Shown piece after piece: positions 1-64,000 of a stretch of DNA of 64,000 nucleotides. The notes beneath the pieces are model-generated. The model did no database searches. It was not told where the DNA came from and saw nothing but the letters and a program-made list of their open reading frames with translations. Numbering within the stretch: position 1 is the first letter of the stretch; each line of letters starts with the position of its first letter. Origin of the DNA: Gammaproteobacteria bacterium Ga0077536 (GTDB lineage Bacteria > Pseudomonadota > Gammaproteobacteria > Ga0077536); contig LNEL01000053.1 in assembly GCA_001464935.1 (NCBI GenBank), positions 8,897 to 72,896 on the forward strand, in the 5' to 3' direction. Position numbers and translations under genes: made by a program.

Positions 1-43
1 GCTCATCTGCGGCTTCGGTGTGGTCCGGCGCTCGCGCGCATGT

Positions 44-694
44 TCAGGAGCCCGTGCCGCGAATGATATCGACACCGGGAGGGGCGTCGAAGGTGAAGAT
101 CTCCGGGGAGATTTTCGGGTTGCGCTCGATGTCGGTGAAGTTGATGGCCGTGGTCTGCCCGAGATTGTCCTTCAGCCGCATGGCAACGACCTTGCCGTCG
201 CGCAGACCGAGCTCGATGTCATTGAACTGCTGGCCCGACGCTTTCGGCTTCAGTCGCAGCCAGTCGACGCCCTCTTTGGCCGGCAGTTCGGTCACGTCGA
301 AGCTCGCGTCGACATCGACTTCGTCGCCGAGCAGTCGGCCCGGCGAATCGGCGCTGCCGAGTTCGACCTCGTTGATCGTCACCTGCTCGAGGTCCGCATC
401 GAAAACCCACAGGGTCTTGCCATCGGACACGATGCGCTGGCGGTACGGGGTCTCGTAGGACCAGTTGAAACGGCCGGGTCGCAGGATGTCGACCTCGCCG
501 TTCGAAGTCTCGAGCGGCTCACCGTACTCATCGAACAGCTGTTGTTCGAAGCGCGCGTGAAACGCTTTCACTTCGGCCAGGAAACGATCGAGTTGCACGC
601 GCGCCGGTGACGCAGCCTGCGCAGCAGCAGCCATCACGCAGAGCACGAGCGCGCTCATCGCGCGCCCCATCGACCGGCCAGACATGATGCGCAT
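44..694 (-). CDS. lolA: outer-membrane lipoprotein carrier protein LolA
   Basis: This is the last 216 aa of ORF 44..1537. ATG at 692-694 is followed by a signal peptide (MSALVLCVMAAAAQAA) and a LolA-like body (DGKTLWVFDADLEQV...). The upstream part of that ORF is Arg-rich and lies antisense to ftsK. lolA sits downstream of ftsK, the usual synteny. Confidence 0.88.
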   Translation of the reverse strand: MRIMSGRSMGRAMSALVLCVMAAAAQAASPARVQLDRFLAEVKAFHARFEQQLFDEYGEPLETSNGEVDILRPGRFNWSYETPYRQRIVSDGKTLWVFDADLEQVTINEVELGSADSPGRLLGDEVDVDASFDVTELPAKEGVDWLRLKPKASGQQFNDIELGLRDGKVVAMRLKDNLGQTTAINFTDIERNPKISPEIFTFDAPPGVDIIRGTGS

Positions 695-702
695 CGGTAG
701 CC

Positions 703-3009
703 TCAATCCCGCGGCGGCGGCGGCGGCGCGAGCACTTCGCGCATGCCGTTCGACTGAAGTTCGCCCACGACGCCTGCGCGCTCCATGTCTTCCATGATCC
801 GGGCCGCCCGGTTGTAACCGATTTTGAGACGCCGCTGCACGCCGGAGATCGATGCACGCCGTGTTTCGGTGACGATGCGCACGGCCTGATCGTAGAGTTC
901 GTCGGTTTCGCTGCCCGCGTCTTCGCCATCGAAACCGGCGCCTTCGCATTCGGACGGCGCATTGATGATTTCGTCGATGTATTCGGGGGCGCCGAGCTTG
1001 CGCAGTTCCTCGACCACGCGATGCACTTCCTGATCCGACACGAAGGCGCCGTGCACACGCTGCGGCAGACCGGTACCGGGCGGCAGATAGAGCATGTCGC
1101 CGTGACCGAGCAGGTTCTCGGCCCCCATCTGGTCGAGAATCGTGCGCGAATCGACGCGCGAGGACACCTGGAACGCGATGCGGCTCGGAATGTTGGCCTT
1201 GATCAGGCCCGTGATGACATCCACCGAAGGCCGTTGCGTTGCCAGGATCAGATGGATGCCGGCGGCGCGCGCCTTCTGCGCGAGCCGCGCGATCAGTTCT
1301 TCGACCTTTTTGCCGACGGTCATCATCATGTCGGCGAGTTCGTCGACGATGACCACGATGTAGGGCAGCGCGACGAGCGACGGCGCACACTCGCCTTCGG
1401 TCTTGCGCTTGAACAGCGGATCGAGAATGGGCTGGCCGGCGTCGATCGCGTCGGTGACCTTGCGGTTGAAGCCACTGATGTTGCGTACGCCCATCGCCGC
1501 CATCAGGCGATAGCGGCGCTCCATTTCGCCGACGCACCAGCGCAAGGCGTTCGCCGCTTCCTTCATGTCGGTGACGACGGGCGCCAGCAGACCCGGAATG
1601 CCCTCGTAGACCGACAGTTCGAGCATCTTCGGATCGATCATGATCATGCGCACGTCGTTGGCGGTCGACTTGTACAGCAGGCTCAGGATCATCGCGTTCA
1701 GCGCGACGGACTTGCCGGCGCCGGTGGTGCCCGCCACGAGCAGATGCGGCATGCGCGCGAGATCGACCACCGCCGGCTTGCCGGCGATGTCCTTGCCGAG
1801 CGCGAGCGTGAGTCGGGATTCGCTTTCCTCGTACTCGCGCGATTTCAGGATTTCGGACAGGCTCACGACCTCGCGTCGTTCGTTCGGGATTTCGAGACCG
1901 ATCACGGATTTGCCGGGGATTACCTCCACCACTCGCACGCTGACCGTCGACAGCGAGCGCGCGAGATCTTTCGATAGTCCCGTGATTCTGCTTGCTTTGA
2001 CGCCCGGGGCGGGCATCAGTTCGAAGCGCGTGATGACCGGGCCGGGCAGGACGGCGGTGACCTGCGCCTCGATGCCGAAATCCTTCAGCTTCAGTTCAAC
2101 CTGGCGCGACATCGCTTCGAGAGCCTCGGCCGAGTAGCCGACGACCGCTGCGCGCGGTTCATCGAGCAGGTTCAGGTGCGGCAGGGCAGTGGCGCTGGAT
2201 TCGTCGAACAGGATCGACTGCCGCTCCTTCTCGACCCGGATGCTGGGTTCGATCTCAACGACCTTCGGCTCGATGCGCGGCGGCGGGCGCTGTTCCTGGC
2301 GCTCGACTTCCTGCTCGACAATCGCGGTGCGTTCCCGCCAATGCTGTTCGCGATCGACGCGTTCGCGCAAACCCGCTGCCCGCACGCTGGCCCAGCGCCA
2401 CAGGGCAATGGTCCACGCGCCGGTGCGGTCCATCGCGTTCAGCCAGGACATGCCGCTCAACAGCGTGAAGCCGGTCAGGAACAGCGCGAGCATCAGCAGC
2501 ACCCCGCCCAGTTCGCCGCACAGGGCGATGAGACTGCGGCCGAGCACGTCGCCGAGGATGCCGCCGGCCCGATGCGGGAGATCGGCAAACGCGCCGTGCG
2601 CGCGGACCCAGAGCATCGCGCAGCCCATGCCGAGCGTCAGCAGAAAGCCGGTGACCCGGATCGAGAGCCACGCGTAATCGGGGGCCTCGCCGGTCTGGCG
2701 GGCGTGGCGATAGAAACGATAGCCGCCGTAGACCACGGCCAACGGGCAGAAATAGGCAAAGCGGCCGCACAGGTACATCAGCACATCCGCGAGCCAGGCG
2801 CCGAAGACGCCCCCCTGGTTGTGGACGCGGCTGGCGTCCAGCCCCGTGTGGGACCAGCCCGGATCGGCCGGGTGATAGGTCCAGAGTGCAATCATGACGA
2901 ACAGGGCAACGCCGCCGGCGGCAATGAACACGCCTTCCTTCAGCCGTTGCCAGACATGCACCGAAACCTGGTCGGCGACGCTGGGTTGCCGCCGAATCGC
3001 TTGCGCCAT
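703..3009 (-). CDS. ftsK: DNA translocase FtsK
   Basis: 768 aa with N-terminal TM helices, a linker, and a motor domain carrying Walker A (GTTGAGKS). The C-terminal winged-helix gamma domain ([24 protein letters not shown]) is present. Confidence 0.95.
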
Positions 3010-3579
3010 GTTCTAATCCCAATCCTTCGAATGATCGATTAAACGTCTGTACGTGAAACGAATTTATATGATAACTCCAGCAGGATCTCATGACCATAAG
3101 CGATGCGCTGACAGTGCGCTGCTGCCGCGGCGACCGGTCGAACGGCGGGCGGGTCCGAAAAATCCTTTTAACCTGATGTTTTAAAAGAAAATTGAATTCG
3201 TGAAAGGAGCCCTGGCGCGCGTCGACACGCCGAGCCGGATCACGGCGGAAATCCTGACAGGAAATCGCTGAGATCGCGCCAAGCCTCTGCCCCGGCTCGA
3301 TCTTGTTCTCCAATCAAGACCGGTGTGCTCCACCATGCCAGTCCCCGGAGACACCGACGATGCGGTGCGGACGGGCGGCCGGAGTCGGCAGCCGTCGGTC
3401 GCCCGGCTCGGCGCGGCGAGTGAGCCGCGATGCGTCCGCTCGCGTAAGCCCATGCGACGCAGGTTCGGGCCCGCAGCGGAATCTGCTAACTTGCGTGAGG
3501 CCGCCCCGCGGCGATTCAGGCCGCGGCCACCTGCCCGGCACTCCGGCAACCGACAGACAGCGAACGGCACCACATCTCC

Positions 3580-3915
3580 ATGACACGCAAGAGCACCTAC
3601 CGCGTCACCTTTCACAATCAGGGCAAGGTCTACGAGATTTATGCCCGCAAAGTCGCCCAGGGCGGGCTGCTCGGGTTCGTGGAAATCGAAGACATCGTGT
3701 TCGGCGAGAAGACCACCGTCGTCGTCGACCCGAGCGAGGAGCACCTGAAGTCCGAATTCCAGGGCGTGCGGCGGACTTACATTCCGATGCACGCGGTGGT
3801 GCGCATCGACGAAGTCGAGAAGACGGGCCTGAGCAAGATCACCGATGCCGGCGGACGCGGCGACAAGGTCACGCCCTTCCCGGTGTTCACCGGCCACCCC
3901 GAACCGAAATCCTGA
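3580..3915 (+). CDS. DUF1820 family protein
   Basis: 111 aa. The motif YRVTFHNQGKVYEIYARKV...IPMHAVVRIDEV is typical of DUF1820 as I recall the family. Confidence 0.78.
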   Translation: MTRKSTYRVTFHNQGKVYEIYARKVAQGGLLGFVEIEDIVFGEKTTVVVDPSEEHLKSEFQGVRRTYIPMHAVVRIDEVEKTGLSKITDAGGRGDKVTPFPVFTGHPEPKS

Positions 3916-5066
3916 GCGCCGTCATTCCCCGCATCGAAGTCATTCCGGCGCTGGGCGAGGTCGCGGCGGCCGCGTGGAATGCGCTCGCCGGCGACGGCGA
4001 TCCGTTCCTGCGCCACGAATTCCTGCACGGCCTCGAGCGCACCCACTGCCTCGAGCACCACGGCTGGTATCCGCAACACCTGCTGGCCTGGGAAGGCACT
4101 CGTCTCGTTGGCGCGCTGCCGCTGTACCTGCGCGACAATTCGCAGGGTGAATTCGTGTTCGACTGGAACTGGGCCGAGGCCTATCAGCGCGCCGGCGGAC
4201 AGTACTATCCGAAGCTGGTGACCGCCGTGCCGTTCACCCCGGTATCCGGTCGCCGCCTGCTGATCGCGGACGACGAGGCAGCAGCCCCCGCGATTGCCGC
4301 AGCGCTCGTCAAGGGCGCCCAGGCGCTCGCCCAGCAGCTCGGCGCGTCGTCGTGGCATTGCCTGTTCCCGCCCGACAGCCAGCTTCCCCTGCTCGAAGGC
4401 GAGCACCTGTTGCTGCGCGAAGGTTGCCAGTATCACTGGTACAACCCGGGTTACGAGAGCTTCGAGGATTTCCTCGGCAGCCTGACCTCGAAACGCCGCA
4501 AGGAAATCCGCCGCGAACGGCGCGAGATTGCCGACAGCGGACTGCGCATCGAACTGCTGGAAGGCGCCGCGATCACGCCCGAACACTGGGCCGTGTTTCA
4601 CCGCTTTTACTGCGATACGTTCGCGCGCAAATGGGGCGAGCCGCGCCTGACGCTCGACTTCATGCGCAGTCTCAGCGTCGATATGCCCGAGGCACCACTG
4701 CTGCTGCTCGCCTACGACGGCAGCGACTGCATCGCCGGTGCATTCGCGCTGCGCGGCGGCGATACCGTGTACGGCCGCCATTGGGGGTGCACGCGCTTCG
4801 TACGCCACCTGCATTTCGAGATGTGCTACTACCAGTTCATCGATTACGCCATCCGCCATCGCCTGCGTCATTTCGATGCCGGCGCCCAGGGCGAGCACAA
4901 AGTGCCGCGCGGCTTCGTCCCGATCAGGACCTGGTCCGTGCACTGGCTGCGCGACGCGGGTTTTCGCCGCGCCGTGGCGGATTTCCTGCAGCGCGAGACG
5001 GTCGCCATCGATCGCTACGTCGAAGAAGTCGCCGCGCATACGGCCTATCGCGACGCGAACGAGTAA
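3912..5066 (+). CDS. GNAT/FemAB-like N-acetyltransferase family protein (DUF482)
   Basis: The conserved body starts at ...LSAVIPRIEVIPALGEVAAAAWNAL... and continues through FLHGLE, EFVFDWNWAEAY and KVPRGF. No ATG/GTG/TTG lies in frame near the conserved N-terminus. The start is placed provisionally at CTG 3912, which overlaps the DUF1820 stop. Confidence 0.72.
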   Translation: MSAVIPRIEVIPALGEVAAAAWNALAGDGDPFLRHEFLHGLERTHCLEHHGWYPQHLLAWEGTRLVGALPLYLRDNSQGEFVFDWNWAEAYQRAGGQYYPKLVTAVPFTPVSGRRLLIADDEAAAPAIAAALVKGAQALAQQLGASSWHCLFPPDSQLPLLEGEHLLLREGCQYHWYNPGYESFEDFLGSLTSKRRKEIRRERREIADSGLRIELLEGAAITPEHWAVFHRFYCDTFARKWGEPRLTLDFMRSLSVDMPEAPLLLLAYDGSDCIAGAFALRGGDTVYGRHWGCTRFVRHLHFEMCYYQFIDYAIRHRLRHFDAGAQGEHKVPRGFVPIRTWSVHWLRDAGFRRAVADFLQRETVAIDRYVEEVAAHTAYRDANE

Positions 5067-5078
5067 GCGCTGGCGCGC

Positions 5079-5801
5079 GTGTCGTCCCCGCACTTCTTCT
5101 GGATTGCCGCGAATCGCTACGGCGCGCAGTTGCCGCCGGTCGATCTCGCGCTCGACGAACCGAACGGGCTGCTGGCCGCCCATGGCGATCTCGCCCCGGC
5201 GACGCTGCTCGCAGCCTACCGGGCTGGTGTGTTCCCGTGGTATTCGGCCGGCCAGCCGATCCTCTGGTGGTCCCCCGATCCGCGCGAAGTGCTGGTGCCG
5301 GCCGCGTTCCACGTATCGCGGTCGCTTGCGCGCACCTTGCGTCGCGGCCACTTCCAGGTCACCGCCGATCGCGACTTCGACGCCGTGATGCGCGCCTGCG
5401 CCACCCCGCGCCACGCCGACGACGGGACCTGGATCACCGCCGAGATGATCGACGCCTACGGCGCGCTGCACCGGCTGGGCCACGCCCATTCGTTCGAATG
5501 CTGGCAGGACGGTCGGCTCGTGGGCGGCATGTACGGCGTCGCGATCGGGCGGGTGTTCTATGGCGAATCGATGTTCAGCCGGGTGACGGACGCCTCGAAG
5601 GTCGCGCTCGCCACGGCCTGCCGCTGGCTGGCCGGCTGGGGGTATGAGCTCTTCGACTGCCAGGTCGAGAGCGAACACCTGGCCAGCCTGGGGGCCCGGA
5701 CGATGCCGCGCGCCGAATTCGTGGTCGCCCTGTCTACCCTCTGCGGCCAGGAACCGGCAGAATCGGCGTGGCGCGAGTATGAGGAGCCAGCCGCGACATG
5801 A
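5079..5801 (+). CDS. aat: leucyl/phenylalanyl-tRNA--protein transferase
   Basis: 240 aa with a GTG start. Motifs GLLAAHGDLAPATLLAAYRAGVFPWY...PILWWSPDPR and GESMFS support the call. Confidence 0.9.
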   Translation: MSSPHFFWIAANRYGAQLPPVDLALDEPNGLLAAHGDLAPATLLAAYRAGVFPWYSAGQPILWWSPDPREVLVPAAFHVSRSLARTLRRGHFQVTADRDFDAVMRACATPRHADDGTWITAEMIDAYGALHRLGHAHSFECWQDGRLVGGMYGVAIGRVFYGESMFSRVTDASKVALATACRWLAGWGYELFDCQVESEHLASLGARTMPRAEFVVALSTLCGQEPAESAWREYEEPAAT

Positions 5802-6550
5802 AGCCGCCTGCCGGGACGTCACTGGGATTTTTCGTCACCCCGCCGCACAAGTGCGGCTATCTGCCGGGACGCAACGCGGTCACGATCTTCGTCGATCCGC
5901 GCCGTCGGCCCAACGTCGCGACCTACACCCTGCTGTCGCAGCATGGCTTCCGTCGCAGCGGCGACCATGTCTACCGGCCCCAGTGCCCGGACTGCAACGC
6001 GTGCATTCCGGTCCGCATCCCCGTCGACGAGTTCGAGCCCACACGAGCCCAACGCCGCACGCTGCGGCAGAACGCCGATGTGACGCTGATTCCGAAGGCG
6101 CCGACCTTCCAGCGGGAGCATTTCGCGCTGTACGAGCGCTATATCAATGCCCGCCACAGCGGTGGCAGCATGGAGAATCCGGACCGCGACAGCTACCTCG
6201 AATTCCTCACTTCGGGGTGGTCCGACAGCGTTTTCTACGAATTCCGCTGCGCCCGGCAACTGCTGGCCGTCGCCGTCGTCGACCACCTCCTGGACGGCCT
6301 GTCGGCGGTTTACACCTTCTACGACCCCGACCTGGTCCGGCGCAGCCTCGGCCGGCTCGCGATCCTGAAGCAGATCGAGCTCGCTCGAGCGCTGCAGCTG
6401 AAATGGCTTTACCTCGGCTACTGGATCGAGGAATGCCGCAAAATGACCTATAAGCGTGAGTATTCGCCGCTCGAACAGCTGCGCAGCGGGGTCTGGTCGC
6501 GGCTCGCCGACGTGGCCCCTGCGTCCGCTGCTTTACCCGACAAGCGTTGA
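5798..6550 (+). CDS. bpt: arginyl-tRNA--protein transferase / leucyltransferase Bpt
   Basis: 250 aa. Motifs CGYLPGR...GFRRSG...[15 protein letters not shown] and LGYWI support the call. It has an ATGA overlap with aat. Confidence 0.9.
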
Positions 6551-6602
6551 TCGGGCAGAATTGGCCGCCCCGCGCGGGGCCCCCACCGTCCACAGAGGCA
6601 GC

Positions 6603-6821
6603 ATGGCGAAAGAAGATCACATCGAGATCAAAGGCAAGGTCGTTGAGACCCTGCCGAATACGATGTTCAGGGTCGAACTCGAGAACGGGCATATCGTGAC
6701 CGCCCATATCTCAGGCAAGATGCGCAAGAACTACATCCGTATCCTCACTGGCGACAACGTACTCGTCGAACTGACGCCGTACGACCTCAGCAAGGGCCGC
6801 ATCACGTTCCGCGAACGTTGA
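6603..6821 (+). CDS. infA: translation initiation factor IF-1
   Basis: 72 aa: [51 protein letters not shown].... This is a near-canonical IF-1 sequence. Confidence 0.97.
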
Positions 6822-6830
6822 CGGCGCCCC

Positions 6831-7310
6831 TCACGCGCCGGGCGGCAGCAGGCGCGTGAGCAGATGACGCACACCGAGCTGGATCAGCGACGCGGCCCGC
6901 GCATAGTCACGCGACCCGCGGCCGTACGGATCCGGCACTTCGATCACGCCCGCTTCATCAACCCCTGACAGCAGCAACAGCTGCTGCGCCGTCGCGTGCT
7001 TCGGCCGCAGGAAATTCAGGTGATCGAGGTGGCCCAGATCCAGCGCCACGAGCACGTCGTGCTCGAAGAAGTCTTCCTCTTCGAAGCGGCGCGAACGATG
7101 GGCTGACATGTCGAGTCCATAGGTGGTCGCGACTTCGATCAGGGGCGGTGGGCACACCTGGCCGTGGCGCGCATGGGTGCCCGCCGAGGACGTCAGCATG
7201 CGTCCCTGCAGGCCGCGCGACGCCACTTCCGACTCGAGCATCACGCTCGCCAGCGGCGAACGGCACAGGTTGCCGGTGCAGATGAACAGCACGCGTATCG
7301 GCTCAGCCAT
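6831..7310 (-). CDS. low-molecular-weight protein-tyrosine phosphatase
   Basis: 159 aa from ATG 7310. The P-loop VLFICTGNLCRSP (CX5R-S) and a DP motif (VPDPYG) are present. It overlaps kdsB by 8 nt. Confidence 0.88.
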   Translation of the reverse strand: MAEPIRVLFICTGNLCRSPLASVMLESEVASRGLQGRMLTSSAGTHARHGQVCPPPLIEVATTYGLDMSAHRSRRFEEEDFFEHDVLVALDLGHLDHLNFLRPKHATAQQLLLLSGVDEAGVIEVPDPYGRGSRDYARAASLIQLGVRHLLTRLLPPGA

Positions 7311-8067
7311 GCATGGCACCCGTTGCGTCGAGGGCACGCGCGCGGCACAGATCCTCGGGGGTATCGACCCCGACGCCGCACGGCGCCAGGGCATCGGGCA
7401 CTGCAATGCGCGCGCCGTGCACCAGCGCGCGCAGTTGCTCGAGTCGTTCGGTGAGTTCGAGTGCGGTCGGCGGCCATGCGACATAACGCCGCAGGAACGC
7501 CACGGTATAGGCATAGATGCCGACATGTCGGCGGTACAGCGGACCGGGCTGCCAGTCGTCGACGCCACCGTCGCGCAGATGCGGGATCGCGGCGCGACTG
7601 AAGTACAACGCGAGATCGTCGGCCGTACGCGCGAGCTTCACGACGTTCGGGTTCTCGTACTCGGCGCGGTCGCGCAGAGGCTCGCAGACGGTCGCGATGT
7701 CGGGCGCGTCCGGCCCCGCCAGCCGGGCCGCCACCTGGGCAATGACGGCTGCCGGCATGAACGGCTCATCCCCCTGCAGATTCACGATGACCTGCTCGTC
7801 AGCCTCGCCGCGCCAGGCGGCCGCGGCGGCGATGCGGTCCGTCCCCGACGCGAGCGCCGGATCGGTCATGCAGACCGTCGCGCCAAAGCCCGCCGCAACG
7901 CGTGCAATCCGCTCGTCGTCGGTCGCAATGACGACTTCCGCCGCCCCACTCTCGATCGCGCGCGCATGCACCAGCTCCAGCATCGTGCGCCCGCCGATCG
8001 TTTCGAGCACCTTGCCCGGCAACCGCGTCGACGCATAACGCGCCGGGATGTAGACCTTGAAGCTCAC
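7303..8067 (-). CDS. kdsB: 3-deoxy-manno-octulosonate cytidylyltransferase
   Basis: 254 aa with a GTG start. Motifs [15 protein letters not shown] and VNLQGDEP support the call. Confidence 0.92.
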
Positions 8068-8261
8068 TTCGCGAGCTGTTCGATTTCTTCGTCGGTCAGT
8101 TCGCGCGCCTCGTCTTCGAGCATGATCGGAATGTCATCGCGAATCGGATAGGCGAGCCGCGCGCTCTTCGAGATCAGCTCCTGTCGCGCCTTGTCGTAAA
8201 TCAGCGGCCCCTTCGTCACCGGGCACACCAGCAGGTCAAGCAGCCTCTTGTCCATTGTCAC
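8064..8261 (-). CDS. Trm112/YcaR family protein (UPF0434)
   Basis: 65 aa. Motif [14 protein letters not shown]...[17 protein letters not shown] supports the call. Confidence 0.85.
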
Positions 8262-9267
8262 CTCGCATGAGCAGCTGTTGCAGGCGCTGCGCGAAAACTT
8301 CGGGTAGTTCAGCCGTCACCGGTACCGCCCAGCAGCGTGTGATGCCGAACTGCTCGCATTTGACGGCGTCCTTTTCGGTCATCAGGATCGGCAGATCGTC
8401 GTCGAAGCGCAGATCCTCCGCGCGAAAGCGATGATGGTCCGGGAACGGATGGGGAATCAGTTTCAGGCCCTTGTTCTTCAACATGGAGAAGAAGCGCTCA
8501 GGATTGCCGATGCCGGCGACCGCATGCACCTGTGTCGACTGCAAGTCGGAGAAGTCCAGCGCCTGCCGTCGGTCGACGACATTGATCGGGTTCACCGGCA
8601 CGTATTTCATCGAGAACTCGCCGCGACCGGCGATGCCGTTCGTCACGACGAAATCGACCTCGCGCAGCCGCGACGGCGGCTCGCGCAGCGGTCCGGCCGG
8701 CAGCAGGCGACCGTTGCCGAGCCGGCGCACGCCATCGACAACCGCAATCTCGATGTCGCGCGCGAGACCGTAGTGCTGCAGGCCGTCATCGCTGATCACG
8801 ACGTCGACCTTGTAGTGCTCGACCAGGGCCGCGACCGCCGCGCCGCGCGCGGGATCGACGGCCACCGGACACCGCGTGCGTCGGGCGATGACGATCGCCT
8901 CGTCGCCGACGACCGCCGGATCGGAATCCGGCCGGACCTGCTGCGGCCAGGTGCTGGCGCGTCCACCGTAGCCGCGCGCGACGATGCCCGGATTGAGTCC
9001 CAGCGACTTCAGGTAGCCGGCAAGCCAGATCACGAGTGGGGTCTTGCCGCTGCCGCCAACGGTCAGGTTGCCGACGACGATGACGGGGACGTCGGCGTGC
9101 GTGATGGTCAGCAGGCCCGAGGTGTACGCGCGCCGGCGTGCGGCCGTGACCCCGCGGAACAGCCAGCTGAACGGCACCAGGGCGAGGCTCGCCGGGTGCC
9201 GCCCGTACCACAGGCTTTCCAGCCAGTCGGCCCACCACACCGAGCGGGTTCGGACACGCGCATTCAA
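8236..9267 (-). CDS. lpxK: tetraacyldisaccharide 4'-kinase
   Basis: 343 aa with a TTG start. The P-loop [13 protein letters not shown] and ARGYGG are present. Confidence 0.9.
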
Positions 9268-9274
9268 CGCCTGC

Positions 9275-9694
9275 TCACTCGCTTTCGCGCACTTTCATCG
9301 GAAAGGTCACGCGCGTGAGGCCCGCCAGCCGCGCGGCATCCATCGCATCGACTGCCAACTGGAACGCCGTCGCGCGATCGGCATTGATGACGACCGTCGG
9401 ATCGTCATGCTTCGCTTTCGCGTCGGCGAGCGCCTGCCTGATCGTGTCGACCTTGCCGTTCACCAGCGCCTGTCCGTCGACGTACACCTGGCCACGCCGA
9501 TCGATCGTCACATCGATCGCGTCCGGCAGCCTGTCGGGTGTTTCGCGGCTCGCGGACGGCAATGTCAGATCGATCTTCGACTGATCGACGAAGCGGGTCG
9601 ACACCATGAAGAAGATCAGCAACAGCAGCACCACGTCGATCAACGACGTGACGTTGATGTCGATGTCCTCGGTGCGTCGGGCCTGGAATCTCAT
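9275..9694 (-). CDS. exbD: ExbD/TolR family biopolymer transport protein
   Basis: 139 aa. N-terminal motif INVTSLIDVVLLLLIFFMV supports the call. Confidence 0.85.
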   Translation of the reverse strand: MRFQARRTEDIDINVTSLIDVVLLLLIFFMVSTRFVDQSKIDLTLPSASRETPDRLPDAIDVTIDRRGQVYVDGQALVNGKVDTIRQALADAKAKHDDPTVVINADRATAFQLAVDAMDAARLAGLTRVTFPMKVRESE

Positions 9695-10380
9695 GCCGCC
9701 GGCTTCCCGCTCTGCGCTTCCTGTTCGCGCTCGCCCTGCAGCACCTCGACCAGCTTGATCGATTCCTGCTCCATCGTGATGACCAGGGCTTCGACGCGCC
9801 CGCGGAAATAGCGATAGAAGTACAGCGCCGGAATCGCGACCAGCAGGCCGGCCGCGGTGGTGATCAGTGCCTGCCCGATGCCACCGGCGAGTTCCGCCGG
9901 ATCGCCCGCCCCGGCATCCTTCAGCGCGCCGAACATCTGGATCATGCCGAACACGGTCCCGAGCAGGCCGAGCAGCGGGGACACCGCGGCAATCGTGCCG
10001 AGGGTGTTCAGATAGCGCTCGAGTTCGAACACGACGAGGCGCCCGGCCTCCTCGATGCTCTCGCGAATCACGTAGCGCTCATGGCGGCGATTGACGAGGC
10101 CGGCGGCGAGCACCTGGCCGAGCGGGGAGCCGGCACGCAGCGCGCTCAGCCGCTGTTCGTCGAGTTTGCCGCTGCGCAGCCACTGCCACACCTGGGCCAC
10201 GAGATTGTCCGGGGCGACGCGCTTGCGCTGCAGGGACCAGAAGCGCTCGACCACGATGGCCATGGCGATCACTGACGCGAGCAGGATGGGCCACATGACC
10301 CAACCGCCCGCCTTGATGAGTTCTAACACGGCCGTTCGTTGCTCCGTTGGGGACGACGCCGGTGGCGTCAGCGGGGCCAA
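9691..10380 (-). CDS. exbB: MotA/TolQ/ExbB proton-channel family protein
   Basis: 229 aa. Motifs LGTIAAVSPLLGLLGTVFGMI and ALITTAAGLLVAIPA support the call. It overlaps exbD by 4 nt. Confidence 0.85.
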   Translation of the reverse strand: MAPLTPPASSPTEQRTAVLELIKAGGWVMWPILLASVIAMAIVVERFWSLQRKRVAPDNLVAQVWQWLRSGKLDEQRLSALRAGSPLGQVLAAGLVNRRHERYVIRESIEEAGRLVVFELERYLNTLGTIAAVSPLLGLLGTVFGMIQMFGALKDAGAGDPAELAGGIGQALITTAAGLLVAIPALYFYRYFRGRVEALVITMEQESIKLVEVLQGEREQEAQSGKPAA

Positions 10381-10417
10381 ACGTTACCAAAGCGGGCATG
10401 GACAGGGAAGCGAAGCG

Positions 10418-12466
10418 TTACCCGCGCGAATGCCAGTAACGGCGTCGCTGCTCACGCCAGGCCGTCACGCGCAGGCGGGTGCCGCGGACGTCGATCAGCA
10501 CCGCGCCCTGCTCCCCCGTGCTGAGCTGCCGGCTGCCCTGCGCGGCATAGCGCGCCTGCACCGCAGGGGCCGGGAAACCATAGCGGTTACGATAGCCGGC
10601 CGTGTGCACGGCGTAGTCCGGCCGGGCCGCCGCGACCAGCGCCGGCGAAGACGAACTGGCGCTGCCATGATGCGGCACGATCAGCACGTCCGTCGCCAGC
10701 GCCGCCTGACGTGCGACCAGCCCGGCTTCGGCTGCGGCGTCGATGTCGCCGGTCAGCAGCACGCGCCGTCCGCCGGCACTGGTGATCCGCAGCACGCAGG
10801 ACAGGTGATTGTCGGTACCACGTGCCGCCGCCGGCGGATGCAGCACCTCGAATGCCACGCCATCCCAGGTCCAGTGCGCCCCGTCGACGCAGTGTTCAGC
10901 CGGCTGCGGCCACGGATCGCCGGGGTTCACCATCACGCGCCGCACGTCGACACCGCGCATCACCGCCTGCGCGCCGCCCGCGTGATCGATGTCGGGATGG
11001 CTCAGCACCAGGCGATCGAGCCGCGCGCTCCCGGCGGCCCACAGGTTCGGCACGACAATCGTGGCCCCTGCGTCATGGCCACCGCGCGTGACGGGCCCGG
11101 CGTCGTACAGCAGCGCGTGCGTGCGCGTGCGCACCAGCACTGCCAGACCTTGTCCGACATCGAACACGCTCACTGCCATGTCGCCATGTGCCGGCAGCGT
11201 CGGGCGCGCCAGCCACGGGCTCGCGCACAACAGCGGCGCCAGCCACCAGCGCGCGCGCGCAAGGGGCAGCAGCCACAGCAGGAGTCCGAGCAGGACCAGC
11301 GGCACCATGGCAAAGGCGAGCGCGTGCGGGAGTCGCCAGACCGGCGCGATGTCCGCCATCCGCTCGAGCACTGCCCAGCAGAGCTCCCAGGCACGCCCGG
11401 CCCATTGCCAGCACGCCGTCGCCCCCGGCATCCCGAGCAGCGACGCCAGCATGCCCGTCAACACGAGTGGCACGACGACCCAGGTCACGATCGGCACCGC
11501 GATCAGATTGCCGAGCGGCGAGGTCCAGGCCACGAGCGGCGACATCAGCGCGAGCAGCGGCGCGAGCGCGAGTGCGAGTCCCAGATGGAGGCCGAGCACG
11601 CGCACGATCAGGCCGCCATCGCGAATCAGTGACGACAGGGCGACCAATGCGCCCATCGCCCCGAACGACAGCCAGCAACTCGCGGTCAGCACGGCGAGCG
11701 GATCGAACAGCACGACGAGCGCGAGCGCCACGATCAGGCCGTCCGCATTCAGCAACGGTTGTCCGCGCAGGCGTTGCCAGAACAGGCAGCCGAGCATCAA
11801 CAGCGTGCGCTGCGTCGGCACCGTGAGTCCGGCCAGCAGCGCATAGGCGAACGCGGCCGCGAAACCGGCAGCGGCCGCGACGTACGGGGCGGGCACGCGG
11901 CGGGTCAGCGCCGGTGCGCCACTCCACAGCAGGCGCGCCACGCCGAACGCCGCGGCGGCGACCATCGAGACATGCAGACCGGAGATCGATACCAGGTGCG
12001 TGGTCCCCGTGGCCTGCAGGACCTGCCACTGCCGCTGGCTCATCGCGGCGCGTTCGCCGACGGCCAGCGCGCGCAGCACGCCCGCCGTAGCCGGCGCGTC
12101 GACCGCCGCCGCGATCGCGCCGCCGAGCCGCGCGCGCAGCCGCCCGAGCGCGCCTTGCGGGCCATCGACCGTGCAAGCATTCGCCGGGTGCGTGACGAGA
12201 TAGCCGGTGGCATCGATGCGCTGGGAAAACAGCCAGCGCTCGTAATCCTGGCCGGCCGGGTTGTACGCGCCATGGGGCGTCCTGAGGCGCACGTGCAGCC
12301 GGCAGCGCGCGCCGGGCTCGAGCTTCAACCCGCCGCCGTAGTCGCTGAGTGCGAGACGGCGCACCGGCGGCCCGACGCGCATGCCGCGCCGAATGCGGGT
12401 GACGGCGAGTTCGAAACGCAAGACGCCATCGCGGGCGGCCGGCAGCCCTGTCACCCGACCGGACAC
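10418..12466 (-). CDS. comEC: DNA internalization-related competence protein ComEC/Rec2 (N-terminally incomplete in this frame)
   Basis: 682 aa from GTG 12466. It has an OB-like start (SGRVTGLPAARDGVLRFEL), the multi-TM competence domain, and a C-terminal metallo-beta-lactamase domain (VFDVGQGLAVLV...SHPDIDHAGG...VPHHGS). The usual N-terminal helices are missing and appear in another frame, listed as the next feature. Confidence 0.85.
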   Translation of the reverse strand: MSGRVTGLPAARDGVLRFELAVTRIRRGMRVGPPVRRLALSDYGGGLKLEPGARCRLHVRLRTPHGAYNPAGQDYERWLFSQRIDATGYLVTHPANACTVDGPQGALGRLRARLGGAIAAAVDAPATAGVLRALAVGERAAMSQRQWQVLQATGTTHLVSISGLHVSMVAAAAFGVARLLWSGAPALTRRVPAPYVAAAAGFAAAFAYALLAGLTVPTQRTLLMLGCLFWQRLRGQPLLNADGLIVALALVVLFDPLAVLTASCWLSFGAMGALVALSSLIRDGGLIVRVLGLHLGLALALAPLLALMSPLVAWTSPLGNLIAVPIVTWVVVPLVLTGMLASLLGMPGATACWQWAGRAWELCWAVLERMADIAPVWRLPHALAFAMVPLVLLGLLLWLLPLARARWWLAPLLCASPWLARPTLPAHGDMAVSVFDVGQGLAVLVRTRTHALLYDAGPVTRGGHDAGATIVVPNLWAAGSARLDRLVLSHPDIDHAGGAQAVMRGVDVRRVMVNPGDPWPQPAEHCVDGAHWTWDGVAFEVLHPPAAARGTDNHLSCVLRITSAGGRRVLLTGDIDAAAEAGLVARQAALATDVLIVPHHGSASSSSPALVAAARPDYAVHTAGYRNRYGFPAPAVQARYAAQGSRQLSTGEQGAVLIDVRGTRLRVTAWREQRRRYWHSRG

Positions 12467-12678
12467 GGCAAAAGTCTCGCCGTCCAGCGCCGGCGGCAGG
12501 CGCGCGGTGAGCCCGGCGTCCAGGCGAGCCCCGCGATGGCGGCGCAGGCCCGGGGCTCGGCACGCGCGAGGACGCAGCTACCGGCAAGCGTTGCCAGCGA
12601 CCAGCCCAAAGGGGGAAGGCCGGACAGCCACTGCAGCGCGCAGACTCCGGCCACGAAGGCGAGAAGCACGAGCCGCAT
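12451..12678 (-). other. ComEC N-terminal membrane segment in a shifted frame (candidate frameshift)
   Basis: This 75-aa ORF starts MRLVLLAFVAGVCALQWLSGLPPLGWSLATLAGSCVL...AAIAGLAW, which is ComEC-like N-terminal TM helices. The main comEC frame upstream of 12466 reads LDAGLTARLPPALDGETFAV with no start codon back to a TAG. The two frames join if 1 nt is restored near 12518-12519. Confidence 0.5.
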
Positions 12679-12827
12679 CGATCATCCCTGGCCTGCGGGT
12701 GGACACATTCAGCGGCTCACCGTCGACAGCGTCCCTGCTGCTGGCGCACCGTTGCGGCTATGATAGGCACCCGCGTCGTGCACGCACAGCGACGCCCCTG
12801 CTCCTCCTGGCATACCGATATCCACGC

Positions 12828-13358
12828 ATGGACCTACGTCGCTACCTGCAGTCACGCCTGCCGCAAGCTTCCGACCTGTCGAGCAGACGCTGGGTCAGCT
12901 GGTTCGGCCATCGCCTGCACGACCCGAACCTCTGGCATTTCGGCCGCCGCTCGGTCGCCCGCGCAGGCGGCATCGGCCTGCTGGTCGCGTTTTTTCCGAT
13001 TCCGATTCACATGGTGCTCATCGTGCCGCTCGCGATCCTGCGCGGCATCAACCTGCCGGTGCTGATGGCGGCCGTGTGGATCACGAATCCGGTGACCTGG
13101 GTCCCGATCTTCTACTTCGCTTACAGGATTGGACTGCTGCTGACGGGTGGCGCGGTGCAGACGTCCGCGTCGCTGAACCTGAGCTCGGACTGGGCGAGCC
13201 TCACGCATGCATTGAGCGAAATCTGGCTGCCGCTGTGCCTGGGTTCCGCGATCTGCGGCGTCGTCTGCGGCGGTATCGGGTACCTGCTGATCGACGGCCT
13301 GTGGTGCCTCGCGGTGCGGCGTCGCTGGCGTCTGCGGGCCGAGCGTCGTCGCGGCTGA
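12828..13358 (+). CDS. DUF2062 domain-containing membrane protein
   Basis: 176 aa from ATG 12828. Motif PNLWHFGRRSVARAGGIGLLVAFFPIP...NPVTWVPIFYFAY supports the call. The upstream part of ORF 12381..13358 is junk. Confidence 0.78.
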   Translation: MDLRRYLQSRLPQASDLSSRRWVSWFGHRLHDPNLWHFGRRSVARAGGIGLLVAFFPIPIHMVLIVPLAILRGINLPVLMAAVWITNPVTWVPIFYFAYRIGLLLTGGAVQTSASLNLSSDWASLTHALSEIWLPLCLGSAICGVVCGGIGYLLIDGLWCLAVRRRWRLRAERRRG

Positions 13359-13374
13359 GGCCTTCGCCAGCCGC

Positions 13375-14073
13375 TCAGAGCGGCGCCGTGGGCGCCTCGC
13401 CGGTCAGCACCCCGGCATGCAGGTGCACGATCCGATCCATGCGGGCCGCCACCTGCAGATCGTGCGTCACCAGCACGAGCGCGGTGCCGAGTTCGCGCTT
13501 GAGGTCGAGCATCGCATCCAGTGTGGCCCGCGCCGTGTGCGCATCGAGATTGCCGGTCGGTTCATCTGCCAGCACGCAGCGCGGCGCCATCACGAGCGCG
13601 CGGGCGATCGCCACACGCTGGCGTTCGCCGCCGGACAATTCAGACGGTCGATGGGCCGCGCGCGGCGCGAGGCCCACCCGCGCCAACATCGCCGACGCGC
13701 GTCGGCTCGCCTCAGCCACCGTGCTGCCGCCGATGAGCACCGGCAAGGCGACATTCTCCAGCGCGGTGAATTCCGGCAGCAGATGATGGAACTGGTAGAC
13801 GAAGCCGAGGTGTCGATTGCGCGCGATGCCGCGCCCACGCTCGTCGAGCGTCGCGTAGTTCTCGCCGCACAACAGCACTTCGCCGCTGGTCGGCGTGTCG
13901 AGTCCGCCGAGCAGATGCAGCAGCGTGCTCTTGCCCGACCCGGAGGCCCCGAGAATCGCGACGCTTTCACCGGCGGCGACGCTGAACTCGAGATTCTTCA
14001 ACACCGTGACATCGAGCGCGCCGTCGACATAGCGCTTGCCGAGTCCACGCGCGATCAGGACCGCCTCACTCAT
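13375..14073 (-). CDS. lolD: lipoprotein-releasing ABC transporter ATP-binding protein LolD
   Basis: 232 aa from ATG 14073. It carries Walker [10 protein letters not shown], the signature LSGGERQRV, and Walker [11 protein letters not shown]. Confidence 0.92.
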
Positions 14074-15322
14074 AACGCAGCGCCTCGGCGGGTTCGGTGC
14101 GGCTCGCCTGCCAGGCCGGATACAACGGCGCGACGAGACAGAGCATCGACGCTGCCAGCAGGGCAATCCACAGATCGGACAGCTTCAGCTCCGAGGGTAT
14201 CGTGCTGATGTAGTAGACGTCGGGTGACAGGATACGGAACCTGAAGGTCTGCTCGATGGCGACCACGATGTGTTCGATGTTCAACGCGAGCAGCACACCG
14301 AGCACCGCACCGAGCACGACACCGGCCACGCCGATCAGCACGCCCTGCGCGAGGAACACGCGCAGAATCCGCTGCGGTGTGAGGCCGAGCGTCTTCAACA
14401 CGGCAATCTCCGAGTGCTTCTCGGCGACCACCATCACGAGCGTCGACACCAGATTGAACGCGGCGACGGCCACGCTCAACAGCAGGATCACGAACATCAC
14501 GATCTTCTCGGTCTTCAGCGCGCGAAACAGATTTGAGTTGGTGTCGGTCCAGTCACTGATGCGCAGATCCGTCGATCCGATCCCCGCGAGCCTCGCCGCG
14601 AGCGGCGCGGCGAGCGCCGGCGCGTTGAAGGGATCGTCGAGCCGCACGCGAAAGCCGGTGACGCCATTGACGCGAAACACGCGCGCGGCATCATCGAGGT
14701 GAATGAAAGCCGTCGACATGTCGTAGTCCTGCACACCCGCCTCGAAGATGCCGCACACGGTGAAACGCTTCAGTCGCGGCAGGATGCCGGCCGCGGTGCG
14801 CATCGGCTCCGGCAACACGAGCGTGATGTGATCGCCGACTTTCGCGCGCAAGGTGTCGGCGAGGCCGCGGCCGAGCACGATGTTGAAGCGACCGGCTTCG
14901 AGCGCCGCGAAATCGCCTTCCCGCGTGAGTGACGGCGCGGCGCTGACGGCGCGTTCGGCGTCCGGTCGCACGCCGTTGACACGCACGCCCTGCACGTCGC
15001 CGCGAAAGGTCAGCAAGGCCTCGCCGGCGACGAACGGCGCCAGCCCCGTCACTTCGGGCATCGCGGCGATGGCGTCCGGCAGCGGCCCGCGTTCGGCCAG
15101 CGCCTGCTGTGGCCGCTCGACGACGAGATGCGCGGCAAGGCCGAGCAGACGGCTGCGCATCTCGCGCTCGAATCCGTTCATGATTGACAGTATGGTGAGC
15201 AGCGCGGCGATGCCGAGCGCAACGCCACCGATCGAAATCGCCGATATCAGCGAGACGAAACGCGTCCGCCGTCGCGCGCGCGTGTAGCGCCAACCAATGA
15301 AAGCTTCGACAGGACGGAACAT
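14066..15322 (-). CDS. lipoprotein-releasing ABC transporter permease, LolC/LolE family
   Basis: 418 aa from ATG 15322 ([19 protein letters not shown]...). It has MacB/FtsX-type topology and overlaps lolD by 8 nt. It is the only permease gene next to lolD. Confidence 0.9.
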
Positions 15323-15358
15323 GGGCCGGGAGTATACCGACAGTCGCGGCGAGGCCGC

Positions 15359-16018
15359 ATGAAATTGCTCGCGCTCGACACCGCGACCGACGCCTGCAGC
15401 GTCGCTCTTTACTGCGATGGCGCCGTGATCCAGCGCCACGAACTCGCACCCCAGCGCCACACGCTGCTGTTACTGCCAATGGTGCGCGCGCTGTGTGCGG
15501 AGGCCGGCATCGCGCCGGGCGCCCTGGAGGCGATTGCCGTCGGCATCGGCCCGGGCGCATTCACGGGGGTGCGCGTGGCGACCGCCGTGGCACAGGGTCT
15601 CGCCCATGCACACGATCTGCCGGTCCTGCCGGTCTCGACACTTGCCGCGCTCGCCCAGGGCGGGTTCCGCCTGACCGGCGCGCGGCAATGGCTCGCCACC
15701 CTCGATGCGCGGCGGCAGGAAATCTACTGGGCGCATTACACGATCGATGCGCAAGCCCTCGCGGTCGCGACGACTGCCGAACAGGTGTCGCCGCCGGCGC
15801 GCGTGGCACTGCCTGCCGGCGACGACTGGCGCATGGCCGGCACAGGCTGGCCCGCGTATCAGCCGCAGATGAGCGGCCTCTGGCCCGATCTCGGCGCGCC
15901 GCCGCTGCTGTTGCCGGAAGCCCAGGACGTCGCGGTGCTGGGCGTGGCGCTGCTCGCCGCGGGCGGCGCGCTGCGTGCCGAGCAACTCGCGCCGACCTAT
16001 CTCCGCGCCGCCGTCTGA
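15359..16018 (+). CDS. tsaB: tRNA threonylcarbamoyladenosine biosynthesis protein TsaB
   Basis: 219 aa. Motif MKLLALDTATDACSVAL...GIGPGAFTGVRV supports the call. Confidence 0.88.
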   Translation: MKLLALDTATDACSVALYCDGAVIQRHELAPQRHTLLLLPMVRALCAEAGIAPGALEAIAVGIGPGAFTGVRVATAVAQGLAHAHDLPVLPVSTLAALAQGGFRLTGARQWLATLDARRQEIYWAHYTIDAQALAVATTAEQVSPPARVALPAGDDWRMAGTGWPAYQPQMSGLWPDLGAPPLLLPEAQDVAVLGVALLAAGGALRAEQLAPTYLRAAV

Positions 16019-16056
16019 GACGCACGCGCGGCGTCCCGCCGCGCGTGCCGCCCGAC

Positions 16057-16070
16057 CACAACATCTTGTG
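16057..16070 (+). promoter_or_regulatory. NrdR-box-like palindrome (distal)
   Basis: The sequence is CACAACATCTTGTG. Its reverse complement nearly matches the box at 16192. Confidence 0.35.
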
Positions 16071-16191
16071 TTCACCCCCGCGCCGCCGGGGTGGGCCGCA
16101 CGCGTGCGTTAAGGCTCTGATCCGGCGCGGATTCGGCGACTTATCCCCAGATTTCCCCCAGCTTTCGAGGGGGGCATCGCACAGTCCAATG

Positions 16192-16237
16192 CACAGGATG
16201 TTGTGGTTTGGCGCTTGCGTAACCACAGGTTATTGTG
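16192..16237 (+). promoter_or_regulatory. tandem NrdR-box-like palindromes upstream of nrdA
   Basis: The boxes are CACAGGATGTTGTG (16192-16205) and CACAGGTTATTGTG (16224-16237). Their centres are 32 bp apart and they lie about 110-150 bp upstream of the nrdA ATG. This resembles the known NrdR operator layout. Confidence 0.55.
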
Positions 16238-16345
16238 GTCCTATACAGCACGTTACGGCTTGAATTGAAAAAAGCTCGAAGACCTGGACACAGGTCCGTC
16301 ATCAACCCGGGTAGCCACCGCCAGTGGGCCCTCAGAGGAGAGCGC

Positions 16346-19231
16346 ATGGAACTCGATAATGCCGCTGCAGCACGCAGTGTCGGACGCGTCACGTGGTCCT
16401 CGAACAGCGAATCCCCGGTGCCGCAGTCGGAAGTCGCGGCCACCGCGCCCGGCGAATTCAAGGTCATCCGCCGCAATGGCAAGGTCACCCTGTTCGACGG
16501 CGACAAGATCAAAATCGCGCTGACCAAGGCCTTCCTCGCCGTCGAGGGTGGCAATGCAGCCGCGTCGACCCGCATCCATGAAACGGTCGATGTGCTGACC
16601 GACAGCGTCGTGCGCGCGATAACGCGCCGCATGCCGGCCGGCGGCGCCCTGCACATCGAAGACATTCAGGACCAGGTGGAGCTCGCGCTGATGCGCGGCG
16701 GCGAGCACAAGATTGCCCGCGCCTACGTGCTCTATCGCGAAGAGCGCGCCCGCGAACGCCTGAAGAAGCAGGAAGCCGCCCCGGCCGAAACCCGCCGGAC
16801 GGGTCTCGCCGTGACCCGCCGCGACGGCACCCGCGTCGCGCTCGACGAGAACCGCCTGCGCCGCATCGTCACCGAAGCCTGTCAGGATGTCGCGAACACC
16901 GATCCGCAGGCCATTCTCACCGAGACCACCCGCGCCTTGTTCGACGGCGTGGCCGAAGACGACGTCTCGCGTGCACTGGTGATGAGCGCGCGCACGTTCA
17001 TCGAACGCGAGCCGAACTACACCTACGTCGCCGCCCGCCTGCTGCTCGATGCCTTCCGTCACGAGGCACTGTCGTTCATCGGCAGTCATGCCGACGCCGC
17101 GACCCAGCACGAGATGAACGAGCGTTACGCGCACTACTTCGAAGGCTACGTGAAGCGCGCGATCGATCTCGAACTGATGGACCCGCGCCTCGGCAACTTC
17201 GACCTGAAGCGCCTCGGCCATGCAATCAAGGGCGAGCGCGACTTCAAGTTCAACTACCTCGGTCTGCAGACGCTCTACGATCGCTACTTCCTGCAGAGCG
17301 ACGGCACGCGCTTCGAGCTGCCGCAGGCGTTCTTCATGCGTGTCGCGATGGGGCTTGCGATCAACGAAATCGAACCCGAGGAATGGGCGATCAAGTTCTA
17401 CGATCTCCTGTCCACGTTCGATTTCATGAGCAGCACGCCGACCCTGTTCAACTCGGGCACACTGCGTCCGCAGCTCTCGTCGTGCTACCTGACGTCGGTG
17501 CCGGACGACCTCGACGGCATTTTCGGCGCCATCCGCGACAACGCGCTGCTGTCGAAATTCGCCGGCGGACTCGGCAACGACTGGACCCCGGTGCGCGGCA
17601 TGGGCGCGCACATCAAGGGCACGAACGGCAAGTCGCAGGGCGTGGTGCCGTTCCTGAAGGTCGCGAACGACACGGCCGTCGCCGTGAACCAGGGTGGCAA
17701 GCGCAAGGGCGCTGTCTGCGCCTACCTCGAAACCTGGCACATGGACATCGAGGAGTTCGTCGAACTGCGCAAGAACACCGGCGACGACCGTCGCCGCACG
17801 CACGACATGAACACCGCGAACTGGGTGCCTGACCTGTTCATGCGGCGCGTCTGCGAAGACGGCGAGTGGACACTCTTCTCGCCTGACGAAGCGCCCGATC
17901 TGCACGACGCGTTCGGCGACGACTTCGAGCGCCGCTACAAGGCCTACGAAGAACGTGCGCTACGCGGCGAAGTGCGCAACTACAAGCAGGTTCGCGCCGT
18001 CGACCTGTGGCGCAAGATGCTCGGCATGCTCTACGAGACGGGCCATCCCTGGATCACGTTCAAGGACCCGATCAACCTGCGCTCGCCGCAGCAGCACGCC
18101 GGCGTCGTCCACAGCTCGAACCTGTGCACGGAGATCACGCTCAACACCTCGAGCGGGCATGAAATCGCCGTGTGCAACCTCGGCTCGATCAACCTCGCCC
18201 AGCACATGACGGCGACGGGCCTCGACCTGGCCAAGCTCGAGCACACCGTCAACATCGCAATGCGCATGCTCGACAACGTGATTGACTACAACTTCTACAG
18301 CGTACCGACGGCGCGCGCGTCGAACCTGCGTCATCGCCCGGTCGGCCTCGGCATCATGGGCTTTCAGGATTGTCTGTATCAGCTGCGCCTGCCCTACGCG
18401 TCGCAGGATGCGGTCGAATTCGCCGACACGTCGATGGAAGCGGTCAGCTATTTCTCGATCAAGGCGTCGACCGATCTGGCCGCCGAACGCGGCACCTATG
18501 CCAGCTTCGACGGTTCGCTGTGGAGCCGCGGCATTCTGCCGATCGACTCCATCGAACTGCTCGACCGCACCCGCGGCGGCTACCTCGACATGGACCGCAC
18601 GCAGCGGCTCGACTGGGACAGCCTGCGCCAGCGCGTCGTCGATGTCGGCATGCGCAATTCGAACTGCATGGCGATCGCGCCGACTGCGACCATCTCGAAC
18701 ATCTGCGGGGTCAGCCAGTCGATCGAACCGACCTACCAGAACCTGTACGTGAAGTCGAACCTGTCGGGCGAATTCACCGTCATCAACATGTACCTCGTCG
18801 ACGATTTGAAGGCGCGCGGCATGTGGGACGAGGTGATGGTCAACGACATGAAGTACTACGACGGCAGCGTCGCCCAGATCGACCGTCTGCCGAAGGATCT
18901 GAAGGCGCTGTACGCGACCTCCTTCGAAGTCGATCCGCGCTGGCTGATCGAGGCCGGTTCCCGCCGGCAGAAGTGGATCGACCAGGCGCAGTCACTGAAC
19001 CTCTACATGGCTGAACCGAGCGGCGCCAAGATGGACAACCTCTACAAGCTCGCGTGGGTGCGTGGCCTGAAGACGACCTATTACCTGCGCACGATGGGCG
19101 CCACTCACGTCGAGAAGAGCACGCTGAAGGACGGCAAGCTCAACGCCGTCAATCAGGCCGCGCCCGCCGCCGCGGACGCGCAGCCCAAGGTCTGCTCGAT
19201 TCTCGATCCAGACTGCGAAGCCTGCCAGTAA
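16346..19231 (+). CDS. nrdA: ribonucleoside-diphosphate reductase alpha subunit (class Ia)
   Basis: The start is ATG 16346, preceded by GAGGAGAG. It has an ATP-cone ([16 protein letters not shown]) and the catalytic motifs NLCTEI and C-terminal ...CEACQ. Confidence 0.95.
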
Positions 19232-19269
19232 GCGCAGGCACACAGATCACGATGTTCAAGGGGGAAGCG

Positions 19270-20502
19270 ATGTTGAATTGGGAAGATCCGATAGGCCAGC
19301 TGCGGCAGCGTCAGACGCCGGAACCGGTGAAGGCCATGCTGGCCACCGAGATGCTGCAGGCCGTCGAGCGCGCGGAACGGGAAACACTGGCGCCGTCGCC
19401 GGTTGAAACCCTGGGCGTTGCCGCACCGGCCCCGGTTGCCCAGGCGGCCGCCGCCACCGGCCTCGAACAGGTGGAGTTCGGCGCGCGCCGCCTCGTCGTC
19501 GACGACAAGGCGATGATCAACTGCCGGGCGGACCTGAACCAGCTCGTGCCGTTCAAGTACAAGTGGGCATGGCAGAAGTATCTGAACGCCTGCGCGAATC
19601 ACTGGATGCCGCAGGAAATCAACATGAATGCGGACATCGCGCTGTGGAAGAGCCGCGATGGCCTGACCGACGACGAGCGCCAGATCATCAAGCGCAATCT
19701 GGGCTTCTTCTCGACCGCCGATTCGCTGGTCGCGAACAACCTGGTGCTCGCGGTGTATCGCCACATCACGAACCCGGAGTGCCGCCAGTACCTGCTGCGC
19801 CAGGCCTTCGAAGAAGCGCTGCATACGCATGCCTATCAGTACTGCGTCGAAAGTCTCGGCCTCGACGAAGCCGAGATCTTCAACATGTACCGCGAGATCC
19901 CGGCGGTGCATGACAAGGCCTCGTGGGCGATGCGCTTCACCGAGAGTCTCGGCGACCCGACCTTCAGCACCGGCACGCCGGCGGCCGACCAGCGTCTGCT
20001 GCGCGACCTCATCGCGTTCTACGTGATCTTCGAAGGCATCTTCTTCTACGTTGGTTTCGTGCAGGTGCTGTCAATGGGCCGGCGCAACAAGATGACGGGC
20101 GTCGCCGAGCAGTTCCAGTACATCCTGCGCGACGAGTCGATGCACATGAACTTCGGCATCGACGTGATCAACCAGATCAAGGTCGAGAATCCACACCTGT
20201 GGACCGAGCAGTTCCAGCGCCAGATCATCGACCTGATCCACGAATCGATCGAGCTGGAGATCAAGTATGCGCAGGACACGATGCCGCGCGGCATCCTGGG
20301 CCTCAACGCCAACATGTTCGAAGAGTATCTGCACTACATCGCAAACCGTCGCTGCGCCCAGATCGGGCTGCCGGAGCAGTTTCCGGGCGCGACGAATCCG
20401 TTTCCGTGGATGAGCGAAGTGATCGACCTGAAAAAGGAAAAGAACTTCTTCGAAACGCGGGTCACGGAATATCAGACAGGCGGCGCACTTAGCTGGGACT
20501 AA
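19270..20502 (+). CDS. nrdB: ribonucleoside-diphosphate reductase beta subunit
   Basis: The start is ATG 19270 after GGGGAAG; ATG 19252 is an alternative. The diiron/tyrosyl ligand context (EEALHTH...FEGIFFY...DESMHM) is present. Confidence 0.92.
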
Positions 20503-20553
20503 TTGGGCATTAGACCAGACCTCCTCGCATGGAGCTAAGCTGTGCTGCATTGG

Positions 20554-20586
20554 GCGCCGGCCGCAACCCGGCCGGCGTCCTTTCTT
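20554..20586 (+). terminator. rho-independent terminator candidate after nrdB
   Basis: Stem CGCCGGCCG, loop CAACC, stem CGGCCGGCG, followed by TCCTTTCTT. Confidence 0.55.
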
Positions 20587-20593
20587 ATCCGAC

Positions 20594-20622
20594 GTCAGCC
20601 GCGGCGTAACGCCGCGGCTGAC
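20594..20622. terminator. perfect 13-bp inverted repeat between the convergent nrdB and MCP genes
   Basis: The repeat is GTCAGCCGCGGCG-TAA-CGCCGCGGCTGAC. There is no T-tract on either side, so the terminator role is uncertain. Confidence 0.35.
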
Positions 20623-20671
20623 ACCGTCGACACCGGCCTGCCCGGGCCGGCGTCGTCCACCACCAAAACCC

Positions 20672-21889
20672 TCAACCGAGATTGAAGCGCGCGACGTGGC
20701 CCTGCTGGGTGCTCGCCAGTTCCGCCAGTTCGCGGCTCGCCTGGGCAATCTGCAGCGCGCCCTGCGTGGCCTCTGCCGCAATCGTCGTGATGTTGTCGAC
20801 GCTGCGCGTGATGTGATCGGCATTCTGCCGTTGCTCGCTCGCGGCGCTCGCAATCTGCACGTTCATCTCGCGGATCGTGTCGACCATCGAGGTGATCGAC
20901 TCGAGTGAGCGGCCGGCCTGCTGCGCCTGGCCCACGCTCGCCTGCGCCTTCTCGAGCCCGGACTGCATGGCTTCCACGGCGCTGTTCGCCCCGCCCTGCA
21001 AACGCTCGATCATCACCTGGATTTCGCGTGTCGACTGCTGCGTTCGGCTCGCCAGGCTGCGCACTTCGTCAGCCACGACCGCGAAACCGCGGCCCTGTTC
21101 ACCGGCACGTGCAGCCTCGATCGCCGCATTCAGGGCCAGCAGGTTGGTCTGTTCAGCGATGCCACGGATCACATCGAGCACCGTGCCGATGTTCAGGCTG
21201 TCGGCCTTCAGTTTGGTCAGCGCCTCGGCGGTGTGGGTCACTTCGCTCGCCAGTTCCTCGATGGCGAGCGTCGTGGCGCGCACGACGTCGAAGCCCTGCT
21301 TCGATTCGGCGTCGGCCTCGGTCGCCGCCTCTGCGGCGCGCTGCGCCTTCTGCGCGACGGCGTTGACCGAATTCGTCATTTCGTTGATGGCGTGCGCGAC
21401 GTGTTCGGTCTCGACGCTCTGCCGGCTCATGCCGGTCTTGCTCTGCGCGGTGATCGCTGAGAGCTCCTCGGCCGCGGAGGCGACGGTGGTGCAGCCGCCG
21501 GCGACCGCATCGACGACCTGCACGAAGCTCTTGCGGGTCCTGGTCAACTCGTATGCCATCCACGCGAATTCGTCCTTGCCGTCGAGCTTGCACTTCGCGC
21601 TCAGGTCGCCCTCGCTCATGCGCTGCAGGCAGCGGACGATGACTTCGGCGCGCTGGGCGCTCCAGCCACCGAGCCAGGTGGCAAAGAGCACCGGCACCGC
21701 AACGCCCGCCACTATCGCACCGTAGAGCATCAAGCGGCCGTTCGTGGTGTCGTGATCGACGAACGCGAATACCGCCGCATGCAGCAGGCCGAACGCGGCG
21801 GAGACCACCGCAATGAACAGCATCTGCTGCTTCAGACTCAGTTTGGTCATCAAGGTCTGCATAGGTGCCATCCGCCCGTTGTGTCTCAT
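20672..21889 (-). CDS. methyl-accepting chemotaxis protein with minimal periplasmic loop
   Basis: 405 aa. Two TM helices are separated by about 8 aa (DHDTTNGR), followed by a HAMP domain and the highly conserved signalling hairpin ([37 protein letters not shown]). The start is ambiguous among Met1, Met7 and Met14. Confidence 0.85.
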
Positions 21890-21934
21890 CGCTTCGGGCT
21901 ATCGGCCGAATGAGGTAACGGCTTGAGTGATTCC

Positions 21935-22543
21935 CTAATCCGGCACGCGTTGCGCCGCAGGCGGCCACAGGGATGGAGTCAGGGCGAGCGGCGGGAGATC
22001 TGCCGCGACGGCCCAGTACACGGGCAGCGGGCTGGCCTGCATCAGCGTCGGCAGCCAGGCGTCGACATAGCCAGCGGCGGCGAGGGCCGCGGCTGTGGCC
22101 GCTGGCGGTGGCGGCACCGACTTCAGCAGGACGAGGCCGGTCGCCTTCAGGTGGGTCGCGAGCGCATGCGCCAGCGAATCCGCACTGACGCGCCAGTCTG
22201 CCGGAAGCTCGGCGAGCACAGCCGCATCAGCCGCTGCCGGGCACCAGAGTCGCGGCCAGCCGCCGCCCGGTGCCGCACAGGCCGCGATCGACACGCAGCC
22301 CTGCAGCCGCGGCTCCAGGCGCTGCAGGTCCGCGCCATAGCGGGCCATCGCCAGCATCGCGCGCACATGTGCCTCGGCGTCACTGAAGCCCTCGCGCTGC
22401 TGGGCGGCGCGGACGGCGTCGGCGTACGGGCCGCCGCCCGGCACGCACAGCCAGCGTCGCCCGGGATCGCCCGCCAGCGCGGCCAGCCACGGCGCCAGGG
22501 TCACCTGCTGCGAGAGGCTACCGCCGATCTTGGCGACCCACAT
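21935..22543 (-). CDS. amino-acid (Asp/Glu/uridylate) kinase family protein, H4MPT/methanofuran-cluster associated
   Basis: The start is ATG 22543 after GAGG. Motif VAKIGGSL...VPGGGPYADAVR supports the family call. It lies next to pabB and the hydantoinase-like gene, as in methylotroph C1 islands. Confidence 0.72.
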   Translation of the reverse strand: MWVAKIGGSLSQQVTLAPWLAALAGDPGRRWLCVPGGGPYADAVRAAQQREGFSDAEAHVRAMLAMARYGADLQRLEPRLQGCVSIAACAAPGGGWPRLWCPAAADAAVLAELPADWRVSADSLAHALATHLKATGLVLLKSVPPPPAATAAALAAAGYVDAWLPTLMQASPLPVYWAVAADLPPLALTPSLWPPAAQRVPD

Positions 22544-23924
22544 CGCTGACCTCGGCGCGCGCGAACACTTCCAGCATCGCCGCTGCCTTGGCGAGGCATT
22601 CGGCATATTCGGCCGCGAGATCGGAATCCATCACGATGCCGCCCCCGGCCCAGCAGTACATGCGCTCGCGATGACAGACGAGCGTGCGAATCGCGATATT
22701 CGTATCCATGTGGCCCGAGCGCGACACGTAGCCGAGCGAACCGCAGTAGACGCTGCGTCTGCTCGGTTCGATCTCCTCGATGACTTCCATTGCCCGCAGT
22801 TTCGGGGCCCCGGTGATCGAGCCGCCCGGGAAACAGTTGCGCAGGGCATCGAGCGCACTGACCTCCGGCGCCAGCGTTCCCTCGACGGTGCTCACGAGGT
22901 GATGCACCTTCTTGTAACTCTCCACCGCGAACAGATGCGGCACCCGCACGCTGCCGGGCACGCAGCTGCGTCCGAGATCGTTGCGCAGCAGATCGACGAT
23001 CATCACGTTCTCGGCGCGATCCTTCAGGCTCAGCGCAAGTTCGGCGGCGAGCGCAGCATCTTCTGCCGGCGTCGCACCGCGCGGGCGCGTGCCTTTGATC
23101 GGCTTGGTTTCGATGCGTCGACCCTCGACGCGCAGGAAACGCTCCGGCGAGGAGCTCAGAATCGCCCCGTCGGGCGTCATGAAACAGGCCGAATAGGGCG
23201 CGGGATTCAGATTGCGCAGCCGCAGGTAGGCATCCCACGGATGGCCCTGGACCGGCGCCGAAAAGCGCTGCGTCAGGTTGACCTGGTACACGTCGCCTTC
23301 GCGGATGTAGTGCTTGATCCGGTGCCACGCGCGGGCATAAGCCTCGAAGCTGACTTCGGGCTGCACGCTTTCACTGACCGTGAACGTGCTGCCGAACGCG
23401 GCTGGCGTCAATGGCGGCTGCGCGTTCCACGCGCCGACGATGCGCGCTTCATCGCAGGGCGCATCCGGATGAATGACGAGTTGCGCACTGCGCTCGTCGT
23501 GATCGACCACGATTGCCCAGCCATAGATACCGATTGCCATCTCGGGCAATGCGATGTCGTGCGCGGCGGTGGCCGGCAGGCGCTCGAGCCGACGCGCCAG
23601 GTCGTAGGCGAAGTAACCGAGCGCGCCACCGCTGAACGGCCCCACGTCGGTGACCGACGGCAGCACGCGTGCCAGTTCGCGCTCGAGCAACTGGAACGGA
23701 TCCTCCTGCGTGAGACGGGTCGCACCGCCGGTGTCGGCGACCAGCGTCTCCGCGCCACGCGTGACGAGTGTCGTCAGCGGGTCGCAGGCAATGAGGTCGT
23801 AACGCCCGCCCAGCGCGCGTTCGCGGCAGCTGTCGAGATAGATGAACCAGGGACGGTCGACGAGCCGCGCAAGACGCGTCGCGACTTCCTCGTGATAGGG
23901 CAGCGGAACGATGCGCGGCTTCAT
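22518..23924 (-). CDS. pabB: aminodeoxychorismate synthase component I
   Basis: 468 aa with a chorismate-utilising fold. The PIKGT motif is PabB-type Lys rather than TrpE PIAGT. GGSITGAPK and GGGIV are also present. Confidence 0.85.
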   Translation of the reverse strand: MKPRIVPLPYHEEVATRLARLVDRPWFIYLDSCRERALGGRYDLIACDPLTTLVTRGAETLVADTGGATRLTQEDPFQLLERELARVLPSVTDVGPFSGGALGYFAYDLARRLERLPATAAHDIALPEMAIGIYGWAIVVDHDERSAQLVIHPDAPCDEARIVGAWNAQPPLTPAAFGSTFTVSESVQPEVSFEAYARAWHRIKHYIREGDVYQVNLTQRFSAPVQGHPWDAYLRLRNLNPAPYSACFMTPDGAILSSSPERFLRVEGRRIETKPIKGTRPRGATPAEDAALAAELALSLKDRAENVMIVDLLRNDLGRSCVPGSVRVPHLFAVESYKKVHHLVSTVEGTLAPEVSALDALRNCFPGGSITGAPKLRAMEVIEEIEPSRRSVYCGSLGYVSRSGHMDTNIAIRTLVCHRERMYCWAGGGIVMDSDLAAEYAECLAKAAAMLEVFARAEVSDVGRQDRR

Positions 23925-24949
23925 GCGGGCTCGAGCGCGAGGCTCGCGACGGCGAGTGCGGGCGCGCAGTCGCTGGCGAGCGCGACGGCGTCGCCGCGGA
24001 TGTCGAGTGCGGTTGCGTAATCAACGTAGTCGAGCCCCAGCCACGGCGCGAGTTCGCGCGCCAGAAAGCGTCCGACGCCCGCGCCGACCAGAACCCGTGG
24101 TCGCGCCGTCCCGCGCACGCGCAAGGCCGCCGCGCGCAGCCGCGCAAGCTGGGCCCCGCGCAGATAGGTCGCGAGTTCACGCAGGGCGGGTGCCGTGGCC
24201 TCGGTGCAATCATCACCCACCATCCGCGCGAGCCGCGCGGCACTGTCGGCCGCGGTCTTCGGGCGCCCGTCGGCGCTCGGCATCAGATCGGCGTCCGGCG
24301 GCAACTCGCCGAGGATGCGGTAGACATCGGCGGTGGTCGCAAAGTACTCGGCGGCCATGCCCTGCCAGCTGCCGCGGTAAGGCACGCGGGCGCTGAGCGC
24401 CATCACCGGTGTGCGGGCGACGCCCTGATAGACGAGCTCATCGGCGGCCAGGCGGGTGCGATCGGTCATACCCTGCGCGCGCACGACGCCGTCGACGATC
24501 GCGATCACATCGGTGGTCGTGGAGCCGATGTCGATCAACAGGGCGTCCGGCATGCGGGCCGCGAGCGCGCGCGCCATCGCATGCCAGTTCATCGAGGCAA
24601 TCGCGTCCGGTGCGGCCGCAGCGACCAGCCCGTGCTCGCAGGCGTACACCAGCGGCGCGCGAGGCGCCAAGGTCAACTGCGCCGTGTGCAGGATTTGCCC
24701 GACGCCATCAGCGCGATCGCGAAACAGATCGCACAGTTCACCTGTCATCGTCAGCGCGTGACGGTGTGGCGGCGGCTGCGCAGCCATCGCCTGCAGCATC
24801 GCGCGCGACAGGTGCTCCAGCCCCTGCCACAGCGGGCACGGCAGCAGTTGCACCGCGCGCAGCGCACGCGTGCCATCGAGCGTCACGGACTTCAGGTGGG
24901 CGCCGCCGATGTCCCATCCCGTCGCGATGAAGTCGGCAGCCGGCATCAA
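23921..24949 (-). CDS. hydantoinase/oxoprolinase-family H4MPT-linked C1 transfer pathway protein
   Basis: 342 aa. Motifs GWDIGGAHLK...LIDIGSTTTD are ASKHA-type phosphate motifs. It overlaps pabB by 4 nt. Confidence 0.78.
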   Translation of the reverse strand: MMPAADFIATGWDIGGAHLKSVTLDGTRALRAVQLLPCPLWQGLEHLSRAMLQAMAAQPPPHRHALTMTGELCDLFRDRADGVGQILHTAQLTLAPRAPLVYACEHGLVAAAAPDAIASMNWHAMARALAARMPDALLIDIGSTTTDVIAIVDGVVRAQGMTDRTRLAADELVYQGVARTPVMALSARVPYRGSWQGMAAEYFATTADVYRILGELPPDADLMPSADGRPKTAADSAARLARMVGDDCTEATAPALRELATYLRGAQLARLRAAALRVRGTARPRVLVGAGVGRFLARELAPWLGLDYVDYATALDIRGDAVALASDCAPALAVASLALEPA

Positions 24950-25025
24950 CGACGCCGCGACTGCGATGGCTGCCCGGCAGGCTTGCCACTAGAATGGACC
25001 GGATCATTCACGTCGTCGGATCTCC

Positions 25026-25733
25026 ATGCGCTGTGTTGCCGTTCTCGATCTCCGTGCCGGGCTGGTGGTCCATGCGATCCGCGGTCAGCGCGACCGTTAC
25101 CAGCCGATACGTTCGGTCCTGACCACCGCCACCGATCCGGTCGCAGTCACTGACGCGCTGCGCGATCGTCTCGCCATCGATGCATTCTACGTTGCAGACC
25201 TTGATGCAATACAGCAACAGGGTTCGTCCCGGATCACGATCGAAGCCTTGGTTCGTCGTCACCCGGACTGCGAGTGGTGGATCGACGCGGGCATCGGTGC
25301 GCCGGACGCACTCGAACCCTACCTGTCGCTGCCGAACGTGTCCTGCGTCATCGGCAGCGAGTCGCTGGCCAGCGTCGGCGACTACCTCGCGGTACGGGCC
25401 GCCCTGCCCCGCCCCGCCGCCGCCCTGCTGTCGCTGGACCATCGCGCCGGCCGGTTCATGGGCCCGGGTGCGCTCGAGAGCGACCCCACGCTGTGGCCCG
25501 ACACCGTGATCGCGATGAACCTCGACCGGGTCGGCGCCGGCAGTGGGCCCGATTTGCCCCTGCTTCAGCGCCTGCGCGACAGCGCGCCGACGGCCTCGAT
25601 CGTCGCAGCCGGCGGTGTGCGGCATGCGGCCGATCTCGCGACGCTCGCCGGCCTCGGCGTCAGCCACGTGCTGATCGCCACGGCCCTCCACCAGGGACGC
25701 CTGAGCGCCGCCGAACTCGCCACCTGCGCCTGA
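25026..25733 (+). CDS. HisA/HisF-related TIM-barrel protein (C1-island associated)
   Basis: 235 aa. Motifs VLDLRAGLVVHA...FYVADLDA...VAAGGVR support the call. Confidence 0.78.
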   Translation: MRCVAVLDLRAGLVVHAIRGQRDRYQPIRSVLTTATDPVAVTDALRDRLAIDAFYVADLDAIQQQGSSRITIEALVRRHPDCEWWIDAGIGAPDALEPYLSLPNVSCVIGSESLASVGDYLAVRAALPRPAAALLSLDHRAGRFMGPGALESDPTLWPDTVIAMNLDRVGAGSGPDLPLLQRLRDSAPTASIVAAGGVRHAADLATLAGLGVSHVLIATALHQGRLSAAELATCA

Positions 25734-25786
25734 CGGGCACGGCGGTCGGCCGCTGCGCGGCGGCGCCAGGCCTGGGCGAAGCACCC

Positions 25787-25813
25787 AAAAAAAAGCCCCG
25801 CTTGCGCGGGGCT
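25787..25813 (-). terminator. rho-independent terminator after fae
   Basis: The minus strand reads AGCCCCGC-GCAA-GCGGGGCT followed by T8. It lies 35 nt after the fae stop. Confidence 0.72.
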
Positions 25814-25847
25814 CAGTGTTCGCTCAGTCAGAACTGGAGTCGAAAGC

Positions 25848-26357
25848 TTACTTCGCCTGGAACGGATGGGCGGACGAGCCCTTCTGCGCCACGACGGTCG
25901 CCGCTTTCGGCTCGCGCGCCACGGCGCGCTTGATCGATTCTTTGACGGCCTGGTAGTTGTAGTCCTGGATCTTCTTGTCGTCTTCGGCGAGCCAGTGGAT
26001 GAACACACCGACGCAGATGAAGACGTCATCGGCTTCGGCAGCCGGAATCGTGCCGTCTTCGACGCAATCCGCCACCGCCATCGCGACGCCGCGCTGGGCC
26101 GGGCCGAACATCTGCACGGCCTGCTTCGAGCCCTTGATCGTCACTTTGTTGAACATGACGGTGCTCGGCTTGGTCGCCAGGTTCGGCGCCACCACGGCGA
26201 GCAGGCTGCTGAATCCATCCTTGTTGTTGGTCACGCAATTGCAGAACGCTGCCTCGGCGGCGCTGCCACGCGGTCCCATGATGAGGTCGATGTGAGCGAC
26301 TTCGTTGCCATCGCCCACGAGGGATTCACCCACCAATACTCTGTCAATAACGGCCAT
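25848..26357 (-). CDS. fae: formaldehyde-activating enzyme
   Basis: 169 aa: [32 protein letters not shown]...[11 protein letters not shown] strong RBS (AGGAAAAGGAGAAAAA) precedes the start. Confidence 0.95.
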
Positions 26358-26494
26358 GAGTTTTTCTCCTTTTCCTGATAAATGTTGGCGGAACGCGGTT
26401 CCGCACGTCGCGTGCCGAAGCTGATGACCTCGCCACCGCGCCTGGCGGTGGCCTCAGGTTTGTGATGATGTCACCGCCGCGTGCGGGCAGTGTT

Positions 26495-27361
26495 TCAGCG
26501 GGCGTTCTGCAGCGCCGCCGCCAAATTCATCGCGAATAAGCTCGTAACCGTGAGATCCGCACTGGTGCCCGGATTCACGCCCCCGCGCTTGAGCTCGCAG
26601 TCGAAGGTTTGCACCAGAGCCGCGCGCTCCTCGGGATCTTCGCACGCTTTATACGCGGATTCTAGCTCGGCCGCCCGGCCCATCAGCCGCCGTGCGGCCT
26701 CTTCCCCGAGTTTGCGCTCGACATGGGTGTCGGGCATCGACGCGAGGAAACGCAGAAACGCCCGCACGACTGCGGCACTGAGGCTGTCGTCGGCATGCAG
26801 TCCTGCGCGCAGCGCGGGAATGCCGACATCGAACACATCGGCATAGTCGTGCACGTAGTTCCATGCAATCCGGTCGCGCTCCGCGGCCAGTTGCATCGCA
26901 TGCCGCAAATCGTGCGTGGGCGACGCCGCCACGTCTTCGGCCGCCGCGGTGCCGAGCCCGGCCGGGTGCGCGCGACGAATGGCGGCAAACGCGTCTTCGG
27001 CGTCGGCCAAATCGAGTCCGGCCAGGACCCGCGCGAGCCGCGTCCTCAGACTGCCCTCGAGCGGCCGCCGCACAGCCTGCGCGAGCGGCGCGGCCAGCAG
27101 CACGATGCCGAGATTGGTATTGCAGCCGACTGCCCCCCAGGTGGCATCGATCGCTTCGCGCACGGCCGCGCCGACGCCGCGCGCTGCGCGCGCGAGCGGA
27201 TCCGCGGTCACGCGCGCACTGGTCAGGAAATCGACCGCCTGCATGCCGTGCCCGGCCGACCCGATGCTGACATTGCCGGGTTTCGCCGCCAGCACATCGA
27301 AGCGGCAGGCATCGCGATACAGGGCCGCCACCAGCGGTGCCGGCAGCGTGTGACCCGTCAC
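26495..27361 (-). CDS. triphosphoribosyl-dephospho-CoA synthase (CitG/MdcB) family protein
   Basis: 288 aa with a GTG start. Motifs KPGNVS...CNTNLGIVLL...NPGTSADL support the call. Confidence 0.82.
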   Translation of the reverse strand: MTGHTLPAPLVAALYRDACRFDVLAAKPGNVSIGSAGHGMQAVDFLTSARVTADPLARAARGVGAAVREAIDATWGAVGCNTNLGIVLLAAPLAQAVRRPLEGSLRTRLARVLAGLDLADAEDAFAAIRRAHPAGLGTAAAEDVAASPTHDLRHAMQLAAERDRIAWNYVHDYADVFDVGIPALRAGLHADDSLSAAVVRAFLRFLASMPDTHVERKLGEEAARRLMGRAAELESAYKACEDPEERAALVQTFDCELKRGGVNPGTSADLTVTSLFAMNLAAALQNAR

Positions 27362-28300
27362 TCAGGCAGCACCGGCGGCACCGACCATCCGAGCGCGCCG
27401 CATCTTCGCCACGAAGGCGTCCAGCAGTCCGTCGGTGACCGCCTCGCCACAGGCCTGCTGCAGTCCCCACCACGCCGGCACCCCGTTCACTTCGCCGACG
27501 ACCCACTGTCCCGCGCCATCGCGCATCAGGTCGACACCCGCATAGTCGATGTCGAGCGCGGCCGCGGCACGTTCGGCGAGGTCGCGCAGCGCGCCGCTGT
27601 CGACCGGCGCCATTTCGCACCGCGCGCCCTGCGCGCGGTTCGTGATCCAGTGCTCGCTGGTGCGGCTCATTGCGTGCCGCGCGACACCGTCGACGACGAG
27701 CACGCGCCAGTCCCGGTACGGCGGACCGCCGCGTTCGACGAACTCCTGCAGATACCAGACGCCGTTGACCGGCGTCGCCGCGTCGAAGGCCGCCAGACTG
27801 TCGAGCAGCAACAGGCCTTCGCCCTGGGAACCGAACAGCGGCTTCGACACGAGGCGCACTCCGCGCCCGAGCGCGTCCGCCACGATCGCGCGCGCGGCCG
27901 CGCGCTGCTCCAGCACCCAGGTCCGCGGCGTCGCAATGCCGTGCAGTGCCAGCACAAAGCTCGTCAGCGCCTTGTCGACCGTACGCTCGATCGCGCGCCC
28001 CGTGTTGAATACCGGGACGTCGAGCAGGCTGAGCGCGTGCAACGCATCGAGCCGGAGTATCACTTCCTCGAGCGTACCGCCGGGCACGCCGCGCACGAAC
28101 ATTCCGGCCGGCAATTCATGCTCGAAGCCCGGCATCACGACGGTGGGGCCGGCCGGCCCCACCTCGAGATGGCAGTCCTTGAGGCTCAGCATGTCGACCG
28201 TGTAACCACGTCGCGCCAGCCCGCTGGCCAGCACGCGCCCGTGCCAGCCCGGGTCGTCAGTGGCGATGACGACCCGGGTCGAGGAACGCGGCGGCTTCAT
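27362..28300 (-). CDS. RimK-family ATP-grasp alpha-L-glutamate ligase (MptN-like)
   Basis: 312 aa. Motifs [12 protein letters not shown] and EVNGVPAW support the call. It abuts the citG-like gene with no gap. Confidence 0.82.
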
Positions 28301-29280
28301 CCGCCGAACGACAGATCCAGCAGGTCTTCGCGCAGCGCGCCGCCGTGGAAGGTCTTGCCGCTCCTGACCGCCGTGACCGCGCAGCGCGCCGGCGAGAACA
28401 GCATCGGATCAATCTGGTAGAAGTCGAACTTGTATTCCTTGAACACCTGCCCGAACGGCTTGCCGAAATCACGCGACGACGCGCTCGGCAGTTTCTCGGC
28501 GAGGTCACGCGCGTCGTCGTCGCTGGCGTCGACATAGAGCTGCACGAAGCCACCGAACAGGATTGCGTCATTCGTGCGGCCCATCGCGTTGATGAAATCG
28601 GCGGTCGGCGGCGGCACCGGCGCGGTGCCCGCGCCATCGACGATTTGCGCAAGCGGGAAATGCAGCGTGTGCACTTTATGCAGCGCCACTTCGAGCACGC
28701 GGCCGACGATCTGCACGCCACCGGCGAGGCTCGACGTCGGCGTCAGCACCAGCGTCAGTTGTCCCGGTGCGATGCCACAGTAGCTGATGATCTTGTCGAC
28801 CACTTCCGGCGGCGGCACCTTGTCGACTTCGAGCACCAGGCAGGTGTCGCCTGCCGGATTGCGGTAATCGAGTTCCTTGAACAGTTCTTCCTTGCTGCCG
28901 ATCGAACGCGCCGGACCGGATCCGAGTGCATGGAAGGCGCCCTTGCCCTGACCGTGACTGAGGCTCCAGCCCGCGTACTGCGAGCCGAGGCAGGCCGTGA
29001 CGGGATCGGTCGAATGCACGTCGACCTGCCACGCCCAGTGCCTGAACGCGGTACTGGCGCGGAACTGCACGGTGCCGAGACCGCCCATGCAGATTTCGGC
29101 AATGATCCGGCCGGCTTCGAGACCGCCGGGCACCTGGATGCCGGCGTCGACGATGCAGACGCCGTTGTCGAGATGGCTGACGCCGACGCGCAGGCGATCG
29201 GCTTCGTCGACGAGACGCTGGACCAGCGCGCGGCTGGCGCGGCTGACGTCGGCGCGTTTGAGTGTGGTGGAAGCTGTCAT
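28297..29280 (-). CDS. mch: methenyltetrahydromethanopterin cyclohydrolase
   Basis: 327 aa from ATG 29280 ([20 protein letters not shown]...GLGTVQF...[10 protein letters not shown]). Both ends have ATGA overlaps. Confidence 0.92.
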
Positions 29281-30482
29281 CGCGGGTCCCCTCGATTGGC
29301 CTGCCGACGTGGGCCGGCCCTGTTTGCTGTTGTGATGATCGGCTGCCGGGCCAGTGGCACGGCCGGATCGTCGATCCCGAGCAGGCGACACAACGCGATC
29401 ACGCGTTGCGCCAGGCGCTCACAGGCGGCTTCCGGCGTTGCACCAGCTGCCAGCACCGTGCACAGGGGAGCGCCCCGCGGCAACCGCGCCCCTGCACCGG
29501 GTCGGTCGGCAACCCAGGCTGGCCAGTCTAACGAGTTCGGAATCCGAATGGGATTGTCGAGCATGAGCACGGCGTGAGCGCGCGCGCGCGCGAGCGCCTG
29601 CGGCCGGCGCCACGACTGGCCGCGGCAGGCAGCCAGGTGGGCGCGAAAGGCCGCCGCCGGCGCGGCCACCAGTTCGACCGTCGCGGTCCAGCGCGGATTG
29701 ATTTCGATCAGCTGCCAGCGGTTGTGGGCGTCGACGACGAAATCGACGCCGCAGAGTCCGCGCAGGCCGAAACGGGCGGCCACGCGGCGCAGCGCGGCTT
29801 CGATGTGGCGGCACAGCCGCCGCGGCAGCAACTGGCCGCCAACGGCGCCGGCATAGACGAACGGGCTCGGCGAGGACGGCCAGAACAGGTGCGCGTTGTA
29901 ACCGAGTACGTCGAGCGTGCGGGCACCGGCAACGAAGACCACGGACATCGAGCGTCCGGCGCAGAACGCCTGCGCGTAATCGTGCGCTGCGAGCGCCGCG
30001 CCGGGCACGCCCCAGCGCACGTGATGGCCACCGGCCTGACCGCGAGTCTTGACGACCCATCGGCCGCGCGTCGGCACCCGATCGGTCGCGATGGCGGGCG
30101 TCGGCACGTCGAGTGCGCGCAGCCGCGCGTGCAGCCCGACGGGATCCGTCACTTCGGCCAGCCCTTCTCCGGCACTGCCGCAGACGTCGAAGGCCTGACC
30201 GAGCCGCGCCAGCAGCGGCGTCGCCGCTTCGAAACCGGCGCCCCAGACGAGGGGCAAGCGCGCGCCGCCAGCGAGGCGCCCCAGATCGGCGAGCAGTTGT
30301 CGTGGCCGGAAGCGGAAGCCGCGTGCGGCGGGCGTGACGATCAGGTGTTCGCTGGCGGCACGCGTGTCGTCGTCGCCAAAGAGATCGACGACCCGCGGTG
30401 CGTAACCGGCAGCGCGCGCCGCGTGCGCCAGCTGGCGCGCGCTGCGCGCCGCGATCAGGATCGGGTGGCGCGCCCTGCCCAC
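29277..30482 (-). CDS. ATP-grasp domain protein (C1-island associated, possibly MfnD-like)
   Basis: 401 aa. Motifs [14 protein letters not shown] and [21 protein letters not shown] are ATP-grasp core motifs. It lies between mtdB and mch. Confidence 0.72.
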
Positions 30483-30495
30483 GCCGCGCGGCGCG

Positions 30496-31404
30496 TCAAC
30501 GCTGCGCGACGATCGAGCGCGCGAGCGCGAAAGCTTCCTCGTGGGCGAGATAAATCGGTTCCGCCGATTCGTACATCTGCGCGAGCAGGCCGGTGTGGAC
30601 GCGATACTTCACATCGCCAATCGCGAGCGCGCCGAGACCGCGCGCGGTGCCGGTGGCGGTCTTGAGTTCGACCCCGTTGTCTTTTGCGGCCACGCCCTCG
30701 ATGCCGCTCGGCGGCACCGCGTTCGCATCGGCGGCTATCAGCAGGCGCCGCGCCCGGCCGATGGCCTGCGTATCGATCACGCGCACACCGGCCTTCGCCG
30801 CATTGAACACCACCTCGGCGTCTTCGAGAATGCGGTCGAGCGCGCCCGGCGCACCACCGTCCACGCCGTGGATGTCGATGTCATAACGCGAGTTGCATGC
30901 GTCAGCGCTCGCCTGCGCCTCCTGCGCGCCGCGGTTGCTGACGAGAAAGACCTCGGCGCCGCACCGCGCGGCCAGCAGCCCCACGCAGTTGCCGACCGGG
31001 CCGGTGCCGCCGAACACATAGACCTTGCGCCCCGTCAGGGTCGAGCCGTCGAGCTTGCCGAGCCAACGCTCAGCCAGCGCCACCATCGCCGCGGCGGTCG
31101 TGATGGCGCCGCTCGGATCGGCGAGCACCGAGACTTCGAACGGCGGCACCATGGCCTTCTTCGCCGCCTTCAGCATGTCGATCGCGAGGTGGAACTCGCG
31201 GCCGCCGATGAAGATGCCGGTGCGCCGCACGCCTTCGGGGCTGCGCGAAAAAATCGTGTCCTGCGTCAGCGGATGAATTTCTTCGAGCGTCACGTTGCAG
31301 TACGGGATCACCGCGTCGTAGCGCGCCTCATAGGCCATGTTGATGTCGAAGGGGCTGACATACTTCGTCGGGCTAAAGACGTGCAGCAGATAAGGGTCTT
31401 TCAT
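30496..31404 (-). CDS. mtdB: NAD(P)-dependent methylenetetrahydromethanopterin dehydrogenase
   Basis: 302 aa: MKDPYLLHVFSPTKYVSPFDINMAYEA...VFGGTGPVG. Confidence 0.92.
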   Translation of the reverse strand: MKDPYLLHVFSPTKYVSPFDINMAYEARYDAVIPYCNVTLEEIHPLTQDTIFSRSPEGVRRTGIFIGGREFHLAIDMLKAAKKAMVPPFEVSVLADPSGAITTAAAMVALAERWLGKLDGSTLTGRKVYVFGGTGPVGNCVGLLAARCGAEVFLVSNRGAQEAQASADACNSRYDIDIHGVDGGAPGALDRILEDAEVVFNAAKAGVRVIDTQAIGRARRLLIAADANAVPPSGIEGVAAKDNGVELKTATGTARGLGALAIGDVKYRVHTGLLAQMYESAEPIYLAHEEAFALARSIVAQR

Positions 31405-32452
31405 CGTCAGTGTCCTTGTCGTTGGATCGGATGAGCCAGACTGGCTGCGTCGGCGACAGGTCGTCGCCGCGTTCGCCGTGCCACCCGCAGCGGGCGCCGA
31501 CGTTGTTGCCAGTCACGATCTGACAGCGCAGCCCATCTGCCTTACGCGCGTCAATGAAGTCGGCGACCGCCGCGGCACTTGCCGCGTCGGGCGCGAACAG
31601 GAATCCGGTCGGCCCCCACGAACTCTGGCCGATGCCGGGCAGGCCGAACTCGCGCGCAGCCATCGTCAGCAGTTCGCCGACGCGCCGGCTCGTGTAGCGC
31701 CCGCCCTGGGCCGGCGCGAAATGATCGCCATTCGCCGCCTGCACGGTCGCCAGATGGCGCGCGAATGCCGCAAAATCGGCTTCGACGAGCGCCGGCATCA
31801 GGCCGACCAGAATCGTGCGCGCGAGTCCTGCGGCGGTGGCATCGGACATCGGCGCGAGCTGCGTGAAGGCCGCGCGCTCGCGCTGGCCGCTGAGGCCTTC
31901 GTCCATCGCGTCGAATACCAGCACGCAGCGCCAGTCGGCCGGAAAGGCCAGGCGCGCAAGCAGGGGCGGCGAGACGGTTGCCGGACCGCGCCCGCCGTCG
32001 ACGACGAAGCCGCCGCCTTCGAACGCCGCGATGCCGATGCCCGACCGCTGGCCGCGTCCGGCGAGCGCGGCGAGTTCGCGCGGCGGCAGATTGGCGCCGA
32101 GCGCGTGCGCGGCGGCGAGTGCGGCGGCGAGCGCGAGTTGTGTGCCGGAGCCGAGACCGGCGTGCGCGGGCGGCATCTGCTCCACCGTGACCTGCACCGC
32201 ACGCCCCGGCGCGCAGCGCGCGCTGACCCGCTCGAGGACGGGCAGCAGGCGCGACGGCGTCACGCCGTCGACACCGAAGCTGTCGGCGGCCGCGGCGCGC
32301 ACACAGGTGTCGAGACCATCGATGCACAAACCGATGCTGCCGAACTGCCGGTCGAGCGCGCCACTCAGATCGACGAATCCGAGATGCAGGCGCGCCGGCG
32401 CGACGACGACATGGCCGGCGGAGCGATCTTCGGTCACTTGGGTGGGTGTCAT
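31373..32452 (-). CDS. mptG: beta-ribofuranosylaminobenzene 5'-phosphate synthase
   Basis: The start is ATG 32452 (MTPTQV...). It has a GHMP-kinase-like fold (PAHAGLGSGTQLALA) and overlaps mtdB by 32 nt. Confidence 0.85.
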   Translation of the reverse strand: MTPTQVTEDRSAGHVVVAPARLHLGFVDLSGALDRQFGSIGLCIDGLDTCVRAAAADSFGVDGVTPSRLLPVLERVSARCAPGRAVQVTVEQMPPAHAGLGSGTQLALAAALAAAHALGANLPPRELAALAGRGQRSGIGIAAFEGGGFVVDGGRGPATVSPPLLARLAFPADWRCVLVFDAMDEGLSGQRERAAFTQLAPMSDATAAGLARTILVGLMPALVEADFAAFARHLATVQAANGDHFAPAQGGRYTSRRVGELLTMAAREFGLPGIGQSSWGPTGFLFAPDAASAAAVADFIDARKADGLRCQIVTGNNVGARCGWHGERGDDLSPTQPVWLIRSNDKDTDDERPLSAARL

Positions 32453-32500
32453 GCGCAGCGGTTCGTTGCGGGCGCGAGTCGCGCCCCACAATAGTAACCG

Positions 32501-33916
32501 ATGCCTCACGCTTGGGCAGCGGACAGCCGACAAGGTGGTCGTGCGTGGTCCGCGTGTGGTACTTTACGCGGACCCTCCACGGCCGTTGCGAGCGTGGCTG
32601 GCAAACCCGATAAGCCCAGTTCGATTGAACTTGCAGTTCGTAATGCCGTGCCTGAACAACTCGCCGAAAATTCCGATCCGTCCACGCTGCACCATGCGGT
32701 TGCCTGTCCGTTTTGCGGGCTGCTGTGCGACGACCTCGTCGTCGCCGAGACACGCGGCGCACTGAGCGTCACCGACAATGGCTGCGCGAAAGCGCGCATC
32801 GCCTATGCGCGGCCGGTCGTGGCGGCCTCGCCGCTCGTCAACGGCAAACCGGCCAGCCTCGACGATGCGCTGAACGCCGCGGCGCGACAGTTGAAGCGCA
32901 GCCGCCAGCCGCTGTTCGGCGGGTTCGGTACCGACATCGACGGGGCCCGCGCCGCGCTCGCGCTCGCTGAACGCTGCGGCGCCATCGTCGATCACCTGCA
33001 CGGCCGCGCGCTGGCGCACAACGTGCGCGTGCTGCAGACCCGCGGTCTCGCCACCACCACACTCGCCGAGGTGCGCAATCGGGCCGACCTCGTCGTGCTC
33101 GTGGGCGCCGATATCAACGACGACTTTCACGAATTCGCCCGCCGTTGCCTGCGCCCATCGTCAGCGCTCGCCGAGGAGCGGCTCGCCACGCGGCGCGTGT
33201 TCCACCTCGGGCCGGCGCGCGAGGCGCCGCGTCAGCCCGGCGTCGACGCCGAATCCATCGCGTGTTCGAGAGAAGAAGTCCTGGACCTGGTGAACGCACT
33301 GCGCGCGCTGCGTCTGCAACGTCAGCCGCGCCTGCGCGGCAAGCGGCTGCAGGCCGTGTCGAACCTCGCCGGCGCAATTGCAGCGAGCGAATATGCGGTG
33401 TTCGTGTGGACGCCTGGCCAACTCGGGGAAGACGGCGATCTGGTCATCGGTGCCGTCTGCGATCTGATCGCCGACATCAACCGCAGCAAGCGCGCGGCGG
33501 GCCTCGCACTCGGCGGCAACGATGGCGGTCAGAGCGCCATCGCCACCGCCGCGTGGCTGACAGGCTATCCGCTCCAGCTGTCCTACGCCGGCCGTACGCT
33601 CGAATACGATCCGCTGCGCTATGACACCGCGCGCCTGCTCGCCGCTGGCGCGGTCGATTCGCTGCTGTGGGTCAGCACCTTCAATCCGCATCCGGCGCCG
33701 GTGACGGACCTGCCGCAGACCGTCATCGGCATGCCGACGGCGCAGGCGTCGTCGATGCGCGGTGTGTACCTGCCGGCGGGCACGCCCGGACTCGATCACC
33801 GCGGCCAGTTGATTCGCACCGACGGCGTCGTCGCGCTGCCGCTGCCGCAGCTGCGCGACGTGGCGCTGCCGTCGGCGGCATTCCTGCTCCACGAAATCGC
33901 GAAACGGATGGGTTGA
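32501..33916 (+). CDS. fhcB: formylmethanofuran dehydrogenase subunit B homologue
   Basis: The conserved body begins around ACPFCGLLCDDL. ATG 32501 lies only 48 nt from the divergent mptG start, so the true start may be an internal GTG at about 32594 or 32650. Confidence 0.82.
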   Translation: MPHAWAADSRQGGRAWSACGTLRGPSTAVASVAGKPDKPSSIELAVRNAVPEQLAENSDPSTLHHAVACPFCGLLCDDLVVAETRGALSVTDNGCAKARIAYARPVVAASPLVNGKPASLDDALNAAARQLKRSRQPLFGGFGTDIDGARAALALAERCGAIVDHLHGRALAHNVRVLQTRGLATTTLAEVRNRADLVVLVGADINDDFHEFARRCLRPSSALAEERLATRRVFHLGPAREAPRQPGVDAESIACSREEVLDLVNALRALRLQRQPRLRGKRLQAVSNLAGAIAASEYAVFVWTPGQLGEDGDLVIGAVCDLIADINRSKRAAGLALGGNDGGQSAIATAAWLTGYPLQLSYAGRTLEYDPLRYDTARLLAAGAVDSLLWVSTFNPHPAPVTDLPQTVIGMPTAQASSMRGVYLPAGTPGLDHRGQLIRTDGVVALPLPQLRDVALPSAAFLLHEIAKRMG

Positions 33917-33919
33917 GGC

Positions 33920-35596
33920 ATGGCGGGCAGATCGATCACCGAACTACGCGGCGGTCGGGTCTACGACCCGGCCCACGGCATCGACGGCGTCGTCCAGTCG
34001 ATCTATCTCTGCGACGGCCAAGTCGTCGGCGCACCGTCGGATCCGTCCGACATCAAAGTCAGCCATGACCTCAGCGGTTGCATCGTGATGGCGGGTGGCA
34101 TCGACATCCACACGCACATCGGCGGCGGCAAGGTGAACCTCGCGCGCATGATGCTGCCCGAGGATCATCGCCAGGATCTCGTCGCGCGCGGCCGCCATCC
34201 GCGCATGGGCAGCGGCCACGCAGCGCCGTCCACCCTGACGGTCGGCTATCGCTACGCCGAGATGGGTTATACCGCCTGCTTCGAACCGGCCATGCTCGCG
34301 GCGAACGCGCGCCAGGCACACCTGGAGATGGGCGACACCCCGATAGTCGACAAGGGCGCCTACGTGCTCCTCGGCAATGACGACCTGATGCTGCGCATGC
34401 TGGCTGGCAAGGAACCCGGTGTGAAAGTCCGCGATTACATTGCATGGACGCTGCGCGCGGCACAGGCGATGGCAATCAAGGTCGTGAACCCGGGCGGCAT
34501 CAATGCGTTCAAGTTCAACCAGCGCAAGCTCGATCTCGACGAGCAGAACGCCTATTACGGCATCACGCCGCGGCAAGTCCTGCTGGCGCTGGCCGACGGC
34601 ATCCGTGAACTGGGCCTGCCGCATCCGCTGCACATCCACGGCTGCAATCTCGGCGTGCCGGGCAACCTGGACACGACGCTCGCGACGATCGCCGCGCTCG
34701 ATGGCCTGCCGGCACACCTGACGCACGTGCAGTTCCACAGCTACGGAACGGAGGGTGATCGCAAGTTCTCTTCCGGCGCGGCCGCGGTGGCCGAAGCCGT
34801 GAACCGCAGCCCGAACATCTCGATGGACGTCGGCCAGATCCTGTTCGGCCAGACGGTTACCGAGTCAGGCGACAGCATGCGCCAGTACGCGGGCAGCGCC
34901 TTCGGCAGTCCGAAGAAGAGCGTGCTGATGGACATCGAATGCGACGCCGGTTGCGGCGTCGTGCCGTTCAAGTACAAGGACAAGAATTTCGTCAACGCGC
35001 TGCAATGGGCCATCGGCCTCGAGCTGTTCCTGCTCGTCAGCGATCCGTGGCGCCTGTTCCTGACCACCGATCACCCGAACGGCGCGCCGTTCACGACCTA
35101 TCCGCACCTGATTCGCCTGCTGATGGATCGCTCCTTCCGCAATGACATGCTGAAGACCATCAACCCGGACGCGGCGGCGGCGAGCACGCTGGCGTCGATC
35201 GAGCGCGAGTACACGCTGTATGAAATCGCGATCATGACGCGCGCGGGACCGGCACGCAGTCTGGGGCTCGGCAATCTTGGGCATCTCGGCGTCGGCGCGC
35301 GTGGCGATGTGGCGGTCTATGTCGATCATCCCGATCGCGAGCGCATGTTCACCACGCCGCGCTTCGTGTTCAAGGCCGGCGAGATGATCGTGCGCGATGG
35401 ACGCGTGATCGCGAGCCCGACAGGCGCGACGCACGTGATGCGTGTCGATTACGACACCTCCATCGAACGCACGCTGGACGCCTACTTCGAGCGCTACATG
35501 ACCGTCAGCCGGCGCAACCTCGCGGTAGCCGACGGCGAAATCGACGGCGACGGCCGCGGCAGTCTGATTGCGCACGGCGCGCGGCGATCATCATGA
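33920..35596 (+). CDS. fhcA: formylmethanofuran dehydrogenase subunit A homologue
   Basis: 558 aa of the amidohydrolase superfamily (GGIDIHTHIGGG). Confidence 0.92.
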   Translation: MAGRSITELRGGRVYDPAHGIDGVVQSIYLCDGQVVGAPSDPSDIKVSHDLSGCIVMAGGIDIHTHIGGGKVNLARMMLPEDHRQDLVARGRHPRMGSGHAAPSTLTVGYRYAEMGYTACFEPAMLAANARQAHLEMGDTPIVDKGAYVLLGNDDLMLRMLAGKEPGVKVRDYIAWTLRAAQAMAIKVVNPGGINAFKFNQRKLDLDEQNAYYGITPRQVLLALADGIRELGLPHPLHIHGCNLGVPGNLDTTLATIAALDGLPAHLTHVQFHSYGTEGDRKFSSGAAAVAEAVNRSPNISMDVGQILFGQTVTESGDSMRQYAGSAFGSPKKSVLMDIECDAGCGVVPFKYKDKNFVNALQWAIGLELFLLVSDPWRLFLTTDHPNGAPFTTYPHLIRLLMDRSFRNDMLKTINPDAAAASTLASIEREYTLYEIAIMTRAGPARSLGLGNLGHLGVGARGDVAVYVDHPDRERMFTTPRFVFKAGEMIVRDGRVIASPTGATHVMRVDYDTSIERTLDAYFERYMTVSRRNLAVADGEIDGDGRGSLIAHGARRSS

Positions 35597-36489
35597 AAAT
35601 CAACGGCACGTTCATCGAGGACACTTTCGCCGAAGCCTTCCCGATGAAGGCGACGCGACTGATCATCACCGCCTACAACGCCACCTGGGCCAATCACGCG
35701 GCGAACGCGTTGACAGGCTTCGCAACCTCCGTGATCGCCTGCGGTTGCGAGGCCGGCATCGAACGCCAGCTCAAGCCGTCGGAAACTCCCGACGGGCGGC
35801 CCGGCGTGGCGGTGCTGTTGTTCGCGATGAGCAACAAGGAACTGACGAAGCAGCTGCAGAACCGCGTCGGCCAATGCGTCCTGACGTCGCCCACGAGCGC
35901 GTGCTACAGCGGCATCGCCGAAGGCGACCCGCTGCCACTCGGCAAGACGCTGCGCTTCTTCGGCGACGGCTACCAGATTGCCAAGAAGCTCGGTCCCACC
36001 CGCTACTGGCGCGTCCCCGTGATGGACGGCGAATTCCTGTGCGAGGACACCACCCGCGTGACCAAGGCGGTCGGCGGCGGCAATTTCCTGATCCTCGCGA
36101 CGAACCAGGCGCAGGCCCTTGCGGCCAGCGAACGGGCCATCACGGCGATGCGCAAAGTGCCAGGCGTGATCATGCCGTTCCCCGGTGGCGTCGTGCGCTC
36201 GGGCTCCAAGGTCGGGTCGAAGTACAAGACGCTGCCCGCTTCGACGAATCATCGTTATTGTCCGACCCTGCGCGGCGTCGTCGATTCGGCACTGTCGGAC
36301 CAGGTCGGCGCCGTGCTCGAAATCGTCATCGACGGCCTGACCGCGCCGGCCATCGACGAGGCGACGCGTGTCGGCATCCGCGCCGCCTGCACGCTTGGCA
36401 GCAAGCGCGGCATTCTTGCCATCAGCGCCGGCAACTATGGCGGCAATCTCGGCCCCTTCCACTTCAAACTGCGCCAGATCCTGAAATGA
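35593..36489 (+). CDS. fhcD: formylmethanofuran--tetrahydromethanopterin N-formyltransferase
   Basis: 298 aa: MKINGTFIEDTFAEAFPMKATRLIITA.... It has an ATGA overlap with fhcA. Confidence 0.93.
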   Translation: MKINGTFIEDTFAEAFPMKATRLIITAYNATWANHAANALTGFATSVIACGCEAGIERQLKPSETPDGRPGVAVLLFAMSNKELTKQLQNRVGQCVLTSPTSACYSGIAEGDPLPLGKTLRFFGDGYQIAKKLGPTRYWRVPVMDGEFLCEDTTRVTKAVGGGNFLILATNQAQALAASERAITAMRKVPGVIMPFPGGVVRSGSKVGSKYKTLPASTNHRYCPTLRGVVDSALSDQVGAVLEIVIDGLTAPAIDEATRVGIRAACTLGSKRGILAISAGNYGGNLGPFHFKLRQILK

Positions 36490-37298
36490 GCACGCTGATC
36501 CTGCGCCTCGAGGCTGCCCCCGATTTCGATGTCGACCTGAGCGGCATTACGCCGGATGCCCTCAAGGACAAACGCCTGCCTGACATCCGGCGCCTGAAGC
36601 TGCGCCAGGGGCAGCGCGACATGGCGCTTGGCGATCTGTTCGCCATCGACGGCACGGTCGGCGGCGACGAACTCGAGATACACGGCGCCTGTACGCGCCT
36701 GCATCACGTCGGGGCCGGCATGCGCGCCGGCCAGCTGCGCGTGATCGGCGACTGTGGCGCGTGGCTCGGCAGCGAGATGCGCGGCGGCACGCTGAGCGTG
36801 CGCGGCAATGCCGGCGACGGCGTCGGCGCCAGCATGCGCGGCGGCCTCATCGACATCAGCGGCAGCGTCGGCGACTACCTCGGCGCGCCGTTTCCTGGCG
36901 CTGTCTCGGGCATGAAGGGCGGCACGATTCTCGTGCAGCGTCGCGCGGGACGCCGCGTCGGCGATCGCATGCGGCGGGGTCTTGTCGTCATCGGCGGCGA
37001 CGCCGGCCATGGCTGTGGCAGCCAGATGATCGCGGGCAGCATCGTGGTGCTCGGCGCGGTCGACAGTGGTGTTGGCACCGGCATGCGGCGCGGCACGATC
37101 GCGTTGGCCCAGGCGCCCGCCGGGTTGGGGCCGGGCTTCGCCCTCAACGGACATTTCGATCTCGCCTTCACCCAGCTCCTGCTGCGCCATGTCGGCGGCC
37201 TCAAATCCGCCTGGCGCTCCCGCCTGTCCGGCATCGCCTCGGTCGAACGCTGGGTCGGGGATGCGGGCGGGCTCGGCGAAATCCTGATCCTGAGTTGA
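36486..37298 (+). CDS. fhcC: formylmethanofuran dehydrogenase subunit C homologue
   Basis: The start is ATG 36486, overlapping the fhcD stop. It carries repeated G-rich beta-helix repeats (GxxxGxxMRGGxIxVxGxxG). Confidence 0.9.
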   Translation: MSTLILRLEAAPDFDVDLSGITPDALKDKRLPDIRRLKLRQGQRDMALGDLFAIDGTVGGDELEIHGACTRLHHVGAGMRAGQLRVIGDCGAWLGSEMRGGTLSVRGNAGDGVGASMRGGLIDISGSVGDYLGAPFPGAVSGMKGGTILVQRRAGRRVGDRMRRGLVVIGGDAGHGCGSQMIAGSIVVLGAVDSGVGTGMRRGTIALAQAPAGLGPGFALNGHFDLAFTQLLLRHVGGLKSAWRSRLSGIASVERWVGDAGGLGEILILS

Positions 37299-37305
37299 AT
37301 GACAC

Positions 37306-38967
37306 ATGGCTGAACACCGCCGCAAAGGCCGGGCACGCGGACGACAGGTCGACGATCACGCCGCGGCTGACATCAAGACGCTGCTCGGCGACATGCCCCG
37401 CCGTCGCGATCTGCTGATCGAGTATCTGCACCTCATCCAGGATCGTTACGGCTGCATCCATTCGTCGCACGCGGTGGCGCTCGCCGCCGAACTGCGGCTC
37501 GCGCCGACCGAGGTCTACGAGGTCGCGACCTTCTATCATCATTTCGACGTCATCAAGGACGACGCGCCACGCCCACCGGCATTGACGGTGCGCGTCTGCG
37601 AATCCGTGAGCTGCGAGATGTTCGGCGCCGAGGAACTCGTGCGGGACCTCGAAGCCGGCGTCGATGGCACCCGGGTGCGCGTGCAACGCGTGCCCTGTGT
37701 CGGACGTTGCCACGGCGCGCCGGTCGCGGTGGTCGGACAGCGCGCCTTCGAGCGCGCCGACGCCGGAACAGTGCTGGACGCCGTTGCACGCGCGGACACT
37801 GCGCCGCAGCCGACTGCCCATCAGACCTACGACCAGTACCGAGCGGCCGGCGGTTACCGCTTGTTCGAAGCCTGCGTCGACGGCGCACGCGATCGCGAAG
37901 CCGTCATCAAGGAACTGCAGGACTCGAAACTGCGCGGCCTCGGGGGCGCCGGGTTCCCGGCCGGCAACAAGTGGGCGATCCTGCGCCAGCAGCACGCGCC
38001 ACGCCTGCTCGCGGTCAACATCGATGAAGGCGAACCCGGCACGTTCAAGGACCGTCACTACCTCGAGCGCGATCCGCATCGTTTTCTCGAAGGCATGCTG
38101 ATCGCGGCCTGGGCCATCGACGCCGCCACCTGTTACATCTACCTGCGCGATGAGTACGCCGGCTGCCGCGAGACCCTGCTCGCCGAACTTGCTGCGCTGC
38201 AAGCCAGACCGCCACGGCCGCTGCCCGCGATCGAATTACGGCGCGGCGCCGGCGCATACATCTGCGGCGAAGAGTCCGCGATGATCGAATCCATCGAAGG
38301 CAAGCGCGGCATGCCGCGCCTGCGGCCGCCGTATGTCGCGCAGGTCGGGCTGTTCGGGCGGCCGACGCTCGAACACAACATGGAAACCCTGTACTGGGTG
38401 CGCGACATCATCGAACGCGGCGCGGCGTGGTTCGCTGCGCACGGCCGGCGCGGACGCGTCGGCCTGCGCTCGTTTTCGGTCAGCGGGCGGGTCGCGAAGC
38501 CGGGCGTGCACCTGGCGCCGGCCGGCATTTCAGTGCGCGAACTGATCGACGAGTACTGCGGTGGCATGCTGCCCGGCCACCAGTTCTACGGTTATTTTCC
38601 CGGCGGTGCGTCCGGCGGCATTCTGCCCGCCTCGCTCGGCGACCTGCCACTCGACTTTGACACGCTGCAGCCCCACGGCTGCTTCATCGGTTCGGCTGCC
38701 GTCATCGTGCTGTCCGATCACGACAGTGCGCGCGCCGCGGCCCTGAACGCCATGCGCTTCTTCAAGCACGAGTCCTGTGGCCAGTGCACACCATGCCGCG
38801 TCGGCACCGACAAGGCCGTGGGCCTGATGGAAGCGCCGGTCTGGAACCAGGCGTTGCTGCAGGATCTCGCGCGCGCGATGGAAGACGCTTCCATCTGCGG
38901 CCTTGGCCAGGCGGCGCCGAATCCCTTGCGCTGCGCAATGCGCTATTTTCCGCAGGAGTTCGAATGA
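37306..38967 (+). CDS. fdsB: NAD-dependent formate dehydrogenase beta subunit with fused NuoE-like 2Fe-2S domain
   Basis: 553 aa. The N-terminal part has CESVSC...CVGRC, the NuoE/FdsG-type Cys pattern. The C-terminal part has GLGGAGFPAGNKW (FMN) and ESCGQCTPCRVG (4Fe-4S). Confidence 0.9.
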   Translation: MAEHRRKGRARGRQVDDHAAADIKTLLGDMPRRRDLLIEYLHLIQDRYGCIHSSHAVALAAELRLAPTEVYEVATFYHHFDVIKDDAPRPPALTVRVCESVSCEMFGAEELVRDLEAGVDGTRVRVQRVPCVGRCHGAPVAVVGQRAFERADAGTVLDAVARADTAPQPTAHQTYDQYRAAGGYRLFEACVDGARDREAVIKELQDSKLRGLGGAGFPAGNKWAILRQQHAPRLLAVNIDEGEPGTFKDRHYLERDPHRFLEGMLIAAWAIDAATCYIYLRDEYAGCRETLLAELAALQARPPRPLPAIELRRGAGAYICGEESAMIESIEGKRGMPRLRPPYVAQVGLFGRPTLEHNMETLYWVRDIIERGAAWFAAHGRRGRVGLRSFSVSGRVAKPGVHLAPAGISVRELIDEYCGGMLPGHQFYGYFPGGASGGILPASLGDLPLDFDTLQPHGCFIGSAAVIVLSDHDSARAAALNAMRFFKHESCGQCTPCRVGTDKAVGLMEAPVWNQALLQDLARAMEDASICGLGQAAPNPLRCAMRYFPQEFE

Positions 38968-41765
38968 ACAAACCCGCAGGCCCGCTCGAATCCGCCGGCA
39001 CGGTGCGTTTCTCGCTCGACGGCCGTGCCATCGATGCCCTTGAAGGCGAAACGATCCTGCAGGCGGCCAAGCGCGTCGGGATCGACATTCCGCACCTGTG
39101 CTACAAGGACGGCTACCGGCCTGACGGCAACTGCCGCGCCTGCGTGGTCGAAATCAAGGGCGAGCGCGTGCTCGCCCCCTCCTGCTGCCGCGCGCCGGCG
39201 GCAGACATGGAAGTCCACTCGACCAGCGAACGCGCGCGCCACTCCCAGCGCATGGTGCTCGAACTGCTGAAGTCCGACATGCCGGCGGGCACGCATTCGC
39301 CGTTTACGCCACGCTCCGAACTCGACCACTGGGTCGAGCAACTGGCGGTCGGGCCGAGCCGTTTTCCGCGCCGGCACCAGCCACTGCAGGACCTCTCGAA
39401 TCCTGCGATCGCCGTCAATCTCGAAGCCTGCATCCAGTGCACACGCTGTGTGCGCGCGTGTCGCGAGGAGCAGGTCAACGATGTCATCGGTTACGCGTTC
39501 CGGGGCTCGCATTCGGCCATCGTCTTCGATCTCGACGATCCGATGGGCGACAGCAGCTGCGTGAGCTGTGGTGAATGCGTGCAGGCCTGCCCCACCGGTG
39601 CGCTGATGCCCGCGCAGACCATGGCCGATGCGGTGCCCGATCGCGCGGTCGAATCGACCTGCCCGTATTGTGGCGTCGGCTGCCTGCTCAAATTCAACGT
39701 CAAGGACGATCGCATCATCTATGTCGACGGCCGCGATGGCCCGTCGAATCACAGTCGCCTGTGCGTCAAGGGACGCTATGGCTTTGACTACGTGCATCAT
39801 GAGAACCGCCTGACGCATCCGCTGATCCGCCGCGACGATGCGCCGAAGACGGCGGCGTTGATCCCGCCCGCCGACATGATGAAACACTTCCGCGTGGCCA
39901 CCTGGGAAGAGGCATTGAACCGGTCCGGCGCCGATCTGCGCGCAATCCGCGACCAGTTCGGTCCGCGCGCACTGGCGGGCTTTGGCTCCGCGAAGGGCTC
40001 CAACGAAGAGGCCTACCTGTTCCAGAAACTGGTGCGCACGGGCTTCGGCACGAACAACGTCGATCACTGCACGCGCCTGTGTCATGCGTCATCGGTCGCG
40101 GCGCTGCTCGAGACGATCGGTTCAGGCGCCGTATCGAACCAGGTCGAGGACGTTGCCGACGCCGAGGTCATCGTCATCATCGGCGCGCGCCCGACGGTCA
40201 ATCATCCGGTGGCGGCGACCTTCGTCAAGAACGCGACGAAAGCGGGCAAGAAGCTGATCCTGATGGATCCCTACGGCTCCGACCTCGCGCGTCATGCGGA
40301 TTACTTCCTGCAGTTCCGCCCGGACACCGACGTGCCGATGCTGAACGCGATGATGCACACCATCATCGACGAAGGTCTGCACGACGCCGACTACGTCGCG
40401 CGCAACACCGAGGGCTTCGAGGATCTACGCAAATGCGTCGCCGACTATCCGCCTGAGAAGGTCGCGCCGATATGCGGCATTCCAGCCGACACGCTGCGCG
40501 AGGTGGCCAGGCTCTATGCGACTTCGCGCGGTTCGATGATCTTCTGGGGCATGGGCATTTCGCAGCACGTCCATGGCACCGACAATGCGCGTTGCCTGAT
40601 TTCGCTGGCACTCCTGTGCGGCCAGATCGGGCGGCCTGGCACAGGGCTGCATCCGCTGCGCGGCCAGAACAACGTGCAGGGTGCCTCTGACGTGGGCCTG
40701 ATCCCGATGGTCTACCCCGATTACCAGCGGGTCGACGACGCGCGTGTCCGTGCCAAGTTCGAAAAGCTGTGGGGCACGACGCTGGACCCCGTGCCCGGCC
40801 TGACGGTCGTCGAGATCATGCACGCCATCCATGCCCACCAGATCCGCGGCATGTACATCATGGGCGAGAACCCGGCGATGTCGGACCCCAATCTGAACCA
40901 TGCGCGCGCGGCGCTCGCCGAACTCGAACACCTCGTGGTGCAGGACATCTTCTTCACGGAAACTGCCGGCTTTGCCGACGTGGTGCTGCCCGCCTCCGCC
41001 TTTCCGGAGAAGACAGGCACGTTCACCAACACCGATCGGCGTGTACAACTGGGCAGGCAGGCGATTCCGCCGCCGGGCGAGGCGCGGCAGGACCTCTGGA
41101 TCATCCAGGCCCTCGCCCGCCAGCTTGGGCTCGACTGGCACTACGCGCATCCGCGCGAAGTGTTCAATGAAATGCGCCAGGCCTCGCCGAGTATCGCGGG
41201 CATCACCTGGGAGCGGCTCGAAACCGAACACTCCGTGACCTACCCGTGCGAAGCGGAAGGCGACCCGGGACAGCCGATCCTGTTCCAGCACGGCTTTCCG
41301 ACCCCGAGCGGACGCGGCAAGTTCGTGCCTGCGCACTACTCGCGGGCAGCGGAACTGCCGGATACGCAGTATCCGCTCGTGTTCATCACCGGGCGGCAGC
41401 TCGAGCACTGGCACACGGGCAGCATGACGCGCAATGCGAGCGTGCTGAACGCTATCGAACCAGAACCGGTGGTGTGTGTGAGTCCCGCGAACATGCGGGC
41501 CATCGGCGTGTTGCCGGAAACCTATGTCAAGGTCGAATCGCGCCGGGGCAGCATCACCGCCCGTGTCCGCCAGGATCCGAACGTGCAGCCGGGCACCCTG
41601 TTCATGGCGTTCTGCTACCACGAAGCAGCCGCGAACCTGCTGACCGTCGAGGATCTCGATCCGTTCGGGAAGATTCCCGAGTTCAAGTTCTGCGCAGTGC
41701 GGATTTCACCGGCCGAGGCGCCGGTCGCCAGCGGGAACACGCAGGACACGGTGACGACGGCCTGA
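38964..41765 (+). CDS. fdsA: formate dehydrogenase alpha subunit (molybdopterin, Cys-type)
   Basis: The start is ATG 38964, overlapping the fdsB stop. It has N-terminal 2Fe-2S/4Fe-4S Cys clusters (CIQCTRCVRAC, CVSCGECVQACP, CPYCGVGC) and the MGD domain with HCTRLCHASS. Confidence 0.93.
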   Translation: MNKPAGPLESAGTVRFSLDGRAIDALEGETILQAAKRVGIDIPHLCYKDGYRPDGNCRACVVEIKGERVLAPSCCRAPAADMEVHSTSERARHSQRMVLELLKSDMPAGTHSPFTPRSELDHWVEQLAVGPSRFPRRHQPLQDLSNPAIAVNLEACIQCTRCVRACREEQVNDVIGYAFRGSHSAIVFDLDDPMGDSSCVSCGECVQACPTGALMPAQTMADAVPDRAVESTCPYCGVGCLLKFNVKDDRIIYVDGRDGPSNHSRLCVKGRYGFDYVHHENRLTHPLIRRDDAPKTAALIPPADMMKHFRVATWEEALNRSGADLRAIRDQFGPRALAGFGSAKGSNEEAYLFQKLVRTGFGTNNVDHCTRLCHASSVAALLETIGSGAVSNQVEDVADAEVIVIIGARPTVNHPVAATFVKNATKAGKKLILMDPYGSDLARHADYFLQFRPDTDVPMLNAMMHTIIDEGLHDADYVARNTEGFEDLRKCVADYPPEKVAPICGIPADTLREVARLYATSRGSMIFWGMGISQHVHGTDNARCLISLALLCGQIGRPGTGLHPLRGQNNVQGASDVGLIPMVYPDYQRVDDARVRAKFEKLWGTTLDPVPGLTVVEIMHAIHAHQIRGMYIMGENPAMSDPNLNHARAALAELEHLVVQDIFFTETAGFADVVLPASAFPEKTGTFTNTDRRVQLGRQAIPPPGEARQDLWIIQALARQLGLDWHYAHPREVFNEMRQASPSIAGITWERLETEHSVTYPCEAEGDPGQPILFQHGFPTPSGRGKFVPAHYSRAAELPDTQYPLVFITGRQLEHWHTGSMTRNASVLNAIEPEPVVCVSPANMRAIGVLPETYVKVESRRGSITARVRQDPNVQPGTLFMAFCYHEAAANLLTVEDLDPFGKIPEFKFCAVRISPAEAPVASGNTQDTVTTA

Positions 41766-41987
41766 GCCGGCGTCGTCCGTGTCGGACATCGGCAAGAGTG
41801 TCGAGTCGGGGATGGTCGACTGCCATCGACCGGTGAATCAGCGACCGGACGTCAGCGCTCGAGGGCTGCGCCCCGGCTGCAGCCGGTCACAGCCGGCGGT
41901 CCGGTTCGTCGAAGGTCATTTGATGGCGACTCACAGCGCGCTGTTGAACTGAGGACGCGGCGCAGCCGTTGACCGCTGCACCGATGA

Positions 41988-42764
41988 TCAGCGGGCGGCG
42001 GCGCTCTGCTGGTAGGGCTGCACGGACTGGATGCGCAGCGTTTCGCGCAGCAGCGGCGGCGCTCCCGCTTCCTTCGCAGGCACCTCCGAGCGCACTTCGT
42101 AGACATAGCCTGGCAGTTCATCGGCGACGATGACCGAATAGGACTTGTCGGCAAATTTTTCGAAGGCCTCTCGCTTCGGGTCGTCCTTGTACGGCTCGAA
42201 GCTGATCTGCTTCGCGGCGTACTCACGGCCATCGAAGCTGATCTTCACCGGCTTCACGTCCGCCTGTTCGGCCAGTGCGAACTTGATGCGCCGCTGGAAA
42301 TAGCGCCACCGTTCGCGCGATTTGCCATCCGGATCGGTCAGGCGGTTCATCTCGTACACGTCGCCCTGAAAATAGACCTTGAGCACCGGGTTGACGTCCG
42401 TGCTGTCGGCCGGCGGCACCGGGAAGTTGCGTTGACCGGTGAAGAAATTCACCGACGCCGCCTTCATGCCGTCCGCATGCACTTTCGAGATCGTGAACTC
42501 CACGCGGTCCTCGAACCCTTCTTCGTAAGTGCCATCCTTGACGAACGAATAAGTGATGACCGTTGGCGCCGTGATGGCGCGCAATTGATCGGTCAGCCAC
42601 AGCAGGGTCTCGGCCTCCGAGAACTTGACCTCTTCCGAGGCCGCGGCCGGCGGCGTGTCTGCCGCCACGCAGAACCCGGACCAGGCGGCCAGCAGCGCGG
42701 CGCACAGGCCACCGAGCAGGCGGCTGCGGGCCGGTACGGAAGTCGGGCGCAGTGCCTCAGTCAT
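41988..42764 (-). CDS. secreted protein of unknown function, translationally coupled to the xoxJ-like gene
   Basis: 258 aa. It has a signal peptide (LLGGLCAALLAAWSGFCVAAD) and normal composition. An 8-nt overlap (ATGACTGA) links it to the upstream gene. I do not recognise the family. Confidence 0.68.
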   Translation of the reverse strand: MTEALRPTSVPARSRLLGGLCAALLAAWSGFCVAADTPPAAASEEVKFSEAETLLWLTDQLRAITAPTVITYSFVKDGTYEEGFEDRVEFTISKVHADGMKAASVNFFTGQRNFPVPPADSTDVNPVLKVYFQGDVYEMNRLTDPDGKSRERWRYFQRRIKFALAEQADVKPVKISFDGREYAAKQISFEPYKDDPKREAFEKFADKSYSVIVADELPGYVYEVRSEVPAKEAGAPPLLRETLRIQSVQPYQQSAAAR

Positions 42765-43641
42765 CGTCGTCCTCTTTCGGTTTCTGGTTCAGTTGCAGTT
42801 CGAGCAGCGGCACACCGTAGCTCGCCAGCAACTTGTCGATGTCACCCTGGTTCTTCTCGATCAGTGCATTGAGCTGTTCGAGGCGCTTGTCGTCGCCGTG
42901 TCGCACGGCCATGACGATCTGGAAATCGAACTTGATGCCCTCGTCCTCGTGCAGGGGGACCACGACGAGTTCCGGATGCTTCTTCGCGAGATGTCCGGCG
43001 AGCGGGCCCCACAGGAAGCTCACGTTCGCGTTGCCGCTCATCAATTCGCGCTCGACGACATCGGCCGGGCTCTGCTTCGGGTCACCGGACATCATCGGAT
43101 GCGGTTGCGACTGTTCAATGAGTCCCAGGCGGTAGATCCATTCGGTGGTCGGCCCCTGGTCCCAGATGCCAATCTTGAGCTGCTGCTTCTGTTCGTCAGT
43201 CGCCTGCTTCAGATCCGACTGGGATGCGATCCAGTCGACGCCGGCGCCCTTCCGGTACACCAGCGCCCACGTCGAGCGCATGTACGGGCGGGTGGTGGCG
43301 GCAAGCTCGAAGTTGTCGACCACGCCCATGACGTAGTCGCACTTGTAGCTGCCGTCATCGGTTTCATTGTTCTTCAGCGTCGCGCGGATGAACCCCATGC
43401 GCTGCGGGAACCAGGTATAGGTCGCCTTCTGTCCCAGTTGCGCGGCGAACATTTCCGCAATCCTGTTTTCGTATCCCGCGCCGTCCTCGTGCGACATCGG
43501 CATCGAATACGGCGGCGCACAGACCTTGAATGTCGGGTCATCCCCGGCGCTCGCGCCGAGCGCCAGGCAGCTTGCCGCGCCCGCCAATACCAGCTGTACG
43601 AGGGGGATCAACCGCCAGGGTTGCCTGGTCATCGCGTTCAT
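42757..43641 (-). CDS. xoxJ: MxaJ/XoxJ-like quinoprotein-dehydrogenase-associated periplasmic binding protein
   Basis: The start is taken at ATG 43641 (MNAMTRQPW...) after GAGGAG; ATG 43686 is an alternative. Motifs FKVCAPPYSMPMS...YENRIAEMFA and the SBP type-3 fold resemble MoxJ. Confidence 0.82.
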   Translation of the reverse strand: MNAMTRQPWRLIPLVQLVLAGAASCLALGASAGDDPTFKVCAPPYSMPMSHEDGAGYENRIAEMFAAQLGQKATYTWFPQRMGFIRATLKNNETDDGSYKCDYVMGVVDNFELAATTRPYMRSTWALVYRKGAGVDWIASQSDLKQATDEQKQQLKIGIWDQGPTTEWIYRLGLIEQSQPHPMMSGDPKQSPADVVERELMSGNANVSFLWGPLAGHLAKKHPELVVVPLHEDEGIKFDFQIVMAVRHGDDKRLEQLNALIEKNQGDIDKLLASYGVPLLELQLNQKPKEDDDD

Positions 43642-43690
43642 TGTTGCATCGCTCCTCATCACGTGGCTGGTATCGGCGTCGGGCATGTGC

Positions 43691-44146
43691 TCAGGGCAGC
43701 TTGCCGGCCTTCTGCAGTTCCTGCTTCATTTTCTTGATGGTGCGCGCGACCATGTTCTTGCCGAGCTTGACGTCATTGACGGACTTGTCGAGCGCGTCGA
43801 GGTTCCCCGGTGCACCGTCGCCGACCACGACGGCGCCCACCATGCCGGTGGTCATGTGCGGGTTGCACTTGTAGATATAGGCACCTTCCTTGTCGAGCGT
43901 CACGCTGAAGCCCTCTTCGCCCATCTTGGCCTTCCACTTCTGCGCACCGTCGGGAATCATGCCATCGATGGACTCGGTGTCGTGTCCGGCCATCTGCATG
44001 AACTTGATCGAGTCACCCGGCTTCGCATAGGTCACGAGCGGCACCCAGTTGGTGACCACGCCCTTGATGATGTGCTCCTCCGCCATTGCGTTGGCGCTCA
44101 GGCCCAGACCCAGCGTCATCGCCGCCCAGAATCGAATCGTCGTCAT
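43691..44146 (-). CDS. pseudoazurin (type-1 copper cupredoxin)
   Basis: 151 aa from ATG 44146 after GGAGAAAG. It has a signal peptide. PGDSIKFMQMAGHDTESIDGMIPDGAQKWKAK...GAYIYKCNPHMTTGMVGAVVVGD aligns with Alcaligenes pseudoazurin as I recall it, including the His, Cys, His and Met ligands. Confidence 0.9.
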   Translation of the reverse strand: MTTIRFWAAMTLGLGLSANAMAEEHIIKGVVTNWVPLVTYAKPGDSIKFMQMAGHDTESIDGMIPDGAQKWKAKMGEEGFSVTLDKEGAYIYKCNPHMTTGMVGAVVVGDGAPGNLDALDKSVNDVKLGKNMVARTIKKMKQELQKAGKLP

Positions 44147-44430
44147 TATTGCTTTCTCCAGAACGTGTTTCTCAAAACCAAGCCTGCTGCGGGCGCGCGT
44201 CACTGACGTGCCCTGCGCCTGAATCTATCTCTGGCGCCGTGAATCGGCGCTTAACCCCTGTTCGTCTGCGCGGCCCCGGCCGCACAGTGTTTGCGTTCAC
44301 CCCTCGGGCGGGTGCGCAGAAATCAATATGGATTCCGATGTCCGTCCGGACGACACCGACTGCGTCGCATGTCGAGTCCGTTGGGGTGTGGCAGGCCTCG
44401 GAAGTTCCGCGCGGGAGAGGGCCCACTCGA

Positions 44431-44464
44431 AGAAAACCCGGCACCTTCGAAAAGGTGCCGGGTT
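44431..44464 (-). terminator. rho-independent terminator after xoxF
   Basis: The minus strand reads AACCCGGCACC-TTTTCGAA-GGTGCCGGGTT followed by TTCTTCG. It lies 39 nt after the xoxF stop. Confidence 0.7.
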
Positions 44465-44502
44465 GATCAGCGCTTCAATCCGAAAGCTGACCCAAGGTCA
44501 GC

Positions 44503-46365
44503 TTACGGCAGGCTGAAGACGCTCAGCACGCCACCCAGACGGGTGTAGCTGCCGAGGCCTTTGTACGCGCCCACAGCGCCCAGACCGTCGGTGTCCTGAA
44601 TCAGGCCAGCCGCCATGCCGATACCGGCCCAGCCGCCAACGCCCGACAGCACGCCAACATACTGCTTGCCTTTGTGGCCCCAGGTGTTGACGTTGCCGAT
44701 GATCCCGGACGGGGTCTTGAACTGCCACAGGAGCTTGCCGCTCTTGGCGTCGATCGCTTTGAGGTAGCCCTCGAGCGTGCCGTAGAACACGACGTCGCCC
44801 GCGGTCGCCAGCGCGCCACTCCAGACGGAGAAGCGTTCCGGAATCGACCACACGATCTTGCCTTCGTCAGCATTCCAGGCAATGAAGTTGCCCAGGTTGC
44901 TGTTCTCGGCATTGTTGCCGAACTCCGGACCGGGTGACACCCGACCGGCCGGGAACATGCTGAGGACGGCGTTCACGTACGGCTGACCCGCGACGTATTC
45001 ACCACCGCTGACCGGCTCGTAGTTCATGCAGACGTGGTTCGTCGGCACGTAGAACAGGCCAGTCTTCGGGCTGTACGCCGCCGGCTGCTGGTCTTTCGAA
45101 CCAAGCGCGGCCGGGCAGATGTTCGTCGTGTTGACGTCTTCACCACCCGCGTGGGTGCTGTACTTCGCGACGACCTGCGGCCGGCCCGTCTTCATGTCGA
45201 CGTGCGTGGCCCAGTTCACAGCCGGGTCGAACTTCTCGGCAACCAGCAGTTCGCCAGTCACGCGATCAAGCGTGTAGCCGAAGCCGTTGCGGTCGAAGTG
45301 AACCAGTGCCTTGCGGTCCTGGCCCTTGACCTTCATGTCCACGAGGATCATTTCGTTGATGCCGTCGTAGTCCCACTCGTCGTGCGGGGTCATCTGGTAG
45401 ACCCACTTGGCCACGCCGGTGTCGACGTCACGCGCGAAAATCGTCATCGACCACTTGTTGTCGCCCGGACGAACGACCGGGTTCCAGGTGGACGGGTTGC
45501 CGGATCCATAGAACATCAGGTTCTGTTCTTTGTCGTACGGCCACCAGCCCCAGGTCGAACCGCCACCGATCTTCCACTGGTCACCCTTCCAGGTTTTCAG
45601 CGAGGAGTCCGGGCCGACGGGCTGACCCATCGAGGTCGTCTTCGCGGGATCGATCAGCATGTCCGCATCCGGACCCATGCTGTAGGCGCGCCACACACGC
45701 TTGCCGGTCTTCAGGTCGTAGGCATTCATCCAGCAGCGGACGCCGAACTCGGCGCCGGACATGCCGGTGAACACTTTGTCCTTCATGACATGCGGAGCGT
45801 TGGTGTTCGTCTGGCCAAGCTTGGGATCGCCATTCTTGACCGACCACACGAGGGCGCCGTCTTTCGCGTTCAGCGCGACCAGCGTCGTATCCGCCTGCTG
45901 CAGGATGATCTTGCCGTCGCCGTAGCCGAGACCACGGTTGACCGTGTCGCAGCACATGACCGGAACGGTTTCGTCGTAGTCCTGCACCGGGACGTATTCC
46001 CACACAACTTCGAGCGTATCAAGATTGATCGCGAAGACGTTGTTCGGGAACGCCGCGTGGATGAAGAGCGTGTCGTGCGGCAGACCCGTCGAGGACGACG
46101 GCAGCACCAGCGGACCACCTTCGTGGCCACGCAACACACCCGTGGAGAACGTCCACGCCGCCTGGAGCTTGCCGGCATTCGTGCTGTTGATTTGATTCAA
46201 CTCCGAATAACGCCAGTTCCAGTAGTTACCACCGGGATATACCCAGTAGTTGGGGTCCTGCATCAACTTCTCCAATTCGGCATTTGCCATGACTGCCCCG
46301 GAAGCAGTCACTGCCGTCAGAGAGGCCGCTGCCACGAGCCATCGTTTGAACGATGCTTTTCTCAT
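44503..46365 (-). CDS. xoxF: lanthanide-dependent PQQ methanol/ethanol dehydrogenase, XoxF type
   Basis: 620 aa from ATG 46365 after GAAGGAGGAGG. It has a signal peptide, the vicinal CC ([10 protein letters not shown]), Trp-docking repeats, and [11 protein letters not shown], where the extra Asp after DY is diagnostic for Ln-type XoxF (MxaF has DYAG). Confidence 0.94.
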
Positions 46366-46787
46366 GACCTCCTCCTTCACACTATGCTGTTAACAGTTTT
46401 GTGTTGATCTCTACGCAGTTTTGACTCCGCATCGCGCCGAGATCGAGAGCGCGCAACAGAGTATAGCCAAACCGGCACGCACGGCTGTCCGCGCGCGACG
46501 CAAAGTGAATCGATGATGTCGGCCCGGCGGCGGGCCATGAGAATGCTGAACGGGTAACGATCGGGCGCAGCGGGAGCGGAATGCGGGGAGCGGAAACGGC
46601 GAGAGGTGGTCATGCAAACCCTTGTCCAGCGATATTGGTCTCTCACCGCATGACGCATGCGATGCCTGAGCAGTCGACGCGCCTTGACCACATTCCCCAA
46701 AAGGCGCGCCGCCACACTCATGTTGTCTCGCGGAGTCCATGCCACCGCGCCCGACATGGCGTCATCGTGGATGGTGCGAGCGTCCCG

Positions 46788-46815
46788 ATTATAGAGAAAA
46801 ACCGTGCCCCGGCAA
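46788..46815 (-). promoter_or_regulatory. sigma70-like promoter candidate about 420 nt upstream of xoxF
   Basis: The minus strand reads TTGCCG-N16-TATAAT, with a perfect -10. This is sequence-only evidence. Confidence 0.35.
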
Positions 46816-46882
46816 CCCTGCTACCGCATCTGTTGTCGGACCCCGGGGCGGCTGCGAATTCAGCGACTTGCAGTGAAATTTT

Positions 46883-47281
46883 TTACTGCGGTGCAGCGAT
46901 TTTCTTGGGTGCGATGACCGGGACATTGGTCTGGCGCGCGGCGCCCACGAAGCAGCGCTTCTTCGCGTCAGCACGGGCCGTGTCGAGCTTGCCGACCAGC
47001 TCCTTCGCGCGCGGGTTGTCACGGAAGATGCCTCCCTTGTCGCCCGGCATCTGCTTGTAGATCTCGTAGGTGCGCGCCTCGGTGAAATCCTCGAAGCTGA
47101 CCTGCTGCATCAGGACATCCACCGAGCAGCTGCAGCGCTGCAGGTTGTCGATATTCTGGCCGCCGTTTTCCTGCATGCAGGTCAGCACGGAATCGACGCG
47201 GTCCATGGTCGGGTACTCGAAGGCACTGGCCGCGACGGGCGCGCCGAGCACGCCTATCAGCACGATGCTTGCTGTCTTCAT
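46883..47281 (-). CDS. small secreted Cys-containing protein of unknown function
   Basis: 132 aa from ATG 47281 after GTGGAGAAG. It has a signal peptide (MKTASIVLIGVLGAPVAASA) and 4 Cys in the mature part. I do not recognise the family. Confidence 0.62.
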   Translation of the reverse strand: MKTASIVLIGVLGAPVAASAFEYPTMDRVDSVLTCMQENGGQNIDNLQRCSCSVDVLMQQVSFEDFTEARTYEIYKQMPGDKGGIFRDNPRAKELVGKLDTARADAKKRCFVGAARQTNVPVIAPKKIAAPQ

Positions 47282-47509
47282 GGGCTTCTCCACTGGGAAA
47301 CGGGACGCGGGATTGTACTCCGACCGCCGTCCGCCGCTACCCTGTGCGGGGCGGGTGCGGCGCCGGCCGGGTCGTGCCCGCACGGCAAACGATTGTCAGC
47401 GCATGGCGTGTCTGAGACCTGGGCCACAGGGCCCGCCGGCCCGACCATGCGAGGATGCCGGCTGGCAGCGCAAGTCACGCGCATCATTCATCAAGGAGGT
47501 CGTACGTTC

Positions 47510-48514
47510 ATGGGCAGAGTTCTGGTCACCGGTGGTGCGGGTTACATCGGCAGTCACGTCGGCAAGATTCTCGGCGCGGCCGGCCACCATGTCGTGACGC
47601 TGGACAATCTGTCCAAAGGTTACGCTGGCGCGGTCACCCACGGTGAGCTGGTGGTCGGCGACACGGGCGACGCGGCGCTGGTGTCGCGCGTGCTGAGTGA
47701 TCACCGCATCGACACCGTCATGCATTTCGCGGCCTGGACCATCGTGCCGGAATCCGTGGCCCAGCCCCTGAAGTACTACCTCAACAACACGTCGAACGCG
47801 CGAACGCTGATCGAATGCGCGGTGACGGCGGGCGTGCGCAACTTCATTTTCTCGTCGACCGCCGCGGTCTACGGCATTCCGGATGCGCCACGCTGCGTCG
47901 AAACCACGGCGACGCGCCCGATCAATCCCTACGGCTCGTCGAAACTGATGGCCGAGCAGATGCTCCGCGACGCTTGCGCGGCGAGCGACATGCGGCACGT
48001 GATCCTGCGTTATTTCAATGTCGCCGGTTCCGACCCGGATGGTGAAATCGGCCAGTCGACGCGCGAAGCGACGCTGCTGATCAAAGTGGCCTGCGAAGCG
48101 GCAACCGGCCGACGGCCCGGCCTGTCGGTGTTCGGCACCGACTATCCGACGAAGGACGGCACGGGCGTGCGCGATTACATCCACGTGGTCGATCTCGCGC
48201 ATGCGCATCGGCATGCGATGGAATACCTCAATGCCAACGGCGCATCGGCGACCCTGAACTGCGGCTATGGCCACGGCTACAGCGTGCGCGAAGTGCTGGA
48301 CGCCGTGGAACGCATCGCCGGCCGTCCGCTGAACATCACCTACGCGGCACGCCGCGCCGGCGATCCGCCGGAACTGGTCGCCGATTCGAGCCGGCTGCAG
48401 GCGCTCTTCGGGTGGCAGCCGCAGTTCGCCGACCTCGATCTGATCGTCAAAACCTCTTTCGACTGGGAAACGAAGCTGGCCCAGGGGCTGGTGCAGGACG
48501 GTCGGGCGCGGTGA
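47510..48514 (+). CDS. galE: UDP-glucose 4-epimerase
   Basis: The start is ATG 47510 after AAGGAGG. Motifs VTGGAGYIGSH and YGSSK support the call. Confidence 0.92.
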   Translation: MGRVLVTGGAGYIGSHVGKILGAAGHHVVTLDNLSKGYAGAVTHGELVVGDTGDAALVSRVLSDHRIDTVMHFAAWTIVPESVAQPLKYYLNNTSNARTLIECAVTAGVRNFIFSSTAAVYGIPDAPRCVETTATRPINPYGSSKLMAEQMLRDACAASDMRHVILRYFNVAGSDPDGEIGQSTREATLLIKVACEAATGRRPGLSVFGTDYPTKDGTGVRDYIHVVDLAHAHRHAMEYLNANGASATLNCGYGHGYSVREVLDAVERIAGRPLNITYAARRAGDPPELVADSSRLQALFGWQPQFADLDLIVKTSFDWETKLAQGLVQDGRAR

Positions 48515-49266
48515 GCGTCGCCGTCCGCCTGCTGGCCCTCGCCCTGGCGCTCGGCTGGGCCGGCCTGGCCGCAGCGGCCGCCACGCTGCCCGATTTGATC
48601 GACCGCGTGCGGCCGGGCGTCGTTGGCGTCGGCGCGCACCAGCCGCTCGGCGCGCCCCGCTTTCAGCTCGGCGCCACCGGTTTCGTCGTCGGTGACGGTC
48701 TGACCGTCGTCACCAACGCGCATGTCGTCGACGGGGTCACGAAACAGGGCGAGAACGCCCGGCTCGTGGTGTTCGTCGGCCGCGGCCGCTCACCGTCGGT
48801 GCGTGCGGCACGGCTGCTCAAGAATGACCCGGAACACGATCTCGCGCTGCTCACCATCGACGGCCCGGCGGTCACCACGCTGCCGCTGGCCGCGCCTGCG
48901 CCTGCGCGCGAAGGCACGGCCGTGATCTTCACCGGTTTCCCGATCGGCAGCGTGCTCGGCCTCTACCCCGTCACGCATCGCGGAATAGTCTCGTCGGTCG
49001 TGCCGCTCGCGATCCCGCAGGCGACCACCCAGACCCTGACCGCCGCCCAGATCAAGCGCCTGCGGGAACCGTTCGAGGTCTATCAGCTCGATGCCGTGGC
49101 CTACCCCGGCAACAGTGGCAGCCCCGTCGTCGATCAGGATAGTGGTCAGGTGATCGGCATCGTCAACAGCGTGCTCGTCAAGCAGGGCCGCGAGACCGCG
49201 CTGAAGGATCCGAGCGCGATCACCTACGCGATTCCCGTCCGCTTCCTGCACGACCTCCTGCCCTGA
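48511..49266 (+). CDS. secreted trypsin-like (S1C) serine protease, no PDZ domain
   Basis: The start is GTG 48511, overlapping the galE stop. It has a signal peptide and the triad contexts TNAHVV, HDLALL and GNSGSPV. Confidence 0.8.
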   Translation: MSVAVRLLALALALGWAGLAAAAATLPDLIDRVRPGVVGVGAHQPLGAPRFQLGATGFVVGDGLTVVTNAHVVDGVTKQGENARLVVFVGRGRSPSVRAARLLKNDPEHDLALLTIDGPAVTTLPLAAPAPAREGTAVIFTGFPIGSVLGLYPVTHRGIVSSVVPLAIPQATTQTLTAAQIKRLREPFEVYQLDAVAYPGNSGSPVVDQDSGQVIGIVNSVLVKQGRETALKDPSAITYAIPVRFLHDLLP

Positions 49267-49280
49267 GCCGACGGTCGACG

Positions 49281-52200
49281 ATGTCCAGTCCTCATCGCAC
49301 GCTCTGGTGGCTGATCGGCGGGATCCTGTTCCTGACCGCCTATGGTTCGCTGTACCCGCTCAGCGGCTGGCGCATGCCGGACGGCTCGGTGCTCGCGCAG
49401 TTCTTCACGCGCACCGATCGACTGTCCTTCGGCGACATCGCGACGAACCTGGTCATCTACATCCCGTTCGGTTTCGTGCTCGTGCAGGCGGGCGCCGGCC
49501 TCAAGCCCGGTCGCGCGCTCGGGTGGACCACGCTCGCCGGCCTGCTGCTGAGCGCCTTGATGGAAACGCTGCAGGCCTTTCTGCCGCAGCGGGTGTCCTC
49601 GGTCTACGACCTCGGCCTGAACGGCCTCGGCACACTGATCGGCGCGGCCGTCGGCATCAGCCTTTATTCGACGACAGCGCTCGGCCGGCAGCTCAATGCA
49701 CTGCGCCTGCGGCATTGCCGGGACGACATCGAGGCGCGCATCGGGCTGGCCGTGATGGCGCTGTGGCTGGCGTCGAACCTGATGCCGTTCATCCCGTCGC
49801 TCGACGTCGGGCAATTGAAGAACGGTTTCAAGCCGGTGTGGCTGACGCTACGCCAGGAAGTGCCGTTCGACATCGCCTCGACCGTCATCTACCTGTGCGC
49901 CGCACTGGCGGTGGCGGCGGTCGCCTATCGCGTCTGGCTGCCGCGCCGCGGGCGGATGCTGAAGACCGTGCTGTTCGTGCTCGCCGTGCTGCTGGTCAAG
50001 GGTTTCATCGTCTCGCGCACGACCACGCTCGAAGCGCTGCTGGGCGCCACGATCGGCCTGTCACTGTTCCGCCTGTTGAGCCGTCTCGAAATCCTCGCCG
50101 CCCGCGCTGTCGGCGTGATGGCCATCGCGGTGATGCTGGTGGTCGCCGGTCTCAAGGCGAGCCCCGATCGCGTCGGCACACTCTACGCCTTCAACTGGAT
50201 CCCGTTCCGCGGCCACCTTCAGCACACGCTGACCGGTGTGCAGGATCTCGCTGGCGACATCTGGCCGTATGCGGCGATCGCGTTCCTGCTGATCGCCCAA
50301 TGGCGCGCGCGACGCAGGCGCGTGCTCGCGCTCGTCCTGCCGGGCGTGCTGCTGCTGGCCTTTGGCATCGAATGGCGCCAGCAGTACATTCCCGACAGGC
50401 TCGCCGACATCACGGACGTGATCATCGCCGGCGTCGCCTTCGTGCTGCCGTGGCTGTTGTTGCCGCCGCTGCGGCCCGAGGAGCAGCCGCGGCGGCCGAG
50501 CCGCTCGAAAGCGATCCGCTACGGCAAGCCCAAGCGGCGCGAGCGGCGCAGCCGTCACCCGGTGCTGCCCGCGCTGCTCGCCCTCGCTGCGGCGCTGGCG
50601 GGCGGCAGCTGGCTCACGCTGTCGAGCCCGGTCATGGTCCGGGAACCGGTCCTCGATGAAACCGTGCTGGCCCAACTGCCCGACGGCAAGGATCTGCCAC
50701 CGGTCAAGTTCGAGCAGTTCAAGCAGAGCCATCCGCGCCTGCCGGCACCGAGCGCAAAGGAGATCGCGCGCATTCGGCAGCACAATGCGCAGTACATCAA
50801 GTTCCAGCTCAAGCGCGCGCAGGGCAACTCGGGCGATCTGCAGGCCGCGATCTTCTCCGAATACGTGACGCCGGGCAGCATCGACCTCGAGGCCCTGCAC
50901 CGGAAGCTGCTGGCGCTGCAGTTCGTCTACCGGGGCAACGAGCAGACGAAACCGCTCGCCGTGGCCTACGACTGGCTGCACGATCGCTGGACGCCGGCGC
51001 AGCGCGCGGCGCTGCTCGAGAAAACGCTCGACGGCTGCGAGTCGCAGATCAAGGTCATCCGCGAACAGCGGTTGTCGCCGTACAACGTCTACCTCTACAA
51101 CAGCCCCTTGCAGGCGCTGATGGCCTGCGCGATTGCGACTCACGGCGAATCGCCGCGCGCCGATCCGGTGATGCGCTTCACCCACGACTACTGGCTGCGG
51201 CGCGTGCTGCCGGTCTGGCGGCAGGTCATGGGGGCGAACGGCGGCTGGCACGAAGGCGGCGAGTACGTCGGCATCGGCATCGGCCAGGCCATCTACCAGT
51301 TGCCGGCGATGTGGCGCGCCGCAACCGGCGAGGACCTGTTCAGGACCGATCCGGGCTTGCGCGGTTTCCTCGATTTCCTGCTGCACAGACAGCGGCCCGA
51401 CGGCACTTACTTCCGCTGGGGCGATGCCGGCTTTTTTGATCGTCAGGCACCGGATCGGGTTGCGCTCGCAATCGAGTACCGGCACAAGGCGGCGTACTCG
51501 ATGTTCAAGTGTCCGACGCGCATGCAACCGACGTCGTGGCCGTGGGGGCCGCTGCCCGACGACTCGCTGTGCGACAAGGACGCATCATCGGCGCTCGCGC
51601 CGTCGATGCTGTTCGACGGCATCGGCCTGCTGACCTCGCGCACCGACTGGTCGCCGGATGCGACGCTCGTCAGCTTCAAGGCCGGCAACAACTACTGGTC
51701 GCACAGCCATCTCGACCAGGGGGCCTTCACGATCTTCAAGCGCTTCCCGCTCGCGATCGACAGCGGCGTCTACGGCACGCGCTACGGGTCCGACCATCAC
51801 ATGAATTACACCTACCAGACCATTGCGCACAACGCGCTGACCGTCACCGATCCCGAAGACATCGTGCAGGCGCCCTCGAAGAAAGGCGCGCGCTACATTG
51901 CGAACGACGGTGGCCAGCGCCGCGTGGGGTCGGGCTGGGCAGTCGAGGCCGCGCCGCTCGACTACGACGAATGGTTGCTCAAGAGTGAGACTTATCGCAC
52001 CGGCAGCATCCTGCAGCACGACCGCACGCCCGTCTTCGATGCCGTGATCGCGGATTTGACCACGGCCTACACCAACGAGTGGAGCGGCAAGGGCCTGTTT
52101 TCACCGCGCACACGACGGGTCAACAGCTATCAGCGCAGCTTCGCGCACGATCGCGAACTCGATGTGGTCGTGATCTATGACCGCGTGGCGATCGAGAATC

Positions 52201-52694
52201 CCGAGTTCCATGTGCGCTGGCTGCTGCACACGGTGAGCAAACCGGCGAAGCACAAGGGCGGCTTCGACATCGAGATGGAATCGAAGCCGAACGAACCGCA
52301 ACTGGGCCGCGCGGGACTGCGTGGCTTCACGCCGGCGCCGGTGGACCAGCACATCAACGTCATCGGCGGTCCCGGCTCCGAATTCTTCGTCGACGGCAAG
52401 AACTACGACGAGAACGGCGACGTGCAGCGCGAAGTCAACCGCAAGAAGCTGCGCGAGGCCGGCGAATGGCGGATCGAACTCGAAGCCGGCGCGCAGGATT
52501 ACCGCCACGAGTTCCTGGTCATCCTGGTGCCCTGGCTCGATGCGCCGCCTGCCGATCTGGACGTGCAGTGCACGACGCAGGACAAGCATTACCGCTGCGC
52601 GGTCGTGAAGAACGGTCAGACCGTGAACTTCCGCATCCAGCGCGATTCGGGCCGCATCGAACGCGTGACCGACACGGCGGACGTCGCACCCTGA
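49281..52694 (+). CDS. VanZ-like multi-pass membrane domain fused to a heparinase II/III-like (polysaccharide lyase fold) domain
   Basis: 1137 aa. The N-terminus carries the VanZ signature (GDIATNLVIYIPFGFVL...YDLGLNGLGTLIGAAVG) plus further TM helices. A basic linker (RRPSRSKAIRYGKPKRRERRSRH) and one more TM follow. The C-terminal roughly 700 aa contain NNYWSHSHLDQGAFTIF, the heparinase II/III hallmark. Confidence 0.78.
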   Translation: MSSPHRTLWWLIGGILFLTAYGSLYPLSGWRMPDGSVLAQFFTRTDRLSFGDIATNLVIYIPFGFVLVQAGAGLKPGRALGWTTLAGLLLSALMETLQAFLPQRVSSVYDLGLNGLGTLIGAAVGISLYSTTALGRQLNALRLRHCRDDIEARIGLAVMALWLASNLMPFIPSLDVGQLKNGFKPVWLTLRQEVPFDIASTVIYLCAALAVAAVAYRVWLPRRGRMLKTVLFVLAVLLVKGFIVSRTTTLEALLGATIGLSLFRLLSRLEILAARAVGVMAIAVMLVVAGLKASPDRVGTLYAFNWIPFRGHLQHTLTGVQDLAGDIWPYAAIAFLLIAQWRARRRRVLALVLPGVLLLAFGIEWRQQYIPDRLADITDVIIAGVAFVLPWLLLPPLRPEEQPRRPSRSKAIRYGKPKRRERRSRHPVLPALLALAAALAGGSWLTLSSPVMVREPVLDETVLAQLPDGKDLPPVKFEQFKQSHPRLPAPSAKEIARIRQHNAQYIKFQLKRAQGNSGDLQAAIFSEYVTPGSIDLEALHRKLLALQFVYRGNEQTKPLAVAYDWLHDRWTPAQRAALLEKTLDGCESQIKVIREQRLSPYNVYLYNSPLQALMACAIATHGESPRADPVMRFTHDYWLRRVLPVWRQVMGANGGWHEGGEYVGIGIGQAIYQLPAMWRAATGEDLFRTDPGLRGFLDFLLHRQRPDGTYFRWGDAGFFDRQAPDRVALAIEYRHKAAYSMFKCPTRMQPTSWPWGPLPDDSLCDKDASSALAPSMLFDGIGLLTSRTDWSPDATLVSFKAGNNYWSHSHLDQGAFTIFKRFPLAIDSGVYGTRYGSDHHMNYTYQTIAHNALTVTDPEDIVQAPSKKGARYIANDGGQRRVGSGWAVEAAPLDYDEWLLKSETYRTGSILQHDRTPVFDAVIADLTTAYTNEWSGKGLFSPRTRRVNSYQRSFAHDRELDVVVIYDRVAIENPEFHVRWLLHTVSKPAKHKGGFDIEMESKPNEPQLGRAGLRGFTPAPVDQHINVIGGPGSEFFVDGKNYDENGDVQREVNRKKLREAGEWRIELEAGAQDYRHEFLVILVPWLDAPPADLDVQCTTQDKHYRCAVVKNGQTVNFRIQRDSGRIERVTDTADVAP

Positions 52695-52838
52695 TATGCT
52701 GACCGGGCCTCGCACGCGCCCGCCGCGCAGGTTTCAAGCGGCCGGCCACGCACGCCGCTACAAACCTTTACTGGCTGGCGGCAATGGCCGCCGAGATAAT
52801 CCCGGATTGCCCATCTCCATGACCGATCAGCGCCGCCC

Positions 52839-54671
52839 ATGACCGCCGGAAACATCATTGCAGGCTATCTCGCCCCCGATCGTCCCGCTGTCACGCAGTG
52901 GGCCGAGCGCCAGGCCGCGCGCGGCGTCAATCGCGTCGCCGGCGCACAGCCGCGCGATGCCGGCGTGCTCGCCCGAGGTGCAGTGTCCTCGGTCGTCACT
53001 GCGAGCGGCGCGCACGCGCAGCTCGTCGGCGCGCCGTACGCGCTGCCGACGACGCGCGAAGGCATCGCGAGCTTCGCGCTCGAGGCCTTCGTCGCGCGCG
53101 AGCTGAGCGATCTGCCGGCAGCGCTCACCCGGCTCGGTGGCGCCTTCGCGCTGGCGGTCGTCGACCCGGCGCGGCGCGAGGCATTCCTCGCGGTGGACCG
53201 CTTCGCGATCGAGAACCTGTACTTCGTCAATGGACCCGAAGGCTTCGCCTTCGCCAACCGTTCGCGGGTGCTGGCCGACCACCCGGCCGTCGCCAACCGC
53301 TTCCGGATCCAGGACCTGTTCGAGAGCGTCTATTTCCATTGGCTGCCCGGTCCGGCCGCCGGCTACGTCGGCCTGCAGCGGCTGCTGCCCGGCCATTACG
53401 CACACTGGCACGACGGCACCCTGGACATCCGGCCGTACTGGGAGCCGGCCTTCGCGGTCGACCGCCAGGCCGGCAGCAAGGCGCTCGAGGCCGACCTGCG
53501 CGCTGCCATCGAAGAGGCGGTCGCGCGCCGTCTGCCGCAGAAGAACCCCGCCTGTTTTCTCAGCGGCGGACTCGACAGTTCCACCGTGACCGGTTACTGC
53601 GGCCGCCTGCGGCCCGCGGATACCGTCGCCTACACCATCGGCTTCGAAGCCGACGGCTATGACGAGATGGAGTTCGCACGCACGGCCGCCGCGCATTTCG
53701 GCGTACGGCATGAGAACTACTATGTGACGCCCACCGACATCGTCGACATGCTGCCGACGATCATCGACGAGTTCGATGCCCCGTTCGGCAACGCGTCTGC
53801 CATCCCGACCTACTACTGCGCCAGGCTCGCCGCGTCACGCGGTCACCGCCTGATCCTGGCCGGCGACGGCGGCGACGAACTCTTCGGCGGCAATGCGCGC
53901 TACCAGAAGCAACTGGTCTTCGAGCATTACTCGCGCGTTCCCGCCGCGCTGCGCCACGCGCTGCTCGAACCCGTGTTCAAGGGCCTGCCGGACGGCCTGC
54001 AGCACGGCCTGCTCGGCAAGGCCGCGAGCTATGTGCGCCAGGCCGCGGTACCGCTGCCCGATCGCCTGATGACCTACAACCTGCTGAACTTCATCGCGCC
54101 GGTGCGCTTCCTCGCACCGGAGCTGCTGGCGTCCGTCGATCTCGACGCGCCGCTGCGCGATCTGCGCACGATGTACGACGCTCCGGCCGGCATGGACACC
54201 ATCAACCGGCTGCTGCGCCTGGACTGGCGAATCACGCTGGCCGACAGCGATCTGCCGAAGGTGTCGCGGATGTGTACGCTGGCCGGCATCGATGTCGCCT
54301 ATCCGCTGCTGGACGAAGAGGTCGTCGACCTGTCGATGCGCATCCCGCCCGAGGACAAGGTGACGTCGAAAGAAATGCGCCCGCTGTACCGTCGGGCCTT
54401 TGCCGACTTCCTGCCGCAGGCCACGCTGACGAAGAGCAAGCAGGGCTTCGGCCTGCCGTTCGGCGTGTGGCTGCACGAGCAACCGCAGCTGCGCGATTTC
54501 GCGAACGACAATCTCCAGCACCTCGAGCAGGCCGGCGTGCTGGCCCGCGGGTTCCGCGATGATTTCCTGACGCACAAAATCAAGGAACATCCGGCCTACT
54601 TCGGCACGCTGGCCTGGATCCTCCTCGCGCTCGGCATCTGGTTGCGCCGCTCGTCGGTCAGCCTGGTCTGA
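52839..54671 (+). CDS. asparagine synthetase B family protein lacking the N-terminal Cys nucleophile
   Basis: 610 aa. The synthetase-domain PP-loop SGGLDSS is present. The N-terminus is MTAGNIIAGY instead of MCG. Confidence 0.82.
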   Translation: MTAGNIIAGYLAPDRPAVTQWAERQAARGVNRVAGAQPRDAGVLARGAVSSVVTASGAHAQLVGAPYALPTTREGIASFALEAFVARELSDLPAALTRLGGAFALAVVDPARREAFLAVDRFAIENLYFVNGPEGFAFANRSRVLADHPAVANRFRIQDLFESVYFHWLPGPAAGYVGLQRLLPGHYAHWHDGTLDIRPYWEPAFAVDRQAGSKALEADLRAAIEEAVARRLPQKNPACFLSGGLDSSTVTGYCGRLRPADTVAYTIGFEADGYDEMEFARTAAAHFGVRHENYYVTPTDIVDMLPTIIDEFDAPFGNASAIPTYYCARLAASRGHRLILAGDGGDELFGGNARYQKQLVFEHYSRVPAALRHALLEPVFKGLPDGLQHGLLGKAASYVRQAAVPLPDRLMTYNLLNFIAPVRFLAPELLASVDLDAPLRDLRTMYDAPAGMDTINRLLRLDWRITLADSDLPKVSRMCTLAGIDVAYPLLDEEVVDLSMRIPPEDKVTSKEMRPLYRRAFADFLPQATLTKSKQGFGLPFGVWLHEQPQLRDFANDNLQHLEQAGVLARGFRDDFLTHKIKEHPAYFGTLAWILLALGIWLRRSSVSLV

Positions 54672-54707
54672 GCGCGCCGCGCAGCGCAGTCACGAGCCCG
54701 GGACACG

Positions 54708-56126
54708 GTGAGCACGGCGACGCAACGTGCCGGCGCCTGCGCGCTGCTCGCGGTCCTGCTCGGCGTCTATTACGCCGGTCTCGCGACGCAGTTCTCCTAC
54801 GACCTCTGGCCGACCACCAGCGGCGGCTTCATCTTCAACAGCCAGTTGCGCGCCCTGCTCGACCTGCGTCTGGACATCGATCCGAACGTGATCGGCATGG
54901 AAGGCTTCGTGCGCGACGGCAAGACCTACACCTACTTCGGCATTCTGCCCGCGCTGCTGCGCCTGCCGCTGGTCAATCACCTGTGGCTGGACTGGACGAC
55001 GCTGTCCTGCGTGAGCGCCGCCACCATGTCCGCCCTCGCGCTGATCGGCGCGCTGAACGCCAGCCTCGCCGGGCTGCCCGGCAGTGGCCCTGCGACCGTC
55101 CTTCGCGCACTGGTCGCCGCCACCGTGCTCTGCAGCGGTCCGCAGGTCGAACTGCTCGGCAAGGCATCGGTGTACGTGGAAGCCGTGCTGTGGAGCTACG
55201 CCTGCGCGTGCGCATTCCTGTGGCTTTCGATGCCGTTGCTGTTGGGCGAGGCCGCCAACCGGCGGCGACTGGCGCTACTCGCGGCCTGCGCGGCGGTCGC
55301 GCTGCTGGCGCGCGTGAGCACCGGGCTCGCCCTGTACATCGCGTCCGGCCTGCTCGCCCTCGTGCTGATGCGCGACTGGCGTGCGACAGGCTGGACCTGG
55401 CCGGCCCAGGTCAGGCACCTGCTGCCTGCCGGCCTGCTGCTCGCGGCTGCCATCGGCGCGACCTTCACCGTCAACCAGCAACGCTGGGGCAATCCACTGC
55501 AATTCGCGGTGCTGACCGCGAACAAGTACTACGACGCCGACCCCGTGCGCCTCGCCCGCCTCGAACGCCACGGCGCCTTCGCGCTCGCACGCATCCCGCA
55601 TGCGCTGGCCTATTACGCAGCCCCCGGCTGGTTCTTTGCCGCGCCACCGGACAGTGCGCGCCGGGCCGCCGTGGCCACGCTCTTCGACGGTCCGGAAGGG
55701 CCGCCTGTCGGCATCGTTCAGGCGCAGCCGCTCTGGCTGGGCCTCGCCGCCGTTGGACTCTGGAGCCTGCTGGCCGGCGGCAGCGCGCTCCGTCGCGACC
55801 GGGCGTTTGCCGTGCTGGCGGGCCTGCTCGTCGCCTGCGTCGTCATCACCAGCTATCACTACCTCGCGTTCCGCTACCGCGCCGAGTTTGCGCCGGCGGT
55901 GCTGCTGCTCGCCTGTCTGGGTACGCGCCGCGTGAATTTCTCGCTTCGCCAGCGTCCGGGCGTGCCGGCGCATGCTGCCGGAGGCTTCCTGCTGATCCTC
56001 GCGCTCGTGCAGGTGCTGCAGGCCCACGCCACCGTGAAGGCACACGCGTGCACGCCGTTCGGCAGCTACGCGGCGAGTCGCGCCAGCGCCGAGGCCTGTC
56101 TGCAACAGGGGCAACGCGGACATTGA
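54708..56126 (+). CDS. polytopic membrane protein, possibly a GT-C-type glycosyltransferase or polymerase
   Basis: 472 aa with a GTG start. It has more than 10 predicted hydrophobic helices and an early loop with RLDIDPNVIGMEGFVRDGKTYTYFGILP. The family was not firmly recognised. Confidence 0.6.
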   Translation: MSTATQRAGACALLAVLLGVYYAGLATQFSYDLWPTTSGGFIFNSQLRALLDLRLDIDPNVIGMEGFVRDGKTYTYFGILPALLRLPLVNHLWLDWTTLSCVSAATMSALALIGALNASLAGLPGSGPATVLRALVAATVLCSGPQVELLGKASVYVEAVLWSYACACAFLWLSMPLLLGEAANRRRLALLAACAAVALLARVSTGLALYIASGLLALVLMRDWRATGWTWPAQVRHLLPAGLLLAAAIGATFTVNQQRWGNPLQFAVLTANKYYDADPVRLARLERHGAFALARIPHALAYYAAPGWFFAAPPDSARRAAVATLFDGPEGPPVGIVQAQPLWLGLAAVGLWSLLAGGSALRRDRAFAVLAGLLVACVVITSYHYLAFRYRAEFAPAVLLLACLGTRRVNFSLRQRPGVPAHAAGGFLLILALVQVLQAHATVKAHACTPFGSYAASRASAEACLQQGQRGH

Positions 56127-56434
56127 GTGCGCGGCGGATGCCCCGACACCGGGCCGCCGGCCTGCGTCAGTGTCCGGCTGACTCAAGCTCACCGCGTTCC
56201 GGCGGCTACTAAGCATGGCGCGCCGCGCGCCGCGACATCCGGGTCAGGCGCGTCTTGCGATTTTTAACCGCGTGTGACGCCGGTGCGCGGTGCATCCGGT
56301 TAGAATACGCGGCGCGTCATCAGGGATACGCGATGACCGCGTTGTCGCGAGCAGGCGGGCGGGAAACCCGAACTGTCGACCCGCCCTGCAACGTTCACAC
56401 AGATGTCGCCGCCAAGCACAGGAACCAGGATTGT

Positions 56435-57253
56435 ATGCTGGGGATGATCCGCAACGTTTTCCGCTATCGAGAGCTCCTGGCGGTCCTGGTCTGGAAGAAC
56501 ATCGCGGTCCGCTACAAGCAGGCCTACCTGGGCATCCTGTGGGCGATCCTGAAGCCGCTGATGCTGATGCTGATCTTCACGCTGGTGCGCGCCTTCGTCG
56601 GCATCGACAGCGGCGACATTCCGTATCCGGTGCTGACCTTTGCGGCCCTGCTGCCGTGGACCTTCTTCCAGGAATCGGTGCTCGACAGTACCAATAGCGT
56701 GGTCACCAATGCGCATCTGATCCGCAAGATCTATTTCCCGCGCGAGTTGTTTCCGATCACGGCGCTGCTGACCAAACTCGTCGAACTGGCCATCAGCTTC
56801 CTGATTCTCGGCGGCCTGATGGCCTGGTACGAAGTGGTACCCACCGCCCAGGTGCTGTGGGTCCCGGTGCTGGTGCTCTATACGCTGGTGACAGCGCTGT
56901 CCGTGGCGCTGGCCGGCGCTGCGATCAATGTCTACTACCGCGACATGGGACAGGCGTTTCCGATCGTGCTGTCGCTGCTGATGTACGCCTCGCCGGTGAT
57001 CTATCCACTGTCGCTGGTCAAGGACAAGCTGCTGACACAGCAGGCAGCCGGCGACTGGTCCGACATGCTTTACCTTCTGTACACGCTCAACCCGATGACT
57101 GGCATCATCGATGCGTTCCAGTCCGTGCTGTTGCGTGGCGTGGAACCGGATTTCGCCGTGATGTGGCCAGGGCTGGTCTGCGTCTGCGCGCTGCTCCCGT
57201 GCAGCTACTGGCTGTTCAAGAGCGCCGAAGCCCATTTCGCGGACGTCATCTGA
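56435..57253 (+). CDS. wzm: ABC-2 type polysaccharide export permease (Wzm)
   Basis: The start is ATG 56435. Motif YRELLAVLVWKNIAVRYKQAYLGILWAILKP is the ABC-2 signature. Confidence 0.85.
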   Translation: MLGMIRNVFRYRELLAVLVWKNIAVRYKQAYLGILWAILKPLMLMLIFTLVRAFVGIDSGDIPYPVLTFAALLPWTFFQESVLDSTNSVVTNAHLIRKIYFPRELFPITALLTKLVELAISFLILGGLMAWYEVVPTAQVLWVPVLVLYTLVTALSVALAGAAINVYYRDMGQAFPIVLSLLMYASPVIYPLSLVKDKLLTQQAAGDWSDMLYLLYTLNPMTGIIDAFQSVLLRGVEPDFAVMWPGLVCVCALLPCSYWLFKSAEAHFADVI

Positions 57254-57312
57254 CCCCGCACGCATGATGCACGAGTACGCACCCAACATGATGACGAGCC
57301 GGAATTAGCCCA

Positions 57313-58569
57313 GTGGCCTCCATTACGCTTGAACATGTGACCAAGGAATACCGGCTCGGCAAGCTGGTCACGCTGAAGGACAGCCTTGGCAACGCGCTGC
57401 GCAGTCTGCGTGGCCACGCGCCACGGGCCCGCAAGACCTTTCGCGCACTCGAAGACGTGAGTTTCGAACTGCAACCCGGCGAAGTGGTCGGCGTCATCGG
57501 TCACAATGGCGCCGGCAAGAGCACGCTGTTGAAAGTCATCTCCCGCATCGTCACGCCGACGAGCGGACGGGTCGAGGTCAACGGCCGCATTGCGCCGCTC
57601 ATCGAAGTGGGCGCGGGTCTGATCGGCGATCTGACCGGGCGCGAGAACATTTATGTCAACGCGGCGATCCTCGGCGTATCACGCGCCGAAATCGAGGCCA
57701 AGCTCGACGAGATCATCGCGTTTTCCGAGCTCGAAGAGTTCATCGACACGCCGGTCAAGCGGTATTCGAGCGGCATGCAGGTCAGGCTCGGCTTTTCGAT
57801 AGCGACCAGCGTCGAATCGGAAATCCTGATCATCGACGAGGTGCTCGCCGTCGGCGACCTGGCGTTCCAGCGCAAGTGCTTCGATCGCACCGAGGAACTG
57901 ATCAAGCGACAGGGTCGTACCGTGCTCATCGTCAGCCACAATGTGCGCCAGATCGAGCGGCTGTGCAGCCGGGCGATCCTGATGGATCACGGGCACATCG
58001 TGCGCGACGGCAACCCGACCGAAGTCTGCAGCGAGTTCATCGAGCAGAACAACGAGCGCATCGCAAGACAACATGCGGCGAGTGTCGCCAGCCTCACGCG
58101 GGCGCAGACCAGCGGCGAACTCGAAGTGGCGAGCGTCGAGCTGCTCGACGATGCCGGCAACGTGCTGGAGTCGACTGCCACCAACGATCCGCTCAACGTC
58201 AGGCTGACGTTCAAGTGTCATGCCGCCCTCGTGAAGCCCGAGATCATCGTCGGCTTTCACACCACCGACTTCATCTACCTGATACAGCTGTCGAACGCGC
58301 ACCTCGATACCCGGCCCGATCTGGCAGTCGGCCTGAACCAGGTCACATGCCGTCTTCCGCGGCTGCCGCTCGCGCCGGGCGTGTTCTGCGTTCGCGTCCT
58401 CGTGCTCGATGCGAAGCGCCGGTCGGTGTTCTCCCAGGACATGCTGAAGGTGTTCGATGTACGGGCGCCGGCCGACATTCCGGCGGCGCGCATCCCGCAG
58501 ATAGGCTTCGTCTACGCGGATGCCGAATGGCAATCGGTCGCCATGCGGGGCGCGGACACGCCGGTGTGA
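57313..58569 (+). CDS. wzt: polysaccharide ABC transporter ATP-binding protein (Wzt) with a C-terminal extra domain
   Basis: 418 aa with a GTG start. It carries Walker A GHNGAGKST, the signature YSSGMQVRL, and Walker B LIIDEV. About 170 aa of extra C-terminal domain follow, as in glycan-cap-binding Wzt proteins. Confidence 0.88.
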   Translation: MASITLEHVTKEYRLGKLVTLKDSLGNALRSLRGHAPRARKTFRALEDVSFELQPGEVVGVIGHNGAGKSTLLKVISRIVTPTSGRVEVNGRIAPLIEVGAGLIGDLTGRENIYVNAAILGVSRAEIEAKLDEIIAFSELEEFIDTPVKRYSSGMQVRLGFSIATSVESEILIIDEVLAVGDLAFQRKCFDRTEELIKRQGRTVLIVSHNVRQIERLCSRAILMDHGHIVRDGNPTEVCSEFIEQNNERIARQHAASVASLTRAQTSGELEVASVELLDDAGNVLESTATNDPLNVRLTFKCHAALVKPEIIVGFHTTDFIYLIQLSNAHLDTRPDLAVGLNQVTCRLPRLPLAPGVFCVRVLVLDAKRRSVFSQDMLKVFDVRAPADIPAARIPQIGFVYADAEWQSVAMRGADTPV

Positions 58570-58603
58570 GCCCAGCGCGCGACGACAACCGGGGCAGGCG
58601 CTG

Positions 58604-59458
58604 ATGGGCGTGCTGCGAAATCTGCTGGCGAAGGCCCGCAAGGCACAGGCGCGGCGCGCCGCCGTCCGCAGCTTGCGCAACGAAGTGCAGGCCGCGACGG
58701 GCATCAACTTCCACCGCCGCAACAAAGACAACATCGGTGACATGAAGAGCTCGCCGGTTGGGCAGTTCAGCTGTCTCGAGCAGTTCACACCGATCGAAAT
58801 CTTCCGTTGCCGGGCGCCACTGGATCTCAGCCGCAAACCCGTGGTCATCGGCGGCGGCGGCCTGTTCAGCAACGAATTCTTTGCCGACCACCTCGCGTTC
58901 ATCCTGGCTTCGGCGCCGCGGCAGCTGATCTGCTGGGGCGCCGGACAGAACACCCACGACGCCACGACGCCGAGCTATCCGGCCATCCTGCGCGACTTCG
59001 ATCTCGTCGGCATTCGCGACCACGGCGCCCCGTACGACTGGGTACCGTGCGCGAGCTGCATGGATCCGGTCTTCGATCGCGCCTACCCGATTTCCCATGA
59101 GGTCGTGCTCTACAATCACATGGACTTTCCGGGCCTGAGGCACCAGGGCCTGCCCGAACTCGCCAACGCCGAGTCCGATTTTCAGCGCGTCATCGCCTTC
59201 CTCGGCAGCGGCGCCTCGGTGATCACGACGTCCTACCACGGTGCGTACTGGGCCACACTGCTGGGGCGGCGCGTGGTCGTGCTGAATCCGTTTTCGTCGA
59301 AGTTCTTCACCTTCCGGCATCCGCCGGTTCTCGCCGGCGACAGCGACTGGCAGGCGGCGCTCGCCCGGGCCCAGCCCTATGCCGATGCCCTGGAAGAATG
59401 CCGGCACGCGAATCTGCAGTTCGCGGCCCGGGTGGCGTCGAGGCTCGAACATGCGTGA
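58604..59458 (+). CDS. polysaccharide pyruvyl transferase family protein (tentative)
   Basis: The start is ATG 58604. Motifs NKDNIGD, VIGGGGLF, VGIRD and TTSYHGAYWATLLGRRVVVL resemble PS_pyruv_trans motifs as I recall them. Confidence 0.6.
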   Translation: MGVLRNLLAKARKAQARRAAVRSLRNEVQAATGINFHRRNKDNIGDMKSSPVGQFSCLEQFTPIEIFRCRAPLDLSRKPVVIGGGGLFSNEFFADHLAFILASAPRQLICWGAGQNTHDATTPSYPAILRDFDLVGIRDHGAPYDWVPCASCMDPVFDRAYPISHEVVLYNHMDFPGLRHQGLPELANAESDFQRVIAFLGSGASVITTSYHGAYWATLLGRRVVVLNPFSSKFFTFRHPPVLAGDSDWQAALARAQPYADALEECRHANLQFAARVASRLEHA

Positions 59459-59505
59459 GCTGCGGCGGCCCGTTCACCGACCGGCCTGCGCGCGCTGACG
59501 GCCCG

Positions 59506-60648
59506 ATGCGCATCGGCCTCGTCACCTCCGAGTTTCCGCCCGACATCGGCGGCGTGGAAACCTATGCCGTGCAGTTCGCCGCCGAACTCGCACGGCGGCC
59601 GGGCATCGAGGTCACCGTGTATGCGCCGCCGGCGTCCGCCCGCGCCGACGTCCCCGCGGGGATCCGGATTCAGCCCTGGCTGTCGAGCTGCCGGCAGCGC
59701 GACTGGTCGCGCATGCGCGACGAACCGATCGATGTCTGGCATGCGCTGTCCGCGCCACACGCGTGGCTCGCGCTGACCGGTCGCCCGACCGTGGTGTCGG
59801 TACATGGCAACGATTTCCTCGCACCGTATGCCCTCACCGCCCGACCGTCGCTGCACTATCCCGGCCTGCATCGCCTGCAACCGTGGCTGTGGCGACGCTT
59901 CAAGTCGCACTGGCAGGCGCGCACGCGCCGGCTGATCGCCGAGTCTCTGCCACGCGCCACCGCGGTCTATGCGAACAGCGAGTACACCGCCGAGGTGCTC
60001 GCGCGCGAATTCCCGGCCTGCGCCTCGCGCATCGCGGTGACCTGGGTCGGCGTCGACGAGCGCTACTTCGCGACGCCGCGCCAGGCGCGCGGTCCCCGGC
60101 CCGAATTGTTGACGGTCAGCCGGCTGTCCGAGCCGCGCAAGAACGTCGGACTGGTGCTGCAGGCGCTCGGTGCGCTGCGCGAACACCACGATTTCGGCTA
60201 CACGATCGCGGGCGACGGCTACGAGCGGCCGCAGCTCGAATCGCTCGCCCGCCAGCTCGGCCTCGCCGACCGCGTCCGCTTCTGCGGCAAGGTGTCGGCG
60301 GACGAGCTGCAGGCGCTCTATGGCGCGGCCGACCTCTTCGTGCTGACCTCGTCAATCGTGCCGGGCAGCCATGAAGGATTCGGCATCGTGTACCTGGAGG
60401 CCGCCGCGTCCGGTGTGCCGAGTCTGGCGGCCCGCCTGGCCGGCGCGGTCGACGCGGTCGAGGAGCACGTGTCGGGCTATTTCGTCGACGAGCCGACTGT
60501 CGCCAGCCTGACCACGGCGCTCGGGGATTTCCTTGCCGGCACGCGCCGCTTCGACGCCGAGGCCTGCCGCGGGTTCGCGCGCCGCTTCGGCTGGTCGCGC
60601 ATCACCGATCTGATGCTGGCGCGCTATCCGCGCGCGGTGCCGACGTGA
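59506..60648 (+). CDS. glycosyltransferase family 4 (GT-B)
   Basis: The start is ATG 59506. Motifs MRIGLVTSEFPPDIGGVETY and EGFGIVYLEAAASGVP (EX7E) support the call. Confidence 0.88.
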   Translation: MRIGLVTSEFPPDIGGVETYAVQFAAELARRPGIEVTVYAPPASARADVPAGIRIQPWLSSCRQRDWSRMRDEPIDVWHALSAPHAWLALTGRPTVVSVHGNDFLAPYALTARPSLHYPGLHRLQPWLWRRFKSHWQARTRRLIAESLPRATAVYANSEYTAEVLAREFPACASRIAVTWVGVDERYFATPRQARGPRPELLTVSRLSEPRKNVGLVLQALGALREHHDFGYTIAGDGYERPQLESLARQLGLADRVRFCGKVSADELQALYGAADLFVLTSSIVPGSHEGFGIVYLEAAASGVPSLAARLAGAVDAVEEHVSGYFVDEPTVASLTTALGDFLAGTRRFDAEACRGFARRFGWSRITDLMLARYPRAVPT

Positions 60649-60739
60649 GCGGTGGCCCGCGCCGCGCGCGCCTTCTTCAGATTCAACGCGCGCGATCCGA
60701 TGTAAGCGGGACGCACTGAGTCCGGTTGCCGATCACCCC

Positions 60740-61714
60740 ATGTCACGGTTTCTCTACCTCGTCACCGCCCACACCAATCCGGATCAGGTGTGTCGGCTGG
60801 TCACGGCCCTGCTGCGCGCGAGCCCGCACGGTGAAGTGCTGGTGCATTACGATCCGTCGGGGCCGACGTTCGAACGCGGGGTCCTGGCGCACGAACCCCG
60901 CGTGCATTTCTACCCGGCGCCTGTCAGCGTGTGCTGGGGCGACTTCTCGCTGGTCGACGCCTTCCTGGCAGTGGCCGCCTGGGCCCGGGGCCGGCTCGCG
61001 TTCGACTGGCTGATCTGGATCTCGGGACAGGACTACCCGCTCGGACCGCTCGGCGCGTTCGAGGCGGACCTGGCCGCTGGCAGTCATGACGGTTACCTGC
61101 GCCACTTCCCGGCGCTGGCGCACGCCGGCTGGCCGGTCGACGAGGGACGCCACCGCTACCTGTATCGATACTGGGATCTGCCGGCCTTTCCGCTGTACTA
61201 CCGGCTGCCGTCGCTCGCCAAGCGCGGGCTCGGCGCGGCGCGGCGGTGGTTCAATCGCAGTCAGCCGCTGGTGGTGCTGAGACCGCGCTACCGCGACAAT
61301 CCGGCCAAGCTCGGCCTGCGTCGCTGGCGGACGCCGTTCACCGCCGCGCGTCCGTGCTTTGGCGGCTGGCTGTGGCTCAACATCAACGCGCGGGCGCTCG
61401 ATCGCGTGCTCGAATTCGCCAGCACCCATCCGGACTATGTCGCCTACTACCGGCACACCTACTGTCCAGACGAGTCCTTCTTTCATACGATTCTCGCCAA
61501 TGAGCCGGACTTGAAGATCAAGAACACGCCGTTGCGTCACGTGTCCTGGGAAGATCGTCCGCACCCTTCCCATCCGCGCGTGATCGTCACCGGCGCCTCG
61601 TTCGAGGCGGCCCTGGGCTCGGGCATGCCGTTTGGCCGCAAGTTCGACGCGGACACCGACAGCGCCTGTCTCGATCTGCTCGACGCGCGCATTGCCGGCG
61701 AGACTTCCTCATGA
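60740..61714 (+). CDS. glycosyltransferase family 14 (core-2/I-branching-type beta-1,6-GlcNAc/xylosyl transferase fold)
   Basis: 324 aa. Motifs FLYLVTAHTNPDQVCRLVTALL...LVHYD and YCPDESFFHTIL support the call. Confidence 0.78.
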   Translation: MSRFLYLVTAHTNPDQVCRLVTALLRASPHGEVLVHYDPSGPTFERGVLAHEPRVHFYPAPVSVCWGDFSLVDAFLAVAAWARGRLAFDWLIWISGQDYPLGPLGAFEADLAAGSHDGYLRHFPALAHAGWPVDEGRHRYLYRYWDLPAFPLYYRLPSLAKRGLGAARRWFNRSQPLVVLRPRYRDNPAKLGLRRWRTPFTAARPCFGGWLWLNINARALDRVLEFASTHPDYVAYYRHTYCPDESFFHTILANEPDLKIKNTPLRHVSWEDRPHPSHPRVIVTGASFEAALGSGMPFGRKFDADTDSACLDLLDARIAGETSS

Positions 61715-62508
61715 GCAACGCACAGTCATTCGATCGCGTGCCGGTGCTGATGTACCACCGGGTCGGCACACCGCACGACGTCGCCGACGGCACCTACTGC
61801 ATCACGCCCGGCGCGTTTGCCGCGCAGATGTCGGCCCTCGCCGCCGCCGGCTACGCTGCGCTGACCGTCGACGCCTTCGCCGACTGGCTCGACGGCGCGC
61901 CGACGCGCTGTGACGGGCGGCCGTTCGTGCTGAGCTTCGATGACGGTTTCGCCGGTGTGTACGAGCACGCGTTTCCGCTGCTGCGCGAACTCGGCTGGCC
62001 CGCCACCGTGTTTCTCGTCGCCGGCCTCGTCGGCGATCACGACCGCTGGATGCAGCACCCGGGCGCGACGCGTCCGCTGACGCCGCTGCTGTCGCCGGCG
62101 CAAATCGCGGAGATGGCCGCGGCCGGCTTCAGCTTTCATTCGCACTCGATGACGCACCGGAGCCTGACGGCACTCGCCGGCAGCGCGCTCGAGGACGAGA
62201 TCGCAGGCTCGCGCGCGCGCCTGCAGGCGCTGCTCGGCACCGCCGTCGATTTTTTCGCATATCCCTACGGCCATCTCGACAGCCAGGTGGTCGATGCCAC
62301 GCGTGCCGCGGGTTACCGCGCGGCGTTTTCAGTGCAGCCGGGTTTCAACCGGCGCGACATCGACCGCTATCGCATCCGGCGCCTCGACGTCTTCGGGCAT
62401 GACTCGCCGCGCACGCTGCTGCGCAAGATTGGCTTCGGGTCGAACGATGGCAGTCTGGCAGCCGTGTGCCACTACTACTGGTCGCGCCTGACGGCGCGCC
62501 GCGGCTGA
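61711..62508 (+). CDS. polysaccharide deacetylase (NodB homology) family protein
   Basis: 265 aa. Motifs LMYHRV, FVLSFDDGF, HSHSMTH and YPYG support the call. Confidence 0.88.
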   Translation: MSNAQSFDRVPVLMYHRVGTPHDVADGTYCITPGAFAAQMSALAAAGYAALTVDAFADWLDGAPTRCDGRPFVLSFDDGFAGVYEHAFPLLRELGWPATVFLVAGLVGDHDRWMQHPGATRPLTPLLSPAQIAEMAAAGFSFHSHSMTHRSLTALAGSALEDEIAGSRARLQALLGTAVDFFAYPYGHLDSQVVDATRAAGYRAAFSVQPGFNRRDIDRYRIRRLDVFGHDSPRTLLRKIGFGSNDGSLAAVCHYYWSRLTARRG

Positions 62509-62513
62509 CGCGC

Positions 62514-64000
62514 ATGGCCATCACCGTCTTCATCTGCACGCACAACCGGGTCGACCTGCTGCGCAGCGTGCTGAACTCGCTGAATGGCGTGAAGCGGCCC
62601 CAGCAACCGGTCGAACTCCTCGTGCTTGCCAACAACTGCAGCGACGGCACCGCCGATCTGCTGAGCGCCTATGCCGCCGATCCGGGCAATCGCCTGCCGC
62701 TGCGCTGGATCGCGGAACCGACGCCCGGCAAGTCGCATGCACTGAATCGCGGTATTCCCGCCGTGCGCACCGATCTCGTGGCCTTCGTCGACGACGACCA
62801 CCGCATCGATGACGATTACCTCGTCGAAATCGAAAAGGCGGCGGCGGCCCATCCCGAAGTCGACATCTTCTGTGGCCGCATCCTGCCCGACTGGACCGGC
62901 GACGAACCGCGCTGGGTCCATGACGAAGGCCCCTATCGCATCTATCCACTGCCGGTGCCGCGTTACGACCTCGGGGCCGACAGCAAGCTCGTGACCGAAG
63001 AGACAGGCCCGGTGCCCGGTGGCGGCAACCTGGTGCTGCGCAGGGAGGTATTCGATCTCGCGGGCCGTTTCTCGACCGAGCTCGGGCCGCACGGCCACGA
63101 TCTCGGCGGTGGCGAGGACAGCGAGTACGTGATTCGCGCACTGCGACGCGGCGCGACCCTGCGCTATTGCCCGGCGATCGTGCAGTACCACTATGTCGAC
63201 CTCGAACGCCTGACGGTTTCCTACATCGTGCGCAAGGGCTATCAGCGCACGCGCTCGACTGCGCGCCTCAAGCATGCCGGCGAAGGCATCCCGCTGTTCG
63301 CGTGGCGCAAACTGCTCGTCTACTGCTGGCACATCCTGTTTTCGCTGTCGTGGCAGAAGCGTCGCTTCTATCTCGTGCGCTGTGGCGCGTCGCTCGGCGA
63401 AATCCAGGGCATGCGCGAGGCCTCGCGCAAGCGCCGTCTGCCACTGGGCCCAGCGCCCGGCATGCGCGCCCTGGGCGTCGCGACGGCGGTCGCGTTGCTG
63501 GTGACGCTGACGGCGCTGCTGTCGATGCCCGCCGTGCCGTGGGGCGCGGCCGCCCCACCGCTGCTGACGGCCGCGACTGCCGCTGCCCTGCTGCTCGCGA
63601 AATCGATATTCGATTTCTCGCAGACCGGCCCGGGTGTGCAGCGCGAACATCTCAGACCTTATCGTCTCTATGTCGTGCTGGCGCTGATGCGGCTGTCGAC
63701 CTGGGCCTTCGTGCTGTTCTTCGTGATGGCCGCGATCGGATCCCTCCTCTATCACGCGATCCTGATCTGTAATGGCAGCCGCGCCGGGCCATCCGGTGCC
63801 GTCCTCGCGTCGCTCGCGTCGATCGCGGTGCTGACCACGCAGCAGTTCGCCGGCATGCTGCTCTACAATCCGGGCCTGCTCGTCGCATCGATGCATTACC
63901 GAGCGAGCCGGCTGTACCCGCTGTGGCGCCTGCTGACGCCGCGCCGAATCTTCGTGATGCGCGCGATGACGGTCGGGTTCGCCATGGCGGTGATTGTCTG
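62514..64000 (+). CDS. glycosyltransferase family 2 with a C-terminal multi-TM domain (3' partial, runs off the window)
   Basis: This ORF is not in the supplied track. I translated it by hand from ATG 62514 to the window end and saw no stop. It reads MAITVFICTHNRVDLL...NNCSDGT...FVDDDH...GGGNLVLRREVF, followed by hydrophobic helices from about 63.29 kb onward. The listed 62475..63896 minus ORF is its antisense artefact. Confidence 0.85.
   Translation, partial: MAITVFICTHNRVDLLRSVLNSLNGVKRPQQPVELLVLANNCSDGTADLLSAYAADPGNRLPLRWIAEPTPGKSHALNRGIPAVRTDLVAFVDDDHRIDDDYLVEIEKAAAAHPEVDIFCGRILPDWTGDEPRWVHDEGPYRIYPLPVPRYDLGADSKLVTEETGPVPGGGNLVLRREVFDLAGRFSTELGPHGHDLGGGEDSEYVIRALRRGATLRYCPAIVQYHYVDLERLTVSYIVRKGYQRTRSTARLKHAGEGIPLFAWRKLLVYCWHILFSLSWQKRRFYLVRCGASLGEIQGMREASRKRRLPLGPAPGMRALGVATAVALLVTLTALLSMPAVPWGAAAPPLLTAATAAALLLAKSIFDFSQTGPGVQREHLRPYRLYVVLALMRLSTWAFVLFFVMAAIGSLLYHAILICNGSRAGPSGAVLASLASIAVLTTQQFAGMLLYNPGLLVASMHYRASRLYPLWRLLTPRRIFVMRAMTVGFAMAVIV

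Follow-up and report, generated by a model that had tools for sequence, protein, structure and literature searches.

A pseudoazurin-like gene between xoxF and xoxJ suggests a copper-based route for electrons from methanol

Which carrier takes electrons from the methanol dehydrogenase XoxF at a locus that encodes no cytochrome? The question is raised by a gene cluster on the minus strand of the 64-kb stretch of DNA analyzed here (the window), in which the order is U166, xoxF, a terminator-like hairpin, paz, a xoxJ-like gene, and U258 (Table 1). All elements of the locus were found where an initial annotation of this DNA had placed them, including a lanthanide-type XoxF with WDYDG followed on the same strand by the hairpin, and the overlap between U258 and the xoxJ-like gene is present in the open reading frame (ORF) list. 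Genes for methylotrophy flank the cluster (Fae, NAD-formate dehydrogenase, MtdB-like, Fhc, and H4MPT-synthesis genes). The flanking genes encode no further redox enzyme of the periplasm, and the 64-kb window contains no nir, nos, or oxidase genes.

Table 1. Positions of genes and sequence elements at the xoxF-paz locus
Feature	Position	Strand	Description
U166	46883..47281	-	Small secreted protein, 132 aa, upstream of xoxF; ORF list and start codon
xoxF promoter, sigma-70-like	46788..46815	-	TTGCCG-N16-TATAAT, ~420 nt 5' of start codon
Structured xoxF 5' leader element	46376..46468	-	Common fold in 32 sequences
xoxF	44503..46365	-	XoxF5-type, predicted lanthanide/PQQ-dependent methanol dehydrogenase, signal peptide
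Intrinsic-terminator-like hairpin	44431..44464	-	3' of xoxF; stem-loop and U-rich tail
Direct repeat TTAAG-N6-TTCAC	44239..44254	-	Upstream of paz; motif match
paz	43691..44146	-	Pseudoazurin-like type-1 copper protein, 151 aa, Sec signal peptide; PF00127 match
xoxJ-like gene	42757..43686	-	Periplasmic binding protein; start codon 43686 (4 nt past Paz stop codon) or 43641 (49 nt past); TIGR03871
U258	41988..42764	-	Conserved secreted protein, overlaps xoxJ-like gene by 8 nt

Proteins encoded at the locus

The xoxF ORF as listed spans 44503-46380 (minus strand), and its start is likely the ATG at 46365, which lies behind an AGGAGG. The product scores 690.5 bits against TIGR03075 (cut-off, 480), which places it in the PQQ methanol/ethanol dehydrogenase family, and it carries WDYDG as well as a vicinal Cys-Cys pair (MCCD). 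MxaF has DYA where lanthanide enzymes have DYD; the DYD stretch of XoxF is identical to that of 6DAM in the alignment. Both the additional lanthanide-coordinating Asp and the Cys-Cys pair are present. A PDB search returned XoxF5 enzymes as the best solved relatives (6DAM, 937 bits; 6OC5, 868 bits), with lower scores for 4MAE (627 bits), MxaF (~586 bits), and the ethanol dehydrogenases PedH and ExaA (280-314 bits). XoxF is therefore nearer to XoxF5 enzymes than it is to MxaF, to XoxF2, or to the ethanol dehydrogenases, and, as judged from its sequence, it is an XoxF5-type lanthanide enzyme.

The copper-ligand set attributed to the neighboring protein proved complete, in that H55, C94, H97, and M102 of Paz follow the type-1 pattern (His, then Cys-x2-His-x4-Met), are invariant in 32 homologous sequences, and match the 3TU6 and 1PMY ligands in the alignments. 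These two structures are the best of the top 21 PDB matches, all of which are pseudoazurins (E ~1e-19), and the alignments to solved pseudoazurins reach query residue 138-149, i.e., the C-terminal part. Because Paz scores 86.5 bits against the pseudoazurin model TIGR02375, below its cut-off of 109.85, we refer to the protein as pseudoazurin-like. Its subfamily is compact (18 clusters at E <= 1e-30), and partial alignments to pseudoazurins encoded on plasmids show 36-49% identity. Its signal peptide places Paz in the same compartment as XoxF.

The xoxJ-like gene starts 4 or 49 nt past the Paz stop codon, in agreement with the spacing claimed for it. Its product scores 241.6 bits against TIGR03871 (cut-off, 212) but only 80.8 against the MoxJ model TIGR03870 (cut-off, 258), and among solved structures it matches XoxJ best (6ONP, E = 1.6e-31), so that both the family model and the solved structure assign it to the XoxJ/MoxJ-type binding proteins. 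U258 returned no match in sequence-family searches and has 253 homologues, all unnamed. A Foldseek search with its AlphaFold model (pLDDT 89) gave LprG, LolA, and LppX at probability 1.0, yet with TM-scores of only 0.3-0.4 and an rmsd above 10 Å; the modeled fold may be an open barrel like that of the LolA/LprG superfamily, in which a helical lid accompanies the beta-barrel. U166 is all-helical with four conserved Cys residues (C35, C50, and C52 invariant, C110 nearly so); none of its 94 homologues has a name or a Pfam match, its AlphaFold model (pLDDT 76) has no fold match in the PDB, and it is syntenic in 32 loci.

A heme-c protein is missing from this set. Across all frames of the 64 kb, the CxxCH codon pattern has a single occurrence, at 12015 (plus strand), antisense inside the ComEC gene (10418-12466), and no frame carries it at 41-48 kb, which bears out the reported absence of CxxCH around the cluster and leaves the locus without the heme-c signature of XoxG or cytochrome cL. 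No cytochrome was found in the window plus 10 kb past each end (~84 kb), nor was a cytochrome c gene found within ~10 kb of any xoxF-paz locus among those surveyed. In addition, tblastn with XoxG-like queries matched neither the window nor any of the xoxF-paz loci, which therefore contain no xoxG remnant. A canonical xoxFGJ operon is ruled out at this locus, where the order is xoxF, paz, xoxJ.

Recurrence of the gene order and signals around xoxF and paz

With related genomes surveyed, the xoxF-pseudoazurin-xoxJ order was found to recur in dozens of species (at least 46 species-level genomes). Among 80 species-representative loci encoding a Paz relative, xoxF lies directly upstream of paz in 46, xoxJ directly downstream of paz in 58, and U258 after xoxJ in 49. 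In the surveyed loci, XoxF is between 97% and 62% identical to the window copy, and the identity of Paz falls to 38% across loci that keep the order. Paz-XoxJ pairs without an adjacent xoxF, with or without U258, occur in USC-gamma-type metagenome-assembled genomes and in two further loci (L055 and L068), and 15 of the 54 loci in which both flanks are readable encode a Paz relative with neither xoxF nor xoxJ. Some marine loci of low GC content retain only paz, beside fdsA. In two distant loci (L065 and L067), more distant (tandem) Paz copies adjoin an XoxG-like cytochrome (TIGR03874). The bearers of xoxF-paz are a large group of uncultured Gammaproteobacteria. In the tree, the XoxF sequences linked to Paz form a group whose sister is the two XoxG-linked ones; since the former are one clade, much of the recurrence reflects vertical inheritance and not independent events.

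The xoxF promoter is the sole promoter-like match in 41.7-47.6 kb, and GGTTGCCGG and TCTCTATAATC are conserved across an alignment of 17 loci. A by-product of the locus analysis is the observation of a conserved structured leader 5' of xoxF. Its outer stem pairs ACUCU with GGAGU, its inner stem varies in sequence, and its loop contains an invariant GAUCUC that is complementary to a GAGAUC ~25 nt downstream. The hairpin shape is identical in all 32 folded sequences despite differing inner-stem sequences, every one of the 32 likewise keeps the GAUCUC/GAGAUC helix (nine G-U changes and one double change occur in it), and no Rfam match was found for the element.

The hairpin that follows xoxF has a 13-bp stem and a 4-nt loop followed by UUUUCUUC, with a predicted dG of ~ -24 kcal/mol and a U-rich tail; the surrounding 103-nt stretch folds at z = -3.8 relative to shuffles. 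A consensus terminator scan did not include this hairpin among its listed sites. An equivalent hairpin lies 43-92 nt past the xoxF stop codon in 44 of 48 loci, with differing stem sequences, and the xoxF-to-paz gap of 150-480 nt across loci encloses a strong terminator. Near paz, TTAAG-N6-TTCAC has its sole match in the window (0.06 expected by chance), and in 18 of 47 loci it precedes paz by 80-136 nt (background, 0.01 per 220 nt). The motif is absent from the xoxF upstream region of the window and is found upstream of xoxF in 2 of 37 loci, which is about the chance rate. As a sequence element, this direct repeat may be a regulator site or part of a promoter. Because of the conserved terminator and the separate paz motif, co-transcription or co-regulation of xoxF and paz is not established.

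Candidate roles of Paz

The closest annotated relatives of the window cluster are plasmid clusters of Azoarcus KH32C (pAZKH), with xoxF, a cytochrome c gene, xoxJ, and homologues of U258 and U166 in that order, and of Roseomonas marmotae, with xoxF, a cytochrome c gene, and xoxJ, and with the U258 and U166 homologues just upstream. The cytochrome of these clusters is XoxG-like (best PDB match, 6ONQ XoxG; best family, TIGR03874). Because both xoxFGJ clusters share XoxJ, U258, and U166 with the window and only the cytochrome and cupredoxin differ, Paz occupies the cytochrome's slot. Such an exchange within a common module supports a place for Paz in the Xox electron chain, and swapping has a precedent in the XoxG cytochromes of unrelated lineages known from the literature (PMC5874918, PMC5723320).

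We consider it probable that Paz is part of the Xox electron chain. That this periplasmic protein has displaced the XoxG cytochrome of the Xox methanol-oxidation module is a tentative reading, which we come close to favoring; the terminator kept between xoxF and paz in 44 of 48 loci and the lack of the paz motif upstream of the window xoxF speak against it. Belief and doubt are similarly near balance, with doubt slightly ahead, for the narrower claim that Paz accepts electrons directly from XoxF. The initial annotation had proposed that a blue-copper protein may stand in for XoxG or supplement it, and this is strengthened by comparative genomics, although the support is partial. It had also called the route undescribed, which agrees with our literature searches, as these found no description of the xoxF-paz-xoxJ arrangement in the open-access papers to which they were confined.

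In a direct chain, reduced PQQ in XoxF would hand over two electrons, one at a time, to Cu(II)-Paz via the exposed His97 patch of the copper protein, and Cu(I)-Paz would in turn deliver them to a terminal oxidase or, under anoxic conditions, to reductases of the Nir/Nos type. We postulate that xoxF would have a promoter of its own, that its transcript would carry a long structured leader and end at the strong terminator, and that paz-xoxJ-U258 would form a second unit with its own upstream element, perhaps also reached by read-through. The gene cluster suggests a possible copper-based route for electrons from methanol; if true, the first step of this methanol respiratory chain would be heme-free. 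The full combination, in which Paz is the direct physiological acceptor of a PQQ-only XoxF in a widespread uncultured gammaproteobacterial clade, U258 and U166 are new Xox accessories, and the leader controls xoxF, is possible but rather doubtful as a whole.

Alternatively, though we regard this as less likely, an unlinked c-type cytochrome (XoxG4-like or other) could be the primary XoxF acceptor. Paz could then take the part of cytochrome cH/c550 in the following step, or work in parallel, toward oxidases or denitrification enzymes. Indeed, XoxF5 of Methylococcaceae is encoded with no cytochrome gene nearby, and an unlinked, highly expressed XoxG4 is its proposed acceptor (PMC5723320, PMC5874918); a similar unlinked XoxG could exist alongside xoxF-paz. 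The Paz copies of L065 and L067, next to their XoxG-like cytochrome, would fit a chain of cytochrome then cupredoxin, and the persistence of paz beside fdsA where xoxF, xoxJ, and U258 are missing is as expected for a general carrier. However, the nearest XoxG clusters hold their cytochrome exactly where Paz stands, which suggests displacement and not addition, and this relay is further weakened by the cytochrome-free surroundings of the window cluster (~84 kb) and by the fact that no xoxF-paz locus contains both a cytochrome and Paz.

It is improbable that Paz is an unrelated neighbor serving denitrification or general respiration, whose position between xoxF and xoxJ was inherited in one lineage. 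The terminator and the upstream motif do point to a separate transcription unit, the Paz-linked XoxF sequences are one clade, and some Paz loci contain neither xoxF nor xoxJ; however, the order persists despite the sequence divergence of both proteins, the Paz-XoxJ pair has moved jointly into other contexts, the paz-xoxJ spacing is tight with xoxJ overlapping U258, and the window offers no nir, nos, or oxidase gene as a partner. A non-redox role in copper handling or Xox maturation is very improbable: XoxJ, U258, and U166 are accessory proteins and the operon may thus be a maturation unit, but the invariant type-1 ligands with pseudoazurin spacing are the signature of electron-transfer cupredoxins, and XoxF is a copper-independent enzyme.

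Comparison with known systems

Canonical clusters combining XoxF5 with an XoxG3-type cytochrome are those of M. extorquens (6OC5, 6ONQ, 6ONP), Azoarcus, and Roseomonas marmotae. The window cluster resembles them in having a XoxJ homologue right after the carrier gene, and it differs in that a cupredoxin and not a heme-c protein is encoded between xoxF and xoxJ and in that U166 lies upstream of xoxF. It shares with the two plasmid clusters an enzyme of the XoxF5 type (identity to the plasmid-encoded proteins, 67-68%), the U258 and U166 homologues, and methylotrophy genes close by, whereas the gap after xoxF is ~90-100 nt in these two annotated cytochrome clusters and longer, with the terminator, in paz loci. 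Compared to Methylococcaceae XoxF5, a copper-protein gene adjoins xoxF in the window, and the papers mention no carrier gene at that place (PMC5723320, PMC5874918). Both systems are gammaproteobacterial with no cytochrome gene adjoining xoxF, and the best solved relative of the window enzyme is 6DAM of M. buryatense.

The pseudoazurins of denitrifiers and methylotrophs, namely A. cycloclastes, A. faecalis, Paracoccus, S. meliloti (3TU6), and M. extorquens (1PMY), resemble Paz in fold family, ligand set and spacing, and periplasmic location, but the gene partners of Paz are xoxF and xoxJ and not nirK. Cupredoxins serve as acceptors elsewhere, i.e., amicyanin with the TTQ methylamine dehydrogenase and azurin with a type II quinohemoprotein alcohol dehydrogenase (PMC8348568). 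As proposed for Paz, a periplasmic quinoprotein dehydrogenase there reduces a small blue-copper protein that is sometimes encoded nearby; however, the cofactor of methylamine dehydrogenase is TTQ whereas that of XoxF is PQQ, and the type II enzyme passes electrons through its own heme-c domain. To our knowledge, no PQQ-only dehydrogenase is known to reduce a cupredoxin directly, and since XoxF has PQQ only and no heme domain, direct PQQ-to-copper transfer would be new for the enzyme family.

A pseudoazurin-like gene in the xox cluster

Five genes were found on the minus strand of the window between 41.9 and 47.3 kb. They encode XoxF, a pseudoazurin-like cupredoxin (Paz), a XoxJ-like protein, and two unnamed secreted proteins that we refer to as U166 and U258. 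The initial annotation had reported a xoxF followed by a hairpin, a gene with the pseudoazurin-type ligand set, a xoxJ-like gene, and an overlapping gene for a secreted protein (U258), and our analysis bears out every one of these details (see the following table).

Features of the xox cluster in the order of transcription (window positions)
Feature	Position	Strand	Remarks
U166	46883-47281	minus	small secreted protein
xoxF promoter, sigma-70-like	46788-46815	minus	TTGCCG-N16-TATAAT; conserved; ~420 nt before the start codon
Leader element	46376-46468	minus	conserved; last ~95 nt of the xoxF leader; 32 loci
xoxF	44503-46380 (ORF)	minus	likely start ATG 46365 behind AGGAGG
Hairpin after xoxF	44431-44464		13-bp stem, then U-run
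Direct repeat	44239-44254	minus	TTAAG-N6-TTCAC (consensus TTCAG-N6-TTCAC); once in the whole window
paz	43691-44146	minus	pseudoazurin-like
xoxJ-like	42757 to 43686 or 43641	minus	two start options
U258	41988-42764	minus	secreted protein; 8-nt overlap with xoxJ

The XoxF passes the model for PQQ methanol/ethanol dehydrogenases (690 bits, cut-off 480) and contains both WDYDG and the vicinal Cys-Cys pair. Its closest structures are of the XoxF5 type (6DAM, 937 bits; 6OC5, 868 bits), compared with only ~586 bits for MxaF and ~300 bits for ethanol dehydrogenases. Paz carries a Sec signal peptide, and its copper ligands (H55, C94, H97, and M102) have the pseudoazurin spacing and are invariant across 32 homologues. 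The best 21 of its solved relatives are all pseudoazurins. Since its score against the curated pseudoazurin model (86.5 bits) falls under the cut-off of 109.85, we call it pseudoazurin-like. The XoxJ-like protein exceeds the TIGR03871 cut-off and has XoxJ (6ONP) as its best solved relative.

The window as a whole is a methylotrophy island. A complete-looking H4MPT formaldehyde-oxidation set (25848-36489), including Fae, an MtdB-like gene, H4MPT-synthesis genes (ATP-grasp and GHMP-kinase-like cofactor genes among them), and the Fhc subunits FhcA/FhcD, adjoins an NAD-linked formate dehydrogenase and the xox cluster, with 220 nt between the end of the formate dehydrogenase and U258. The window ORFs that we checked include no gene for a further periplasmic redox enzyme and no nir, nos, or oxidase gene.

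The claim that no haem-c ORF exists at the xox locus was upheld. The CxxCH codon pattern occurs at one site in the whole window, in any frame, and this site lies antisense within a ComEC gene; the ORF concerned (11847-12200, plus strand) has no family match and was rejected. No cytochrome genes were found in the 10 kb past each end of the window. In addition, tblastn with two XoxG-like cytochromes matched neither the window nor any xoxF-paz locus, the long gap between xoxF and paz included, and revealed no xoxG remnant there, and no credible CxxCH ORFs were found in the ~10-kb flanks of the xoxF-paz loci. The CxxCH ORFs scattered through related loci are antisense artefacts or unrelated small cytochromes, with the exception of the XoxG-like genes in two loci, L065 and L067, whose neighbours are distant Paz copies rather than xoxF.

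In those two loci (L065, 5124-6960; L067, 10001-11977), the neighbour of the distant, tandem Paz genes is a convergently oriented gene for a XoxG-like cytochrome (TIGR03874), which has a long N-terminal linker of low complexity. The setting is one of housekeeping genes (speA, speE, and mnmG), with no xoxF nearby.

Conservation of the gene order and its transcription signals

A Paz profile was run against GTDB genomes, one for each species, and the best 80 loci were retained, almost all of them labelled as uncultured Gammaproteobacteria; some MAG labels (such as Klebsiella and Hydrogenophaga) look unreliable and were left out of the taxonomy. The gene order described in the initial annotation recurs: among these best 80 loci, xoxF lies directly upstream of paz in 46 and xoxJ directly downstream in 58, U258 follows xoxJ in 49, U166 precedes xoxF in 32, and paz occurs in tandem copies in 8. 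Both flanks were readable in 54 loci, where paz is accompanied by xoxF and xoxJ (n = 32), by xoxJ only (n = 6), by neither (n = 15), or by only a degenerate XoxF homologue (n = 1). Across the set, XoxF ranges from 97% down to 62% identity with the window and Paz from 82% down to 38%. The Paz-linked XoxF sequences group together in a neighbour-joining tree, so much of the recurrence reflects vertical inheritance of one old, long-kept event.

Members of this clade come from groundwater, lakes, seawater, sponges, soils, and drinking-water filters, and the contig sequence of the window, which corresponds to JALHNP010000002.1 of assembly GCA_022843415.1 (210 kb), is also present in JGI metagenome 3300002461 and, in part, in an activated-carbon metagenome. 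The xoxF-paz arrangement was not found in a cultured organism or on a plasmid: the plasmid matches to Paz are ordinary pseudoazurins with at most 49% identity, and a Methylophaga match lies in a copper-resistance context.

Several loci depart from the common order. In one MAG (L025, 8031-9872), a XoxF homologue with 58% identity carries WHYGASG instead of WDYDG, pointing to the loss of the aspartates for catalysis and lanthanide binding; paz still follows it, without xoxJ. In five marine loci of low GC content (0.42-0.43; L023, L027, L029, L039, and L041), paz stands alone against the end of fdsA (at about 10001-10450 where it is mid-locus, and at 2897-3316 in L039), and these loci lack xoxF, xoxJ, and U258. 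The carrier seems to have stayed behind there when the Xox genes disappeared or were relocated. Paz-XoxJ pairs without an adjacent xoxF also exist in differing neighbourhoods, such as between leuCD and ftsK in USC-gamma-type MAGs, and two loci (L055 and L068) have U258 alongside the pair. Finally, some relatives among the library proteins are giant (P0352, 1452 aa; P0355, 1353 aa) and carry eight or nine pseudoazurin-like domains in tandem.

In 44 of 48 loci, the xoxF stop codon is followed at a distance of 43-92 nt by a hairpin resembling an intrinsic terminator, with stem sequences that differ among the loci, and thus xoxF is probably a transcript of its own. At 80-136 nt upstream of paz, 18 of 47 loci carry a direct repeat whose background rate is 0.01. 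It is absent upstream of xoxF in the window and occurs there in 2 of 37 loci, which is about the chance rate. This repeat looks like a response-regulator site or a promoter element for paz-xoxJ-U258. No motif shared by the regions upstream of xoxF and paz was found.

The xoxF mRNA appears to begin at the sigma-70-like promoter with a leader of ~420 nt, and the conserved element in the last ~95 nt of this leader is also present in loci with only 62-69% XoxF identity. It comprises an outer stem (ACUCU/GGAGU), an inner stem whose sequence varies and covaries among lineages with the pairing always kept, and a loop with an invariant GAUCUC that is complementary to a GAGAUC ~25 nt downstream, with which it may pair as a pseudoknot or an alternative helix. 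All 32 sequences retain the long-range helix of the leader, in which one double change and nine G-U changes were counted. The leader and intergenic regions gave no match in Rfam, and no such element was seen upstream of xoxF in Azoarcus or Roseomonas.

Cytochrome-type clusters and the accessory proteins

The nearest annotated relatives of this XoxF are located on plasmids of cultured bacteria. The order in Azoarcus sp. KH32C is xoxF, a cytochrome c gene (132 aa), a gene for a xoxJ-type binding protein, and genes for hypothetical proteins of 242 and 116 aa, and that in Roseomonas marmotae is xoxF, cytochrome c, and binding protein, with two hypothetical genes just upstream. The cytochrome of these plasmid clusters is XoxG-like, with XoxG (6ONQ) as its best solved relative and TIGR03874 ("c-type cytochrome, methanol metabolism-related") as its best family. 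The two hypothetical proteins of Azoarcus proved homologous to U258 (E = 9e-27) and U166 (E = 2e-19), and tblastn with them also matches both Roseomonas hypothetical genes. Given these homologies, the module can be defined as xoxF, a carrier gene, xoxJ, U258, and U166.

Judged by gene content, it is the carrier that switches between the two arrangements, from a cytochrome to a cupredoxin, with the other four gene families remaining the same. This apparent swap, together with the lack of any cytochrome trace at the xoxF-paz loci, is the pattern expected of non-orthologous displacement and provides the strongest support for the idea raised in the initial annotation; the Paz-XoxJ pairs located away from xoxF lend it a second line of support. 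Collectively, these comparisons make the putative displacement of XoxG by a cupredoxin inside a conserved Xox module well supported.

U258 has 253 homologues, all unnamed, and no family match. Its confidently predicted structure (pLDDT 89) retrieved LolA/LprG/LppX-type open barrels in Foldseek with high probability and a TM-score of only 0.3-0.4, so a LolA/LprG-like fold is proposed tentatively. The mature U166 is helical, has ~110 residues, and contains three invariant cysteines (C35, C50, and C52) and a nearly invariant one (C110); a fold search with it found no match. Both proteins accompany xoxF and xoxJ in the Paz-type clusters as well as in the Azoarcus and Roseomonas clusters (L081, 8169-9250; L082, 3324-4330). 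Since the latter encode a XoxG-like cytochrome, U258 and U166 are candidates for general rather than Paz-specific functions and may be unrecognised components of Xox systems.

Electron transfer from XoxF

To our knowledge, every characterised methanol dehydrogenase passes its electrons to a dedicated c-type cytochrome. At this locus, a XoxF-type enzyme and a protein with a complete copper site share the periplasm, their genes keep a conserved order, and paz occupies the slot equivalent to that of xoxG. We consider it likely that Paz belongs to the Xox electron chain. The initial annotation had suggested that a blue-copper protein replaces or supplements XoxG: comparative genomics, through the shared module and the conserved order, supports the displacement, whereas direct electron transfer from XoxF to Paz is a step that we propose with some hesitation.

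Pseudoazurin potentials are roughly +230 to +280 mV, within the range of cytochromes cL and XoxG, and therefore the step from XoxF to Paz is thermodynamically reasonable. In such a direct route, methanol would reduce the PQQ of XoxF, Cu(II)-Paz would accept the electrons in two one-electron steps through its exposed His97 patch, and Cu(I)-Paz would pass them to a terminal oxidase or, under anoxic conditions, to enzymes of the Nir/Nor/Nos type, to which the pseudoazurin of Paracoccus delivers electrons (PMC12848317). Electrostatic complementarity was dropped as evidence on the XoxF-Paz pair, as the comparison of pI values (8.1 for mature Paz, 5.6 for XoxF, and 5 to 9.7 across the Paz family) is uninformative.

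A live alternative is that an unlinked cytochrome accepts the electrons first and that Paz acts after it as a relay, in the role of cytochrome cH/c550. Indeed, in Methylococcaceae the surroundings of xoxF5 contain no cytochrome gene, and the cytochrome in use, XoxG4, is unlinked and unrelated (PMC5723320, PMC5874918), so a cytochrome that is missing nearby need not be missing from the genome. A relay would also agree with the lineages in which paz stands alone, as beside fdsA, and the tandem Paz genes next to a XoxG-like cytochrome fit a chain running from cytochrome to cupredoxin. Moreover, the terminator after xoxF and the separate motif upstream of paz weaken the reading of Paz as the direct acceptor.

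If Paz does accept electrons from XoxF, a cupredoxin would be a new kind of partner for PQQ enzymes, and methanol oxidation would be tied to copper as well as to lanthanides. Methylotrophy is often called in metagenomes from xoxF together with xoxG and xoxJ, a rule that would miss the Paz-type system. Lanthanide control of xoxF is only partly understood, and a regulatory RNA may reside in its conserved leader.

No description of a xoxF-cupredoxin arrangement was found in open-access papers and bioRxiv full text. The proposed Paz system would work like the canonical xoxFGJ module, although it departs from that module in two defining features, the absence of a haem-c protein and a different gene order. 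It also resembles methylamine dehydrogenase with amicyanin and the type II quinohaemoprotein alcohol dehydrogenase, which pairs with azurin (PMC8348568). In contrast to XoxF, which has only PQQ, these enzymes rely on TTQ or on a haem domain of their own.
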